From positions 354,792 to 418,791 of the forward strand of contig CAWDVO010000020.1 in the NCBI GenBank assembly GCA_963805825.1: a DNA stretch of 64,000 nt, written 5' to 3'. The notes beneath the pieces were generated by a model, which was given only the letters and a program-made list of their open reading frames with translations, did no database searches and had not been told where the DNA came from. The stretch is from Candidatus Brocadiaceae bacterium (GTDB lineage: Bacteria > Planctomycetota > Brocadiia > SM23-32). The translations under genes were made by a program, and so were the position numbers. This document shows positions 1 through 64,000 of the stretch, in pieces; positions within the stretch are counted from its first letter, which is position 1, and each line of letters opens with the position of its first letter.

Positions 1-79
1 AGCCGACGTCGCCGCGCGGAGGCAGGGGGGCGGCCACCGTGGTTTGCAGCCGGCGCACCTGGAGCGAGGTGATCTTCAC
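1..79 (-). CDS. partial CDS, 5' end only (continues beyond left edge); function not assignable
   Basis: GTG at 79-77 with GGAGAGAG 7 nt upstream (plus-strand ctctctcc 87-94). Reads VKITSLQVRRLQTTVAAPLPPRGDVG. The MKIT-type N-terminus is reminiscent of enolase-superfamily dehydratases, but 26 aa is too little to call. Confidence 0.3.
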   Translation of the reverse strand, partial: MKITSLQVRRLQTTVAAPLPPRGDVG

Positions 80-105
80 CCTGTTTCTCTCTCCGTCAGC
101 GGTCC

Positions 106-1422
106 TCACCAGCCGGGCAGATACTCCCTGTGCGCCGCGATCAGCTCGTCGGCCAGCTCGCCGGCCTGCCGGATCGAGCGCACGCAGCCGTCGATGACGA
201 TCGCCTGGACGAACTTCGCCCGGTCCCGCTCCAGCGCGGCGTCGATGATCAGTTCCGTCGTCAGGAACGCCTTGGCGACGTTCGCCTTGATGCCCTCCGG
301 CAGCGCGCCCATCGGCACGGGCCGCGCGCCGGCGCTCGAAAACTCGACCGGGCACTCGGCGCAGAGCCCGCGCTCCAGGTTCTCCACCTGGCCTGTGTTC
401 GGCACCGTGGTGTGGAAGACCTCCGGCTCGTCGCGCTGCATGGCGCGGATGATGTTGACCAGCTTCTCCTGCTGGCCGACCTTGCGCTCGACGAGGTCCT
501 TCGGCAGCGGCTCCTCTCCGCGGGCCACGCGCATCATGCGCTCATGGTCGGCGTCCGCCCCGTTGACGTAGTAGTCGAGCGGGAAGCGGTCGACGCCGAG
601 CGTCTTGCCGTAATGGCTGCCGTCCGCGTGGAACTGCGGGAAGAATTCCGTGATGTGGCGGTCGCGCGAGAGCGGAAAGTAGCCGAACAGCTCGAAGAGG
701 CCCCACGAGGTCTGGTGCTCCTCGTCGTCGCCCGGCAGCTTGCCCTCGGCCTTGAGCGCCGCGTTCTTCTCGCGGATGAGGGGGTACGCGTCGCGGCCGT
801 CGACCGTGAACTCCATCAGCCAGACGAAGTGGTTGAAGCCGACGGCCCGGCAGTCGCATCGTTCCGGGTCGACGCCGAGGAACTTCGCCAGGTAGCCCTT
901 CACGCCCTGCACGCCGTGGCAGAGGCCGAAGACCTCGCGGCCGACCTCGCGGTTGATGGCGCGAACGATGGCGGCCATCGGGTTGCAGTAGTTGAGGAAC
1001 TGCGCGCCCGGGCAGAGGGCCTGCACGTCGCGGCCGATCTCGACCATCGTCGGCAGGATGCGGAGCGAGCGCGCGAAGCCGCCGGGCGTGGTCGTGTCCG
1101 CCACCGGCATGTAGATGCCGTACTTGCGCGGGATGGCGACGTCCTTCTCCCACGCGCGCCGGCCACCGACGTCCAGCATCGTCACCACGTAGTCCGCGTC
1201 GGGCAGCAGGTCGCGGCGCTCCGTCGACCGGCTGAGCGTGATCGGCGCGCCCGTGGTCTCGACGAGCCGGCCCGCGAGTCCGTAGACGGCCTCCAGGCTC
1301 TCCGCGTTGATGTCGACGAGGCCGATCTCCCACTCGCCGCCGTCGGCCATGAAGTCGGCGATCAGGCCCGCGGAGAAGACCGCGCTGCCCGCTCCGATGA
1401 AGACGACCTTCTTCCGTGCCAC
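106..1422 (-). CDS. glycoside hydrolase family 4 (NAD+/Mn2+-dependent alpha-glycosidase type)
   Basis: Intact 438-aa ORF with GTG start and AGGAGGA 9 nt upstream. It has the Rossmann N-terminus KKVVFIGAGSAVF, the GLCHG Cys-His metal site and the NYCNPM motif typical of GH4. Confidence 0.85.
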   Translation of the reverse strand: MARKKVVFIGAGSAVFSAGLIADFMADGGEWEIGLVDINAESLEAVYGLAGRLVETTGAPITLSRSTERRDLLPDADYVVTMLDVGGRRAWEKDVAIPRKYGIYMPVADTTTPGGFARSLRILPTMVEIGRDVQALCPGAQFLNYCNPMAAIVRAINREVGREVFGLCHGVQGVKGYLAKFLGVDPERCDCRAVGFNHFVWLMEFTVDGRDAYPLIREKNAALKAEGKLPGDDEEHQTSWGLFELFGYFPLSRDRHITEFFPQFHADGSHYGKTLGVDRFPLDYYVNGADADHERMMRVARGEEPLPKDLVERKVGQQEKLVNIIRAMQRDEPEVFHTTVPNTGQVENLERGLCAECPVEFSSAGARPVPMGALPEGIKANVAKAFLTTELIIDAALERDRAKFVQAIVIDGCVRSIRQAGELADELIAAHREYLPGW

Positions 1423-1423
1423 G

Positions 1424-2674
1424 TTATAGCGTCCTCCTGACCGATCGCTGAGGTGTCGGTGGTGGGTGTACGGGCGAACCGCAACCGCGCGAGGATGCTA
1501 TCAGCTTACGGCCGCCCGGGTCAACGCGGCGCGCCCCCGCCGCCGACCGCGCAGCGCCGCCGCAGCAGAGCATGAGGATGGGCGCCAGGCCGATCACCAT
1601 GCCGTATCCCTCCTGCCCGAGCGCCGGCGCGAGCGCGACGCCCAGCAGCGCGGCCACCGGCCCCACGACCGAACCGAGGCCGATGAGGGTCTCGTTGGCG
1701 CCGCCCGCGTCGACGGCCGCGTTGCGCACGACCATGGCGTAGTAGAAGGCGGCGAAGTAGGTGAAGGAACTGGCCAGGCCGAAGACCACCTCGCCCGTGA
1801 TTGCGGTGGCGACGTTCGGCGCGAAGAAGACGAGGAAGAAGCCGGCGGGCAGCATCACCGCCCCGACGCCGAGCGCCCAGAGGCGGCCGTGCCAGGCGGC
1901 CGTCCGGTGGAGCAGGTAGAACGTGGCCAGCCGCACCACGTCGAGGGCGCTGGCGACGATGGCCGCCATGGTGAGCCGCAGCCCCAGGTCGCCCAGCACG
2001 CCCGGCAGCAGCGCGGCCAGCACCCAGGCGCAGGAGTAGTTGAGCAGCAGCAGCCAGCGCGAGGTCCGCATGAGGGCGTCGAGCCTGCCCATCTGCGCGG
2101 CGGTGGGGCGCTGAGGATCGGTGGCCTCCAGGTGGCGCGGGCGCAGGGGGAAGAAGGCCAGCAGGGCGAGGCTGACCGTGCAGATCGCGCCGCCGACCAC
2201 GAACAGTCCGCCGGCGAAGAGGCGTATCATCGGCCCGGTGGCGGCGACGGAGAGCGGGATGGCGGCGGCCCAGGAGACGTTGAAGCGCCCGAGTGCGCGC
2301 GCCTGCTCGGCCGGGCCGCGGCCGGCGGCGACGTAGCTCTCCACCACGGGCCACTTCAGCCCGTTCAGGACGCCGAGCACGACCGTGCCGACGATCAGCA
2401 CCGCCGGCGTGCCGGCCCCCGCGCCCATGCCGAGGAACACGAGCACCTCCGCACCGATGCAGGCGAGCAGCATGTGCTTCTCGGCGAACCGGCCGGCCAC
2501 CCGGTGGCTGAGGACGGCGCCCGAGGCGTACGCCAGCCCGAACCCGAGCGCGACGGACAGGTTGGCCGCCGGCGTGAAACCGAGCCGTCCGGTCGTCTGG
2601 AAGTAGAGCCCGCGCTGGACACAGGTCGTGGCGAAGCTCTCAGCGAAGCTGAGCAGAAGCAGAAGGGCGTGCAT
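1424..2674 (-). CDS. MFS-type permease (about 12 TM segments)
   Basis: The ORF 1424..2710 in the track begins at TTG. The first ATG at 2674 gives MHALLLLLSF... The protein is strongly hydrophobic and Gly/Ala/Leu-rich, with a central charged loop (RPRHLEATDPQRP). Its stop lies 1 nt from the GH4 start, so they form an operon. Confidence 0.7.
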   Translation of the reverse strand: MHALLLLLSFAESFATTCVQRGLYFQTTGRLGFTPAANLSVALGFGLAYASGAVLSHRVAGRFAEKHMLLACIGAEVLVFLGMGAGAGTPAVLIVGTVVLGVLNGLKWPVVESYVAAGRGPAEQARALGRFNVSWAAAIPLSVAATGPMIRLFAGGLFVVGGAICTVSLALLAFFPLRPRHLEATDPQRPTAAQMGRLDALMRTSRWLLLLNYSCAWVLAALLPGVLGDLGLRLTMAAIVASALDVVRLATFYLLHRTAAWHGRLWALGVGAVMLPAGFFLVFFAPNVATAITGEVVFGLASSFTYFAAFYYAMVVRNAAVDAGGANETLIGLGSVVGPVAALLGVALAPALGQEGYGMVIGLAPILMLCCGGAARSAAGARRVDPGGRKLIASSRGCGSPVHPPPTPQRSVRRTL

Positions 2675-2795
2675 CCGCAGCAGTCTACCGCGCCCACGTC
2701 GGCGGAGCAACGGCCGGTCGAGGTGTGCGCACCGAAGGCTTGCCGTCGGGCGGTCGGGCGGCTATGATGGCGCGGCTCGATTGGGAGAATGCGCC

Positions 2796-4640
2796 ATGCG
2801 GATTCGCACTGCCGTCATCGCCGCCGTTCTGCTCCTGTCCCTCGGTTCCGTCCAGGCGGCCGACTTCGAGCCGCTGTCGGGCCAGAAACCGGCGCCGTGG
2901 ACCGGCAAGGGCGTGCCGATTGCGCCGGACGACTTCCGCTTCATCATCATGGCCGACCGCACGGGCGGGCTGCGGCCCGGCGTCTTCAAGGACGCGGTCG
3001 AGAAGGTCAACCTGCTGCGGCCGGACTTCGTGATGAGCGTCGGCGACTACGTCACCGGATACTCCGAGGACAAGGTCGAGATCGGCCGGGAGTGGAACGA
3101 GTTCGACGCCATCGTCCGCTCGCTTGACATGCCGTTCTTCTACATCCCCGGCAACCACGACGTGACGAACAGCGTCCAGCTCGGCCTCTGGCGCGAGCGC
3201 CTCGGCCCGACCTACTACCACTTCCTCTACAAGAACGCGCTCTTCCTCTGCCTGAACACGCAGGACGGCGCCGGGACGGCCGGCCGCATCGGGGCCGAGC
3301 AGGCCGATTACTTCCGCGATGTGCTGGCCCGCAACCCGGACGTGCGCTGGACATTCGTCTTCATGCACCAGCCGCTCTGGCTACAGGGCTCGGCCGACCT
3401 GAACGGCTGGAAGCCGATCGAGGACGCCCTGCACGGCCGGCCCTGCACCGTCTTCGCCGGCCACCTCCACACCTACACGCAGACGGTGCGCGACGGCCAT
3501 GACTACGTCCTGCTCGCCACCACGGGCGGCGGGAGCGATCTGTCCGGGCCGTTCTACGGCCACTTCGACCACGTCATGTGGGTCACTATGACCGGCGACG
3601 GCCCGCGCTACGCCAACCTGATGCTCAGCGGCATCGCCTCCAAGGACGTGGCCACGCCGGCCTCGCTGGCCTACGCCGACGACCTCGGCAAGGAGGTAAC
3701 CGTTGCCGCACAGCCCCTCATCGGCGGCTCGATGCTGAGCGGCACACTGGCGACGACCGTGCGGCTGAAAAACGACAGCGACCTGGTCCAGAGTTTCGAC
3801 GGCGTCGCAGCGCCGCACCCGACGCTGTCCCTCACTCCGTCCGCCATCCGCCTGAGCCTCCAGCCGGGCGAGGAGCGGACGGTGCAGGTGTCGGTGACCG
3901 CCGCGCACCCGCTGCCGCTGGAGGAGACGGTCCGCCCGCGCATCGACTGGACCGCGCGCATGACGCCGAAGGGCTACGGCGAGGTCAGCCGAACCTTCTC
4001 GACGGAGGTGCCGATGGACACCGTCTACCCCTGCCGCCGCGCGGCGCGGCCGGTCACCGTCGACGGCGACCTGAGCGACTGGCCCGACCTGCCGCTGCGC
4101 GTTGACACACGCGACCGCATCACCTACCCGGAGAACTGGTCCGGGCCGGATGACGGTTCGTTCGCGTTCGCGACCGCCTACGACGACCGGTTCCTCTACG
4201 TCGCCGTGCGGACGACCGACGACAAGCTGATGGTCGACCGGGCGGACGTGCCCTGGAGCCAGGACTCGGTGGCGGTGTCGCTGGACGCCCGCCCTGCGCA
4301 GGTGCGGGCCGCCGAGCCGCCGCAGTTGAGCGGCCAGTTCACCACGCACCTTCTCTACTACCTCAGCCCGAGCGAGAAGGGCAAGATGATCTGGTATGCG
4401 AAGGACCGTCTGCCCGAGGGCAGCCAGGCCGTCTGCGTGCCGGCCGGCCAGGGCATGGCCCTCGAAGTTGCCGTGCCGCTCTCCTACCTGGACGGCCTGC
4501 AGGGCGGGAGCTGGTCGACCTTCCAGCTCAACCTGCTCTTCAACGACATCGACCTGAGCGGCGCCTCCCGCCTGAGCTGGCGGCCCGACTGGTACCGCAG
4601 GGGCGCCTATCCCGGCGCGGGCGCGTTCCGCAGGGAGTGA
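2796..4640 (+). CDS. secreted calcineurin-like metallophosphoesterase with C-terminal CBM9/DOMON-like module
   Basis: ATG 2796 gives the signal peptide MRIRTAVIAAVLLLSLGSVQA. Metallophosphoesterase motifs are present: SVGDYV, IPGNHDV, FMHQP, AGHLH. The C-terminal part (VTVDGDLSDWPDLPL...FAFATAYDDRFLYVAV) resembles carbohydrate-binding family 9. Confidence 0.75.
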   Translation: MRIRTAVIAAVLLLSLGSVQAADFEPLSGQKPAPWTGKGVPIAPDDFRFIIMADRTGGLRPGVFKDAVEKVNLLRPDFVMSVGDYVTGYSEDKVEIGREWNEFDAIVRSLDMPFFYIPGNHDVTNSVQLGLWRERLGPTYYHFLYKNALFLCLNTQDGAGTAGRIGAEQADYFRDVLARNPDVRWTFVFMHQPLWLQGSADLNGWKPIEDALHGRPCTVFAGHLHTYTQTVRDGHDYVLLATTGGGSDLSGPFYGHFDHVMWVTMTGDGPRYANLMLSGIASKDVATPASLAYADDLGKEVTVAAQPLIGGSMLSGTLATTVRLKNDSDLVQSFDGVAAPHPTLSLTPSAIRLSLQPGEERTVQVSVTAAHPLPLEETVRPRIDWTARMTPKGYGEVSRTFSTEVPMDTVYPCRRAARPVTVDGDLSDWPDLPLRVDTRDRITYPENWSGPDDGSFAFATAYDDRFLYVAVRTTDDKLMVDRADVPWSQDSVAVSLDARPAQVRAAEPPQLSGQFTTHLLYYLSPSEKGKMIWYAKDRLPEGSQAVCVPAGQGMALEVAVPLSYLDGLQGGSWSTFQLNLLFNDIDLSGASRLSWRPDWYRRGAYPGAGAFRRE

Positions 4641-4736
4641 GGGGCGTGCCGCCCCCGAACGCGCGCACTGGCGCAATGCCCGTCTGTCGTGTATCTATGG
4701 ATGACTTCGCGTCAGTGACATCCCGAGGAGCGGCGT

Positions 4737-6095
4737 ATGACAGGTGCGGGCGGGCGGGCGGCGGCGGTCGGCGTGGTGTTGGCGTTGGGGCTGGTGGTGT
4801 GCGTGCGCGCGGCGGACTCGTCTTCGCCCGGCGTGGCGGGCTTCGCAGAGCAGGGCTGGCCGCAGTTCCTGGGGCCGCAGCGCGACGGCGTCGTCCATGA
4901 CGCCGGCGTCTTGGCGCGCTCGTGGCCCGAGACCGGCCCGAAGCACCTCTGGGAAACGCCGGTCGGCCCCGGCTTCGGCGGCCCCGCCATCTACGGCGAC
5001 AGCGTCCTGCTGCTGGACCGCGAGGACAACTCGCGCGACATCGTACGCCGCATCAGCCTGGCCGACGGCAGCGACATCTGGAGCTACCCCTACGACGCGC
5101 CCGGCAAGCTGGACAGCAACGGCAGCCGCGCCACGCCGGCTACGGACGGCGACCTCGTCTTCACCATCGGCCCCTTCGGCGCCATCCACGCGCTGAAGTT
5201 CAGCGACGGCACGCCCGTCTGGCACGCCGACCTGCTGAAGGACTGGGACGCGAAGCAGTCGTTCTACGGCGTTGCCGCCTCACCGCTGCTCTACGGCGAC
5301 TGGCTGATCGTCATGCCGTGGGGCACAAAGGCGGCCGTGGTTGCGCTCGACAAGAAGACGGGCGAGCAGGTCTGGGCGACGCCGAACCCGAAGGGCGTCG
5401 TGCAGGAATACGAGTCGCCGATGCTGATGCGGCTCGACGGGCAGGACATGATCCTGGCGACGGGGCGGCACGGATACCTGATCGGCGTCGACGCGAAGAC
5501 GGGCCGGCAGCTCTGGGAATACACGGGCTTCCCCAAGGTCGGCTGGCACATCCCCTCGCCGTTGCCCGTCGGCGACGGCCGCATCTTCATGACCGGCGGC
5601 TACGGCGCCGGCTGCGTCATGCTCCAGGTCGAGCGCGAGGGGCGCGGCTGGGGCGTGACCGAGCTGTTCCGCAACATGACCATGGGCAGCACCTGCGCGG
5701 AGCCGCTGCTGTGGAACGGCTTCATCTACGGTAACAGCTCCAACGTCGGCGGCGGCCTGCGGTGCGTCTCGCTGGACGGCAAGATGCAGTGGGACTCGCG
5801 CCGGAACCACGGGCCGACGTTCGACCTGGGAAGCCTGCTGATCGCGGACGGGTTGATCTACATCATCGACGGCAAGAGCGGGGACCTCGTGATGGCGGAG
5901 GCGTCGCCCGACGGCTACAAGCAACTCGGCCGCGCGCCGCTCCTGGCCCAGCCGGAGCCCTGGGCGCCGATGGCGTTCGCGGACGGCAAGCTCCTCGCCC
6001 GCGACGCGCACAAGCTCTACTGTCTGGACGTGTCGGCGGGGCGTAGCGCCGGCCTCCGGCCGGCTACCCTGGGGCGTCTCGCCCCAGGGTCTTGA
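4737..6095 (+). CDS. secreted PQQ-like (BamB-type) beta-propeller repeat protein
   Basis: Intact 452-aa ORF with GAGGAG 7 nt upstream and an N-terminal hydrophobic signal. It has repeated blade-like motifs (GDSVLLLD, GDLVFTIG, GDWLIVMP, GRIFMTGG, DGLIYIIDG, DGKLLARD). Confidence 0.6.
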   Translation: MTGAGGRAAAVGVVLALGLVVCVRAADSSSPGVAGFAEQGWPQFLGPQRDGVVHDAGVLARSWPETGPKHLWETPVGPGFGGPAIYGDSVLLLDREDNSRDIVRRISLADGSDIWSYPYDAPGKLDSNGSRATPATDGDLVFTIGPFGAIHALKFSDGTPVWHADLLKDWDAKQSFYGVAASPLLYGDWLIVMPWGTKAAVVALDKKTGEQVWATPNPKGVVQEYESPMLMRLDGQDMILATGRHGYLIGVDAKTGRQLWEYTGFPKVGWHIPSPLPVGDGRIFMTGGYGAGCVMLQVEREGRGWGVTELFRNMTMGSTCAEPLLWNGFIYGNSSNVGGGLRCVSLDGKMQWDSRRNHGPTFDLGSLLIADGLIYIIDGKSGDLVMAEASPDGYKQLGRAPLLAQPEPWAPMAFADGKLLARDAHKLYCLDVSAGRSAGLRPATLGRLAPGS

Positions 6096-6130
6096 TCGTA
6101 GACTCTACCGGACCTGCACTTAGCGTGGTC

Positions 6131-6170
6131 CCGGAGCGGGACGCTCCGGCACAGCCGCCGGGACGGCGGC
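6131..6170. terminator. two GC-rich hairpins between convergent genes (candidate bidirectional terminator)
   Basis: The hairpins are CCGGAGCG-gga-CGCTCCGG (6131-6149) and GCCGCCG-gga-CGGCGGC (6154-6170). They lie between the stop of 4737..6095 (+) and the stop of 6185..8311 (-). There is no U-tract. Confidence 0.35.
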
Positions 6171-6184
6171 GCTACACGGTGCGC

Positions 6185-8311
6185 CTACCGCAGCATCACG
6201 TACATCGCCTCTGCGGGCAGCTTGACCGTCAGCTTGCCGTCCGTCGCGCTCACGGGGACGTCCTTCACCGCGTAGCCCGACGCGTCGAGGAGGACGGCCT
6301 TCGTCAGGTTCGGGTCGGCTATGGTGAGTGTCACCTCGGTGTTGGCCACGCGCAGCGGCGGGCCTCCGGTGGAGACTATCCTGCTGCCGTTTCCCGCCGC
6401 CTCGACGCGCCAGCCGGTCGGCCGGGACACCGTACCCACCTGCACCAGCACGCTGCGCGAGGTCGCCAGTGGCTCGCCATCCATCGGCACGACGCTGACG
6501 GCCGCGTACTCGTTGGTCGAAATGATGGAGACCCTGCCGAGGTTGTACTTTCCGCCGCCGGCCTTCAGGAACCCCGCCACGCCTTGGTAGCGCGGTGAGT
6601 CCACGGTGCAGACGCCGGCCTTGAAGTTCAGCGCGATCTGCCCCGTCACGCTGCGCACGACGCCGGCGTCCTTGTCGAGGTAGGGGGAGAGGTCGATAGC
6701 GCGGTTCTTCGCCGGGTCGCCGCCGTACTTCACCTCGACCGGGCCGACCAGAAATGCCAGCGGGTCGATCTGCCGCTTGATCGGCGAGGCGTCGCCGAAC
6801 GCGGACGCATCGCGGTCCGGGTCGTAGGCGCCGGTCTCGCTGATGATGGGCACCTTGCGCGCCCACATGTCCGCGAAGGCGCGCTCCTCGTGGACGACGG
6901 CCGTCTTCGCCGCCTCCACGTAGCCCTTGCGCAACGCCAACGCGTTGGCCGGCCACATGCGCGGGTCCACACCGCCGGCGCCGGACCAGATGAAGGTGTC
7001 CACGCCCGTCATCGAGCTGTAGACGGACGCCAGGAACGGCCCCTCGGTCCTGTAGCGGCCGGGGTCCTGCCAGGCCGCCTCCGTCAGGACGAACGGGTGG
7101 CCGACCACCTGCTTGTCCGCGCCGGGGAAGCTCGTCGGGTCGAGGACGACCGGCCGGTTGGTGAACGTCTGCCCCGGCCGCACGCGGCCGCCGCTTACGC
7201 CGCAGGAGCGGTTCTCCGAGACGATGTCGCCGGCGGTATAGGTCCAGCGCTCCACGTCCTCTAACAGGAGCGCGTCGACCGTGCGGTAATTGCACGCGTC
7301 GACGAGCTGGCCGCATCCGAGGGTGTCGCGCAGGTAGGCCGCCGCGTCGGCGTAAGAGTCGTGCTGCCGCTGCGCGAAGAACGCGGTCTCGTCGTCGAGG
7401 CGCTTGGCCGCGCCGTCGTACTGGTACTGCGTCATCTCCCAGACCGAGGACGACGAGTTGACCAGCGCGACGACACCGGCGTCGAAGTCGTCGTCGACCT
7501 GGCCGAAGCCGTCCCACGCGTCGTAGGCGTCGTCGAGGGAGCCGTACTTCTTGACGCACCAGTCGCCGAACTGCTTCTCCAGCATGCGCAGTTGCGCGCC
7601 GCGCAGTCCCTGGGTCGTCCACCAGAACAGGCCGTCTCCGTCCTGGAGCTGCACGACGGCGAGCGCCGGCTCTTTGGCGAGCGGCACGCCGTCGTCATAC
7701 GGGTTCGGGCGGGTGAGCAGCTCCTTCATCCACGCCTTGTAGGCGTCCTGCAGCTTCGGGTTGAAGAGCAGCAGGCCCCACTTCGACGTGGTGTCCTCCA
7801 GGCCCCAGCTCTTCGGCGCGTTGCCGCCGCCGCGATAGGGCGCGATGAAGGTGTAGATGCCGCACTTCTTCGCCGCGGCGACGAGGCGCTGCGCCTGGTC
7901 GATGGCCTGCGCGTCCACGTCGGTGATGGCCGCGCCCTCGCGCGTGTCGCAGACGTTGATGCTGATGCGGACGAGGTTCACGCCGAGCTTGGCGAGCGCG
8001 CGGCACTGCTCGTCGATCTGCTCGGGCTTCATGCCGGCGTTCACGTTCACCGCCCAGAACCGCCCGGGCGTCCCGTCGCCGAGCACGAACCCGCTGCCGT
8101 CAGCGGAGAGCTGCACGAAGCCCTTCTCGCCGGCGACCTTCTCGTTGAGCGAGCGCAGGTCGAGCTGTGCATCGGGGGAGAACTTGTCCGGCGGCGGCGT
8201 GAAGGCCCAGGAGTTGGAGTCGTCCAGGGGGGCGGGCGCTTCCTGAGCGAAGGCCGTCAGGGACACTGCCAGCGCCACAGCCACGACGGCCAGCCACTTC
8301 GCGTGAGTCAT
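6185..8311 (-). CDS. secreted clan GH-A (TIM-barrel) glycoside-hydrolase-like protein, divergent paralog
   Basis: Intact 708-aa ORF with signal peptide MTHAKWLAVVAVALAVSLTAFAQ. The regions GVNLVRISINV, NPYDDGVPLAKEPALAVVQLQDGDGLFWW and KKYGSLDDAYDAWDG align with the three other GH-A paralogs in the window. DG occupies the position of their NE motif. Confidence 0.6.
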   Translation of the reverse strand: MTHAKWLAVVAVALAVSLTAFAQEAPAPLDDSNSWAFTPPPDKFSPDAQLDLRSLNEKVAGEKGFVQLSADGSGFVLGDGTPGRFWAVNVNAGMKPEQIDEQCRALAKLGVNLVRISINVCDTREGAAITDVDAQAIDQAQRLVAAAKKCGIYTFIAPYRGGGNAPKSWGLEDTTSKWGLLLFNPKLQDAYKAWMKELLTRPNPYDDGVPLAKEPALAVVQLQDGDGLFWWTTQGLRGAQLRMLEKQFGDWCVKKYGSLDDAYDAWDGFGQVDDDFDAGVVALVNSSSSVWEMTQYQYDGAAKRLDDETAFFAQRQHDSYADAAAYLRDTLGCGQLVDACNYRTVDALLLEDVERWTYTAGDIVSENRSCGVSGGRVRPGQTFTNRPVVLDPTSFPGADKQVVGHPFVLTEAAWQDPGRYRTEGPFLASVYSSMTGVDTFIWSGAGGVDPRMWPANALALRKGYVEAAKTAVVHEERAFADMWARKVPIISETGAYDPDRDASAFGDASPIKRQIDPLAFLVGPVEVKYGGDPAKNRAIDLSPYLDKDAGVVRSVTGQIALNFKAGVCTVDSPRYQGVAGFLKAGGGKYNLGRVSIISTNEYAAVSVVPMDGEPLATSRSVLVQVGTVSRPTGWRVEAAGNGSRIVSTGGPPLRVANTEVTLTIADPNLTKAVLLDASGYAVKDVPVSATDGKLTVKLPAEAMYVMLR

Positions 8312-8314
8312 CGG

Positions 8315-9188
8315 TCAACCTTCCTTGCAGAGCGGTCCGCAGGTGCGTATCAGGTTCAGGAAGTGCTTGCGGTTGCCGGGCCGGCACGGGCGCCAGGCCG
8401 TCAGCAGGATGCCCGTCGCGTCGTGCTTGAGCAGGACGTCCCGCCACTCGCGCACGGCCTCCGGCCGGCTGCCGGGGGCTCCCCAGACCTCGTAGCCCTT
8501 GCGCCGCAGCCGCCGGACGGTCTGCGGCCGGGCCTCGCGGTAGTCCCACGTGACCTGGACGACGCTCTTCGGCATGTGCTTCTCGACCGCGCGCGACTTC
8601 TCGCCGGACGCCTCCCAGAGGCCCGTACAGACGATCTCGCGGTCCTTCCACATCACCGCCCGCAGCCCGCGCGCCTCCACACCTTCCCCCAGCACGCGCA
8701 CGGCCACGCCGGTACTGCCGGTGCGAGCGGTCCGTGTCCTCGTCCATGCCGACGTGGAAGTAGCGCTCCGGCCGGCATTCGGCGATCAGCTCGTCGATGA
8801 CCTCGAAGCCCAGCCGCCAGTACTCGTCGCTGTCGAAGTCCACGCTGTGCGGGCGGAACCAGTCGTTGTGATGCTGGCTGCTGCTCGTGGCGAAGTTGAG
8901 CTTCGGGACGACCTCCAGCCCGGCCTTGCGCGCTCGCTGCACCAGCTTCCGCAGCGTCGCCATCGGCACGCTGTAACGGCGCTTCAGCTCGGGGTGGGAC
9001 TTGAATACCACGCCGTCCGCCACGTCGATGACGAGCAGGTTCATGTCCGCCTCGGCCATTGCCTCGATGATGTCGGTGGCCACGGCGAGGTCGAACGGTT
9101 TCTCACGCGCCTTTCGCGCGTACCAGACCGGGTCGTAGTGGGTCAGGTGGATAAGGAAACCGCGCACCGGCAGCACCTTCTGCGTCAT
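8315..9188 (-). pseudogene. TIM-barrel-like hypothetical protein (glycosidase-associated), one frameshift near 8710-8730
   Basis: ATG at 9188 gives MTQKVLPVRGFLIHLTHYDPVWY...HVGMDEDTD (frame of ORF 8100..9452). It continues in ORF 8315..8707 (...VLGEGVEARGLRAVMWKDREIV...LIRTCGPLCKEG*). The stop lies 3 nt before the start of 6185..8311. Confidence 0.5.
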
Positions 9189-9260
9189 CGTTCGTCTCCC
9201 TTGCTTCTCGTCCGGATGCACTCGCAGGCGTTGGGGACAGCGTAGCGCCCCGCGCGCTCG

Positions 9261-9289
9261 TTGACAAGCTTCCGCGCCGGGGATAGAGT
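9261..9289 (+). promoter_or_regulatory. sigma70-like promoter candidate TTGACA-N17-TAGAGT
   Basis: TTGACA is at 9261-9266 and TAGAGT at 9284-9289, about 39 nt upstream of ATG 9328. AGGAGG at 9315-9320 serves as RBS. Confidence 0.45.
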
Positions 9290-9327
9290 CGGCCGGGAGC
9301 GGAGGGGGACCGGCAGGAGGGCGGGTG

Positions 9328-12102
9328 ATGCTTGTGGCTCGGGACGGCGGCGCATCGGCGCAAGGGCGGATAGCGTTCCCCGTGTCTGTCAGCGCGGACG
9401 GAAGGTACTTCGTCGATCGCACGGGCGCGCCCGTCTTCTGGCTCGGCACCACGCAGTGGGAGCTCTTCCGCGGCTACACGCTCGAGGAGGCCGGGACGAT
9501 CCTGGAGAGGTCGGCCGCCCACGGCTTCGCCTTCGCGCAGGTGATGCTGGCCGGCGTCGGCGACGGTACCGACCCGAACGTCTACGGTGCGAGCGCCTGG
9601 ATCGACGGCGACCCGCTCAGGCCGAACGAGGACTACTTCCGCCACGTCGACGCCGTCCTCCAGACCGCCGGCCAGCGCGGCATTGCCGTCGTGATGCTCA
9701 TCTACCATCAGCGCTACCGCGAGCACGTCACGGTCGAGAACGCGCGCGGATGGGCGGCGTGGGTGGCGCGGCGCTGCCGCGACGTGGACAACATCGTCTG
9801 GCTCGCCGCACCGGCGGCGGAGAAGGAGTACGTCCCGGTCCTGCGCGAGCTGGCGGCCGGGCTGCGCGAGGGCGACGACGGCCGGCACCTCACTACGCTG
9901 CTGCCCGACCCGTCGCCGTTCTCGTCCAGCTTCGTCCACAACGAGCCGTGGCTCGACTTCAACTCGATCCAGACCTGGCGGGACGTCCACCTCATCCGCC
10001 CGATGGTCACGCACGACTACGGCCTGCAGCCGGTCAAGCCGGTCGTGATGGCCGAGGGAGCCTACGAGGCGGGCACGGAATACAGCTTCGACGTGACGCC
10101 GCTCTGGGTGCGGCGGCAGGCGTATTACTCCTTCCTGTCCGGTGCGCACCACGCGTACGGCCACAACGATAGCTGGCGCGTGCTGCCGACGTGGCGGCAG
10201 GCGCTCGATGCGCCGGGCGCCGTCCAGATGGGCATCCTGAAGCGGACCTTCACCGCCCGGCGCGAGTGGTGGCGGCTCGAACCCGACCAGTCCGTCCTCG
10301 TTTCCGGCGGCTGCACCGAGGGCCGGCTCCAGCGCCTGGCAGCCCGCCAGCCCGACGGCCTCTGGGCCATGGTCTACCTGGCGGACGCGGCCGAGTTCTC
10401 CGTCGACATGGGCCGCCTCGCCGGCGACGAAGTGCGGGCGCTCTGGGTCGATCCGCGCACGGGCGACTCTCTGCCCGCCGGCAGCTTCCCGGCCAACGGG
10501 CAGCAGCCCTTCTCGACGCCGGAGGGCTGGGAGGACGCGCTGCTGGTGTTGGAGGCGGGCGTCGGCGAGGAGGAGGTGCCGCGCTTCGGCATGTTCGAGG
10601 CCGGCTTCAAGCAGGCGGGCGATTACGGCAACCCCTACCGCGAGCTGTGCGCCACGGCCACGCTGCGCCGCCCGGACGGCGGCGAATGGACGATCCCCCT
10701 CTTCTACGACGGCGGCCGGACTTGGCGGCTGCGCATCTCGCCGGACCTGGTCGGCCGCTGGTCCTACGAGGTGCGCTCGGCGGACGCCGGGCTCGACGGT
10801 CGGCGCGGCTCGTTCTGCTGCGTGGGGTCTGACCTGCGCGGCAGCTTCCGGCCGATGGCCGGCCACCCGCTGCACTTCGAGTATCAGGACGGCACGCCGG
10901 TCTGGTTCTTCGGCGACAAGGCGTGGCGCGTCCTGCAGACCGACCGCGCCAAGAAGCTCGACCACGCGAGCGCCATGCACCACGTGGACGTGCGCGCCAC
11001 CCAGGGCTTCAACTACGTGCACACCGAGCTGGCCGGCACGGGCGGGCTGACCTCGGGCGGCAACGAAGGCGGCGAGACGTTCCTGGACGTCGGCAGCGAG
11101 ATCATCAATCCGGCCTTCTTCCAGGAGGTGGACGCCCGCCTGCGCTACGTCAACGAGCGGGGCCTCGTCTTCGGCCTGGTCGTCCTCTACGCCCTGGGCG
11201 ATCCGTCCTGGCGCTCGCTGCCGGACCACGAGGCCCGCATGCGGTTCGCGCGTTACGCCGTGGCCCGCTACAGCGCTTTCGACGTGGTCTTCCTGGTGGC
11301 GGGCGAGTGGCAATACATGCCCGACGACGCCGAGTTCTTCCGCGCCGTCGGGCGGGAGATCCGCCGCACGGACCCCCACGGCCGCATGATCGGCATCCAT
11401 CCTGGTCCGGGGCGCTACATCTCGTCGCAGGAGTTCGCCGGCGACGACTGGATGAGCTTCGGCGAGTACGCGCAGGCCTACTTCGCCCCCGACACGGAGG
11501 AAGCGACCGAGGCCGACCGCGACCGGCTGCGCGCCTTCATCGTCGACGCGCGGCGCCACGGCAAGCCGGTCGTCGACGCCGAATACGCCTACTACCTGCG
11601 CGACCAGGACTTCGACGGCGTGGTCGACAAGCCGCGCTCGCACACGCGCACGTCCTTCCGCCGCGCCTCCTGGGTGATCCCGATGGGCGGCGGCTACTTC
11701 GTGACCGGCTTCGGCACCACCTACTACGGCGGCCGGCGCGAGGTCGGGCCGTTCTTCGTGGACGACCCGCGCCACGCCGACGCCGTCGCCGACCTGGACC
11801 GGCTGCACCGGTTCTTCACGGCGCTCGACTGGTGGCTGCTGGAGCCGCGCGACGAACTCGTCCGCGCGGACGGCGGCTACGCCTACTGCCTGGCGGATCC
11901 CGGCCGCACCTACGTCGTCTACGTCGCCGGCTCGGCCGGCGCGGAGCTCACGCTGCCCGGCGGCGACTTCAAGGTGCGGCGCTACGACCCGCGCACGGGC
12001 GAGTGGCACGACCTGCCCGGCCCCGCCGGCGGCGCTGCCCGGCTGGAGGCGCCCGACGCGCAGGACTGGGTATTCCTGGTGCAGGCGAGGATGAACCGAT
12101 GA
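9328..12102 (+). CDS. fused double GH140-like (DUF4038 + collagen-binding-like) enzyme; second module preceded by DUF5060-like domain
   Basis: Intact ORF; the track starts at GTG 9325, but ATG 9328 has better RBS spacing. Module 1: VSADGRYFVDRTGAPVFWLGTTQWELF ... ALWVDPRTGDSLPAG. Module 2: FGMFEAGFKQAGDYGNPYRE...WRLRISPDLVGRWSYEV (DUF5060-like), then DGTPVWFFGDKAWRVL ... KVRRYDPRTGEWHDLPG. No signal peptide is visible. Confidence 0.7.
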   Translation: MLVARDGGASAQGRIAFPVSVSADGRYFVDRTGAPVFWLGTTQWELFRGYTLEEAGTILERSAAHGFAFAQVMLAGVGDGTDPNVYGASAWIDGDPLRPNEDYFRHVDAVLQTAGQRGIAVVMLIYHQRYREHVTVENARGWAAWVARRCRDVDNIVWLAAPAAEKEYVPVLRELAAGLREGDDGRHLTTLLPDPSPFSSSFVHNEPWLDFNSIQTWRDVHLIRPMVTHDYGLQPVKPVVMAEGAYEAGTEYSFDVTPLWVRRQAYYSFLSGAHHAYGHNDSWRVLPTWRQALDAPGAVQMGILKRTFTARREWWRLEPDQSVLVSGGCTEGRLQRLAARQPDGLWAMVYLADAAEFSVDMGRLAGDEVRALWVDPRTGDSLPAGSFPANGQQPFSTPEGWEDALLVLEAGVGEEEVPRFGMFEAGFKQAGDYGNPYRELCATATLRRPDGGEWTIPLFYDGGRTWRLRISPDLVGRWSYEVRSADAGLDGRRGSFCCVGSDLRGSFRPMAGHPLHFEYQDGTPVWFFGDKAWRVLQTDRAKKLDHASAMHHVDVRATQGFNYVHTELAGTGGLTSGGNEGGETFLDVGSEIINPAFFQEVDARLRYVNERGLVFGLVVLYALGDPSWRSLPDHEARMRFARYAVARYSAFDVVFLVAGEWQYMPDDAEFFRAVGREIRRTDPHGRMIGIHPGPGRYISSQEFAGDDWMSFGEYAQAYFAPDTEEATEADRDRLRAFIVDARRHGKPVVDAEYAYYLRDQDFDGVVDKPRSHTRTSFRRASWVIPMGGGYFVTGFGTTYYGGRREVGPFFVDDPRHADAVADLDRLHRFFTALDWWLLEPRDELVRADGGYAYCLADPGRTYVVYVAGSAGAELTLPGGDFKVRRYDPRTGEWHDLPGPAGGAARLEAPDAQDWVFLVQARMNR

Positions 12103-13548
12103 CGGACGTCGATACGGTGCCGTCGTTCGCGGGCTACGCGCCTGCACAACGCGAGAAGCTGCGGGCGGTCGCCGGGTCGCCGGCCTGGCGGCGCATCCTC
12201 GCGCGGACGGACGTGCTGGCGGAGTGGAGGGCGCAGATGCGGACGCCGGCCGCCTCGCCCGGGCAGCAGGCCATGGCCGGCAACTACCTGAAGGCCCGCA
12301 ACGGCCCGCACGTGCGGGAGATGGTGCGCCGGGGCGTTCGCGACGAGGCGGCGCTGCTGGCCGCCCTCGGTGACTGGGAGAGCGCGCTCGCCGGCGACGA
12401 ACGCTTCCCCATCGCATTCCTCGGCCTGGTTGTCACGCTCGACTGCCACTTCCTGCCGCGCTGCCTCTACTGCAACCAGGCGTGGCTGCCGCGCGCGCTC
12501 ACCATCGAGGACTGGAAGGCCGTCCTGCGCGAGGCCGCCGAGCCGACGCCGCCCTACGTCTACCTGACCGGCGGCGAGCCGCTGATCCTCGGCTCCGAGG
12601 TCTGGGGCGACAACGGCCTGGTCGCCTTCGCCGCCGGCCTCGGCTGCGCGGTCAACATCAACACGAACGCCGCCCTCATCACACCGCAGGTCGCGCTCCA
12701 GTTGGTCAGGGTCGGCCTCGCCCGGCTCCACATCTCGCTGGACAGCGCCAACCCCGAGGTGCAGGCCGACCTCTTCCAGGGCGCCGCGCGCGTCGACGCC
12801 GTCTGGCGCGGCATCAACAACGTGCTGGTCGCGCGCGAGGTGCTCGGTGCCGACCACCCGCAGATACACGTCAACTGCGTGCTGACCGCCCGCAATCTCT
12901 TCGGTTTCCCCGACCTGCTGCGCGCGCTGCTGGACGTGCGCAAGCGACGCACCGAGGGCCATGCGGGCAAGGTGACGGGCGACCCGGCATTCCGCGACTT
13001 CGCCTTCCATCTCATCCCGGTCGGCGGCAGCGAGAACGCCCTGATCCGGCCGACGGCCGCCGAGTGGAAGCGCTTCTACACCGAGACCTGGGCCGAGGCG
13101 GAACGCATCTGGAGTGACTACCAGGCAGACCTGGGCGTGCCCGAGGCGGACCGCAAGACGCTGGCGCGCCACGTGCCGTTCGCCAGCCCCTACCTGCGCG
13201 CCGATCACCGCATGCGCCTGGACGAGTACCTGCTCGCTCGCCGCGAAGGGCAGCTACTGGCAGGGCGCGCTGACCGAGCGCTGCTACGTGGGGCCGACGC
13301 AGGCGTTTGTCCTGCCGGACGGGTGCGTGCATTGGTGCGGCGCCCACGCCATCCGCCGGCCGGCGCCGCTGGGCGACGTGCGAGAGTCGGGCCTGCGCGC
13401 CTGCATCCGCGCGAACCTGCCGCGCCTGCGCGAGTGCCCCAACGAGTCTTGCAGCAGCTGCGCCGGCGCGACCTGCGTCATCAACCAGGGCACGGAGCGC
13501 GCGCTCAAGGAACAGATCGCGCACTGGCTGAACGAGCGAGGAGACTGA
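12099..13548 (+). pseudogene. radical SAM enzyme with Cys-rich SPASM-like C-terminus (sulfatase-maturase-like); one frameshift near 13230
   Basis: ATG 12099 overlaps the upstream TGA (ATGA). The cluster motif is LDCHFLPRCLYCNQ (CX5CX2C), followed by GGEPL. After ...HRMRLDEY the frame shifts to ORF 13114..13548 (CSLAAKGSYWQG...CYVGPTQAFVLPDGCVHWCG...ECPNESCSSCAGATCVINQG). The stop lies 4 nt before the sulfatase start. Confidence 0.65.
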
Positions 13549-13552
13549 CGAG

Positions 13553-15080
13553 ATGCCGCGACCGAACATACTGCTCTGCCTGGCCGACGACGCGGGCATG
13601 CACATGGGCGCCTACGGCTGCACGTGGGTGAGCACGCCGGGCTTCGACCGCGTGGCCGCCGAGGGCGTCCTCTTCACGCAGGCATACACCTGCAACTCCA
13701 AGTGCGCGCCGTCGCGGGCCGCCATCCTGACCGGCCGGAACTCGTGGCAGTTGGAGGACGCCGGCAACCACATGGGCTTCTTCCCGGCGCGGTTCCGGAC
13801 CTACATGGAGGCGCTGATCCGGCACGGCTACCACGTCGGTTGCGCCGGCAAGGGCTGGGAGCCCGGCGACCCGGGCGAGGTGGACGGCCGGCCCCGCGAG
13901 CTGACCGGCCCCTTGTGGAACGAGCGGAAGCTCGAGCCGCCGACGCGCTGCATCTCGCCCTGCGACTACCCGGCGAACTTCGCTGACTTCCTCAACGCGC
14001 GGCCGGCCGGCGTCCCGTTCTGCTTCTGGCTCGGCACCAGGGAGCCGCACCGGCAGTATGAGTACGGGTCCGGCGCGCGGCTGGGCGGCCGCACCGTGGA
14101 CGACATCGACCGCGTGCCCGGCATCTGGCCGGACAACGAGGTCGTCCGCAACGACCTGCTCGACTACGCGTTCGAGGTGGAGCACTTCGACCGGCAGGTC
14201 CAGCGCGCGATCGACATCCTGGAGGAGCGCGGCGAACTGGACAACACACTGGTGGTCGTCAGCTCGGACAACGGGATGCCCTTCCCGCGCGCGAAGGGGC
14301 AGGAGTACCGAGTACAGTAACCACCTGCCGATGGCAGCGATGTGGCGCGGCGGCGGGGGGGCGGCGGGGCGCGTGGTCGACGACTACGTGAGCTTCATCG
14401 ACCTGGCGCCGACGTTCCTCGAGGTGGCGGGACTCAGCGCCGAGGACGCGGGCATGGAGCCCGTCACCGGCCGCAGCCTGGTGGGCATCCTGACGGCGGC
14501 CGAGGGCGGCGTGGTGGACGCATCGCGCGACCACGTGCTGATCGGCAAGGAACGCCACGACATCGGCCGGCCGCACGACGTCGGCTACCCGATTCGCGGC
14601 ATCTTCGAGGGCGGCTGGCTCTACCTGCGCAACTTCGAACCCGACCGCTGGCCGACCTGTAACCCGGAGACCGGCTACCTGAACTGCGACGGCGGCCCGA
14701 CGAAGACGGAGATCCTCAAGGCGCGCAAGGACCCGGAGCGGCGGCACTTCTGGGAGACCGCGTTCGGCAAGCGCCCGGCGGAGGAACTCTACCACGTCGC
14801 CGAGGACCCCGACTGCCTGCGCAACCTGGCCGACGACCCCGCCGAGGCGGCGCGCAAGGAGCGCATGCGGGCGCGCATGGAGCGGGAGCTGAAAGAGCAG
14901 GCCGACCCGCGCATGGAAGGGCGGGGCGACGTGTTCGACCGTTACCCCCTCTACCAGCCGCGCTGGACGGGCTACTACGAGCGCGCCATCGCGGAACGCC
15001 GGGCGGGCGAGACGAAGGTCCCCGGCTGGGTCTACCCGACCGACATCGAGCCGCTCGACGAGTTTCCGCCGGAGGAGTGA
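13553..15080 (+). pseudogene. Cys-type sulfatase (formylglycine motif CAPSR); one frameshift near 14300-14310
   Basis: [15 protein letters not shown]...[19 protein letters not shown]...[16 protein letters not shown] (ORF 13553..14320) continues as [12 protein letters not shown]... in ORF 14058..15080. The break sits at gagtacCgagtac, an indel in a C run. Confidence 0.8.
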
Positions 15081-15088
15081 CGCCGCCC

Positions 15089-17188
<2,100 letters not shown>

Positions 17189-17192
17189 GGCC

Positions 17193-17672
17193 TCACCCTC
17201 CCGCCCGGGCGGAGAGCTGCGCAGCGCGGCGCACCGCCTTGAGTATCTTGGGGTAGCCGCAGCAGCGGCAGAGGTTGCCGTTGAGGGCGGACAGTATCTC
17301 CTCGTCGGTGGGGTCGGGCGTGCGGCGCAGCAGGGCGACGGTGGTCAGGATCATGCCCGGCGTGCAGGAGCCGCACTGGAAGGCCCACTCGTCCAGGAAC
17401 GCCTGTTGGACGGGGTGCAGGGCGTCGCCTTCTGCGAGGCCCTCGATGGTGAGGACCTCCTTGCCGTCCGCGTCGGTGGCGGGCGTGATGCAGGAGCGGA
17501 CGGGCCGGCCGTCCAACAGCACGGTGCAGGCGCCGCATTGCCCCTCGCCGCAGCCGTACTTGGTGCCCGTCAGTTGCAGGTCCTCGCGCAGCAGGTCGAG
17601 CAGCAACCGTTCGCCGTCGACCGTGACCGTCCGTTTCCGTCCGTTCACCGTAAGGGTGATGGTCGCGTCCAT
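17193..17672 (-). CDS. (2Fe-2S)-binding small subunit of xanthine dehydrogenase/IorA family
   Basis: Intact 159-aa ORF. It has CGEGQCGACTV and QCGSCTPGMI...CRCCGY cysteine motifs for two [2Fe-2S] clusters. Confidence 0.9.
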   Translation of the reverse strand: MDATITLTVNGRKRTVTVDGERLLLDLLREDLQLTGTKYGCGEGQCGACTVLLDGRPVRSCITPATDADGKEVLTIEGLAEGDALHPVQQAFLDEWAFQCGSCTPGMILTTVALLRRTPDPTDEEILSALNGNLCRCCGYPKILKAVRRAAQLSARAGG

Positions 17673-17770
17673 GGCACGCCCTCCAGCCGAAGCCTTAGGG
17701 CCATTCTATACCGCGACCTGCGGGCGTCAAGCGTGGTGGGTGGGCCGGCGTTCGGCGGCGAGCAACCCGA

Positions 17771-18027
17771 GCTGCGGAGCAACGACAGGATAGAGCCTGG
17801 GGTGCAGGCCGTCCGCCCTATCGCGGAGGCCAAACCCCAGGTACTATGCGGTTTCTTCACGCGCCCTGTAGGGGCGCGACCGCCACGGTTGGCGGGTCGT
17901 GGGTCGCGCCCCTTCAGGGCGCATCGGGATGGCCTGTGGCTACCTGGGGTTTGTCCGTCCCGTCCGCCGTAGGCCCGGACGGAACGGCCTGTACCCCAGG
18001 CTATATCCTCGTCCGCCTCCGGCGGAC
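17771..18027. repeat. ~260-bp composite palindromic intergenic repeat, copy A (inverted relative to copies B and C)
   Basis: It contains the modules GCTGC-gga-GCAAC/GGATAGAGCCTGGGGTG, CAAACCCCAGGTA ... TACCTGGGGTTTG, GCGCCCTGTAGGGGCGCGAC ... GTCGCGCCCCTTCAGGGCGC, the 21-nt core (rc) GGGACGGACAAACCCCAGGTA, and the terminal hairpin GTCCGCCTCCGGCGGAC (18011-18027). Confidence 0.8.
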
Positions 18028-18104
18028 AGACACGGCGCAGCAAGAGTTGTCCATTGCAGCCGCCGGGAGGTATCGGTCAAGAGCGCCATTCGGCGCACGG
18101 CGAA

Positions 18105-18183
18105 CTTGTCCGGCCGTGCCCGCGCATCCACTCACACCGACTGGTACGCACGGCGGGACAAGCCCGCCGTGGCACACCGGGAC
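18105..18183. repeat. short palindromic repeat family 3 (CTTGYCCGGCCGTGCC ... GGRCAAGCCCGCNGTGGCAC), copy 1
   Basis: CTTGTCCGGCCGTGCCCGCG ... CGGCGGGACAAGCCCGCCGTGGCACACCGGGAC closely matches 35054-35146. It lies just downstream of the stop of 18200..19203 (-). Confidence 0.55.
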
Positions 18184-18199
18184 CGGGGTTGGCGTGGCG

Positions 18200-19203
18200 C
18201 TACTGCACCTTCACGATGCGTTCGGTCTTGACCGACTCGATCGCGGCGGCCAGCACCTTCTGGGCGGCCAGGCCGTCGGCGCCGGAGCCGTCGATGTCCT
18301 CGGGCGCGACGCCCGTCGTCGACCTGCTCCAGGAAGCGGTGGATGCGGTTGCGGAAGGTGTCGTCGAAGTCGCGCATGCCGCCGAAGACGGGGTTCGTGT
18401 AGACGCGTCTTCTCCAGGTTGCCGGCCGGGATAGAGCGTGGCCTCGCGCCACATGTCGTCGAGCGACGAAGCGGCCCGTCGGTGCCGGCCACCTCGCAGC
18501 GCTCCATCGGGTGGCCGCGCTCGATGTCGTAGCTGCCGGTCAGGCCGCCGACCACGCCGTTCTTGAAGCGCATGTTGAAGTGCGCGGTGGACCAGATGCT
18601 CGCGCCCCGGCGCCTTCGTGGCGAAGCACTGCACGGCCTCGATGTCGCCGCAGAAGTAGCGCATGACGTCCACCGTGTGCGGGTGCAGGGCCTTGAGCTG
18701 GAAGTAGGGCGAGCTCTCGCGCGGGTTCATGATCCACATGCGCCATGTTGATGAAGAGCAGGTGGCCGAGCCGGCCCTCGTCCACCCACTGCTTGGCCAG
18801 CCGCGCGGCCGGCGTGAAGCGGTGGTTGAGGTCGATGCCGTAGCAGCAGGCCCGTTCTCGCGCGCCGTCGCGACCATCTCCTCGGCCTGCGCGATCTCGT
18901 TGGAGATCGGCTTCTCGCCCAGCACGTGGCAGCCGGCCTCCAGCGCCTGCATGGTCGGCTCGTAGTGGTCGCTGCCGTACTCGTAGCCGCCGGTGGCCAC
19001 GCTGCAGATGTCGGGCTGCAGCGCGGCGAGCATCGTCGCGAGCGTCGTAGAACGCGGGCACGCCGAGCCGCGCCGCCGCGGCGTCGGCGCGCTCGCTGGT
19101 CGATGTCGCAGACGCCGACCAGCTCGGCCAGCTCGTCCGCCTGGTAGATGTCGGCGTGGCGGTTGCCGATCGGGCCCAGACCGATCACGCAGACTCTGAG
19201 CAT
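18200..19203 (-). pseudogene. Gfo/Idh/MocA family oxidoreductase, several frameshifts
   Basis: ATG 19203 (GGAGGG upstream) gives MLRVCVIGLGPIGNRHADIYQADELAELVGVCDID. Later segments EKPISNEIAQAEEMV, FKNGVVGGLTGSYD and ...AAAIESVKTERIVKVQ* lie in different minus frames (ORFs 18727..19413, 18540..19061, 18211..18573, 18132..18452, 18200..20638). It is a paralog of the intact 24297..25289. Confidence 0.7.
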
Positions 19204-20629
19204 GGTCCCTCCTCGGCATCCGTCCTTCGTCTGCGCGCCTTCGGCCTGCAGCTTCCGCGCGGCGCTTCGGGGTCGCCGATGTGCAGCGTGTCGTAGGCCT
19301 GCTCGGCTGGACTTGAACGGGCCGGGCCCTTCCTGCCGTGCCAGTCGAGGTTGGTGAACATCGGGTTGGTGCGGCCGGTCTCCTTCTCGCGCTGGGCGAT
19401 GCAGGCCTGCCATGCGCTCCTCCAGGCAGCGCGACCACGTCCGGCTCCTTCTTCGCCAGGTTGTCGTTCTCCTCCGGGTCGTCGATCAGGTTGTAGAGCT
19501 CGACCTCCGGCTTGAAGTGGAAGTCGGGCTCCAGCGCGAGGATCAGCTTCCACTCCGGCGTGCGCCAGCCGTGCTTGCGCATCCAGGTGCATTCGGTGAT
19601 GTAGAACTCCGGCTCGGCGTCGCGGCACTTCGCCGCTGCATCAGCGGCATCAGGCTCCGCCCGTCGAACTCGATGCTTCGTGCTGGATCGCCCAGATCCA
19701 GGAGCGTCGGCATCAGGTCCTTGTGCTGGCGTGTAGCCCGGCACGCGCAGGCCCGCCGGCACCTTCCCGGCATAGCGGAAGATCAGCGGCACGTGCAGGG
19801 TGCGGCTCGTAGATGCCGTGATGGTCGAAGTAGCAGTCGTGGTCGTAGAGCGTCTCGCCGTGGTCGCTGTTGATGACGACGATCGTGTCCTCGTCCAGCC
19901 CCAGCGCGCTACGAGCGGCGAAGATGTTCTGCGATGCAGGCGTCCATGTAGGCGACCGCGCCGTCGTACTGGGCGATGACGTAGTCCTTGTCCGTGACGC
20001 CCGGCGGCATCCAGGTGGCGAAGTAGTCGCAGAAGGGCTTGAAGGCGAAGACCGGCTCCATGGACTTGTTCGCCGGGTCGAACTCGTTGCCGTGCGTAGA
20101 ACATGCGCTCGAACGGCGCGGGCGGCAGGTAGGGCGAGTGCGGGTCCATGTGGCGCAGGAAGAGGAAGAACGGCTTGTCGCTCGCGGCCAGCCGCTTCAG
20201 CTCGGGCAGGGCGACGTCGTTGAGGTTCTCGGCCTTGTGGCTGCGGCCCTCCTCCCAGCTGCCCCAGCCGGCGAAGTCGAGGTAGTTGTCGAAGCCGCGC
20301 GAGGCGGGGTTGCCGTTGAAGCCGACGCAGGTGCTCTCGTAGCCCTGCTCGCGCAGGATCTCGGCCAGCGTCGGCACGCCCTCGGCCATCGGGCCCTTGT
20401 GGCGCAGCGCCACGATGTCCGTGCCGAAGCAGTCGCGGCCCGGTGAGCATGCGGCCGTAGCCGGAGGTGGTGGGGATGTGGGGGCTGAAGCACCGCTCGA
20501 AGGCGTGCCCTCTGCGGCGAAGTCGTCGATGTGGGGCGTGGTGAGGCGCTCGTAGCCGTAGAGGCTCATGTGGTCGGCGCGCAGGCTGTCGATGCCGATC
20601 AGGATCAGGTTCGGCTTCTTCTTGGCCAT
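19185..20629 (-). pseudogene. sulfatase-fold (alkaline phosphatase superfamily) protein A with Thr at the nucleophile position; many frameshifts, 3' end unresolved
   Basis: ATG 20629 gives MAKKKPNLILIGIDSLRADHMSLYGY, with AGGAG 9 nt upstream. Further segments are FSPHIPTTSGY..MLTG, FFLFLRHMDPHSPYLPPAPFERMFYA and ECTWMRKHGWRTPEWKLILALEPDFHFKPEVELYNLIDDPEENDNLA. The pieces are spread over ORFs 18200..20638, 19713..21338, 19185..19628 and 18727..19413. No clean stop occurs before the next gene's ATG; 19185 is the first stop in one candidate frame. Confidence 0.6.
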
Positions 20630-20671
20630 CTGTTGCATCTCCTGTAGGTGTCCGGAATGGGCGGCAAGGCG

Positions 20672-22082
20672 TCAAGCATACCCCAACGCGCGCAGTTTCT
20701 CCAGCGCGTGCGGGGCGGGCGGCGGGCGCCGAGCGGGTTGATGCGCAGGCAGTCGTACGCCTCCTGCGAGGAGCGGAACGGCCCCTGGCCGGGCAGGCTG
20801 CCGTGGGCGCGCAGGTCCGCCCGCATGGGGCTGGGGGCGCCCGTCTCGGCTTCGCGACGGGCGATCCAGTCCGCCATGCGCCTCTCCAGCAGGGCGACGA
20901 CGTCCGGCTCGTCGTGCGGCCAGGTTCGTGCGCTCCTCGGGGTCCTCGATCAGGTTGTAGAGTTCGACCTCCGGACCGAAGTGGAAGTCCGGCTCCAGGG
21001 CGTGGATCAGCTTCCACTCGGGCGTGCGCCAGCCGTGCTTGCGCATCCAGGTACACTCGGTGACGTAGAACTCCCGAGCGGGCGCGCGGCGCTCGCCCCG
21101 CAGCGCGGGCAGCAGGCTGCGGCCGTCGAAGCGCAGACCGGCGTCGACGCCCAGCACATCCAGCACCGTCGGCGTCACGTCTTGCAGCAGGCAGGCGTCC
21201 GGCACGCGCAGGCCGGCCGGCACGCGGCCCGGCATCGCGGAGCACAGGGGCACGCGCAGCACGTTGTCGTAGAGGCCGTGGTGGTCGAAGTAGCAGGCGT
21301 GCTCGCTGAAGCGACTCGCCGTGGTCGGCGGCGAGCACGATGAGCGTGTTGGCCGCCAGGCCCGAGCGCGTCCGCCAGCGTCAGCAGACCGCCCATGCAG
21401 GCGTCCATGTAGGCCACCGCGCCGTCGTACTGGGCAATGACGTAGTCGTTCGTCCGTGATCCCCGGCGGCATCCAGCCCGTGAAGTAGTCGCGGAACGGC
21501 TCGAACGCCAGCACCGGCTTCATGCTCTTGTGCGCCGGGTCGCACTCGTCCCCGGCGTAGAACATGCGGTCGAACGGCGGCGGGGGCAGGTAGGGGGAGT
21601 GCGCGTCCATGTAGCGGAGCATCAGGAAGAACGGCCGGTCGCCGTCGGCCAGGCGGCGCAGCTCGGGCAGGGCGAGCTCCGCCAGGCGTTCCGCCTTGCG
21701 CAGCGGCCGGTCCTCCCAGTCGCCCCAGCTCATGTAGTCGCGGCAGGTCTCGAACCCCTGCGCCACCGGCGGCGCGCTGAAGCCGATGCACGAGGTGGCG
21801 TAGCCCTCGGCGGAGAGCACCTGCGCAAGCGTGGGCGCGCCGACATCGCACGCGTCCCGCAGCGAGACGATGCCCGTGCCGAAGCAGTCCCGCCCGGTCA
21901 GCAAGCTGGTGAACGCGGGCGTGGTCGGGATGTGGGGGCTGAAGGCGTTCTCGAAGACGGCGCCGCCGCGTGCGAAGCGGTCGATGTGCGGCGTCGTACA
22001 GGCGGCCATAGCCGTGCAGGCCCGTGTGGTCGGCCCGCAGGCTGTCCATGACGATCATCAAGACGTTGGGGCGAGTGGGCAT
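20672..22082 (-). pseudogene. sulfatase-fold protein B (tandem paralog of A) with Thr at the nucleophile position; many frameshifts
   Basis: MPTRPNVLMIVMDSLRADHTGLHGYG (ORF 21381..22082) is followed by TPHIDRFARGGAVFENAFSPHIPTTPAFTSLLTGR...FFLMLRYMDAHSPYLPPPPFDRMFYA (ORF 20672..22009). Later pieces are AYMDACMGGLL (21175..21417) and ECTWMRKHGWRTPEWKLIHALEPDFHFGPEVELYNLIEDPEERTNLA, ending ...HALEKLRALGYA*. Confidence 0.65.
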
Positions 22083-22096
22083 CGGAGGGGGGTCGG

Positions 22097-23140
22097 TTAG
22101 CGGAACTCGATACGGCGGCCCTGCTCGGCGGATTCGTAGCAGGCCAGGATGATGCGGAGGACGTCGCGGCCCTCTTCAGCGGTGGCGATGGGCGGACGGC
22201 GGCCGTGGAGGAAATCGGCCAGCGGGGCGGCCAGGCCGGCGATCCGGTCGCCCTGGGCGCGCACGTCCGGCAGGTCGCTGACCGTCCAGCGGCCGTCTTC
22301 CTCCAGGAACCACTTGAGCTGGATGCCGCCCGGCGGGCGCGGCACGTTGGTCGACGGGGCGTCGCCGTAGTTGCCGATGATGACGCCCCTCTCGCAGACG
22401 ATCTCGGCCGTGTTCTCGCCGGCCGGTGCGACGAAGGTGGACGACACCTCGCCGAACGCACCGTCCGCGAACCGCATCAGCACGATGGCGTTGTCGTTCA
22501 CGACGGCCGGATCGTGGAGCGTGCCCAGCTCGGCCGACACGCTCACCGGCATGCCGAGCAGCCAGTAAACGAAGTCGACCGCGTGGGCGGCGTCGTCGGC
22601 GAAGATGTCGCGGTTCAGCGCCGGCTGCACGTGCCAGGTCTGCGCGAAGCCCGGCCACTGGTGCGTCGAGAGGCAGTGGCGGCGACGGACCATGTAGACG
22701 CGGCCGAACCGACCGCCCTCGATCAGCGCCCGCATCTGCAGGTTGTGCGGATCGACCCGCATCTGCCAGGCCATGGTGAACGGGACGCCGGCGGCACGCA
22801 CGGCCTCGACGATGCGGTCCGCCTCTTCCATCGTCAGGGCGATGGGCTTCTGGAGGATGACGGCCTTGCCGGCGCGGCAGGCCGCCTCCACCATGTCCGC
22901 GTGCAGGGAGGTCTCGGCACCGATGACGACGGCGTCGATGTCGTCGCGGGCGGTCAGCTCATTGGGAGTGGCCGCCCGTTCAACGCCGAACTTCGCGCAC
23001 GAGTCGGCCGCCCGGGCCCCGTCGTGGTCCCATCCGGCGACCACGCGCACGCCCAGCTCCGGCTGCGCACGCCAGCGGCTGCAGTACGCGCCCACGTGGC
23101 CGTGGGCGAAGCCCAGTATGCCGACCCGCACGGGCTGCAT
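22097..23140 (-). CDS. Gfo/Idh/MocA family oxidoreductase
   Basis: Intact 347-aa ORF. It has the N-terminal Rossmann VRVGILGFAHGHV and the motif LQKPIALTMEEADRIV. Its stop lies 14 nt upstream of the next gene's start. Confidence 0.85.
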   Translation of the reverse strand: MQPVRVGILGFAHGHVGAYCSRWRAQPELGVRVVAGWDHDGARAADSCAKFGVERAATPNELTARDDIDAVVIGAETSLHADMVEAACRAGKAVILQKPIALTMEEADRIVEAVRAAGVPFTMAWQMRVDPHNLQMRALIEGGRFGRVYMVRRRHCLSTHQWPGFAQTWHVQPALNRDIFADDAAHAVDFVYWLLGMPVSVSAELGTLHDPAVVNDNAIVLMRFADGAFGEVSSTFVAPAGENTAEIVCERGVIIGNYGDAPSTNVPRPPGGIQLKWFLEEDGRWTVSDLPDVRAQGDRIAGLAAPLADFLHGRRPPIATAEEGRDVLRIILACYESAEQGRRIEFR

Positions 23141-23313
23141 GAGTGCGCTCCTCGTCCACTATCCCCAAAGGCCATGCGTGGGCTGAAAGCCCACGCCCCG
23201 TAGCGCCGCCAACCCTGGCGGCGTGCCGGAGGCATCCTGCCTCCGGTTGCCCTCTACACGCTGTCACCGCACCGAGAGAGCGTAGGCTGGAAGCCGGCGC
23301 TACGCAAGGCCCC

Positions 23314-24114
23314 TCAGCGCGCGCCGAGCGCCTTCAGGCAGGCGTTCATGTAGCCGTAGCTCTCGGCTGCGACGATGGCCTGGTAGGACAGCTCGTAGTC
23401 CTTCGCGCCGATGACCTCCAGGCAGACGGGGCCGTCGTAGCCGCCGTCGACCATGGTCTTGAAGTAGGCCGCCAGGTCGATGTCGCCGCGCCCGCAGGCC
23501 TGGTCCTTCGGCTCGCCCGGGCCGGGGCCGGCGCCCTTGCAGTCGCGGATGTGCACGTGGCGCACCCGCGAGATCACCTTCGAGAGCGCCTCCGCCGGCA
23601 CCTCGCCCGCGCGGTGGATGTGGCTCGGGTCCATGTCGATGCCGAAGGCGCCGGACGTGATCTTCTCCATCGCCCGCAGCGTCGTCGGCGTGTTGTCGAC
23701 GCAGCAGCCGACGTGGGCCTTGATGCAGAGGGTGACGCCGTAGGACGCGGCCACCTCGGCCTGCGCCGTCATCAGGTCGGTCTGGCGAGCGAAGTCCTCC
23801 TCGTTGCTGCTCTTGCCGCCGGGGCCGATGTTGACGACCGGCACGCCGATGGCCTGCGCGGCGGCGAACGCCTTCTTCAGCCGCTCCGGGTCCAGCGCGC
23901 CCTCTTCCATCGAGAGCGCCGCCATGCCGTGGTCGCTGAGGATGGCCTTGATCTCGTTCGCCTGCTGCTCCCACTGGTCGAGCATCAGGTGCTCGCACAT
24001 GCCCTTGAGGGCGGAGAGTTCGACGCCGTCGTAGCCCGCACGGGCGATGTGGCGGACGGCCGTCTTCAGGTCGCTACCGGTGAACAGGACGGTGTTGACG
24101 CCTAACTTGATCAT
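23314..24114 (-). CDS. sugar phosphate isomerase/epimerase (xylose isomerase-like TIM barrel)
   Basis: Intact 266-aa ORF: MIKLGVNTVLF...AGYDGVELS...HVHIRDC...GGYDGPVCLEV, the pattern typical of the AP endonuclease 2/xylose isomerase-like fold. Confidence 0.8.
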   Translation of the reverse strand: MIKLGVNTVLFTGSDLKTAVRHIARAGYDGVELSALKGMCEHLMLDQWEQQANEIKAILSDHGMAALSMEEGALDPERLKKAFAAAQAIGVPVVNIGPGGKSSNEEDFARQTDLMTAQAEVAASYGVTLCIKAHVGCCVDNTPTTLRAMEKITSGAFGIDMDPSHIHRAGEVPAEALSKVISRVRHVHIRDCKGAGPGPGEPKDQACGRGDIDLAAYFKTMVDGGYDGPVCLEVIGAKDYELSYQAIVAAESYGYMNACLKALGAR

Positions 24115-24160
24115 CGTGATTCTGCCTCGTCCGGAGTGAGAATAGGTGGCACCATACCAC

Positions 24161-24270
24161 TGTCATTCGGAGGCCGCCGCAGGGCGGCCGAAGAATCCGG
24201 TCGTCTGGAGATGCGCATACCCCCAACGGAGAGATTCCTCGGCGCTAAGGAAACGCGCCTCGGAATGACA
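24161..24270. repeat. ~110-bp TIR-bounded MITE-like palindromic element, copy 1 (inverted relative to copies 2 and 3)
   Basis: TGTCATTCGGAGGCCGCC...GAGATTCCTCGGCGC..CGCGCCTCGGAATGACA. The outer stem TGTCATTC(C)GAGG/CCTCGGAATGACA and an inner stem GAGGAATC/GATTCCTC are shared with 28812-28924 and 35666-35774. Confidence 0.8.
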
Positions 24271-24296
24271 CGTGTTTGTCCTTGGCTTCGCTGGTC

Positions 24297-25289
24297 TCAG
24301 AGCGTAATCATCTCGCCGGTCTGGGAGGACTTGATCGCCGCTTCGATGACGCGCTGCGCCTTCAGGGCCTCCGCGCCGGACGCCTCGATCTTCGACGGCG
24401 GCACCTTGTCGATGAGTTGCTGCACCCAGTAGCTGATGCGGCTCTTGAAGGTCTCGCCGAAGCTCATCATGCCGCCGATGTAGTCGTAGCGCTCCACCTC
24501 CCGGCTGCGGCGCGGGTAGAAGGTCAGATGCTCGCAGGCGTCGTCCAGCACGAAGCGCCCCTCGGAGCCGGCCACGTCGCAGCACTCCAGCCCGAAGCTG
24601 CCGCCTGCGTCGTAGCTGCCCACCAGGTTGCCGATCATGCCGTTCTTGAACTTCATCCCCACCTGCGCGTTCGACCAGATCTTGCGGTCCTTGCCCTTCA
24701 TCAGGAAGGCGTGGACGGCCTTCACGTCGCCGGCGAAGTAGCGCATCACGTCGATCGAGTGCGGGTGCAGCGCCCGCATGTGGAACCACGGCGAGGACTC
24801 GTTCGGGTTGTTGATCCACATGCGCATGTTGATCATGTGGAGCTGGCCCAGCCGGCCGGCCTCGACCCACTCCTTCGCGCGCAGAGCGGCGGGGGTGAAG
24901 CGGTGGTTCAGGTCGATGGCGTAGGGCACGCGCTTCTTCTTCGCCAGGGCGACCATCTCCTCGGCGTGCTCGATGTTGTTGGAGATGGGCTTCTCGCCCA
25001 GGACGGGCAGCTTCGCGGCGAGCAGCTCCATGGTCGGCTTGTAGTGGTCGCCGCCGTTCTCCACGCCGGCCGTACACATGCTGCAGGCGTCCAGCTCGAT
25101 GCCGCTGTCCAGCATCTCCTGCACGCTGTAGAACGCCTTGGCGTCGTAAGCCGCCGCCGCCTTGTCCGCGCGGTCCTTGAGGATGTCGCAGACGGCGACG
25201 ATCTTCACCTGGTCCTTGAGGCCCTGGTAGACGCGGGCATGCGTGTTGCCGATGCCGCCCAAGCCGACGATCCCGATCCTGAGGGTCAT
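24297..25289 (-). CDS. Gfo/Idh/MocA family oxidoreductase
   Basis: ATG 25289 gives MTLRIGIVGLGGIGNTHARVYQ; the track ORF 24297..25442 extends further upstream without support. The motif GEKPISNNIEHAEEMV is present. The reading frame is intact, and this gene is a paralog of 18200..19203. Confidence 0.85.
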   Translation of the reverse strand: MTLRIGIVGLGGIGNTHARVYQGLKDQVKIVAVCDILKDRADKAAAAYDAKAFYSVQEMLDSGIELDACSMCTAGVENGGDHYKPTMELLAAKLPVLGEKPISNNIEHAEEMVALAKKKRVPYAIDLNHRFTPAALRAKEWVEAGRLGQLHMINMRMWINNPNESSPWFHMRALHPHSIDVMRYFAGDVKAVHAFLMKGKDRKIWSNAQVGMKFKNGMIGNLVGSYDAGGSFGLECCDVAGSEGRFVLDDACEHLTFYPRRSREVERYDYIGGMMSFGETFKSRISYWVQQLIDKVPPSKIEASGAEALKAQRVIEAAIKSSQTGEMITL

Positions 25290-25826
25290 GCATCTTCTCC
25301 GCAAGGGTTTGCCACCGTTAGCCGAACGGCTCTTCGCTGTTCGCCGAATCCGCGTAAGGATAGCGCGCCCGGAGGCGGTTGTCACCTGGAAACGGTCGAA
25401 CCTCCCCGCGGCGCGGCCTTCCAGGCCGCATTGCCGGGGCATCCTGCCCGTACGTGTGGGGCCGGCCGCTTCCCGTAGGGCAAGGAGGCCGTAGTCCCGG
25501 AGGGACGATTGAAGGGCGGGTCCATCGAGGCCTGGAGAGATGCGTACCCCTCAGCCGTGCCTCCGGCACTCGATAGATAGGGGACCGCTCTCATACCCAG
25601 CGCTGAAGCGCTGGGCTACTCTCAAGTCTCCCTCCGGGAGACGCTCTGGGTCGCTTCCGATTCCTGGCTGGCCAGGAAGAGTGCTCCTGCCCGGGTCAAC
25701 CGCGGCAGAGCATCGTCGTTGGAGCCCGACGCAGCGGACCGGCGCTGCAGCCGGCCGAAGTCAGCGGCAGGGCGTTACAGGCCTTTAGTGCCACTTCGCA
25801 ATGTCCACATCTGGCCTCGTTTCCTT

Positions 25827-26093
25827 CCCGCCGGAGGCGGGTGAGGACATAGCCTGGGGTGCCGGGCGGCTCGTCCGCCGTACGGCGGACGGGACGGACA
25901 AACCCCAGGTAACCAGGCGACAACGCGACGCGCCCTGTAGGGGCGCGACCCCGCGGCGGGCCTCTGAAGCTTTGGTGAGGGGGTTGCGCCCCTACAGGGC
26001 GCAGGAGAACCTGAACCATGACCTGGCGGTTGGCCGTCCGCCATGCGGCGGACGCCCCGCACCCCAGGCTACATCCTTCCGCTGCTCCGCAGC
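25827..26093. repeat. ~260-bp composite palindromic intergenic repeat, copy B
   Basis: In order: CCCGCCGGAGGCGGG hairpin, ATAGCCTGGGGTGCC, GGGACGGACAAACCCCAGGTAACC, GCGCCCTGTAGGGGCGCGAC ... TTGCGCCCCTACAGGGCGC, CACCCCAGGCTACATCC, and the GCTGCTCCGCAGC hairpin. The module order matches copy C. Confidence 0.8.
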
Positions 26094-26238
26094 TTTAAGC
26101 GTATAGGCCGGACGTGCCGCGCGCCCGCCGGAGAACATGACAGAGCAGCCTCGGGCAAGGCAGGCGGCGCTGGAAGCACCGCCACTGCGGGCAGGCCCAT
26201 CCTGAGCGCAGCCGAAGGGATGCCCGCGCCACTGCTGC

Positions 26239-26267
26239 TTGAAAACGCCCCCGCCCGGCGCTCTAAT
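26239..26267 (+). promoter_or_regulatory. sigma70-like promoter candidate TTGAAA-N17-TCTAAT
   Basis: TTGAAA is at 26239-26244 and TCTAAT at 26262-26267, 28 nt upstream of ATG 26296. The RBS is GGGGAGATAGGAG. Confidence 0.5.
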
Positions 26268-26295
26268 GCCGGCCTTCGATAGGGGAGATAGGAGC

Positions 26296-27300
26296 ATGAC
26301 GAAAGGCCAGGTGGTCCGGGAGGCGATGGCGTTCCGCCGGCCGCCCTACGTGCCGTGGAGCATCGGCTTTACCTCCGGCGCCAGGAAGCGGATGGAGGAG
26401 CATCTCGGCGGGCGAACTATCGAGGACCTCTGCGACCGCCACGTCTTCATGTGTCCCGGCGCCTCCGTCCCGCCGCGCGGGGACGGCAGGGACCGCTTCG
26501 GCACGAAGCACATCAAGGCCGAGGGCCAGGACATGGGTCCGCCCTCTGACGTGCCGATCAAGCGGCCGGAGGACCTGGCCACCTACGAGTGGCCGGAGCC
26601 GGTCCGGCCGGAGTGGTGCGCCGGGCCGAATCAGTGGTTCGCGGACTTCGCCGACCGCTACCGCCTGATGATGAGCGGCGTCTCCCTCTTCGAACGCGCC
26701 TGGGGGCTGCGCGGTATGGAGGACCTGCTGGCCGACGTCGCCGGGCGGCCCGAGTTCGTCGCGGAACTGCTCGACGCCATCACGGAACACCACCTCGCGG
26801 ACCTGGCGACGGTCCTGCGCGAGGTGCCGTCCGACGCCGTCTGGTTCGGCGACGACTTCGGCATGCAGAGCGGCGTGACCATGGGCGCCCCGCACTGGCG
26901 CCGCCTCATCAAGCCCCGCCTGGCGCGGCTCTACGCGCTGGTGCGCAACGAGGGCCGGCTGGTCTTCATCCACTCCTGCGGCAAAGTGGACGAGATACTC
27001 GACGACCTCATCGATATCGGCGTCAACATCTTCAACCCGTTCCAGCCCGAGGTCATGGACGTGTTCGAAGTCTTCGAGCGCTGCCGAGGCCGGCTCGCGT
27101 TCGCCGGCGGGCTCGGCATCCAGAGCGTGCTGCCGCACGGCACGCCGGAGGAGGTGCGCGAGGCGACGCAGCGGCTGATCGACCTGGGCCGCGACGGCGG
27201 CCTCATCATCGAGCCGTCGCACGCGATCACGCCCGACGTGCCGCCCGAGAACGTGGTCGCCATGGTGGAGGTCCTGAAGGCGCAGCCGGGCTACGCCTGA
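26296..27300 (+). CDS. uroporphyrinogen decarboxylase (URO-D) family protein (MtaA/CmuA-like fold)
   Basis: ATG 26296 gives MTKGQVVREAM... The URO-D-type C-terminal pattern is present: FIHSCGKVDEILDDLIDIGVNIFNPFQPEVMD...FAGGLGIQSVLPHGTPEEVREA...GGLIIEPSHAITPDVPPENVVAM. Confidence 0.75.
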   Translation: MTKGQVVREAMAFRRPPYVPWSIGFTSGARKRMEEHLGGRTIEDLCDRHVFMCPGASVPPRGDGRDRFGTKHIKAEGQDMGPPSDVPIKRPEDLATYEWPEPVRPEWCAGPNQWFADFADRYRLMMSGVSLFERAWGLRGMEDLLADVAGRPEFVAELLDAITEHHLADLATVLREVPSDAVWFGDDFGMQSGVTMGAPHWRRLIKPRLARLYALVRNEGRLVFIHSCGKVDEILDDLIDIGVNIFNPFQPEVMDVFEVFERCRGRLAFAGGLGIQSVLPHGTPEEVREATQRLIDLGRDGGLIIEPSHAITPDVPPENVVAMVEVLKAQPGYA

Positions 27301-27314
27301 GACGCCGTGCCGCC

Positions 27315-28767
27315 TCACTTCTCCGGCACGGTCGGGCATTCCCACTCGGCCAGCGGCACGTACTCGCTCTCCTGCGGGATGAAGCCGACGCCGAAGGGGG
27401 CGTCGATCAGGCTGCCGATCTGCACCACCCCGCCGACGATGTGCAGCGCCGCGTAGCCGTCCGCTCGCGGTGGTAGAGGTCGCCGTGGTGGGACAGGATG
27501 TCCTCCTGCAGGGCGTCGCTGAACATCGAGAGGCCCTTGAAGTAGTGGTGGCCGTTGCGCTCGACGTGGCCGATGCCCAGCACGCCCATCAGCGTCAGGT
27601 CCTGCAGCAGCGCCACCGGGCCGATGTTGACCAGGTCCTCGCCGCTCATGAAGCAGCGCTCGCGCCCGCGCGCTTGTTGGCGTCGTGGATGTAGACGGCG
27701 TTGACGATGCCCTTGAAGACGCCCTTGCAGTTCTTGTGGCTGGTGCCGGCGTAGCCGTGCGAGAGCGCGGTCGGCAGGTCCTCCAGCGCGCCGTCGGACT
27801 CGTCGATGATCATCGGCGGCGCGTCCTTCCAGGAGCGCAGGTCCTCGCCGAGCTGGTCGGAGAGCGCGATCTTGCGGGTGAACGGCTGCTCGATGAAGAT
27901 CAGGCGTTCGAAGAACGCGCTCAGCGCCGCGTCGCTGCGGATGCGGTCCCAGAAGGTGCGGAAGGTCTCGACGTCGAAGAACTGCTCGTTGCCGTCGAGC
28001 GTGAAGCGGAAGTCCGTCAGCCCGCGCGAGCGGAACAGGTCGGCGATGCTCCGCAGCCGCGCCACGTCGACGTCCACGTCGCCGCGCACCTTGATCTTGA
28101 AGTAGGTCAGCCCGTAGGCGTCGATGTCCTCGGCCAGGCTCTCCGGAAGTCCGTCGCCGATCGGCTCCTCGACCTGGTCCGGCAGGATGGCGTCGGATAG
28201 GCCGACGGTGTGGCGGGCGTGGATGGTGCGCAGCGGCTCGCGCCGGAAGACCTCCAGCGCGGTGGCGCGGTCGATGTGCGGGTGGATCGAGGCCACGTCG
28301 ATGCCGAAGCGGTCCTCGGCCAGCGCCTGGTGGAAGGGCACGCCCCAGGCGCGGCAGAGGGCGTCGATGACGGCGCGCTCGACCATCGTCACGCCGAAGT
28401 GCCAGATCAGCGGCGCCAGCCCCTCGCCGGCCGCCCACGCGCCCTGCGCGTCGTAGAGGTCCTTCCAGAACCCGAACGCACTGTCGAACGGCCCGGCCGC
28501 CAGCGCCAGCTCGCCGGCGTGGACGATCACCTTGTGCATGTTCTCCAGGTCCTGCTGGCCCGTCGTCTCCGGGTTCTTCTCGAACCACTTCGGCAGCAGG
28601 CCCTCGGCGCTGACGCCCTCGGTCAGGCTGCCGTCGGACGTGTCCTCCAGCGTGGCCTTCAGGAAGACGTGCGGCAGCGCCTCCAGCTTGGCGATGCCGT
28701 AGCGGAAGGGCATGCGGGTGCGCATGGGCACGGTGGAAACGCCGATCGAACGCAGCTTGTAGCTCAT
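27315..28767 (-). pseudogene. enolase-superfamily (mandelate racemase/muconate lactonizing-like) protein, two frameshifts (~27650 and ~27460)
   Basis: ATG 28767 has AGAGGAG 6 nt upstream. Metal and base motifs are present: YFKIKVRG, TLDGNEQF, FIEQPF, MIIDESD. The C-terminus continues in ORF 27407..28588 (...FMSGEDLVNIGPVALLQDL...HHGDLYHRE), then in a third frame ending ...VPLAEWECPTVPEK* at 27315. Confidence 0.6.
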
Positions 28768-28811
28768 CACGGACTCCTCTTTCCTGTCGGCAGCAGACGG
28801 ATCAGTTTCAC

Positions 28812-28924
28812 TGTCATTCCGAGGCGCTCTTCCTTGGCGCCGAGGAATCTCCGTCGGAACGATCGTCGACGGTCTCCGGCATCGAGATTCCTCGGCGCGG
28901 CCCGGCGGCGGCCTCGGAATGACA
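28812..28924. repeat. ~110-bp TIR-bounded MITE-like palindromic element, copy 2
   Basis: The element reads TGTCATTCCGAGGCGCTCTTCCTTGGCGCCGAGGAATCTC [central CCGTCG..CGACGG hairpin] GAGATTCCTCGGCGCGGCCCGGCGGCGGCCTCGGAATGACA. It lies between the stop of 28946..31182 and the start of 27315..28767, both on the same strand. Confidence 0.85.
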
Positions 28925-28945
28925 CGGTTATGCGTAGCTCACATC

Positions 28946-31182
28946 TCATCTCTCGTTCAGGGCGCGCCAGACGCGCTCGGGGGTGACGGGCAGCTCGGTG
29001 AACGTGACGCCGGTCGCCTGCGTGAGCGCCGAGCAGACGGCGGGCGCCACGGCGATGGCGCCGCTCTCGCCGACGCCCTTGGCGCCGAACGGGCCGGGGC
29101 CGTCGGCGTTCTCGATCAGCAGGGACTTCACCACCCCGGCGTGTCCATGCTGGTGGGGATGCGGTAGTCGAGCGCGCCCAGGTTGCGGGGCACGCCGTGC
29201 TCGTCCAGCAGCAGGTGCTCCATCATGGCGTGGCCGACGCTCATCAGCGCGCCGCCCTCGTCCTGGCCCTCGACCTGCGCGGGGTTGATGGCCTTGCCCA
29301 CGTCGGCGGCGGTGACGAGTTTCGCGACCGTGTAGCGGCCGGTCTCCGGCTCGACCTCGACCTCGGCGGCGACGAAGATAATCTCGTAGAACGGCGCCGG
29401 CCCGCCGAGCGGGTGGTCGGCGCTCTTCGGCAGGATGAACTCGCCGATGCCGATCACCTCGCCCTCGCCACGCCCGTAGCGGGCGCCGATGGCCTCGGCG
29501 TAGCTGAGCGGGCCGCGCGGCGTGCGCACTTCGCCGTCGGCCACTTCGACCTCCTCCGGCGCGCAGCCCAGTTCCTCGGCCGTCATCGCCGCGAGGCGGC
29601 GCTTGATGTCGTCGCACGCCGAGAGGATCGCGTTGCCCATGCAGACCGTCGAGCGGCTGGCCGCCGTCACCGCGTCGAACGGCACGCGGTCGGTGTCGCC
29701 GCTGACCACGCGGACGGCGTCGATCGAGATGTCGAGCGCCTGCGCGGCGATCTGCGCGAAGACGGTCCGCGAGCCCTGGCCCATCTCCGTGGTGCCGGAG
29801 AGCACGGACGCGCTGCCGTCGTGGTGCAGGCGCACGATGGCCTGCGCGCTGGCGGCCGAGCGCGTGGTCTTGATGCCGATGGCGACGCCGCGGCCGCGGT
29901 GGGGGGGCAGCGGCTCGTCCCAGCCGACCGCTTCCGCCGCCGTCCGCAGTCCCTGCGCCCAGTCGCCGTCGACAGGCGTCTCCCCGGGTATCAGCACGCC
30001 GCCCCTCGGCGGCAGGTTGCGCAGGCGTATCTCCACGCGGTCGAAGCCGAGCCGGCCGGCGGCGCGGTCCATTTGGGATTCCATCGCCCAGAGGTACTGC
30101 GGCGCGCCGAAGCCGCGGTAGGCCGTCGCCGGGATGGTGTGCGAGAAGACGGCGCGCGCGATCACGTCCAGGTTCGGCACGCCGTAGGCGCCGCAGCCGA
30201 GGTAGGCGGCCTTGCTGACGAAGCGCGAGCTGATGTCCGCGTAAGCGCCGATCAGGTAGTCGGCCCGGGCCTCGTTGAAGACGAGGCGGCCGTCCGCGCC
30301 GAAGCCCGTCCGCATCCGCACCGCGCTCGCCGCCCGCCGCCCGGCCGTGAAGGATTCCGCCAGCGACATCGCCAGCCGCACCGGCCGGCCGGTGCGCAGC
30401 GCCACGTAGCCCATCAGCGGCTCGAACTTGGGGTAGCCCTTGCCGCCGAAGGCGCCGCCCATCTCGGTCGCCACCACGCGCACCTTCGCTACCGGCAGCC
30501 CGAGCGCGCCTGCCACCACGCGCTGCAGCGGGAACGGGTGCTGCACCGTGCTCCAGACGGCCAGCCCGTCCGGCCCGTCTGGCGCGGCGATGAAGACGTG
30601 CGGCTCGATGGCGAAGTGAACCTGCATCGGGAAGCGGTAGACGTCCTCGATCACGAGGTCGGCCTCAGCCCCGGCCACGTCGCCCCATTCGTAGTGCCAC
30701 TCGTCGTAGACGTTGCTCTCGCGGAAGCGGCTGCCGGGACGCAGCGCCGGGGCCTGCACGAGCGGCGCGCCGGGGGCCAGGGCGTCCTCCAGCGTGTACA
30801 CGCCGGGCAGCTCCTCGTGCTCCACGCGCACCAGCTCCGCCGCCTCGCGCGCGGCGTCCTCGGTCTCCGCCGCCACGACCGCCACCGGCTCGCCGTAGTA
30901 GAACGTCTCGTCTGCGGCCAGCACCGGGCGGTCCCTGTCGACGGGTCCGAAGCGAGGGACGGGCTGCGGCAGCTCGGCGGCGGTGAGGACGCACGCCACG
31001 CCCCGCGCGCGCTCGGCGGCCGTCGCGTCGATGCCCAGCACGCGCGCGTGCGCCCAGGGCAGCGTCACCAGCTTCGCGTGGAGCATGCCCGGCATGCGCA
31101 GGTCGGCCGCGTAGGCCAGCCGCCCGGTCACGCGCTCCTCGGCGCCGCTGCGCCTCACCGATTGTCCGACGTATTCCCGCAT
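28946..31182 (-). pseudogene. molybdopterin-binding large subunit of xanthine dehydrogenase/CoxL/aldehyde oxidoreductase family, one frameshift near 29140
   Basis: ORF 29128..31182 (MREYVGQSVRRSGAEERVTGRLAYAADLRMPGMLHAKLV...) covers 684 aa. The C-terminus (...SLLIENADGPGPFGAKGVGESGAIAVAPAVCSALTQATGVTFTELPVTPERVWRALNER*) is in ORF 28946..29617. Confidence 0.8.
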
Positions 31183-31185
31183 GCC

Positions 31186-32401
31186 CTACGCCCCCGTCAC
31201 CTCGCTGACGATGCGGCCGAACTCCTCGTCGGTCACCAGCCCCTTCTTCTCGATGCCGAGCGCCTTGACGTGGCCGAGGATGGCCTCCTGCTGCTCGGTC
31301 GTCACCGCCGGCAGGCCGAGGTCCTCGATCTTCATGCTCACCGACGCCATGCCGCTTTTCTTGCCCAGCACGTAGGCCGGCTCGCGGCCGACCATGTGCG
31401 GGTGCAGCGCGAAGAGCACGAGCGGATGCTCCCTGACGAGGTTGACGCCCATGCCGCTCTCGCGAGTGAACGCCCGCTCGCCGACCACGGGCTTGCTCGG
31501 CGCCAGCGGGAACCCGCTGATCTCCTTCACCGCGTCGGCCAGCGCGCCCAGCTTGTCGAACTTGATCCCGCTCTCCAGGCCGTAGAGGGCCTTCGCACCG
31601 ACCGCCGCTTCCTCCAGCGGGGTGTTGCCCGCCCGCTCGCCGAGCCCGCAAACGCTGGCGTGGATGACCTCCGCGCCGGCCGCCACGGCCGCCAGCGAGA
31701 CGGCCACGCTCATGCCGAAGTCGCTGTGCGTGTGGATCTCCAGCGGCTTGCCCGTGATCTCCTTCATACGCCGGATCAGGAACTCGGTCGCCTGCGTGGT
31801 CAGGCTGCCGGTGGTGTCCACCAGGCCGATGCTGTCCACCTCCGGCAGCACGCCGACCTCCTCCATGAGGCGCCAAAAGAACTCGTGCCGCGCGCGGGTG
31901 CAGTCCATCGGGAACAGGACGACCTCCAGGCCCTTGTCCTTCGCGTACTTCGTTGCAGCGGTCGGCGATCTCGACGATGTCGTTCTCGCTCCACTTGGCG
32001 AACTGGTAGCGCATGCGCGGCTCGCCCATCGGGAACTCGAGGATGATGCCGTCCACGCCGCAGTCGAGCGCCAGGTTGATGTCGGCCTCGGTCGCGCGCG
32101 AGAAGACGAACACCCGTGCCTTCGGCCGCATCTCGGTCACGGCCTTCGTGGCGCGCACGTCCTCGTCGCTGACGGCCGGCATCGAGACCTCGATGCGGTC
32201 CACGCCGGCCTCGTCGAGCATCCTCGCGATGCGGACCTTCTCCTCGGCGCGGAAGGCCACGCCCGGCGTCTGCTCGCCGTCGCGCAGGGTCACGTCATGG
32301 AACCGCAGTCGCTCCGGCAGCCGCAGCCCCTCGCGCGCCTCGGGCGAGAAGTTGAAGGAGCTGACCCAGTAGTCGTCGTTCTTGTAGAGGCTCTCGTCCA
32401 T
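31186..32401 (-). pseudogene. HMGL-like (pyruvate carboxyltransferase domain) protein of the isopropylmalate/homocitrate synthase-aldolase family, one frameshift near 31930-31960
   Basis: ATG 32401 gives MDESLYKNDDYW...RFHDVTLRDGEQTPGVAF...(ORF 30665..32503). It continues in ORF 31186..31908 (...HTHSDFGMSVAVSLAAVAAGAEVIHASVCGLGERAGNTPLEE...). The stop lies 3 nt before the start of 28946..31182. Confidence 0.7.
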
Positions 32402-32450
32402 GGTGTCTCCTGATGCTGCGCTGTCGACCTCGCTCACGGTCGCCGGGCCT

Positions 32451-32835
32451 GTCCGCCGGAGGCGGACAAGAATGCAGCCTGGGGTGCCGACCGGCCCGTC
32501 CACCGTAAGGCGGGCGGGACGGACAAACCCCAGGTAACCATGCGGCTACGTAGTGCGCCCTGTAGGGGCGCCACCACCGTCCTCCATGTGCAGCGGTCGC
32601 GCCCCTTCAGGGCGCGGAACGTGCTGCTGACGCATACCTGGGGTTTGGTCGCCTTCGGCGCCCTGCACCCCAGGCTGTATCCTTTCGCTGCTTCGCAGCT
32701 ACAGCGGCCCGGCCGCGCTGCGACGCCGGCTCCGAACCGGATCTCTTCACCGCTTCGCTGCTATAGTGGCCCGACCACACTGCAGTGCCGACCCCAGGCT
32801 ATACCCTATGGCCGCTTCCCAGCTACAGCGGCCCT
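32451..32835. repeat. ~260-bp composite palindromic intergenic repeat, copy C, with extra duplicated tail modules
   Basis: In order: GTCCGCCGGAGGCGGAC hairpin, GCAGCCTGGGGTGCC, GGGACGGACAAACCCCAGGTAACC, GCGCCCTGTAGGGGCGCC ... GTCGCGCCCCTTCAGGGCGC, TACCTGGGGTTTGG, CACCCCAGGCTGTATCC and GCTGCTTCGCAGC. Additional partial tail copies follow (CGCTTCGCTGCTATAGTGGCC; CCCCAGGCTATACCC..CCCAGCTACAGCGGCC). Confidence 0.8.
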
Positions 32836-32878
32836 ACCACACGGCAATGCGGGCCGCAAGCCTCACTGGCAGAGCAGC

Positions 32879-33643
32879 CTAACCCGTCTCCTCAACGATG
32901 GCCACCGCGCGCGTCCAGCCGGCGGAGGCGTTCTCGAACTTGACCGGGAACGCGCAGACCGTGAAGCCGGTCGGGGCCGGCAACTGGTCCAGGTTCGCCA
33001 TCTTCTCTATCTGCAGGTATTCGCGCTCGCGGCCGTAGAGGTGCGAGGGCCAGAGGGCGTTGCAGTCGCCGGCGCGGTAGCTCTCGCCCATCGCCGCCGC
33101 CGGCCGGTCCAGGCCCCAGGCGTCGATGCCGATCACGCGCACGCCGCGGTCGAGTATCCACTTCGTGGCGGCCAATCCGAGGCCGGGCTGACGGGCGAGG
33201 TACTCCGGCGTGTCCCAGAACTTGTCCGCCCCGGTCTGGATCAGGACGATGTCCCCGGCCTGCAGCTCGTGGCCGATCTTCTCCAGCGCGCCCTCAACGT
33301 CCTCGACCGTGATTTCGGAGCCCGGCTCCTTGTGGCGCATGTCGAGCACCACGCCCGGCCCGTAGCACCACTCCAGCGGCACCCGGTCGATGGTGCGCGC
33401 GGGCCGGCCCTCGCTGGTGGGGCCGTAGTGCCAGGGCGCGTCGACGTGCGTGCCGCTGTGCGCCGAGCCGCTGATCTGGTCGGAGGCGAGGGCCAGGCCG
33501 TCCTTGAAGTCGGAGGCCGCCACGCCGGCCAGGCGCGAGAGGCGGCGGGCGCCCTCGCGGTGGTCCGTGTGCGCGAGCGTGGGCGGATACGGCTCGCTGG
33601 CGAAGTTCTGGTGCGGCAGGCTCAGGTCAATGATCCGGGGCAT
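32879..33643 (-). CDS. cyclase family protein (kynurenine/aryl formamidase-like, PF04199-type)
   Basis: Intact 254-aa ORF. It has the HSGTHVDAPWH motif and VRVIGIDAWGLD. Its start overlaps the upstream 2Fe-2S gene by 17 nt. Confidence 0.8.
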   Translation of the reverse strand: MPRIIDLSLPHQNFASEPYPPTLAHTDHREGARRLSRLAGVAASDFKDGLALASDQISGSAHSGTHVDAPWHYGPTSEGRPARTIDRVPLEWCYGPGVVLDMRHKEPGSEITVEDVEGALEKIGHELQAGDIVLIQTGADKFWDTPEYLARQPGLGLAATKWILDRGVRVIGIDAWGLDRPAAAMGESYRAGDCNALWPSHLYGREREYLQIEKMANLDQLPAPTGFTVCAFPVKFENASAGWTRAVAIVEETG

Positions 33644-34121
33644 CGGGGGTCCCTTCCAGGCGTTCGGCCGCGTCCAGCACGGCCGCTATGATGCGGGTGT
33701 AGCCGGTGCAGCGGCAGAGGTTGCCGCAGAGCGCCTCCGCGACCTCGTCGGTCGTGGGGCGGGGGGTCGCCATGAGCAACGCTTTCGCGGACATAATCAT
33801 GCCGGGCGTGCAGAATCCGCACTGGACGGCGCCGGCGTCGATGAAGGCCTGCTGGAGGACGTCTAACTGTCCGTCGGGCGCCAGACCCTCGATGGTCAGC
33901 ACCTCGCAGCCGTCGGCTTCGGCCGCCAGCATCAGACAGGAGTTGACGGCGCGGCCGTCGACGATGACGGTGCAGGCCCCGCACTCGCCCTCGCCGCAGC
34001 TCTCCTTGGCACCGGTCAGCAGCAGGCGGTCGCGCAGCAGCTTGAGGAGCGTCTCCTGCGGCGCGACCTCCAGCGCGTGCTCGCGGCCGTTGACGGTGAT
34101 CGTGACGGGGATCGGGTTCAT
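33627..34121 (-). CDS. (2Fe-2S)-binding small subunit (CoxS-like) of xanthine dehydrogenase family enzyme
   Basis: Intact 164-aa ORF with CGEGECGACTV and QCGFCTPGMI...CRCTGY. It has a 4-nt overlap with the upstream FAD subunit gene. Confidence 0.9.
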   Translation of the reverse strand: MNPIPVTITVNGREHALEVAPQETLLKLLRDRLLLTGAKESCGEGECGACTVIVDGRAVNSCLMLAAEADGCEVLTIEGLAPDGQLDVLQQAFIDAGAVQCGFCTPGMIMSAKALLMATPRPTTDEVAEALCGNLCRCTGYTRIIAAVLDAAERLEGTPDAPDH

Positions 34122-34945
34122 ACGGCCCCTTTCCGGCGCCCGAGGGCTGCCGCCAGCGTACGCCGCATCAGGACGAGGACCATCGCGCGGCGGTAGTCGG
34201 CGCCGGCGCGGATGTCGGTGATGGGCTGCGCCCGGGCGGCCAGGCTCTCCAGGGCGGCGTCCGAGGTGTCCTCCGTCTCGACCAGCATCGGCGTCGGGCC
34301 GACCGCGCCGAAGGCGAAGAGCGCGCGGCCGTCCGGCAGGGCCAGGCAGGCGACGCTGACGGAGGCCAGGTCCATGCCGCGCCGGCGGGCTATGCGCTCG
34401 AAGGCGGAGCCGGCGCCGTCGGCGGGGTAGGGCACCTCGACCGACTCGACGATCTCGCCCGGCGTGAGGGCCGTCCGGCCGGGACCGACGAAGAACTCCG
34501 CGACGGGCAGCGTCCGACGGCCGGCCCGCCCGACGATGGCGACGCGCGCGCCGTAGACGAGGAGCGGCGGGGCGGTATCGGCGGCGGGGGAGGCGTTGCA
34601 GATGTTGCCGGCCAGCGTGGCGCGGTTGCGTATCTGCGTCGAGCCGATCGAGCGAGCGGCCTCGCGCAACGCGGGCAGGCGTTCGGCGATGCTCGGGTCG
34701 CTCACCAGGTCGCTCAGTGTCGTGAGCGCCCCTATTCGGACGCTGCTCGGCCCGTGCTCGGCCCGGGCGCTCAGATCGGCGACGCGTTTGAGGTCGACTA
34801 CCGTCCCCGGCGCGCGCACGCCTTTGTCCATCTGGACCAGCAGATCCGTGCCGCCGGCCAGCGGTGCGGCGCCGTCGCCGAGCGCGGCCAGCAGGCCGAG
34901 AACCTCATCGAGCGAACGGGGTCGGGTGTAGTCGAAGGCTTTCAT
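34118..34945 (-). CDS. FAD-binding medium subunit (CoxM-like) of xanthine dehydrogenase family enzyme
   Basis: ATG 34945 gives MKAFDYTRPRSLDEVLGLLA...APLAGGTDLLVQMD...IRNRATLAGNICNASPAADT, the FAD-binding PCMH-type pattern. The longer track ORF (to 35140) is unsupported upstream. Confidence 0.85.
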   Translation of the reverse strand: MKAFDYTRPRSLDEVLGLLAALGDGAAPLAGGTDLLVQMDKGVRAPGTVVDLKRVADLSARAEHGPSSVRIGALTTLSDLVSDPSIAERLPALREAARSIGSTQIRNRATLAGNICNASPAADTAPPLLVYGARVAIVGRAGRRTLPVAEFFVGPGRTALTPGEIVESVEVPYPADGAGSAFERIARRRGMDLASVSVACLALPDGRALFAFGAVGPTPMLVETEDTSDAALESLAARAQPITDIRAGADYRRAMVLVLMRRTLAAALGRRKGAV

Positions 34946-34985
34946 GGTCCGGGCGCCGGTAGAGGGCTGGCGGGCGACAGCCCGC

Positions 34986-35014
34986 ATGGTAGCAGAGGGT
35001 TCGCAGGGAAGCAA
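34986..35014 (-). promoter_or_regulatory. sigma70-like promoter candidate TTGCTT-N17-TACCAT for the CoxMS... operon
   Basis: On the minus strand, TTGCTT is at 35014-35009 and TACCAT at 34991-34986, about 40 nt upstream of ATG 34945. Confidence 0.4.
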
Positions 35015-35053
35015 GCCACCGGGCGGCGACCGCCCGTCAGCGAGGAGTCTGCG

Positions 35054-35146
35054 CGTGTGCCACGGCCGGCTTGCCCGGCCGTGCCCCCGGCGCGTCCGCA
35101 ACCTCGTGCGGGGCACTGCGGGGCAAGCCCGCAGTGGCACGCCGGA
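35054..35146. repeat. short palindromic repeat family 3, copy 2 (two inverted arms)
   Basis: GTGTGCCACGGCCGGCTTGCCCGGCCGTGCCCC ... GCGGGGCACTGCGGGGCAAGCCCGCAGTGGCACGCCGGAC. The arms are mutually complementary and match 18105-18183. Confidence 0.55.
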
Positions 35147-35162
35147 CGTTGTGCCGGTCCGC

Positions 35163-35191
35163 TTGAAGTCGGCCCGCGGACCGGGTAAACT
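35163..35191 (+). promoter_or_regulatory. sigma70-like promoter candidate TTGAAG-N17-TAAACT
   Basis: TTGAAG is at 35163-35168 and TAAACT at 35186-35191, 29 nt upstream of ATG 35221. Confidence 0.35.
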
Positions 35192-35220
35192 TGTATAGTG
35201 TGGCGACGAAGAAGCAGATC

Positions 35221-35737
35221 ATGGCGAACCGGCGCAACGGGCGAAGGGGTGGGCCGAAGACGGCGGAGGGGAAGGCCGTCAGCCGCCTCAACGCGCGTAA
35301 GCACGGCGTGCTCACGACCTTGCCTGTGGACGAGGATCTGGCAGAACTGCGCGAGATCTACGAGGGGTTCGCCGAGGACGCGCGGCCGGTGGGTGCGGGG
35401 GAGGAGTTCCTGATCGGCGAGCTGGCCCGCGTGTCACCTGGCCCAGCGGCGCTGTGCGAGGGCCGAGGCCGAGCACTACCGGCGCTCGGCCGAGAAAGGC
35501 ACCCGGTTCAGTGACGCGTTCGGGCGCTCGACCGAGACGTTCGGCCGTTACGACCGCACGCTCGCCAACCGGTTCGTCCGGCTGCTGCACGAAGTGGAGC
35601 GGCTGCAGGACCTCCGACGGAGCCGGGCTTCGACCCTCAGAACGATGCAGAGCGTTTGCGCGTCCTGTCATTCCGAGGCGCTTCTCCTTGGCGCCGAGGA
35701 ATCTCAATCGCACGATCGCCGACGGTCGCGGCATTGA
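35221..35737 (+). pseudogene. small basic hypothetical protein (MANRRNGRRGGPKTAEGKAVSRLNARKHG... type), one frameshift near 35435; 3' end runs into MITE copy 3
   Basis: ATG 35221 lies inside track ORF 35191..35514 (TTG start). After ...EEFLIGELARV a plausible continuation (..LAQRRCARAEAEHYRRSAEKGTRFSDAFGRSTETFGRYDRTLANRFVRLLHEVERLQDLRR...) lies in another frame. Its first stop (35735-35737) is inside the repeat element. Confidence 0.4.
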
Positions 35738-35774
35738 GATCCCTCGGCCGCCCTGAGGCGGCCTCGGGATGACA
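35666..35774. repeat. ~110-bp TIR-bounded MITE-like palindromic element, copy 3
   Basis: The element reads TGTCATTCCGAGGCGCTTCTCCTTGGCGCCGAGGAATCTC ... GAGATCCCTCGGCCGCCCTGAGGCGGCCTCGGGATGACA. It has the same orientation and architecture as copy 2. Confidence 0.85.
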
Positions 35775-35865
35775 GGCCTATGGGAGTCGGCAATGGCACT
35801 GTAGGGTGAGCAGGGCGAGACACTCACTTTGGCCAAACGAACCCAATCGCCCGCAGCCCGCCGCG

Positions 35866-35906
35866 CCGCAAAGGGTTAGGACGCAGAAGCGCCCGTCCCT
35901 TTGCGG
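35866..35906 (-). terminator. hairpin downstream of the 35930..38783 stop (candidate terminator)
   Basis: CCGCAAAGGG (35866-35875) pairs with CCCTTTGCGG (35897-35906): a 10-bp stem with a 21-nt loop that has further partial pairing. There is no U-tract. Confidence 0.3.
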
Positions 35907-35929
35907 CCGGCGTGTTCAGAGACCCGTCG

Positions 35930-38783
35930 TCACTTCGAGTAGGTCACCAGGTAGTAGGGCGTCTTGTCGCGGGAGCCGTCGATCGTGAACTGGCCGTTCT
36001 CGATGGGCAGCGTGCGGTCGGTCATGGAGCCGTCCTGGCCGAGCACGTGGACGGTGGCCTGGCCGGGACGGTCGATCTTGATGGTCGCCTTGACCGGTTC
36101 CATGACGACGGGCGGCTTGCCGCGGTCGAGGATGCGGCTGTCCTGGAAGATCTTCTCGCCCGTGTTGCGGGCGCGGGCGATGGCCACGACCAGCAGGCCC
36201 TTGCCGGTGGCGATGTCGTCGGTCGGGGCCTGCGCGGTGACGTAGATGGCGCCGAAGCGGCTCTGCGGCGAGATGGTCACCTCGCCGAGTTTTGCCGTCT
36301 GCCCCTCGGCGAAGCCGACCACGGCCTTCGTCGCCGGCGTGTTGATCGTGAAGGAGCCGTCCAGCTTGGACTGGCCGGCCTTCCAGACGAGCTGGCCGGT
36401 CGAGGACGTGTAGGTGTCGTCCTTCAACATAAGGGGTAAGGTCGAACTTCGGCGTGGGGCGGTAGGTGTCCGTGAACTCCACGCCGCAACGGGCCACGGC
36501 CAGCGCGGCCGAAGGGACGGTGTCGCTCTCGAACGTCTTGACGTCGTAGTCCTGTTTGGTCTCGTCGGTGCTGCCGAGCTTGCCCTCGAAGAGCGAGGGG
36601 ACGTGGACGTAGATCGGGGCGAGGACCTTGGACTCCGCCACGTCGCCGCGCAGCACCTGCCGTGAGACGGCCGGGAAGACGCCCATGACCTGCGGGGCGG
36701 TGACGTCCCACTGGTCGCGGCCGATGCGGTTGCTGAAGCCGCCGCTGTCGCCGTTCTGGAACATGAAGGTGACGTCCCAGCCGTTCAGGCCGTCGCCGTA
36801 GGCGCCGACGATGGCCGGGTCCTCGACGCCCCATTCGTTGGGGTAGACGTGGATCCACTCGGAGAGCATGAACGGGTGGGCGAGCGCCTGCTGCAGGCCG
36901 GTGCTGAGGGTGCCGGAGCCGGGTACGCGCAGCATGGTGGCGTTGTTGATGGTGGAGCCGTTGCCGCCGCCGAAGTAGTTGTGCCGGTCGACGGTGCCGA
37001 CCAGGTAGTCGGAGTGCAGGTTGGCGTAGTGGCTATACATGCGCCCCGCCTGCCAGTTGGAACCGGTGACCTCGCCGTCGTAGCCGGCCTTGCGCAGGGC
37101 GTCGACGTAGCGGGCGTAGGTCTCGTTCTGCAACTCGTAGAGGAAGTGCATGGAATCGAGAAGCCGCTGGCGGCGGAACGCCTGGGAGGTGTCCAGGTTG
37201 GTCGGGTCCCAGTACCACGGGGCGCCGAGGGGCAGGATGTTGCGCTTGTCGAGGCTCTCGCCGACGGGCTTGAAGCCTTCGTACTCGAAGCTGTCGAACG
37301 CCTTCTCGCCCCAGGCCTTCACCAGCGCCTCCTGGGAGCCGTACTTCTTCTTCAGCCAGTCGCTGAAGCGCTCGGCCGTCACCTTGGCCAGCGTAGGGCT
37401 CTGCTTCAGCGGCGACATCGAGCTGTGGAACAGGATGCTGCTCTCGTTGACGCACTCGATGAAGGCGATGGTCGGGTCCTCGGCGTAGGTCAGGCCCGTG
37501 TACGGGTTGCGGTGCTTGAGCAGGTTTGTGATCTGGTTGATGGCGAGCTGCTGGATTTCGGGGGAGTAGTAGAGCGTGCTGTTGCCGCCGCCGACACGGT
37601 TGTTCCTGTCGGTGAACTGGCCGAACTCCGCCGCGTAGGGGACGACGCTCACGTCCTTCGGGCCGATCTTGATCGTGCCGAAGGCCTGGGAGAGTTCGAT
37701 GTAGATGCCGGCCTTCTTGAACTGGGCGATCTGGTAGTCGAAGCGGTCGAGCGAGGCCGGGTCGAACTCCTGCACGCTGTCCTTGGTCTGGATGCCGGAC
37801 CAGCCGCTGCCGTCGCACCACTTGTGCAGGCGCACGGCGTTGACGCCGAAGCGCGGGTAGAAGGCGGCGCGCAGGTCGGCGACCTTCGGGTCGGGGAAGG
37901 CGTTGCCATAGCAGAGGTTCAGGCCCCAGAGCTTGATGGGCTTGCCGTTGTAGATGAGGTCCTCGCCCTTGCGCTCGATGCGGCCGTGCTTGCCGGCGGG
38001 CTTCTCGATCCAGTTGTCCATGCTCAGCTCGCTCGGGCGCGAGTAGTCGTTGCCGGGCGTGAAGGTGTACCACTCGTCCTCCCCGGCGGCCTCGGGCACC
38101 TGCTGAGCGTCGGTGTAATACTTGAGCGATTCCGGGAAGTCGATGGCAACGGCGGCCTGCACGGGCTTGCCGGGGGCCAGATTGGTGGCCAGGACGATGC
38201 GGGCGTCGCCGTCGGAGTCTATGTCCAGGGCAGGGGAGAACTTGAAGGTGGTCTTGCGCCCCTCGCTGTCGACCAGGACGAATTGCTTCACCTGCTTGCC
38301 CAGGCCCTTGCGCTCCAGCGGGGAGTCGACGGTGTCCGTGCTGCCGTCCGCGTGGGTGACCAGGAACTTGGCGTCCTGCAGCGCGGCGGACTTCAGGCTG
38401 AGGCTGGCGATGATGTAGGCCGGGCCCGTGTCCTTGTCGCTGCTGAGCGATATCTGGAGGCCGAGTTCCTTCGGGCCGGTCTGGAGCGTCTGGGTCTGGA
38501 GCGTCACCTCCGCCTTCGTCGCCTGCGTCTTCGCGGTGGTGGTGGCGAGGCTCTTCCCATTCTCCGCCTCCGTCTTGCCGCTGAAGCCGAGGAACGACCA
38601 CTGCGGCGCCCAGCCCATGAAGCCGACTTCCAGGTACGCCCCGTCGCTGCGGGCAACCGTGATCAGGTTCGCAGCCTGCGGGAACGCGACGAAGGACGCG
38701 GTCTGCGCCAGGCAGGGACGCCCGGCGATGCCGCACGCGAGGGCCAACACCACGGCAACCGCCAGCCACGCTGCTCTTCCCAT
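35930..38783 (-). pseudogene. secreted clan GH-A (TIM-barrel) glycoside hydrolase paralog, one frameshift near 36430
   Basis: ATG 38783 (GAGGTG 6 nt upstream) gives the signal peptide MGRAAWLAVAVVLALACGIAG. The segments GVNAVRLHKW, NPYTGLTYAEDPTIAFIECVNESSILF and KKKYGSQEALVKAWG are present. The C-terminal beta domain is in ORF 35930..36430 and ends ...FTIDGSRDKTPYYLVTYSK*. Confidence 0.7.
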
Positions 38784-38879
38784 CTCTCGCACCTCTGTTG
38801 GGGGACAAGACCCTCAAGGGTACCAGGGCGTGCGCGGAAGTCAAACGCAGACGAGACGGGCGGGGGGGAAGCGGAGGGG

Positions 38880-39299
38880 TCAGGGCGTCTCGATGCGGGT
38901 GAGGAACTCCCGCGGCGTGAAGACCGGCACGGCCGGCCGGGAGGGGAAGTCGGCGGTGTTGCGCGTGACGATGCAGTCGGCGCCGGCGCGGAGGGCGCAG
39001 AGGTCCTGCACGGCGTCCTCGAAGTCCGGCAGCTCCCCGTCGATGGCGTGGTTGATGACCCAGGCGTCGCAGACGGCGGGCGTGAAGATGCCGCACATCT
39101 TCTTTATGGCATTCGCGGCGAACTCCCGTCCGAGACCTTTGCGCACGATGTAGAAGATGTTCGTGAAGCTGGGGGCCGCGGCCATGCCCTCGAGGCGGCC
39201 GACTTCCGCCAGGGTCCAGGCCTGCGCCGACGCGGTGTAGAAGGGAGGGCGCCTGAGCAGGACGTCCAGCAGGACATTGGTGTCGTACAGGACCTTCAT
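38880..39299 (-). CDS. vapC: PIN-domain toxin (VapC family)
   Basis: Intact 139-aa ORF: MKVLYDTNVLLDVLL (conserved Asp), ...DFEDAVQ..., CIVTRNTADF. It has an ATGA start/stop overlap with the upstream antitoxin gene. Confidence 0.85.
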   Translation of the reverse strand: MKVLYDTNVLLDVLLRRPPFYTASAQAWTLAEVGRLEGMAAAPSFTNIFYIVRKGLGREFAANAIKKMCGIFTPAVCDAWVINHAIDGELPDFEDAVQDLCALRAGADCIVTRNTADFPSRPAVPVFTPREFLTRIETP

Positions 39300-39547
39300 T
39301 CCTCGATCCCGTACTTCTCCATGAGCGCTTCCTCGATGAGTTCCCGGTCGGTCTTGCCCTCGGGCGCGGACACTATGCCCGAGAGGCTCCGCGTGACGGG
39401 CCCGATCTCGATCTTCTCACCGGGCTTGAGCGCCATGACCTGCACCAGTCGGGAGAACATGGAGGAGACGCTGGTGCCTTGCTCGGCCGCCAGCTTCTTG
39501 GCCTGGGCTATGGTCTCCTCGTCCATGCTGAGCGTCAGTTTCTTCAT
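39296..39547 (-). CDS. antitoxin (RHH-like N-terminus) of the VapC pair
   Basis: Intact 83-aa ORF: MKKLTLSMDEETIAQAKKLAAEQGTSVSSMF..., with AGGAGG 6 nt upstream and a 4-nt overlap with the PIN gene. Confidence 0.75.
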   Translation of the reverse strand: MKKLTLSMDEETIAQAKKLAAEQGTSVSSMFSRLVQVMALKPGEKIEIGPVTRSLSGIVSAPEGKTDRELIEEALMEKYGIEE

Positions 39548-39553
39548 GGCCGG

Positions 39554-39610
39554 CCTCCTGGATACGTATCACCTGTCGCATATTATACGTATGGACCGAG
39601 CAGCCGTCAA
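39554..39610 (-). promoter_or_regulatory. toxin-antitoxin promoter with operator palindromes
   Basis: On the minus strand: TTGACG (39610-39605), N17, TATAAT (39587-39582). Two copies of the 8-bp palindrome ATACGTAT (39585-39592 and 39562-39569) bracket or overlap the -10 region. The RBS AGGAGG is at 39559-39554. Confidence 0.65.
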
Positions 39611-39862
39611 TCCGGCGGGCGGATACGCAACTCGCAACGCCCGTTCCCAGATTCTTCCGAGCAGCGGCTTCCCCGATGTCGTAGGCGTCCGGCCAATTCA
39701 AGGACGGGCCGTTCGGCGGTCTGCGGGCCGCTTCGGCGGGGGCGCGCGCCGGCCCGCTCGGCGCTTCGGAAGCACCGGTAATGACATAACCTGTGTATTT
39801 CCCAAGCGTTATGTTGACGTAGCCGGACCAGGCCCGGCTGTGGCACGCTGTGACGGGGTCCG

Positions 39863-39891
39863 TTGCAAATCCGATTCCGCCGCTGTAGAAT
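39863..39891 (+). promoter_or_regulatory. sigma70-like promoter candidate TTGCAA-N17-TAGAAT upstream of the giant gene
   Basis: TTGCAA is at 39863-39868 and TAGAAT at 39886-39891. ATG 40033 would then have a leader of roughly 135 nt. Confidence 0.5.
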
Positions 39892-40032
39892 CTTCGGGGC
39901 AGCACTCGTCCGCAGACACGTGCTATGAGGGGTTCAGGCAGTGGGTCTGTGTCATCCGCATGACGGCTGTTCGGCGTCCTTCGCCGCCTTCCCCCCGATC
40001 TCCGCATCCGTCACCAGCACCCGAGATACGCC

Positions 40033-43000
40033 ATGAAGTGGTATGTACGCGTCGCCCTCCTCCTTGTCCTGCTTGCCGGCACGTCATCCGCCAACGAATA
40101 CGCCTGGCGCGAGGCGGAAAGCGCGACCGCCACCAGCTTCAACCACCATAGCTGGTACCAGAACGGCGACGCCAACAACGTGATCGACAAGACGCTGATG
40201 TCTCCGGGCGTGCCGGCCAGTCCAGGCCGGCGATTGGCGGGCGCACTATGCCAGCGGCAGCACGTCGGCCTACATCGAGTGGAACAACATCAACGTCACC
40301 GAGGGCGGCACCTACACATGGTGGGCGCGCGTTGCGCCGTTCAACTCGGCCTACCGGTACTCGGTCGACGGCGGCGCCGGCACCAGCGTGGACCTGGGCC
40401 AGCAGCATGAGGTCCTGAACGTCATCGAGCCGGGCATCAACAACGTCCATTACCTCGGCTGGGTGAAGCTGGGGAACATCAGCCTGACGCCCGGCACGCA
40501 CACGCTGCGCATAACGGCCGTCGCCTATGGCGACCACGTCTTCGGCGCGGTCGACTGCACGTGCATCGTCAACTTCCCCTGGTCGCCGACCGGCGCCATC
40601 CAGCCGCCCGGCAGCTCGACGAACCCCGACCCCACGCCCGGCGCGGGCATCTGGTTCGCCCTGCACGTGGCGGACGACGCCTTCAGCGCGGACTCCATCA
40701 CCGACATGCGCGACGTGCTGGCCGCCACCACAGGCGTGCCGGCCGGCAGCAAGGGCTACGTGAAGCGCGTGGAGGACCGCTTCGAGCTGAGCGGCGAGCC
40801 CGGCGTGCCCATCAAGTTCTGGGGCCTGACCGCCGTGCACCCGGACTACACCTCGACCTTCCAGCAGCAGGCCCGCTTCTACGCCAAGCACGGCGTGAAC
40901 ATCGTCCGCCGCCACCCCATGATCAGCGAGGTCGGGACCGGGCAGACCAACTGGGACGCCTACGACCGGTGGTTCAAGGCGCTCAAGGACAACGGCATCT
41001 ACAGCGACTGGTCCGTCTTCTATCCGGACAGCGTGGCCGTGAGCCGCAGCTTCCTGCCGACCACGCCGGACGCCGGCTTCCAGGCGTTGCTGACGGGCGC
41101 CGGCGTCACGGCGGACCAGCTCTGGAACGAGCTGCCCGCCAACGGCAGCAGCCGCTACCTCGGCGGCTTCGACAACTTCGTGCAGTGGTACCAGCAGGGC
41201 CAGTGGAACTGGGAGAACACCCTCCTGCAGCACGTCAACCCCTACACGGGCATCGCCTATGTGGACGACCCGGCCCTGGCCATCGTCGAGGTGCAGAACG
41301 AGGACAACGTCTTCTGGCACTGGCCGCTGGGCGACGGCTTCTGCAACGGCAGCCAGTATCCGAACCACCACAAGCTGCTGGTCTACATGTGGTTCAAGTG
41401 GCTGCAGGCCCAGCTACGCGGACGACGCGGCGCTGAAGGCCGCCTGGGGGACGGTTGGATGAACGGGCGACAGCGTCGTCACCTTCAACCCCAGCATGAA
41501 GATATACGCCGCCTGGGAGATGTACGCGACCGCAGCCTTTCACCGGCGCGAACGACAAGGCCCGCATGGGGGACTGGGTCCGCTTCCTGTCTGAGACGCA
41601 GCGGGCCCACTACGAGACGCGCTTCGACAACGTGCGCGCCATCGGCTTCCAGGGCGTGCAGGTCAGCACGGGCTGGCAGGCCGGCGGCCCGTCCGCTGCG
41701 GCCGCCAACGGCTGGGCCGACGACGCCGGCGACGCCATCGACCACCACGTCTACATGGGCGGCGGCGCAGGGCGGCTGACTACGTCTCCACCGGCTCGGT
41801 CAGCAACGCGAGCCAGCTCTCCGACCCCGGCAACTTCCTCCTGGCCGTCAAGCGCAGCGGCACCGGCTCCAGCGGCAGCGCGCCTTACGAGTCCGTCTTC
41901 CAGATCGAGGACAAGCCGGCCATCGTGACGGAGTGGGCCAACAGCATGCCCAACCAGTGGCGGGCGGAGTCGTTGCCCATGTTCGCCTTCTACGGCATGG
42001 GCTTGCAGGGCTGGGACGGCTCGTTCAACTTCGCCGGCTCCACCCCGTGGATGGAGACCGGCTGGCCGGGCCACGGCAGGGGCCCGGGCACCTGGGTCGC
42101 CGAGACGCCCGTGAAAATGGCCCAGTTCCCTGCCGTGGCCCGCGCCGTCTACAAGGCTACATCCAGCAGGGCGCGCCGGCCGCGCGCGGCGCATGTCGGT
42201 GGACGACTTGTTCCGCGGCATCGACCCGCTCAGCCAGGCCCTGCCCGGCGGCAGCTATCCCGGGCACGTCCAACCTGATGACGCCCTCGGAGGTCAACGC
42301 CATCGGCCGCGTCACGATGAAGGCCGACAGCTCGCTCAGTTCCTCCGACTCCGTCAAGGTCGACTGGAACTCCTACTGGGACCAGACCAACAAGATCATC
42401 ACCAGCACGACCGGCCAGCTCGTCTGGAACTACAACCAGCAGGTCGTGCAGGTGAAGGCCCCGTCGACGCAGGGCCTCATCGGCCGGGCCGGCGGCAAGG
42501 GGACCTACAACCTGGGTGACGTGCAGGTGAACGTCAACTCGGGCACCCCGTTCTGCAGCCTCCTGTTCACCCCGCTCGACGGCCAGCCGCTCAGCACCTC
42601 CGCCCACATCCTGGTCACCGCCCTCGCCCAGGACAAGCAGATGGGCACCGTCTACGGCTCCGGCGGCACCACGCTGACCACCCTCGGCGGCCCGCCGCTG
42701 CTGCTGCAGCCCGTCCAGGCCACCGTCACCGTCGGCGGCAGCCCCGTCGGCATCCGTGGACGTGGTGGACATCTACGGCGTGCCGACCGGCGTGCAGGTG
42801 CCCGTCGCCGCCAACAGCTTCACCATCAACGGCAACTACACCACCGTCTACTACCAGATCAACCGCGCGCCGGGCGGCACGCCGACCATCGGCGACCGCC
42901 CCGCCTCGCTGAGCCCCTCCTGCATCCAGGGCAACAGCCCCTCGAACGCCAGCCTGCAAGTGTGGAGCGACGGCACCGCCCCATCAGCTACACCGTCTCC

Positions 43001-46000
43001 GATGACGCCGCCTGGCTGTTCGTCACCCCGTCCGGCGGCACCTCACGGACAGCGGTGACGAGCAGACCATACCGTCACCTACAACGCCGCCGGCCTCACG
43101 GCGGGCACCTACAACGCAACGTCACCGTCAGCGACCCCGCGCCAGCAACGATCCGGCACGATCCCCGTAACGCTGACGGTGAGGCGCCGCCCGCCATCGC
43201 CCTGAGCACCACCTCGCTGAGCCCCTCCTGCGTGCAGGGCAGCGCCCCGGCGGGCGACAGCTTCCAGGTCTGGGACAGCGGCGGCGGCGCCCTCAACTAC
43301 ACCATCTCCAACAATGCGACTGGCTGATCGTCAACCCCACCAGCGGGACCTCGACGGGCAGCGGGGACAAGAAGACCCACACGGTCAGCTACAATGCGGC
43401 CGGCCTGTCCCCCGGCGTCTACAACGCGCACCATCACTGTCAGCGACCCGGGCGCAGCAACGACCCGCGGTCTCACGGTGACGTTGACGGTGAGGCGCCC
43501 CGGCCATCGCCCTGAGCACGGCACGCTCAGCCCCGCCTGCTCGCAGGGCTCCAGCCCGGCGGACGCCACTTTCCAGGTGTGGGACACCGGCGGGGCGGCC
43601 CTCGACTACACGGTCGCCGATGACGTGGGCTGGCGTCAGCGTCAGCCTGTCCAGCGGGAGTTCGACGGGGACGCGCGACAAGCAGACCCATACCGTGACC
43701 TACGCCCGGCGGGCTGACCGCGGGGACTTACACGGGCCACATCACCGTCACCGACCCGAGCGCGAGCAACACCCGCAGATGATCCCGGTGAGCCTGACCG
43801 TCTCGACGGCGCCGGCCATCGCCGTGAGCACGACGACCTGAGCCCGACCGTGACCGTCGGCCAGAACGCGGCCGACGACGGCTTCCAGGTCTGGGAAGCG
43901 GCGGGCGGGATGCTCAGCTACACCGTTGCCGATGACGCAGCATGGTTGAGGTGGCGCCGTCCAGCGGGACCTCGACCGGCAGCGGCGACAAGAAGTCCCA
44001 CACCGTCAGCTACACCACTCGGGCCTGAGCGCGGGCACTACACGGGCCATATCAGCGTGACGGACGCGGCGGCGACCAACAGTCCGCAGACGATCACCGT
44101 GAGCCTGACGGTGCAGGCGGCGCCGGCCATCGCCCTGGACAAGACGACGCTGAGCCCGACGGTGACGGTGGGCCAGGATGCCGCCGACGGCACGTTCCAG
44201 GTCTGGAACAGCGGGCGACGTGGCGACTCGACCTACACGGTCGCCGACGACGCGGCGTGGCTGTCGGTCGATCCCGACGAGCGGAAGCTCGACGGGCAGC
44301 GGCGACAAGCACTCGCACACAGTGAGCTACGACACGAGCGCCCTGGGCGCGGGCACCTACACAGGCCACATCAGTGTGACTGATGCTACCGCGAGCAACA
44401 GCCCGCAGACGATCACGGTGAGCCTGACCGTGCAGACGGCAGCCGCCATCGCTCTCGACAAGACAACGCTGGGCCCCACCGTCACCGTGGGCCAGGACGC
44501 GGTGGATGACACATTCCAGGTATGGGACACGGGCGAGACCGCGCTGGACTACACCGTCACCGACGACGCAGCATGGCTCTCAGTCGCCCCGGCTTCCGGT
44601 ACGTCGACGGGCAGCGGCGACAAGCAGTCCCATACGGTCAGCTACGACACGAGCGGTCTGGCGCGCCGGCACTTACACGGGCCACATCAACGTCGCGGAC
44701 GCCGCCGCGAGCAACAGCCCGCAGACGATCACGGTGAGCCTGACCGTGCAGACCGCCGCAGCGATCGCTCTCGACAAGACGACGCTCAGCCCGACGGTCA
44801 CGGTGGGGCAGGATGCAGCGGACGATACCTTCCAGGTCTGGGATACCGGAGACGTAGCCCTCGACTACACCGTCACCGATGACGTTGCCTGGCTGAGCGT
44901 AGCGCCGACCAGCGGCACGTCGAGTGGGGCGGGCGACAAGCAGTCGCACACCGTGAGCTACGATACGAGCGGCCTGAGCGCGGGTACCTACACGGGCCAC
45001 ATCAGCGTGGCGGATCCCTCCGCCAGCAACACACCGCAGAGCATCACGGTCAGCCTGACGGTGCAGACGGCTGCGGCCATCGCTCTCGACAAGACCACGC
45101 TGAGCCCGACGGTCACCGTGGGGCAGGATGCAGCGGACGACACGTTCCAGGTGTGGGATACCGGAGACGTAGCGCTCGACTACACCGTCGCGGATGATGT
45201 TGCCTGGCTGAGCGTGGCGCCAACGAGCGGGTCGTCGACCGGCAGCGGCGACAAGCAGTCGCACACGGTCAGCTACGACACCAGCGCCCTGAGCGCCGGC
45301 ACGTACACGGGCCACATCAGCGTCGCGGACGCCGCGGCCAGCAACAGCCCACAGACGATCACCGTGAGCCTGACCGTGCAGACGGCTGCGGCCATCGCTC
45401 TCGACAAGACCACGCTGAGCCCGACGGTCACCGTGGGCCAGGATGCGGCGGATGACAGCTTCCAGGTGTGGGACACGGGCGACGTGGCGCTGGACTACAC
45501 CGTGACGGACGACGCGGCATGGCTGTCCGTCGCACCCGCATCGGGCACGTCAACCGGGAGCGAGCGACAAGCAATCCCATACGGTCAGCTACGATACCAG
45601 CGGCCTGACGGCCGGCACCTACACCGGTCACATCAGCGTGACCGACGCGTCCGCGAGCAACAGCCCGCAGGCTATCACCGTGAGCCTCACCGTACAGACT
45701 GCCCCGGTCATCGCCCTGGACAAGGCCGCCCTGAGCCCCACAGTCGTTGTGGGCCAGGATGCAGCGGATGACACCTTCCAGGTGTGGGACACGGGCGACG
45801 TGGCGCTCAACTATACGGTAACCGACGACGCGGCCTGGCTCTCCGTCAGCCCCGCGAGTGGAAGCTCGACAGGCGCAAGCGACAAGCAATCTCACACCGT
45901 CAGCTACGACACGAGCGGACTGGCGGCCGGCACGTACACGGGCCACATCAGCGTCGCGGACGCCGCCGCCGGCAACAGCCCGCAGACGATCACCGTGAGC

Positions 46001-49000
46001 CTGACCGTGCAGACGGCCGCGGCCATCGCCCTGGACAAGACGACGTTGACCCCGACGGTCACCGTCGGCCAGGATGCGTCGGACGACAGTTTCCATGTCT
46101 GGGACACCGGGGACGTTGCTCTGAGCTACACAGTCACCGACGACGCGCCGTGGCTGAGCGTGACGCCGACCAGCGGGAGTTCCACTGGCGCGGCCGACAA
46201 GCAGGCCCACACCGTCAGCTACACGACGAGCGGCCTGAGCGCCGGGACCTATACCGGCCACATCAGCGTCGCGGACGCGTCGGCGAGCAACAGCCCGCAG
46301 ACCATCACCGTCAGCCTGACCGTGCAAACGGCGGCAGCGATCGCGCTGGATAGGACAACGCTCAGCCCGACCGTGACCGTTGGGCAGGATGCGGCCGACG
46401 ACAGCTTCCAGGTGTGGGACACTGGTGACGTTGCCCTCAACTACACGGTGACCGATGACGCGGCGTGGCTGAGCGTTGCGCCGGCCAGCGGCACGTCAAC
46501 GGGGAGCGGAGACAAGCAGACTCATACGGTGAGCTACGACACCAGCGGCCTGACTGCAGGGACTTACACGGGCCACATCACCGCGGCTGATGCTGCCGCG
46601 AGCAACACCCCGCAGACGATCACGGTGAGCCTGACCGTGCAGACGGCGCCGGCGATTGCGCTGGACAGGACTACTCTCAGTCCGACGGCAACCGTTGGGC
46701 AGGACGCGGCGGACGATAGCTTCCAGGTGTGGGACACCGGCGATGTGCAGCTCATCTACACCGTTGCGGATGATGCCTCCTGGCTGAGCGTAGAGCCTGC
46801 CAGCGGGACCTCCACCGGGACGAGCGACAAGAAGTCGCACACCGTCAGCTACACGACGTCGGGCCTGAGCGCCGGCACGTACACGGGCCACATCAACGTG
46901 ACTGACGCCGCTGCGAGCAACAGCCCTCAGACGATCACGGTCAGCCTGACCGTGCAGACGGCTCCGGCCATCGCCCTGGACAAGACGACGCTGAGCCCGA
47001 CGGTCACCGTGGGGCAGGATGCGGCCGACGACTCCTTCCTGGTCTGGGACACGGGCGACGTGCAGCTCAACTACACGGTGGCCGATGACGCTGCCTGGCT
47101 CTCCGTCAGCCCGGCCTCCGGCACATCGACCGGCGGCAGCGACAAGCAATCGCACACCGTCAGCTACGACACGAGCGGCCTGTCCGCCGGCACCTACACG
47201 GGCCACGTCACCGTGGCCGACGCGTCCGCGAGCAACAGCCCGCAGACGATCACCGTCAGCCTGACGGTGCAGACGGCCGCGGCCATCGCGCTGGACAAGA
47301 CTACGCTGAGTCCGACGGTGGGCGTGGGCAATGATGCCGGGGACGACACGTTCCAGGTGTGGGACACGGGCGATGTCCAGCTCGACTACACCGTCACCGA
47401 TGATGTGCCCTGGCTGAGCGTAGCGCCGACCAGCGGGACGTCGACCGGGACGGCTGACAAGCACTCCCACACGGTCAGCTACACGACGAGCGGCCTGACG
47501 GCCGGCACCTACACCGGCCACATCAGTGTCGCCGATCCGGGCGCGAGCAACACGCCGCAGACCATCACGGTCAGCCTGACCGTGCAGACCGCGGCGGCCA
47601 TCGCCCTCGACAAGACAACGCTGAGCCCGACCGTTACGGTGGGCCAGAACGCCGGCGACGACAGCTTCCAGGTATGGGACACCGGCGGGACCACGCTCAG
47701 CTACACCGTCTCCGACGATGTCGGCTGGCTCAGCGTCGCGCCTACCAGCGGGACGTCGACGGGAACGAGCGACAAGCAATCCCACACGGTCAGCTACGAC
47801 ACGAACGCCTTGGCAGCAGGCACGTACACGGGCCACATCAACGTTACGGATGCCGCCGCGAGCAACAGCCCGCAGACGGTCACCGTCAGCCTGACAGTGC
47901 AGACGGTCGCAGCCATTGCGCTGGACAAGACCACCCTGAGCCCGACGGTCACCGTCGGCCAGGACGCCTCGGACGACAGCTTCCAGGTGTGGGACACGGG
48001 TGACGTTGCCCTCAACTACACCGTCACGGACGACGCGGCCTGGCTGAGCGTCACCCCGACCAGCGGGACATCGACGGGAACGAGCGACAAGCAATCCCAC
48101 ACGGTCAGCTACAACACAAGCGCGTTGACCGCTGGCACCTACACCGGCCACATCACCGTGACGGACGCGTCCGCGAGCAACAACCCGCAGACGATCACCG
48201 TCAGTCTGACCGTGCAGACAGCCGCGGCCATCGCCCTCGACAAGACGACCCTCAGTCCCACGGTGACGGTCGGCCAGGACGCGACGGACGACACGTTCGA
48301 GGTCTGGGACACGGGCGACGTGCAGCTCAACTACACGGTGGCCGATGACGCGACCTGGCTCTCCGTCAGCCCCGCGAGCGGCAGCTCGACGGGTGCAAGC
48401 GACAAACAGACGCACACCGTCAGCTACGACACGAGCGGGCTGACTGCGGGAACCTACACCGGCCACATTAGCGTGGCCGATGCTGCTGCGAGCAACAGCC
48501 CGCAGGCGATCACCGTCAACCTGACGGTGCGAACCGCTGCAGCCATCGCTCTGGACAAGACCACGCTCAGCCCAACGGTTACGGTGGGCCAGAACGCTGC
48601 CGACGACGCGTTCCAGGTCTGGGACACCGGGGAGACAACCCTCAACTACACGGTGTCCGACGACGCAAGCTGGCTGAGCGTCACTCCGACCGGCGGGACG
48701 TCGACCGGGACGGCTGACAAGCAGTCGCACACGGTCAGCTACGACACGAGTGGGCTCACAGCCGGCGCCTACACCGGCCACATCAGCGTCGCGGACGCAT
48801 CCGCCAGCAACAGCCCGCAGACGATTACGGTCAGCCTGACGGTGCAAACGTCGGCCGGCATCGCGCTGGACAAGACCACGCTGAGTCCCACGGTGACGGT
48901 CGGCCAGGACGGGACGGACGACACCTTCCAGGTGTGGGACACCGGTGACGTTGCCCTCAACTACACCGTCATGGACGACGTGGCATGGCTGAGCGTGACG

Positions 49001-51985
49001 CCGGCCAGCGGGACATCGACGGGGACGAGCGACAAGCAGTCACACACCGTCAGCTACGACACGAGCGCGTTGATCGCTGGCACCTACACCGGCCACATCA
49101 CCGTGACGGACGCGTCCGCGAGCAACAGCCCGCAGACGATCACCGTCAATCTGACCGTGCAAACGGGCCCGGCTATTGCGCTGGACAAGACGACGCTGAG
49201 CCCGACAGCGACTGTCGGCCAGGACGCGGTCGATGACACGTTCCAGGTGTGGGACACAGGAGACGTGGCGCTCAACTACACTGTCACGGATGACGCGGCC
49301 TGGCTGAGCGTTGCGCCGACCAGCGGGGCGTCCACCGGCGCGAGCGACAAGCAAAGCCACACAGTCAGCTATGACACCAGCGCCTTGACGGCCGGCACAT
49401 ACACGGCCCACATCAGCATCGCTGACCCGAGCGCGACCAACAGCCCGCAGACGATCACGGTCAGCCTGACCGTGCAGACCGGGCCGGCCATCGCGCTCGA
49501 CAAGACAACCCTCAGTCCCACGGTGACGGTCGGCCAGGACGCGACGGACGACAGCTTCCAGGTGTGGGACACGGGTGACGTGGCTCTGAACTACACGATC
49601 ACTGACGACGTGGCCTGGCTCTCCGTCAATCCGGCGTCGGGCAGCTCGACGGGCACAAGCGACAGACAGACGCACACCGTGAGCTACGACACGAACGGCC
49701 TGACGGCCGGCACGTACACGGGCCACATCAGCGTGGCGGATGACGCCGCCGGCAACAGCCCGCAGACCGTCACGGTGAGCCTGACGGTGCAGACGGCCGC
49801 CGGCATCGCGCTGGACAAGACCACGCTAAGCCCCACGGTGACTGTCGGCCAGGACGCGACGGACGACAGCTTCCAGGTCTGGGACACGGGTGACGTGGCG
49901 CTCAGCTACACCGTGACCGACGACGTGGCCTGGCTGAGCGTGGCGCCGAGCAGTGGCACCTCGACCGGGCCGAGCGACAAGAAGTCGCACACGATCAGCT
50001 ACGACACCAGCGGTCTGACGGCCGGCACCTACACCGCCCATATCAGCGTGGCGGATGACGCCGCCGGCAACAGCCCGCAGACCGTCACGGTGAGCCTGAC
50101 GGTGCAGACGGCCGCGGCCATCGCCCTGGACAAGACGGCTCTTAGTCCGACCGTGACCGCGGGCCAGAACGCTGCCGACGACACCTTCCAGGTGTGGGAC
50201 ACAGGAGACGTGGCGCTCAACTACACCGTCACGGATGACGTTGCCTGGCTGTCCGTCAGCCCGGCGTCCGGTGCCTCGACCGGCACGGCTGACAAGCGGT
50301 CGCACACCGTCAGCTACGACACGAGCGGCCTGTCCGCCGGGACGTACACGGGCCACATCACCGTGGCCGACGCGGCCGCGAGCAACAGCCCACAGACGAT
50401 CACCGTCAGCCTGACGGTCTCGGCGCTGCCGAGCATCGGCACCGACACGACCTCGCTGAGCCCCGCCTGCCCGACCGGCGGCAACCCGGCCGGCGACCAG
50501 ATCCAGGTCTGGAACGCCGGTGGCGGCACGCTCGATTACGCCGTCTCCGACGACGCGGAGTGGCTCTCTGTCACGCCGGCCGACGGCAGTTCCACGGGCG
50601 CGGGCGACGTGACGGTGCACACCGTCACCTACTCCGCTTCCGGCCTGGCCGCGGGCACTTACAACGCCACGATCACGATCGCGGCGCCCGGCGCCGGCAA
50701 CACGCCGCTGGCCATCCCGGTGCGGCTCACGGTCGGCACCAACCCCGGCCCGGCGATTCACATCACCTACCCGACGGCGGCCGACAGCCCGCTGAGCGTC
50801 TCGATGATCACGGTCACCGGCACGGCCTCCGACGCGGACGGCGTGCAGGCCATCTGGGTGAACGGCGTGCAGGCGATCAACACCGGCACGGGCTTCAGCA
50901 CCTGGGCGGCGACCATACCGCTGAACCAGGGCTTCGACGCCGGCGATCCCAACGGCATCAACGTCATCGCGGCGTCGGGCGCGGACGTGCTCGGCAACTA
51001 CACCGCCGACGGCGATTCCGTGACGGTCGACAGCATCGGCGACGGCGGCCTGATCCAGGTGGTGAGTCTGAACTTCCAGGCCACCGGATCGGTGGTGCCC
51101 GACGACGTGGACACCTACCAGTTCGAGGCCATCGCCGGCACCAGCCTGACGCTGACGGTGAAAGGCAGCGGCAGGCCGAAGCCGGACCTCCAGGTGGAAC
51201 TCTACGGCGTCGACGGCCAGTTGCTGCTCACCCGGACCGGCACCAGCATCACGGTCAAGCAGGTGCTGCCGGACAGCGGCCTCTACACCGTCCGCGTCAC
51301 AGTGGCCGGCGGCGACGGCGGGCAGTACTCGATCAGCATATCGGCCAAGGTGCCGAAGAGCAGCATGAAGCTGAACGAGGTCCTGGCGACCGGCGCCTCG
51401 GTGAACGACTACTACATGACCTTGCCGAGGAGCAGTGCGGTGGCGGTGACCGTCACCAGCAGGGACTTCGACCCAACGGTCACCATCATGGATCCCATCG
51501 GCGGCACCGTGCCGCTCGACGGCCATCTGACGACCTCCGCGGGCAAGGCGCAGGTGAGCGGCCTGACGTTGCCGGACGGCGGCGAGCCCTACCTGAGCGG
51601 CGATTACGTCGTCTGTGTCAGTTCCGCCGACGGCAGGGCCGGGGCCTTCAAGATCGTCTGTGGCAGCAAGGCGCCGACGACCGAACGCCAGAAGCTGACC
51701 TTCCCGATCCTGCTCGGCGTCTCCGCGTCCAACGGTGTGCATCAGGGCCACGAGCTGGCGTTGACCGTCACCGGCGCGTCGGAGGTCCTGGCGGACAACA
51801 CGGTCTACATGGACGGCCGGCCCGTCGCTCCCGACAGCGTCTCGATGAAGGGCCAGAAGGGCATGCTCTACCTGACGGTGCCCACCGACATGACGGTCGG
51901 GCCCGCCATCGAGGTCTACTTCATGCGCTGCGACAGCCAGGTGGACGAGAAGAGCAACTCGCGGCCCGTCAAGGTGGTGCCCTGA
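40033..51985 (+). pseudogene. giant secreted protein: CBM-like domain + clan GH-A catalytic domain + 25 BACON/Ig-like repeats + PPC-like and beta-rich C-terminal domains (about 3980 aa if contiguous); 5' 5.6 kb frameshifted
   Basis: ATG 40033 gives the signal peptide MKWYVRVALLLVLLAGTSSA. EYAWREAESATATSF... and ...NPYTGIAYVDDPALAIVEVQNEDNVFWHW... are paralogous to 56620..59315. They are read across ORFs 40033..40410, 40388..41779, 41566.., 41933..43327 and 42756..43058 with repeated frame changes. The last 6.3 kb is a single intact ORF (45638..51985, 2115 aa). The tail contains DVDTYQFEAIAGTSLTLTV (pre-peptidase C-terminal-like). Confidence 0.75.
42879..50735 (+). repeat. 25 tandem in-frame coding repeats of exactly 315 bp (105 aa), BACON/Ig-like domain
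   Basis: The unit consensus is ..AIALDKTTLSPTVTVGQDAADDSFQVWDTGDVALNYTVTDDAAWLSVAPASGTSTGSGDKQSHTVSYDTSGLSAGTYTGHISVADAAASNSPQTITVSLTVQTA.. Units starting at 45061 and 45376 are identical for the first 62 nt. The first four units and the last unit are divergent (LSPSC/LSPAC variants). Confidence 0.9.
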
Positions 51986-52259
51986 CGCACGCAGTGGCTG
52001 ACGCGGCGGACCGGCGGCGGGGGGGGACGTGGCGGGGCGTACCCGTACGCGCCCGGTAGCGGCGTCCCCGACGCGGGCGGACGCCTGCCCCGGCCGGCGC
52101 GCAGTCGGGCGCTGCTCGCACCCAGGGCAGTCGTCCACGCCACGGCCGGCACGCACGCCGACCGTCTCAGCAGCGGGCCCACCACCGGTCTCTCCTTCGG
52201 AGCACCATGCCACGAAGAGCGGGGGAGCGCATTCCGGGAACGCGTCCCGACCACGTGGC

Positions 52260-52265
52260 TATAAT
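52260..52265 (+). promoter_or_regulatory. isolated TATAAT box in an AT-rich patch upstream of the C10 peptidase gene (weak promoter candidate)
   Basis: gctTATAATgg... is followed by the AT-rich stretch gatgaacatataggaag, conspicuous in otherwise GC-rich DNA. No convincing -35 is present. Confidence 0.25.
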
Positions 52266-52351
52266 GGATGAACATATAGGAAGACGTCGAGCACAGAAGG
52301 CTTGTTATGACGGCTGTCCGGACGCCGCGGCGCTCCGGTGAGGAGGCATAT

Positions 52352-55300
52352 ATGACAGCCAGGCTCCTGCGGCTGGAGCCGCTCGAACCGCGCGTCCTGC
52401 TGTCGGCCGTCCAGGCCGAACAGGCGCTCCTGGCCGCATCCACCTTCATGGCGGCCAACGGCCAGTTGCCGGGCTCCGACGGGACCGCGGCCGGCCTGGC
52501 CGTGCAGCCCATCCAGAGCGACGCCGGTACGGACCTCGCCTACGTCGTCCAGCGCGACTCCGGCGGCTACGTCGTCGTCGCCGGCGACGACACCATCGAC
52601 CCCATCGTCGCCTACTCCTGGAGCGGCTCGCTGATCGGGCAGACGGCGCAGGACAACCCGCTGGTCGACATGATCGAGGCGGACATGACCGGCCGCCTCC
52701 AGGCCGCGGCGTCCGCGGACGCATCGACCACGGACACCGCTTCCCTCTGGGACGCCTACCTGAGCCAGGCCCCGGCGCTGATGAGCGCGCTCTCGGGAGT
52801 GGAGTCGCCCTATGGGCCGTGGCTCACCTTCCCCACCTTCAGCCAGGACGCCCCGTACAACAACTACGTGCCCCTCGACCTGGCTACCGGCGAGCGCGAC
52901 CCGGCCGGCTGCGTGGCCACCTCGATGGCCCAGATCGCCTACTACTGGAACTATCCCGACAGCCTGAGCTTCGGCTCGGCCGACGCCTACACCACCGACA
53001 CCGAGGGCATCCGCGTGCCCGCGGACTCGGCCGAGTACGACTTCGCCACCTTCGACACGCTCAACTCCGAGCTGGCGACCATCAACTACGACTTCTCGAA
53101 GGACGAACTCGCCTACCTCTCGCTCGGCGCGGGCATCAAGGCGCAGATGGACTACGTCCTCGACGGCTCCGGCGCCTACATGTCGGCGGAACTCTACCTG
53201 GACGGTCTCGGCTTCGGCTCGGCGGTCTGGAGCACGAGCTGGTCGAGCGTCGAGGGCGACGTCGTCCAGAACATCAAGGACGGCTGGCCGGCGCAGATCC
53301 AGATATCGGGTTACTACGGCGTCCACTCGGCCGTGGTCGACGGCTACAGCGACGACGGCGCATACCACGTCAATCTGGGCTGGGGCGGGGCGGGGGACGC
53401 GTGGTATTTCCTGCCCTCCATCGTCCCGAGCAACCCCTACCTTGCGTCGTTCAGCTACATCGACGGCGTCATCTACGACATCACGCCCTACGACACGTGG
53501 GTCTCCGTCAGCGACCCGAACACGTCCGAGGGCAACGGATCGAAGGACCTGAACTTCACCGTCAGCCTCGCGGCCGCCAGCACGCAGAAGGTCACGGTGG
53601 ACTACACGACCGTCGCCGGTACCGCCACCGCCGGCAGCGACTACACCCCGGTCAGCGGCACCCTCACCTTCAACGTCGGCCAGACCAGCAAGACCGTCAG
53701 CGTGCCCATCATCGGCGACACGACGCCGGAACTGGACGAAACCGTCTACCTGCACCTGACCAACCCCACCAACGCCACCATCGCCGGCGGCGAGGGCACG
53801 GGCACCATCAAGAACGACGACGGCACGCCGGCCTCGATGCTCTGGCCGAGCGCGCCATACTACGCGCCGCCCGACCGCGTGCTCTACACCAACCAGAACG
53901 GCGACCTCACCATCGGCGGCTATTCCGTCTCGGCAGCAGGGCGAGCTGGACGGGTTCGACCTCTACTTCAACACCGACGGGCCGGTCACGATCGCCACGA
54001 CCGGCTCGACCGGCACCGCGATGGGCCTCTACGATGGCGCCGGCACCCCGACGCTGACCGACGAGGGCGGCGGTGCGGGCGTCAACGCCTCCGTCACCAC
54101 GACCGCCGCAGCCGGCCAGGACATGGGCGTCCTGGTGCGCGGGTACGCAGACACGGAGACCGGCAGCTACGGGCTGACCGTCAACGGCCCGGCCCCGGCC
54201 GTCACGCCCATCGACGATCTCGTCGGACACCAACAGCGGCGGCGCCGCGGGCAGCGTGGACGGCGAGTACGACTACGCGTTCTACAGCTTCACCGCGACC
54301 GAGGACGGCACCTGGACGATCTACCTCGACCCGACGGGCGACTTCCACCCGACGATGATGGTCTACGACAGCTCGGGGCACGCCCGTGCGCGGCAACTTC
54401 ACCGCCCCCATCGACGCCGGCGTGCCCGGCGCGGCGGACACCTACACGGGCGACTTCTCGGCGGGGGACACGTGGTACGTGCGCGTCGACGGCGCGCGGG
54501 CGGACACCGGGGACTTCACGCTCTCCGTCCAGGGCCCCTGGCCGAGCCGGCCTTCGGGCGCGGCGTCCGTCGCCACGCTCTACACCAACCAGAACGGCGA
54601 CGCGACCTTGCCCGCCGGCCAGATCGCCGGGCCGGGGCAGTTCGACCTCTACCACGTCGCCTTTGGCAGCGCGGGCACCGCGACCTTCCACACGACCGGC
54701 TCCACCGACACGCTGATGGCGTACTACAGCAGCTACGGCGCGCCGACGCTGACCGATGACGACGACGGCGCCGGCGTCAACGCCCTGGTCAGCACCGGCG
54801 TCTCCGCCGCCCGCGACCTGGAACTGCTCGTCGGCGGCTACGGCGCCTCGACCGGCGCCTACGGGCTCAGCGTGGACGGTCCCTCGCCTTCGGTCAGCGC
54901 CGTCTCCATCGCGCCGGGCTACAACACCGGCTCCGCCAACGGCAGCATCGGCAGCTCGGCCGAGGCCGACTTCTACACCTTCGCCGCGCCCGAGGCCGGC
55001 TCCTGGACGGTGACCGTCACGCCGGCCTCCGGCTTCCACCCGACCATGTCGGTCTACGACGCCGCCGGCGCGCCCATCGGCGGCTCCTTCACCGACCCTC
55101 TGGACGCAGGCCTGGCCGGCGCAACGGTCGTCTGGACGGGCGAGCTGGCCGAGGGCGACGCGGTCTACGTGCGCGTCGACGGGCTCGGCTCGGCCACGGG
55201 CAGCTACGGCCTCGCGGTGGAGGGGCCGGCCAACAATGTGCCCGTCTCTCACGACGATCACCCGCTGCGCCGGCGGCGTCGAGGACAGCGACTACACCGT

Positions 55301-56610
55301 CACCTACGACGCCCTCCTCGCCGCCTCGGACCTCTCCGACGCCGACACCGGCCAGACGCTCAGCTTCCGCGTGGCCGGCCTCACCAGCGGCACGCTCACC
55401 AAGGGCGGCGGCGCGGTCGTGCCCGGCAGCACGCTGCTCGGCCCGGGCGAGAGCCTGGTCTGGCGCCCGGCCGCGAACGCGAACGGGACGCTGAGCGCCT
55501 TCACCGTCATCGGCTGGGACGGGCAGTTCGCCTCGGCCCGCCCGTGCAGGTGCGCGTCGAGTGGCCGCCGTCAACGACCGCCCGACGGCCGCCGCGCAGA
55601 GCGTGAGCGCCGTCATCGGCACGCCGCTGCCCATCACGCTGTCGGGCAGCGACGTCGAGACGCCCGCTGCCGGCCTCGCCTACGCCCTCGGGGAGGACCC
55701 GTCCCACGGCTCGGTCTCGCTCGCCGGCAACGTCGCCACCTACACGCCGGCCGCCGGCTACATCGGCTCGGACTCGTTCACCTTCACGGTCACCGACGCC
55801 GACGGCCTGGTCAGCGCGCCGGCGACGGTCTCCGTCTCGGTGCTGCCGCCGCAGGTCGGCCAGATCTGGCAGTCGGGCGGCGCGCAGGTGCGGGCCTTCG
55901 ACACGAGCGGCCCGCTCGACATCGACCCGTCCGGCATCCAGGTCAAGTTCGGCAAGAACGGGGCGGTCTCTTCGATCACGCTCTCGGGCACGCAGCCGAT
56001 GGACGGCCTCGGCCTCGTCATCTCCGGCGCCTCGTCGGTCGGCTCCGATCAAGGACGGCCGCAAGGGCGCGCTCGGCGACCTCGCCTTCATCGTCTCGGA
56101 CGCGCCGGTCAAGTCCGTCAAGCTGAAGGGCGGCATGAGCGGCTTCGGCCTCGACGGGCTGACCATCGGGGGCCTGACGCTGCCCGAGGACATCGGCGGC
56201 GACGGGCGGGGTTGGGTCTGACGTCGGTCTACGTTGCCGGCGGCGTCGGCAAGCTTCACGCATCGGCGGCGACTTTGCCGGGGCCAGCGGCCGTGCAGGG
56301 ATCGATGAAGGGCTTCCAGGTCAAGGGCGGCGACTTCGCCGGTCGATCTCGAGCGTCAGCGGCGACCTGGCGAAGCTCTCCGTGACCGGCGGCAAGACCG
56401 GCGGCGGCACCTTCATGGCCGGCGCGCGGAGTCGTCGTCGGCGGCATGCTGAAGAGCGCCAAGATCAGCGCCTGCCAGACGGACAACTGCGGCCTGCCGT
56501 TCGGCATCTACGCCGGCGAGACCGGCAAGCTCACCCTCGGCAGCCTGAAGCTCACGCCCCTCGACCTGCCCCTGCTCCAGGGCGACCTCTGCGTGGAGCT
56601 GCTCGTCTGA
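52352..56610 (+). pseudogene. large secreted peptidase C10 (streptopain-like) with Spi-like propeptide, Calx-beta, four PPC-like and cadherin/Ig-like modules; frameshifted from ~53930 onward
   Basis: ATG 52352 (GAGGAGG 5 nt upstream) gives MTARLLRLEPLEPRVLLSA. Spi-like segment: LAYVVQRDSGGYVVVAGDDTIDPIVAYSW. Catalytic Cys context: PAGCVATSMAQIAYYWNYP; His context: GVHSAVVDGY. Calx-beta: VTVDYTTVAGTATAGSDYTPVSGTLTFNVGQTSKTVSVPIIGD. LYTNQNGD...GSYGLTVNGP-type modules repeat. DSFTFTVTDADGLVSAPATVSVSV is cadherin-like. The gene ends ...LQGDLCVELLV* at 56610. It is intact in ORF 52307..54358 up to ~53930, then spread over several frames. Confidence 0.7.
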
Positions 56611-56619
56611 GCGCCCGCC

Positions 56620-59315
56620 TCAGCGCGTCACCTCGTAGTAGTAGGTGGTGTAGGTGCCGTCGACGCGGAACGAGCCGTCCCCGGAAACGGGCACCGTGCG
56701 GCCGGTCGGCACGCCGTAGACGTCGAGGACGTCCACGCGGCTCGGGGCCGCGCCCTTCAGGCGCAGCAGCGCCTGCACCGGTTCGAGCATCAGCGGCGTG
56801 CCGCCGACCTCTATGAGTTCCGTGCCGTCGTCGTTGTACTGCGTCCCCTTCATCCGGTCGCGCGCCAGCGCGGTAATCAGGATGCGGCGGGAGGCGGCGA
56901 GGTCCGCGTTGTCCAGCGGCGTGAAGATCATGGAGACGAAGGGCGTGGCGACCGTGGCGGTCAGGCCGGGCAGGTCGATCGGGCGGCCGCCGGTGCGGCC
57001 GAGGATCGCCTGCGTCTTCGGCCCGTTCAGCAGGACGAGCTGGCGGCCGTAGTCCCATGTGAGCTGGCCGGTGGCCGAGCGGACGACGCGCGCGTCCTGG
57101 TCCCAGGTACTCGGTCCACCTTCGACGCCTGGCTCCGGCCGCCGTCGAAGGAGATGGTCACGCGCCCGACGGCCAGCAGCTCCTTCGGCGTGGCCAGCGT
57201 GCCCTGCAGCTCCTTGGCGTCGTAGCCGCCGCCGGTGAAGTCCTGCTGGAGCGGGTCGACGCCCCGGAACAGGTCGTCCTGCGTCAGCCGGCGGGCGGCG
57301 ACGACGGGCGCCTGGCGGATGTGGCCGTTGTAGAGCGCGAAGGCGAGGGCCGGGAACTGGCCGGCGTAGTGCGGCGTGTCGGTGACGTAGGAGCTGAGGT
57401 TCGGCCAGCCGTTCAGCATGCGGCAGCCGCTGTTGAGGAAGTGATAGGAGGCGTCCCAGCCCTGCAGGCCCATGGCGTAGAAGGCCATGAGCGGCGCGGC
57501 CTCCAGCTTCCACTGGTTGGGCGGGCTGGAGGTCCACTCGGTCATCGAGAAGGCGCGGTCCTCGACCTGGTAGAGGCCGGAGCCGAGCATGCCGCTGCCG
57601 GGGGCGGCGAGCTCCGAACGGTTGTTCACCCGCCCCGGTGCGATGTAGTAGTGGCCGGCCCCGCCGCCGAAGTAGTTGTGCCGGTCGATCATGCCGCCCG
57701 CCGTGTCGCACCAGAGGTTGGCAGCGTCCGCCGCCGCGCCGCCGGCCCGCCAGGCGGTGGTGATGACGACGGCCTTGTAGCCGATCGAGCGCAGGTCCCT
57801 GACGCGCTGCTCGTAGTAGCTCCGCTGGAGTTCGGCGAGGAAGCGGACGTAGTCGCCGAGGCGCGGGCTTCTCGGCCTTGTTCCGCGGACCGTCGGCGCG
57901 CATGTCGCCCGTGCCGTAGATGCCCATGTCCGGGTTGTCCACGGAGTCGCCGCTGCGCGCATGCCGGCGCCCCAGGCCGCCCGCAGCTTCTCGTCGTCGC
58001 CGTAGCGCTGCTTCAGCCATGCGGCCCAGCGTGCCTTCAGGCGCGCCGTGTGCTTGGGGAACTCCTTGCCCTCCGCCAGGGCGTTGAGCGGCCATCCCCA
58101 GAAGATGCAGTCCTCGTTGTGCGCCTCGACGACGGCCAGCGCCGGGTCGTCCACGTAGCGCAGGCCCGTGTAGGGGTTGGCATGCGTCAGGAAGGCCTTC
58201 ACGTAGCGCCACTCGGACTGCTGAAGCGCGGGCTCGATGTTGACCAGCCCGCTGGTCGTCTTCTCGCCCTCGACGGCGCCCGCCCCGGTCTGGTTCGCCG
58301 CCCGCAGCTCGTCGTAGAGGTCGTAGCCCTCGCTCTGCTTGATGTGGTGGGCGTAGAAGAAGGAGACGGTCACGTAAATGCCCTGCTTCTTCAGCTCGGA
58401 GAACCAGTAGTCCCAGTCGTCGAGCTTCTGCGGCGCGAAAGTGCCGTCGTCGCGCAGCGTGCCCAGCTCCCCCTCGAGCGGGTGCTCGCGGACCATGTTG
58501 ACGCCGTACTTGCGCAGGTAGCGGGCGCGCTGCGTCATCTGGTCGCGGCCGATGTCCAGCAGGTTGGCGCCGCAGCCCCAGAAGACGACGGGCTCGGGCG
58601 AACCGCTGAAGCGCAGGTGGTCGCCCTCCTCGGTCAGGAAGCCGTGCCCGCCGGCCGGCGCCTCGACGAGGCGGGACATGTCGGTGACGGAGTCCGGGCT
58701 GAAATCGTCGTCGTAGAAGGCGACCGGGAACCACTCCGCCGGCCCGGGCGCGGGCGGCGCGTCGGGCGGCCGGTTGCCGGAGGGCACCAGCAGGTCGTTG
58801 CGGCTGAGGAAGAAGACGTCGAAGCAGCCGTTCTTGCGCTGGCCGACCTCGGCGAGCAGTCGCAGCTCGAAGTCGTGGCGGCCCGCGTTCAGCTCGACGG
58901 TGCCGAGGTAGACCCAGTTGACGGGCAGCGTGCGGCGGATGGTGACGGAGTCGGCCAGCGGCACGTCGCGCGGGCAGATGCGCCAGTCGTCCTGATCGAA
59001 GCGCCAGCGGAAGGGGCCGTGCTTCCAGTACTTCCGCGCCCAGAGCCGGTAACGGCCGTCGGCGGGCACCCGGACGCTGTAGCGTGCGAAGGCCTCCTCC
59101 CCGGTGCGCACGCCGTCGTTCGTCAGCCAGCGGCCTCCGGAGAGCAGGTCGGCCTTGTCGGGAAAGGTGCTCTCCGAGTAGCCCGTCTCCGCCGGGAAGT
59201 TCGTCGCCACCGGCGATTCGGCCTCCCACCAGACGTACTCGGAACGGTCGGCCTCGGCCGCTGCAGCCGCCGGCACGACCACGCCCAGGCACACCAGCCA
59301 GAACAGTGCCTTCAT
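56620..59315 (-). pseudogene. secreted CBM-like + clan GH-A glycoside hydrolase paralog, at least two frameshifts (~57900 and ~57100)
   Basis: ATG 59315 gives the signal peptide MKALFWLVCLGVVVPAAAA. EYVWWEAESPVATNFP..., NPYTGLRYVDDPALAVVEAHNEDCIFWGW and KQRYGDDEKLRAAWG lie in ORF 57027..59315. The C-terminus lies in ORF 56620..59292 and ends ...VDVLDVYGVPTGRTVPVSGDGSFRVDGTYTTYYYEVTR*. Confidence 0.7.
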
Positions 59316-59325
59316 CTCCGGTATC

Positions 59326-60738
59326 CTAAAGAGGAGGCATGGATGCTCGCGCGCCCGGCGCGGCCGGGTTCGGCCCGCCGGTGAAGTCGCTGACGCGCGC
59401 GTCGGGGCACTCCTCCAGCCACAGACCGTGGGTGTAGAAGGGCGGCAGGCCCTCGTCCCAGTCCAGGCGGAAGCCGCGCAGGGCCAGCTCGCGCACGCGG
59501 AGGGCGTAGAGGCCGGGCACGTCGTGGCGGAAGACGGCGCTGGCCGGCGCCGGCGCGCCGCGCAGGTCGAAGTTGCCGCCGCGTGCCTCCTGCAGCTCGC
59601 CCCGGCGCATGCGCACGCTCACATTGTCGAAGGCGACGTCGCGTATCTCGCCCTCCTCGCAGCCGTGGAGCAGGACGCCGTTCTCGCCCTCGGCGACGAC
59701 GTCGCAGAACCGCAGCCCGCGGATGCTGCCGAGCGGGAGGCCGTCGTCGCGCAGCCGCAAGGTCGAGACGTGGATCGGCTCGCCGTTGCCCCACCACTGG
59801 CCGGGGTGCAGGCGCGTGCGGATGACGAGACCCGAGAACAGCACATTCTCCACGCTGCCCGCGCCGCGCACGTGGACGCAGATGCCACGATTGCTATCGT
59901 GGACGACCAGGTTGCTGAAGACGCAGTCGCGCGTCTCGCCCGAGTTGTAGCCGACGCGGATGCCCGAGGAGCGCGAGCGCAGCGTGCAGTCCGAGACGGC
60001 CAGTTGCTGCGAGCCGAAGACGGCGATGCAGTCGTCGCCCGTGTCGATGTCGCAGCCCGTGATGCGCACGCGGCGGCAGGAGCGCAGGTCGATGCCGTCG
60101 TCGTTCGGCACGCGCCGGCCGCTCGCCTCGCTGTGAATATGCACGCCCTCGACGCGCACGCCCTCGCAGTCCCGGAACTGCACGGTCCACGTCGGCGAGT
60201 TGCATATGGTGACGCCGCTGACGAGAACGTTCCTGCAGTCGCGGAAGCGCACGAGGTTGCCGGGCCGCTCGCCGTGCTCGAACGGGCCGTCGTCCGCCTC
60301 GCGCAGCATGCGGCCGAACGCCTCTCCCTGGCGTGTGCAGGCCGGGTCCAGGTCGCTGGCGCCCCTCGTGGCGGCGGTGTCGCAGAAGGCCGGCCCGCGC
60401 CCGTCGATGGTGCCGCGCCCGACGATGGCCACGTCCTGCGCGCCGATGGCCGTCACCAGCCCCGCCCGCGCCGACTCGCCGCTCCAGCGCTCGGAGTCGG
60501 CCGGGTAGTCCTCCAGCCGCTCGGAGGCGCGCAGCGTCGCGCCGGCCTCGAGGCGGAGCGTCACGCGGTCGGCCAGCGTGAGCGGGCCGGTCAGGTAGGT
60601 GCCGGCGGGCACCAGGACCGTGCCTCCGCCTGCCGCCGCACAAGCGTCGACGGCCGCTTGCAGCGACGCCGTGTCCGATGTCGTCCCGTCCCCTCGCGCC
60701 CCGCGGTCGCGCACGTCGAACCATCCCGTTCCGGGCAT
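59326..60738 (-). CDS. GH28-like right-handed beta-helix glycoside hydrolase (polygalacturonase family)
   Basis: ATG 60738 gives MPGTGWFDVRDRGARGDGTTSDTASLQAAVDACAAAGGGTVLVPAGTY. NDDGIDL and TGDDCIAV motifs are present, with repeated beta-helix coils. The stop lies 10 nt upstream of the start of 56620..59315, so they form an operon. Confidence 0.7.
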   Translation of the reverse strand: MPGTGWFDVRDRGARGDGTTSDTASLQAAVDACAAAGGGTVLVPAGTYLTGPLTLADRVTLRLEAGATLRASERLEDYPADSERWSGESARAGLVTAIGAQDVAIVGRGTIDGRGPAFCDTAATRGASDLDPACTRQGEAFGRMLREADDGPFEHGERPGNLVRFRDCRNVLVSGVTICNSPTWTVQFRDCEGVRVEGVHIHSEASGRRVPNDDGIDLRSCRRVRITGCDIDTGDDCIAVFGSQQLAVSDCTLRSRSSGIRVGYNSGETRDCVFSNLVVHDSNRGICVHVRGAGSVENVLFSGLVIRTRLHPGQWWGNGEPIHVSTLRLRDDGLPLGSIRGLRFCDVVAEGENGVLLHGCEEGEIRDVAFDNVSVRMRRGELQEARGGNFDLRGAPAPASAVFRHDVPGLYALRVRELALRGFRLDWDEGLPPFYTHGLWLEECPDARVSDFTGGPNPAAPGARASMPPL

Positions 60739-60776
60739 AGCGCCTGCTCCCAATGACGTTGCTGATGAACGGGGCC

Positions 60777-60805
60777 AATATAGACCGACGTGCGCCGGCC
60801 GGCAA
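60777..60805 (-). promoter_or_regulatory. sigma70-like promoter candidate TTGCCG-N17-TATATT for the GH28/GH-A operon
   Basis: On the minus strand, TTGCCG is at 60805-60800 and TATATT at 60782-60777. GGGAG lies 8 nt before ATG 60738. Confidence 0.45.
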
Positions 60806-60910
60806 GTCGGCCTCGGCGCGCACTCGGTGCGTGACACACACAACGTTGCCCGTCCCGCGCCGCATTGTACAAGCTATGCCGCGCGTTGCAAGCCCGTTGG
60901 TGTGCCTGTG

Positions 60911-60938
60911 TTGACACCCCGAGGCCCCGAGGTACCAT
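60911..60938 (+). promoter_or_regulatory. sigma70-like promoter candidate TTGACA-N16-TACCAT
   Basis: TTGACA is at 60911-60916 and TACCAT at 60933-60938, upstream of ATG 61025. Confidence 0.35.
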
Positions 60939-61024
60939 GACGATAGGCATACTGAGTATCCAAGTCAGGGGCGGCGCTGCCGGTAGGGATGCCGCCCGCA
61001 CGGCCTATCCGAAGGGGGTGTGTC

Positions 61025-61919
61025 ATGGCCGATAGAGGAACCATTCTGGTGTGCGGAGCAACCGGGCGCCAGGGCGGCTCAGTAGCGCACGAGCTGCTGG
61101 CGCATGGATGGCAAATACGGGCGCTGACGCGTGACCCCTCGAAGCCGGCCGCGCAGGAGCTGGCCGGCATGGGCGCCACCGTCGTGCAGGGAGACTTCGC
61201 GGACCGCGAGACGCTGGAGAGCGCGCTGGAGGGCTGCTACGGCTGCTACAGCGTGCAGAGCTTCTGGGAGAGCGGCGACCCGGACCTGGAGGTGGCCGAG
61301 GGATCGAGATAGCGGAGGTGGCCGCCGAGGCGGGCGTCCGGCACTTCGTCTACAGCTCCGTCGGCGGCGCCGAGCGGGGCACCGGCATCGCCCACTTCGA
61401 CAGCAAGTGGGCCGTCGAGGAGCACATCCGCAGCCTCGACCTGCCGGCCACGATCCTGCGGCCCGTCTACTTCATGGAGAACTGGTCGTCGCCCGAGATG
61501 CGGCGAGGCGATCCTGGGCGGCTCCGTGGTGATGGGGCTGGAGCCCGAGACGAAGCTGCAGATGATCGCCGTGCGCGACATCGGCGTCTTCGCCCGCATG
61601 GCGTTCGACGAGCCGGGCGTCTGGCTGGGCCGGGAGGTCGAGATAGCCGGCGACTCGCTGACGATGCCCGAGGTGGCAGCCGCGTTCGGCCGTGTGCTCG
61701 GCCGGCCGGTGGAGTATGCCGCCTGACCTACGACGCCGTCCGCCAGTCGCTCGGCGAGGACTACGCGGTGATGGTCGGTGGTTCGACGAGCACGGCTACG
61801 AGGCCGACATCGAAGGGCTGCGCCGGCTGCACCCGGGGCTGATGGACTTCGAGGGCTGGCTCGAGCAGGTGGAATGGGTGCAGGAGGCCCGCCGGGAGAC
61901 AGCCGCTCACGCACGGTAA
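61025..61919 (+). pseudogene. NmrA-family NAD(P)-binding protein, several frameshifts
   Basis: MADRGTILVCGATGRQGGSVAHELLAHGWQIRALTRDP (ORF 60989..61312) is followed by AGVRHFVYSSVGGAERGTGIAHFDSKWAVEEHIRSLDLPATILRPVYFMENW (61318..61842). Later pieces are VVMGLEPETKLQMIAVRDIGVFA... (61526..61726) and ...FDEHGYEADIEGLRRLHPGLMDFEGWL...* (61692..61919). Confidence 0.7.
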
Positions 61920-61952
61920 GGGAATCCCGACAACGGAATGTAGATTTCGGGC

Positions 61953-61980
61953 TTGACTTGGTCCGGCCGGACGGTATGAT
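61953..61980 (+). promoter_or_regulatory. sigma70-like promoter candidate TTGACT-N16-TATGAT
   Basis: TTGACT is at 61953-61958 and TATGAT at 61975-61980. GGGGGAGGG (61999-62007) lies 6 nt before ATG 62014. This conflicts with use of the in-frame ATG at 61976 as start. Confidence 0.35.
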
Positions 61981-62013
61981 TGGCGTCGGAGGCCAACAGG
62001 GGGAGGGTCTCGG

Positions 62014-62390
62014 ATGCCGAGAGTCGGACATCGCGGAACGTCCATTCAAAGAGGCGTGCTGCCTCTGCGGCAAGGAGGTCGCCGGCCGGCTCGTGCCGGC
62101 GGCTGAGGCGGGGGCCATCGCTCAGGAGGACCTGACGGGCTACCGTTGCGCCTCCTGCGGGATGACGTACTGCCAGAGTTGTGCCCTCAAGCACGTGTTC
62201 CGCATCCTCGGCCGCTCCGTCTGCAAGGGTTGCGGCGCCCGCGCGAAGGAGGCCGACTACGTGGTGGACAGTCCGGCCGCCGTTGCTGCAGGCCCTCGGC
62301 ACCGTGACCGAGGTGGAGGCCAGCGAGTACGGCGGGGCGACGCGCCAGGAGCCGGTGCTGGTTGCATGTTCGCTGACCGCCTGCGGCTGA
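62014..62390 (+). pseudogene. small Cys-rich zinc-ribbon protein, frameshifted
   Basis: The zinc-ribbon segment is ...FKEACCLCGKEVAG...YRCASCGMTYCQSCALKHVFRILGRSVCKGCGA... (frame of ORF 61778..62557). The tail ..LLQALGTVTEVEASEYGGATRQEPVLVACSLTACG* is in ORF 62181..62390. The RBS-supported ATG 62014 is out of frame with the zinc-ribbon segment, implying an early indel. The alternative in-frame ATG is at 61976. Confidence 0.4.
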
Positions 62391-62420
62391 CCAAGCAGGG
62401 GGGCGCCGCCGGGCCGCGGC

Positions 62421-62829
62421 ATGTCCACCGAGATCGAGCTGGCCAAGATCAGCGAGGTGGAGTTGCGCCCGCCGCCCGGCAAGGACAAGAGCGGCACGCT
62501 GGTCATCTACGTGGGCAAGCACCGTCTGCTGCGCGCGCTGCTGGCCGGCAACCATGAGGTGACCTTCGACCCCGCCGACATGCCCGCCTTCGAGGCCATG
62601 GCCGCGCGCCTGCAGCAGGGCCCCGCCGCGCCTGCACCGCCGCCGGGCCGCCGCACCGCCGCCTCCGCCTCCCCGGCCTGTGCAGCAGGCCCCTCCGCCC
62701 CCGCCACCCGCTCCCGGCGCCGACCTGGCCAACCTGGAGATGATCGAGAAGCTGGCCGACCTGCGCGCCAAGGGCGTCATCACCGAGGAGGAGTTCGCGG
62801 CGAAGAAGAAGCAGATACTGGGCCTGTGA
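62421..62829 (+). pseudogene. SHOCT-domain protein with Pro/Ala-rich linker, one net frameshift in the linker
   Basis: MSTEIELAKISEVELRPPPGKDKSGTLVIYVGKHRLLRALLAGNHEVTFDPADMPAFEAMAARL (ORF 62421..). The C-terminus, in another frame, is LANLEMIEKLADLRAKGVITEEEFAAKKKQILGL* (SHOCT signature), with TGA at 62827-62829. Confidence 0.6.
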
Positions 62830-62867
62830 CGTCCGGGCCGGCGTCCCTGCTGACAAGGAGTACATTG

Positions 62868-63571
62868 ATGGAACGGATCGAGATACCTGCATCGTCCGGC
62901 GCGAAGATCCTCGCCGTCTGCGCCATCGTGATGGCCGCCCTGAGCGTGCTCGTCCTGTTCACGGGGCGCGGGTTCGTGCAGTTCGTCGCCTTCCTCGGTG
63001 TCATGTTCTTCGGCCTGGCTTCGTCTACGTGTTCCTGCCGGTTCTCACTAAGGGGAAGGGGCCTGCCCTCGTGATCGACGACCAGGGCGTGACGGACCAC
63101 ACCCCGCTGCTGGGCGTCGGGCTGGTGCCCTGGAGCGACATCCAGGGCGTGGCCGTCGGCCAGTCCTCGGGGCAGGAACTACCTGCTCCTCAACGTCCCC
63201 GACCCGAACGCCTACCTGCTCCGCTCCGGCGTCGTGAAGCGCACCATCGTGAAGCTGCACCGCTTTCCGCCCTGCCTGCCGATAGACCTGGGCAGCCTGG
63301 AGGCGGACTCGGCCGCCATCGTCGACGGCCATCGGCCAGGAGGCCGCCCAGCGCGCGGGGGTGGACGTTGGGCCCGCGCCGGCCGCTGCCCAGGAGGCCG
63401 TCGCTCAGCCCGCCGGCGCCGCCGCAGCGGCAAGCCCCGGCCGCGCGGGCCCGGGCCGCATGCCCGATGACGTTGCTGCCACGCTGGAGAAGCTGGCGGA
63501 GCTGCGGGACAAGGGCATCCTGACCGAGGAGGAGTTCAGCGCAGAAGAAGAAGGACATACTCGGCATCTGA
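62868..63571 (+). pseudogene. membrane bPH-like (STM3941-type) protein with C-terminal SHOCT domain, several frameshifts
   Basis: AAGGAG lies 7 nt before ATG 62868. The protein begins MERIEIPASSGAKILAVCAIVMAALSVLVLFTGRGFVQFVAFLGVMFFGLAS. Later pieces are LTKGKGPALVIDDQGVTDHTPLLGVGLVPWSDIQGVAVGQ (ORF 63029..) and NYLLLNVPDPNAYLLRSGVVKRTIVKLHR.. The SHOCT tail is LEKLAELRDKGILTEEEFS..KKKDILGI*, with TGA at 63569-63571. Confidence 0.55.
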
Positions 63572-63603
63572 AGCCGGGGGCCGTGCGCTCCAGGAGGGGG
63601 ACG

Positions 63604-64000
63604 ATGCAGAGGATCGAACTCAGGTACAGCCCGGGCAACCGCGTCTTCAACTACGTCTTCATCGCGTTCTTCGGCCTTCTCACGATAGGCTCGCTCACCA
63701 TCATCTTCCCGCTTCAGGGACGAGTCGGTCCTGGGGGGCCTGTGCGCAATCGGGTTCGGGTGGGCAACCTACATGATGGGCACGCACATGTTGTGCGGGC
63801 TTGCGCCCATCACGCTCGATGACGAGGGCGTCACGCTGCTCTTCGGGACGCGGCCGGTGCTGATCCCCTGGAAGGAACTGGTCCGCGCAAAGGTCGAGGC
63901 GGCCGACGACAGGGGAGGGGGGCATCAGCCTCTGGGTGCGCGGCCGAGATGCCTTGAGGGCGCGCATGCCCTTCCCGGCGCGGCTCTCGCAGGGCCGCCC
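63604..64000 (+). pseudogene. second membrane bPH-like (STM3941-type) paralog, frameshifted, truncated by window edge
   Basis: AGGAGGGGG precedes ATG 63604. The protein begins MQRIELRYSPGNRVFNYVFIAFFGLLTIGSLTIIFPL, then in another frame ..LGGLCAIGFGWATYMMGTHMLCGLAPITLDDEGVTLLFGTRPVLIPWKELVRAKV.., parallel to 62868..63571. Confidence 0.5.

Follow-up and report, generated by a model that had tools for sequence, protein, structure and literature searches.

Three palindromic intergenic repeats of a Candidatus Brocadiaceae genome as probable gene-less doublets of Y1-element ends related to Acido-Lenti-1

Location and anatomy of the three copies

The 64-kb stretch of DNA analysed here (hereafter the window; G+C content 69.7%) harbours three copies of a long palindromic element, designated A, B and C, all of which occupy intergenic positions. 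Copy A is situated between a sulfatase/oxidoreductase gene and the gene of a [2Fe-2S] subunit, both on the minus strand, and copy B separates divergent GFO/IDH/MocA and URO-D-like genes. Copy C had been placed by the original prediction inside a co-directional gene string, which is borne out: it lies between the genes of a PF04199 cyclase and an HMGL-like protein, both on the minus strand, in a string that encodes Mo-hydroxylase subunits. The cyclase gene terminates with a stop codon at 32879-32881, and the HMGL-like gene has its ribosome-binding site (GGAGA) at 32406-32410 and its ATG at 32401-32399.

The set of modules said to be shared by the three loci was recovered in full, at the expected places, by direct inspection of the sequence. 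The core common to all three copies, GGGACGGACAAACCCCAGGTA, has three exact occurrences in the window (17941-17961 on the minus strand, 25891-25911 and 32516-32536), against an expected count of 0 in 100 shuffles with three mismatches tolerated, and the palindrome GCGCCCTGNAGGGGCGC occurs six times as compared to 0.09 expected. Copies A (reverse-complemented), B and C align over ~280 nt with a mean column identity of 81%, and their arms were also recovered independently by an inverted-repeat search of the window. Each copy is an imperfect inverted repeat of ~260-280 bp, with refined limits at 17764-18037 (A), 25821-26100 (B) and 32446-32706 (C); copy C is accompanied by a left extension of about 38 nt (32412-32445) and by a tail of degenerate repeats (32707-32878). 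Folding likewise agrees with the long nested hairpin proposed for each copy, since the predicted folds beat those of shuffled sequences (z -7.9 to -8.7): copy B folded as RNA reaches -183 kcal/mol (z -8.7), copy A folded as DNA gives z -8.6, and copy C together with its tail gives z -7.9. The assembly contains many indel-like frameshifts, and fine details of the copies may be blurred.

Each copy is built as an inverted doublet of a three-hairpin unit of ~105-140 nt. From 5' to 3', the unit consists of hairpin 3 (hp3), ~22 nt ending in TA, hairpin 1 (hp1), CT followed by a ~10-nt linker (CTATATCC..), and hairpin 2 (hp2), with hp1 and hp2 joined over ~12 nt. The hp3 sequence is GCGCCCCTNCAGGGCGC, i.e. 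GCGCCCC-TNC-AGGGCGC. For hp1 the form is TA-CCTGGGG..CCCCAGG-CT, its arms being found also as TA-CCNNNNNN..NNNNNNGG-CT and reading CCTGGGGT...ACCCCAGG in the 5'-to-3' direction. The outermost hairpin, hp2, has a 5-7-bp stem and a 3-nt loop. At the centre of the doublet, a spacer of 27-39 nt separates two opposed hp3 hairpins; in copy C this pair (GCGCCCTGTAGGGGCGC / GCGCCCCTTCAGGGCGC) occupies 32555..32615 with a 27-nt spacer, and the equivalent pairs are located at 17861-17922 in copy A and 25930-26002 in copy B.

An additional hairpin of the GTCCGCC..GGCGGAC type (20-41 nt) is inserted into hp1 in the window, and the core mentioned above corresponds to one flank of this expanded hp1. The two halves of a doublet differ in the same manner in A, B and C: one carries an hp2 of the form GTCCGCC-TCC-GGCGGAC along with the longer insert, and the other an hp2 of the form GCTGC-TYC-GCAGC. 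As this left/right asymmetry (hp2 identity and hp1 insert) is common to the three copies, it follows that the doublet multiplied as a whole, descending from a single master copy.

The individual half-units were delimited with a covariance model, R1, constructed from 50 units of other organisms and phyla plus one stand-alone unit of the window; its E-values are rough. All six half-units are recovered end to end, with scores of 47.5-70.9 bits, as three -/+ pairs. Copy A comprises a minus-strand half at 17764..17890 (hp2 GTTGCTCCGCAGC; 56.8 bits, E 1.8e-11) and a plus-strand half at 17893..18032 (hp2 GTCCGCCTCCGGCGGAC; 59.5 bits), the latter with the 21-mer core and an insertion, the hairpin CGTCCGCC..GGACG, in its hp1 loop. 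Copy B comprises a minus-strand half at 25821..25959 (hp2 CCCGCCTCCGGCGGG, expanded hp1 and core 21-mer; 47.5 bits) and a plus-strand half at 25973..26100 (hp2 GCTGCTCCGCAGC; 50.2 bits). Copy C comprises a minus-strand half at 32446..32584 (hp2 GTCCGCCTCCGGCGGAC, expanded hp1 and core 21-mer; 60.1 bits) and a plus-strand half at 32586..32706 (hp2 GCTGCTTCGCAGC; 70.9 bits). The stand-alone three-hairpin unit lies near copy B at 25542..25647 on the plus strand, and its score of 58.3 bits comes from a model trained on it.

Copy C had further been credited with duplicated tail modules. Such modules are present, but they are degenerate partial units outside the doublet proper. As read from the sequence, the tail (32707..32878) contains two to three partial units, each an hp2-like hairpin with a ~30-nt extension, and one partial hp1, CCCCAGGCT, at 32792-32800. 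Two other layouts were considered and set aside. Relatives possess two units with bona fide Acido-Lenti-1 on each side, and for this reason a nested insertion, with an inner element in the loop of an outer hairpin, gave way to the model of two inverted units. An integron attC site was suggested by GTTAGGC at the cyclase stop, which is a chance 7-mer; neither an R''/L'' architecture nor a cassette ORF accompanies it.

Relation to Acido-Lenti-1 and occurrence in other genomes

The original prediction could match the element to no named family, a statement that no longer holds: each half has as its outer module an Acido-Lenti-1 motif (RF01687) in expanded form. This motif was reported as a candidate small RNA of unknown function (Weinberg et al., 2010, PMC2864571). 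It is curated in Rfam as 'Gene; sRNA', with covariation, and its published seed is multi-copy, often tandem, and includes Lentisphaera, Koribacter, Rhodopirellula baltica and Geobacter. The hp1-linker-hp2 part of the unit is this Rfam motif, and the half-units possess its characteristic layout, namely an 8-bp hairpin 1, a GGCUA-type linker of ~12 nt, a 5-bp hairpin 2 with a 3-nt loop, and a U.

At the Rfam gathering cut-off (37 bits), the whole window yields a single Acido-Lenti-1 match, which is a bona fide one in the stand-alone unit (25596-25641, 37.7 bits), 190 nt upstream of copy B. All six half-units fall below this score: the minus-strand half of copy A scores 17.4 bits at 17770-17808(-), the plus-strand half of copy B 21.1 bits at 26063-26094 and the plus-strand half of copy C 26.6 bits at 32662-32700, with no match reported for the others. 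These low scores (17-27 bits) arise because hp1 carries the inserted hairpin; in the cmscan alignments the linker and hairpin 2 are placed correctly and the long hairpin-1 insert is skipped. The window element is therefore a member of the Acido-Lenti-1 family by architecture, not by Rfam score cut-off. Matches to miRNA and snoRNA families at relaxed E-values were discarded as the generic noise of long hairpins. Unlike the 46-nt Rfam motif, the functional unit is larger, includes a conserved upstream hp3 and occurs mainly as inverted doublets.

An exact scan of GTDB species representatives with the 21-mer core gave 0 matches. A 19-mer of the core gave one true match in JGI metagenomes (L117), and four other matches on low-GC contigs were rejected as chance. 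The joint hp1 and hp3 pattern was found in 33 stretches (L001-L033) of metagenome-assembled genomes (MAGs) labelled as Deltaproteobacteria, Verrucomicrobiota, Myxococcota, Syntrophobacteraceae and unclassified bacteria. In the MAGs of Zod_Metabat.807, L018 and L031 (labelled Deltaproteobacteria, Myxococcales and Syntrophobacteraceae), the composite consists of two bona fide RF01687 matches (37.8-52.8 bits) in inverted orientation, which surround two GCGCCCTGNAGGGGCGC hairpins. The other MAGs carry the unit singly or in tandem arrays, those of L009 and L029 being tandem duplications of partial units. Furthermore, a scan for hp1 of the Koribacter type revealed at least 120 further loci, mostly in Acidobacteriota and Planctomycetaceae, at which close unit pairs are oriented -/+ in 44 cases, +/- in seven and directly in five. 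Homology of the unit extends across phyla.

Presence and absence in related strains

Related strains were sought in Logan contigs of salt-marsh and mangrove metagenomes; they are only ~88-95% identical to the window, and such contigs show presence better than absence. At locus C, a block of 467 bp (32412..32878) is absent from related strains, with contig joints at 32411->32889 in run X4 ('AT' between) and at 32411->32898 in run X2 (17 nt between). Across these joints, GAGACACC-ATG of the HMGL-like gene comes immediately after the TAG that ends the cyclase gene, and the 467-bp block therefore lies exactly between stop codon and ribosome-binding site, the latter being intact at locus C. The tail of copy C belongs to this inserted block and is missing along with the doublet. 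In a distant relative (L036) the cyclase and HMGL-like genes meet at a tight 18-nt junction, and the spacer in two others (~195 nt in L034, ~505 nt in L035) is unrelated DNA. This junction is variable, and in L034-L036 it is not occupied by the present repeat family.

At locus B, the repeat-filled intergenic block between the divergent genes (25450..26156, 707 bp), made up of the stand-alone unit, copy B and other hairpins, is absent from related strains; a contig joint at 25449->26157 with 20 nt between (run X4) is in agreement with loose ends in runs X1 and X3. Both missing blocks (467 and 707 bp) exceed one doublet and hold more than one element each. The presence/absence at B and C more probably reflects insertion here than deletion in the relatives, a polarity that rests on the outgroup L036. 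For copy A, no empty site was found, the shorter form observed being a single-unit variant.

Many contigs cease to match exactly at 25823-25828, 26094/26095 and 32700 and have heterogeneous continuations, which defines sharp element ends. The left boundary of copy B (~25823-25828) is backed by heterogeneous metagenome contig ends as well as by the JGI contig L117, which has a near-identical left half of the B type in another flank. Its right boundary (26094/26095) derives from loose contig ends, and for the plus-strand half of copy C, contigs with unlike continuations end at 32700. No target-site duplication was detected at any of the three copies, and neither their flanks nor those of L117 share a direct repeat. 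Nor is a common insertion target definable from these three to four flanks, given the multi-element blocks at B and C.

Y1 transposase genes and the origin of the doublets

The statement that no transposase is nearby stands for the Y1 type, of which tblastn found no homologue in the 64-kb window, and this search speaks for the Y1 type only. Among the 116 genes neighbouring the L001-L033 elements, transposases are not enriched in the 25 most frequent of 90 families. The link to a transposase emerged only with the Koribacter-type loci and a protein-first reverse test. Two wider -/+ pairs enclose Y1_Tnp (PF01797) genes (L236, 71.9 bits; L220, 63.7 bits), and tblastn located five more Y1 homologues, each adjoining units (L149, L238, L133, L136 and L009). 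Of these, L009 carries the unit type of the window (CCTGGGG/GCGCCC) beside its Y1 gene. In L236, hp3 hairpins directly bracket the gene, whose stop codon falls in an hp3 loop, and the inverted units at 6280-6794 of L136 flank a Y1 gene that has suffered an internal deletion and represents an intermediate of decay.

The Y1 proteins are ~145 aa in length, match NF033573 (IS200/IS605 transposase) and PF01797 as well as the solved structures of IS200-type TnpA (PDB 2fyx, 2xm3 and 2a6m), and are closer to classical IS200 TnpA than to E. coli RAYT. Their motifs are DHVH, WQ and Y---Q--HH, along with a conserved C-terminal tail. In the reverse test, loci of species-representative genomes were picked solely for one IS200-like Y1 clade, and the best 80 of at least 594 stretches were scanned with R1. 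Within these best 80, a canonically oriented unit adjoins the Y1 gene in 71 loci, and 52 possess units on both sides, pointing outward. The minus-strand unit lies upstream (median gap 15 nt) and the plus-strand unit downstream (median gap 4 nt); in the same 80 loci the opposite orientation occurs beside the gene in four cases upstream and seven downstream. Moreover, the Rfam Acido-Lenti-1 model itself flanks the gene at gathering score in Terriglobus albidus DSM 26559 (L239), L250 and L243. From this adjacency it follows that the three-hairpin unit is a conserved end of a Y1 element. The spacer of the central hp3 pair is the place of the transposase gene in full elements, and the window copies have the layout of full elements minus the gene.

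The suggestion of a MITE/REP-like sequence is upheld as far as a repeated, intergenic and palindromic element is concerned. With a probability of about three in four, the three copies are gene-less inverted doublets of the ends of an IS200/IS605-family Y1 (HUH) element, REPIN/MITE-like and moved in trans. A cognate Y1 gene is presumably present in this genome, and it is its enzyme that would have moved the doublets. The acting transposase, encoded elsewhere in the genome, would recognise the hairpins, and the doublet would be cut and rejoined as single-stranded DNA in the manner of REP/REPIN, BIME and IS200/IS605-derived miniature elements, a route expected to leave no target-site duplication. 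Copies would accumulate in intergenic 'junkyards' and in one another, and would be tolerated in operons when the ribosome-binding site is spared. Insertion at locus C could conceivably influence expression of the operon. All three alternatives to the Y1-derived doublet that were weighed are weaker.

The foremost of these, and an unlikely one, considers the units as genes or cis-elements of structured RNA, which would regulate or stabilise transcripts, for instance as 3'-exonuclease barriers or processing sites at C. It draws on the curation of RF01687 as an sRNA with covariation, on the very stable folds, and on the location of copies A and C in co-directional gene strings, where they would be transcribed; REPs of E. 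coli also affect mRNA stability. Strong compensatory change in all three stems would equally suit an RNA. In a comparison of 75 distinct units, changes on both sides affect 18 of the 22 base pairs, and compensatory cells number 187 against 51 in shuffles, with slid controls far lower; the hairpins are therefore under selection. Nevertheless, G-U pairs are rare (20 cells, ~1.3%) and not commoner than A-C mismatches (32, and a further 57 at the hp3 closing pair), and this G-U versus A-C comparison gives no strand signal for Acido-Lenti-1. The orientation of units relative to neighbouring genes is mixed and without bias; copies A and C are themselves read in opposite senses by their operons, and the inverted doublet is the dominant form. 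In addition, related strains can dispense with entire blocks, the units themselves form the physical ends of a transposase gene, and no promoter- or terminator-like consensus was found in copy C. The structured-RNA option of the original prediction is thus disfavoured by the absence of an orientation bias and of a G-U excess, by the presence/absence polymorphism and by the transposase adjacency. Taken together, the pattern is more that of a DNA-level palindrome than of a strand-specific RNA, and secondary effects on mRNA may still occur.

Still less probable is that the doublets are now immobile relics, maintained or multiplied solely by recombination, slippage or gene conversion as in a BIME-like 'junkyard', with no active transposase in the lineage. 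The tandem duplications of partial units in the tail at C and in the L009 and L029 arrays, the multi-element nature of the missing blocks, and the lack of a Y1 gene by tblastn in the 64-kb window would all be in keeping with such a history; against it stand near-identical B-type copies in different flanks, sharp shared ends with heterogeneous continuations in several metagenomes, and three ~81%-identical copies at unrelated loci within 15 kb.

A classical MITE that goes back to a DDE-type IS, with terminal inverted repeats (TIRs) recognised as double-stranded DNA and insertion accompanied by a target-site duplication, is very improbable: a long imperfect inverted repeat of 260-280 bp that is intergenic and multi-copy, and a weak 11-nt inverted repeat (GCTGCGCTGTC / GGCAGAGCAGC) bounding the 467-bp block at C, could be read in its favour, but no direct repeats that might represent a target-site duplication lie beside A, B or C, in place of simple TIRs there are hairpins whose loops and feet are conserved, the Y1/HUH transposase is the sole protein consistently tied to the units, and no transposase family recurs in the 116 neighbouring ORFs, among the 25 most frequent of 90 families.

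The Y1-derived doublet has close counterparts in known systems. Work by Ton-Hoang et al. from 2012 is said to deal with REP / REPIN-RAYT systems. As in these systems and in BIMEs (Bertels and Rainey, 2011, PMC3116915; Di Nocera et al., 2013, PMC3733652), the palindromic units occur mostly as inverted doublets which fold as one long hairpin, and they are intergenic, clustered, mosaic and devoid of target duplications. The window copies display the REPIN layout of two inverted palindromic units with a short spacer forming one hairpin, and the single HUH/Y1 gene flanked by units of one kind, seen in other genomes, resembles a REPtron. Unlike REPs (20-40 nt), the window unit has three hairpins over ~105 nt and no GTAG/GTGG foot: GTAG is absent from the unit ends, and the conserved feet are TA-CC...GG-CT at hp1. 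Unlike class 2 RAYTs, the associated protein is an IS200-type TnpA (NF033573) with the Y---Q--HH motif.

PATEs and other IS200/IS605-derived miniature elements are gene-less derivatives that retain both structured ends of a Y1 transposon. The doublets share this gene-less state with both structured ends, and L136 provides an internally deleted intermediate. In IS200/IS605 elements the hairpins of both ends lie on one strand and the ends lack an inverted-repeat relationship, whereas the two ends described here are inverted copies of one module. A further likeness is to the TIRtrons/TIRYT described in Acidobacteria (Di Nocera et al., 2013, PMC3733652) and to TnpAY1 subclass 1.2 / class 3, in which long inverted repeats with secondary structure, which may be repeated families in their own right, border the Y1 genes of Acidobacteria and Planctomycetes; relatives of the window element likewise carry units on both sides of the Y1 gene with hp2 outermost. 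The combination of DHVH, WQ, Y---Q--HH and a C-terminal tail is the signature of TnpAY1 subclass 1.2 (Quentin et al., 2018, PMC6006769), to which the present proteins are assigned by motifs only. That subclass generally lacks terminal secondary structures and is mostly cyanobacterial or from Bacteroidetes (Quentin et al., 2018, PMC6006769); in contrast, structured ends were found here in 71 of the best 80 loci, drawn from at least 594 stretches, and the hosts are mainly Acidobacteriota and PVC bacteria.

On balance, we favour a broader reading in which Acido-Lenti-1 is part of a ~105-nt end module of a distinct cross-phylum Y1 element, the doublets constitute a GTAG-less, REPIN-like superfamily, and the window element is a lineage-specific derivative with extra hairpins nested in hp1 and a recent invader of operon junctions. 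Its hosts may comprise Acidobacteriota, Planctomycetota, Verrucomicrobiota and some Desulfobacterota and Myxococcota, and its transposase may be IS200-like with a Y---Q--HH motif, from a group so far described without structured ends. In the papers searched, RF01687 was nowhere found to be connected with the ends of a Y1 element. Contrary to its filing as an sRNA, the motif behaves here as the end of a transposase element; since RF01687 appears to describe a mobile-element end, its 'Gene; sRNA' type deserves review.

The finding in the window is fairly ordinary repeat biology, and what might interest specialists is that an Rfam 'sRNA' is reinterpreted as the end of a transposon, together with the structured ends of this Y1 clade. 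In PVC bacteria and Acidobacteriota, this IS200-like clade may have inverted, structured ends of a REPtron-like kind as well as abundant doublets without a gene. If so, it would link classical IS200 elements with REP/RAYT systems and offer a tractable enzyme-substrate pair, e.g. in Terriglobus albidus DSM 26559. Operon junctions that are polymorphic for presence or absence of the repeats can serve as strain markers and as natural experiments on operon polarity. For annotation purposes, the elements and the spurious ORFs to which they give rise (e.g. 32540-33691 and 17846-18532) should be masked as repeats and not recorded as genes or small RNAs.

Reading-frame switches and assembly quality

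In many obvious genes of the window the reading frame switches midway, for example at ~31953 in the HMGL-like gene (32401 to 31186), at ~29130 in the Mo-hydroxylase large subunit, among the sulfatases (18200-22082) and at 4860-6044. Related strains (three metagenomes) have one base fewer than the window at position 31953, which, together with the abundance of such switches, suggests that error-prone (long-read) assembly is their cause; that they mark widespread pseudogenes is less likely. Given these signs of probable assembly error, small indel differences between the repeat copies should be interpreted with caution. Long spurious ORFs begin within the copies or pass through them (32540-33691, 17846-18532 and 17019-17972, all on the + strand), yielding peptides such as ...APCRGAT...RPFRA...TWGL..., and gene callers may list these as hypothetical proteins.

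Unit arrays and probable insertion sites

In some MAGs, whole three-hairpin units, or their linker and hp2 parts alone, are tandemly arrayed, the repeat period being about 68, 85 or 171 nt (L009, 1940-2440; L029, 7113-7567; also L006, L011, L021 and L026). In the 68-nt arrays, neighbouring units share a single GCGCCCCTTCAGGGCGC hairpin, which is hp2 for the first and hp3 for the one that follows.

The cyclase/HMGL-like operon junction, where copy C lies in the window, is occupied by unrelated DNA in two further lineages, of ~195 nt in the relative L034 (6759-6952) and of ~505 nt in L035 (6751-7257), while in L036 it measures 18 nt only. Foreign DNA seems to have settled at this junction repeatedly. 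At locus B the intergenic region is pieced together from several repeat types: further small hairpins, such as the GTAG-tagged GTAGTCCCGGAGGGAC (~25491-25506), are found at 25450-25541 and 25648-25820, the remainder of the 707-bp block that is missing in relatives.

Other repeats in the window

A second repeat family, without relation to the Acido-Lenti-1-type doublets, comprises TGTC-tagged palindromes at 24160-24270, 28812-28851 and 35666-35774, with head-to-head dimers at two loci and a lone unit at the third. Their stems begin with AT (TGTCATTCCGAGGCGC...GCGCCGAGGAATCTC), and the family is similar to the CGTC/TGTC-tagged REP superfamily that Di Nocera et al. (2013) described.

Tandem repeats of 315 nt (44029-50634; 21 copies, which share 60-86% identity with the reference copy) lie mostly within a giant ORF (45638-51985), their product being an array of ~105-aa BACON/Ig-like domains. 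Either side of this gene lie the arms of a long diverged inverted repeat (41163-42819 and 56673-58252; 74-77% complementary), which probably represent a pair of paralogous genes running in opposite directions; an ORF in one arm shows a weak Glyco_hydro_42 match.
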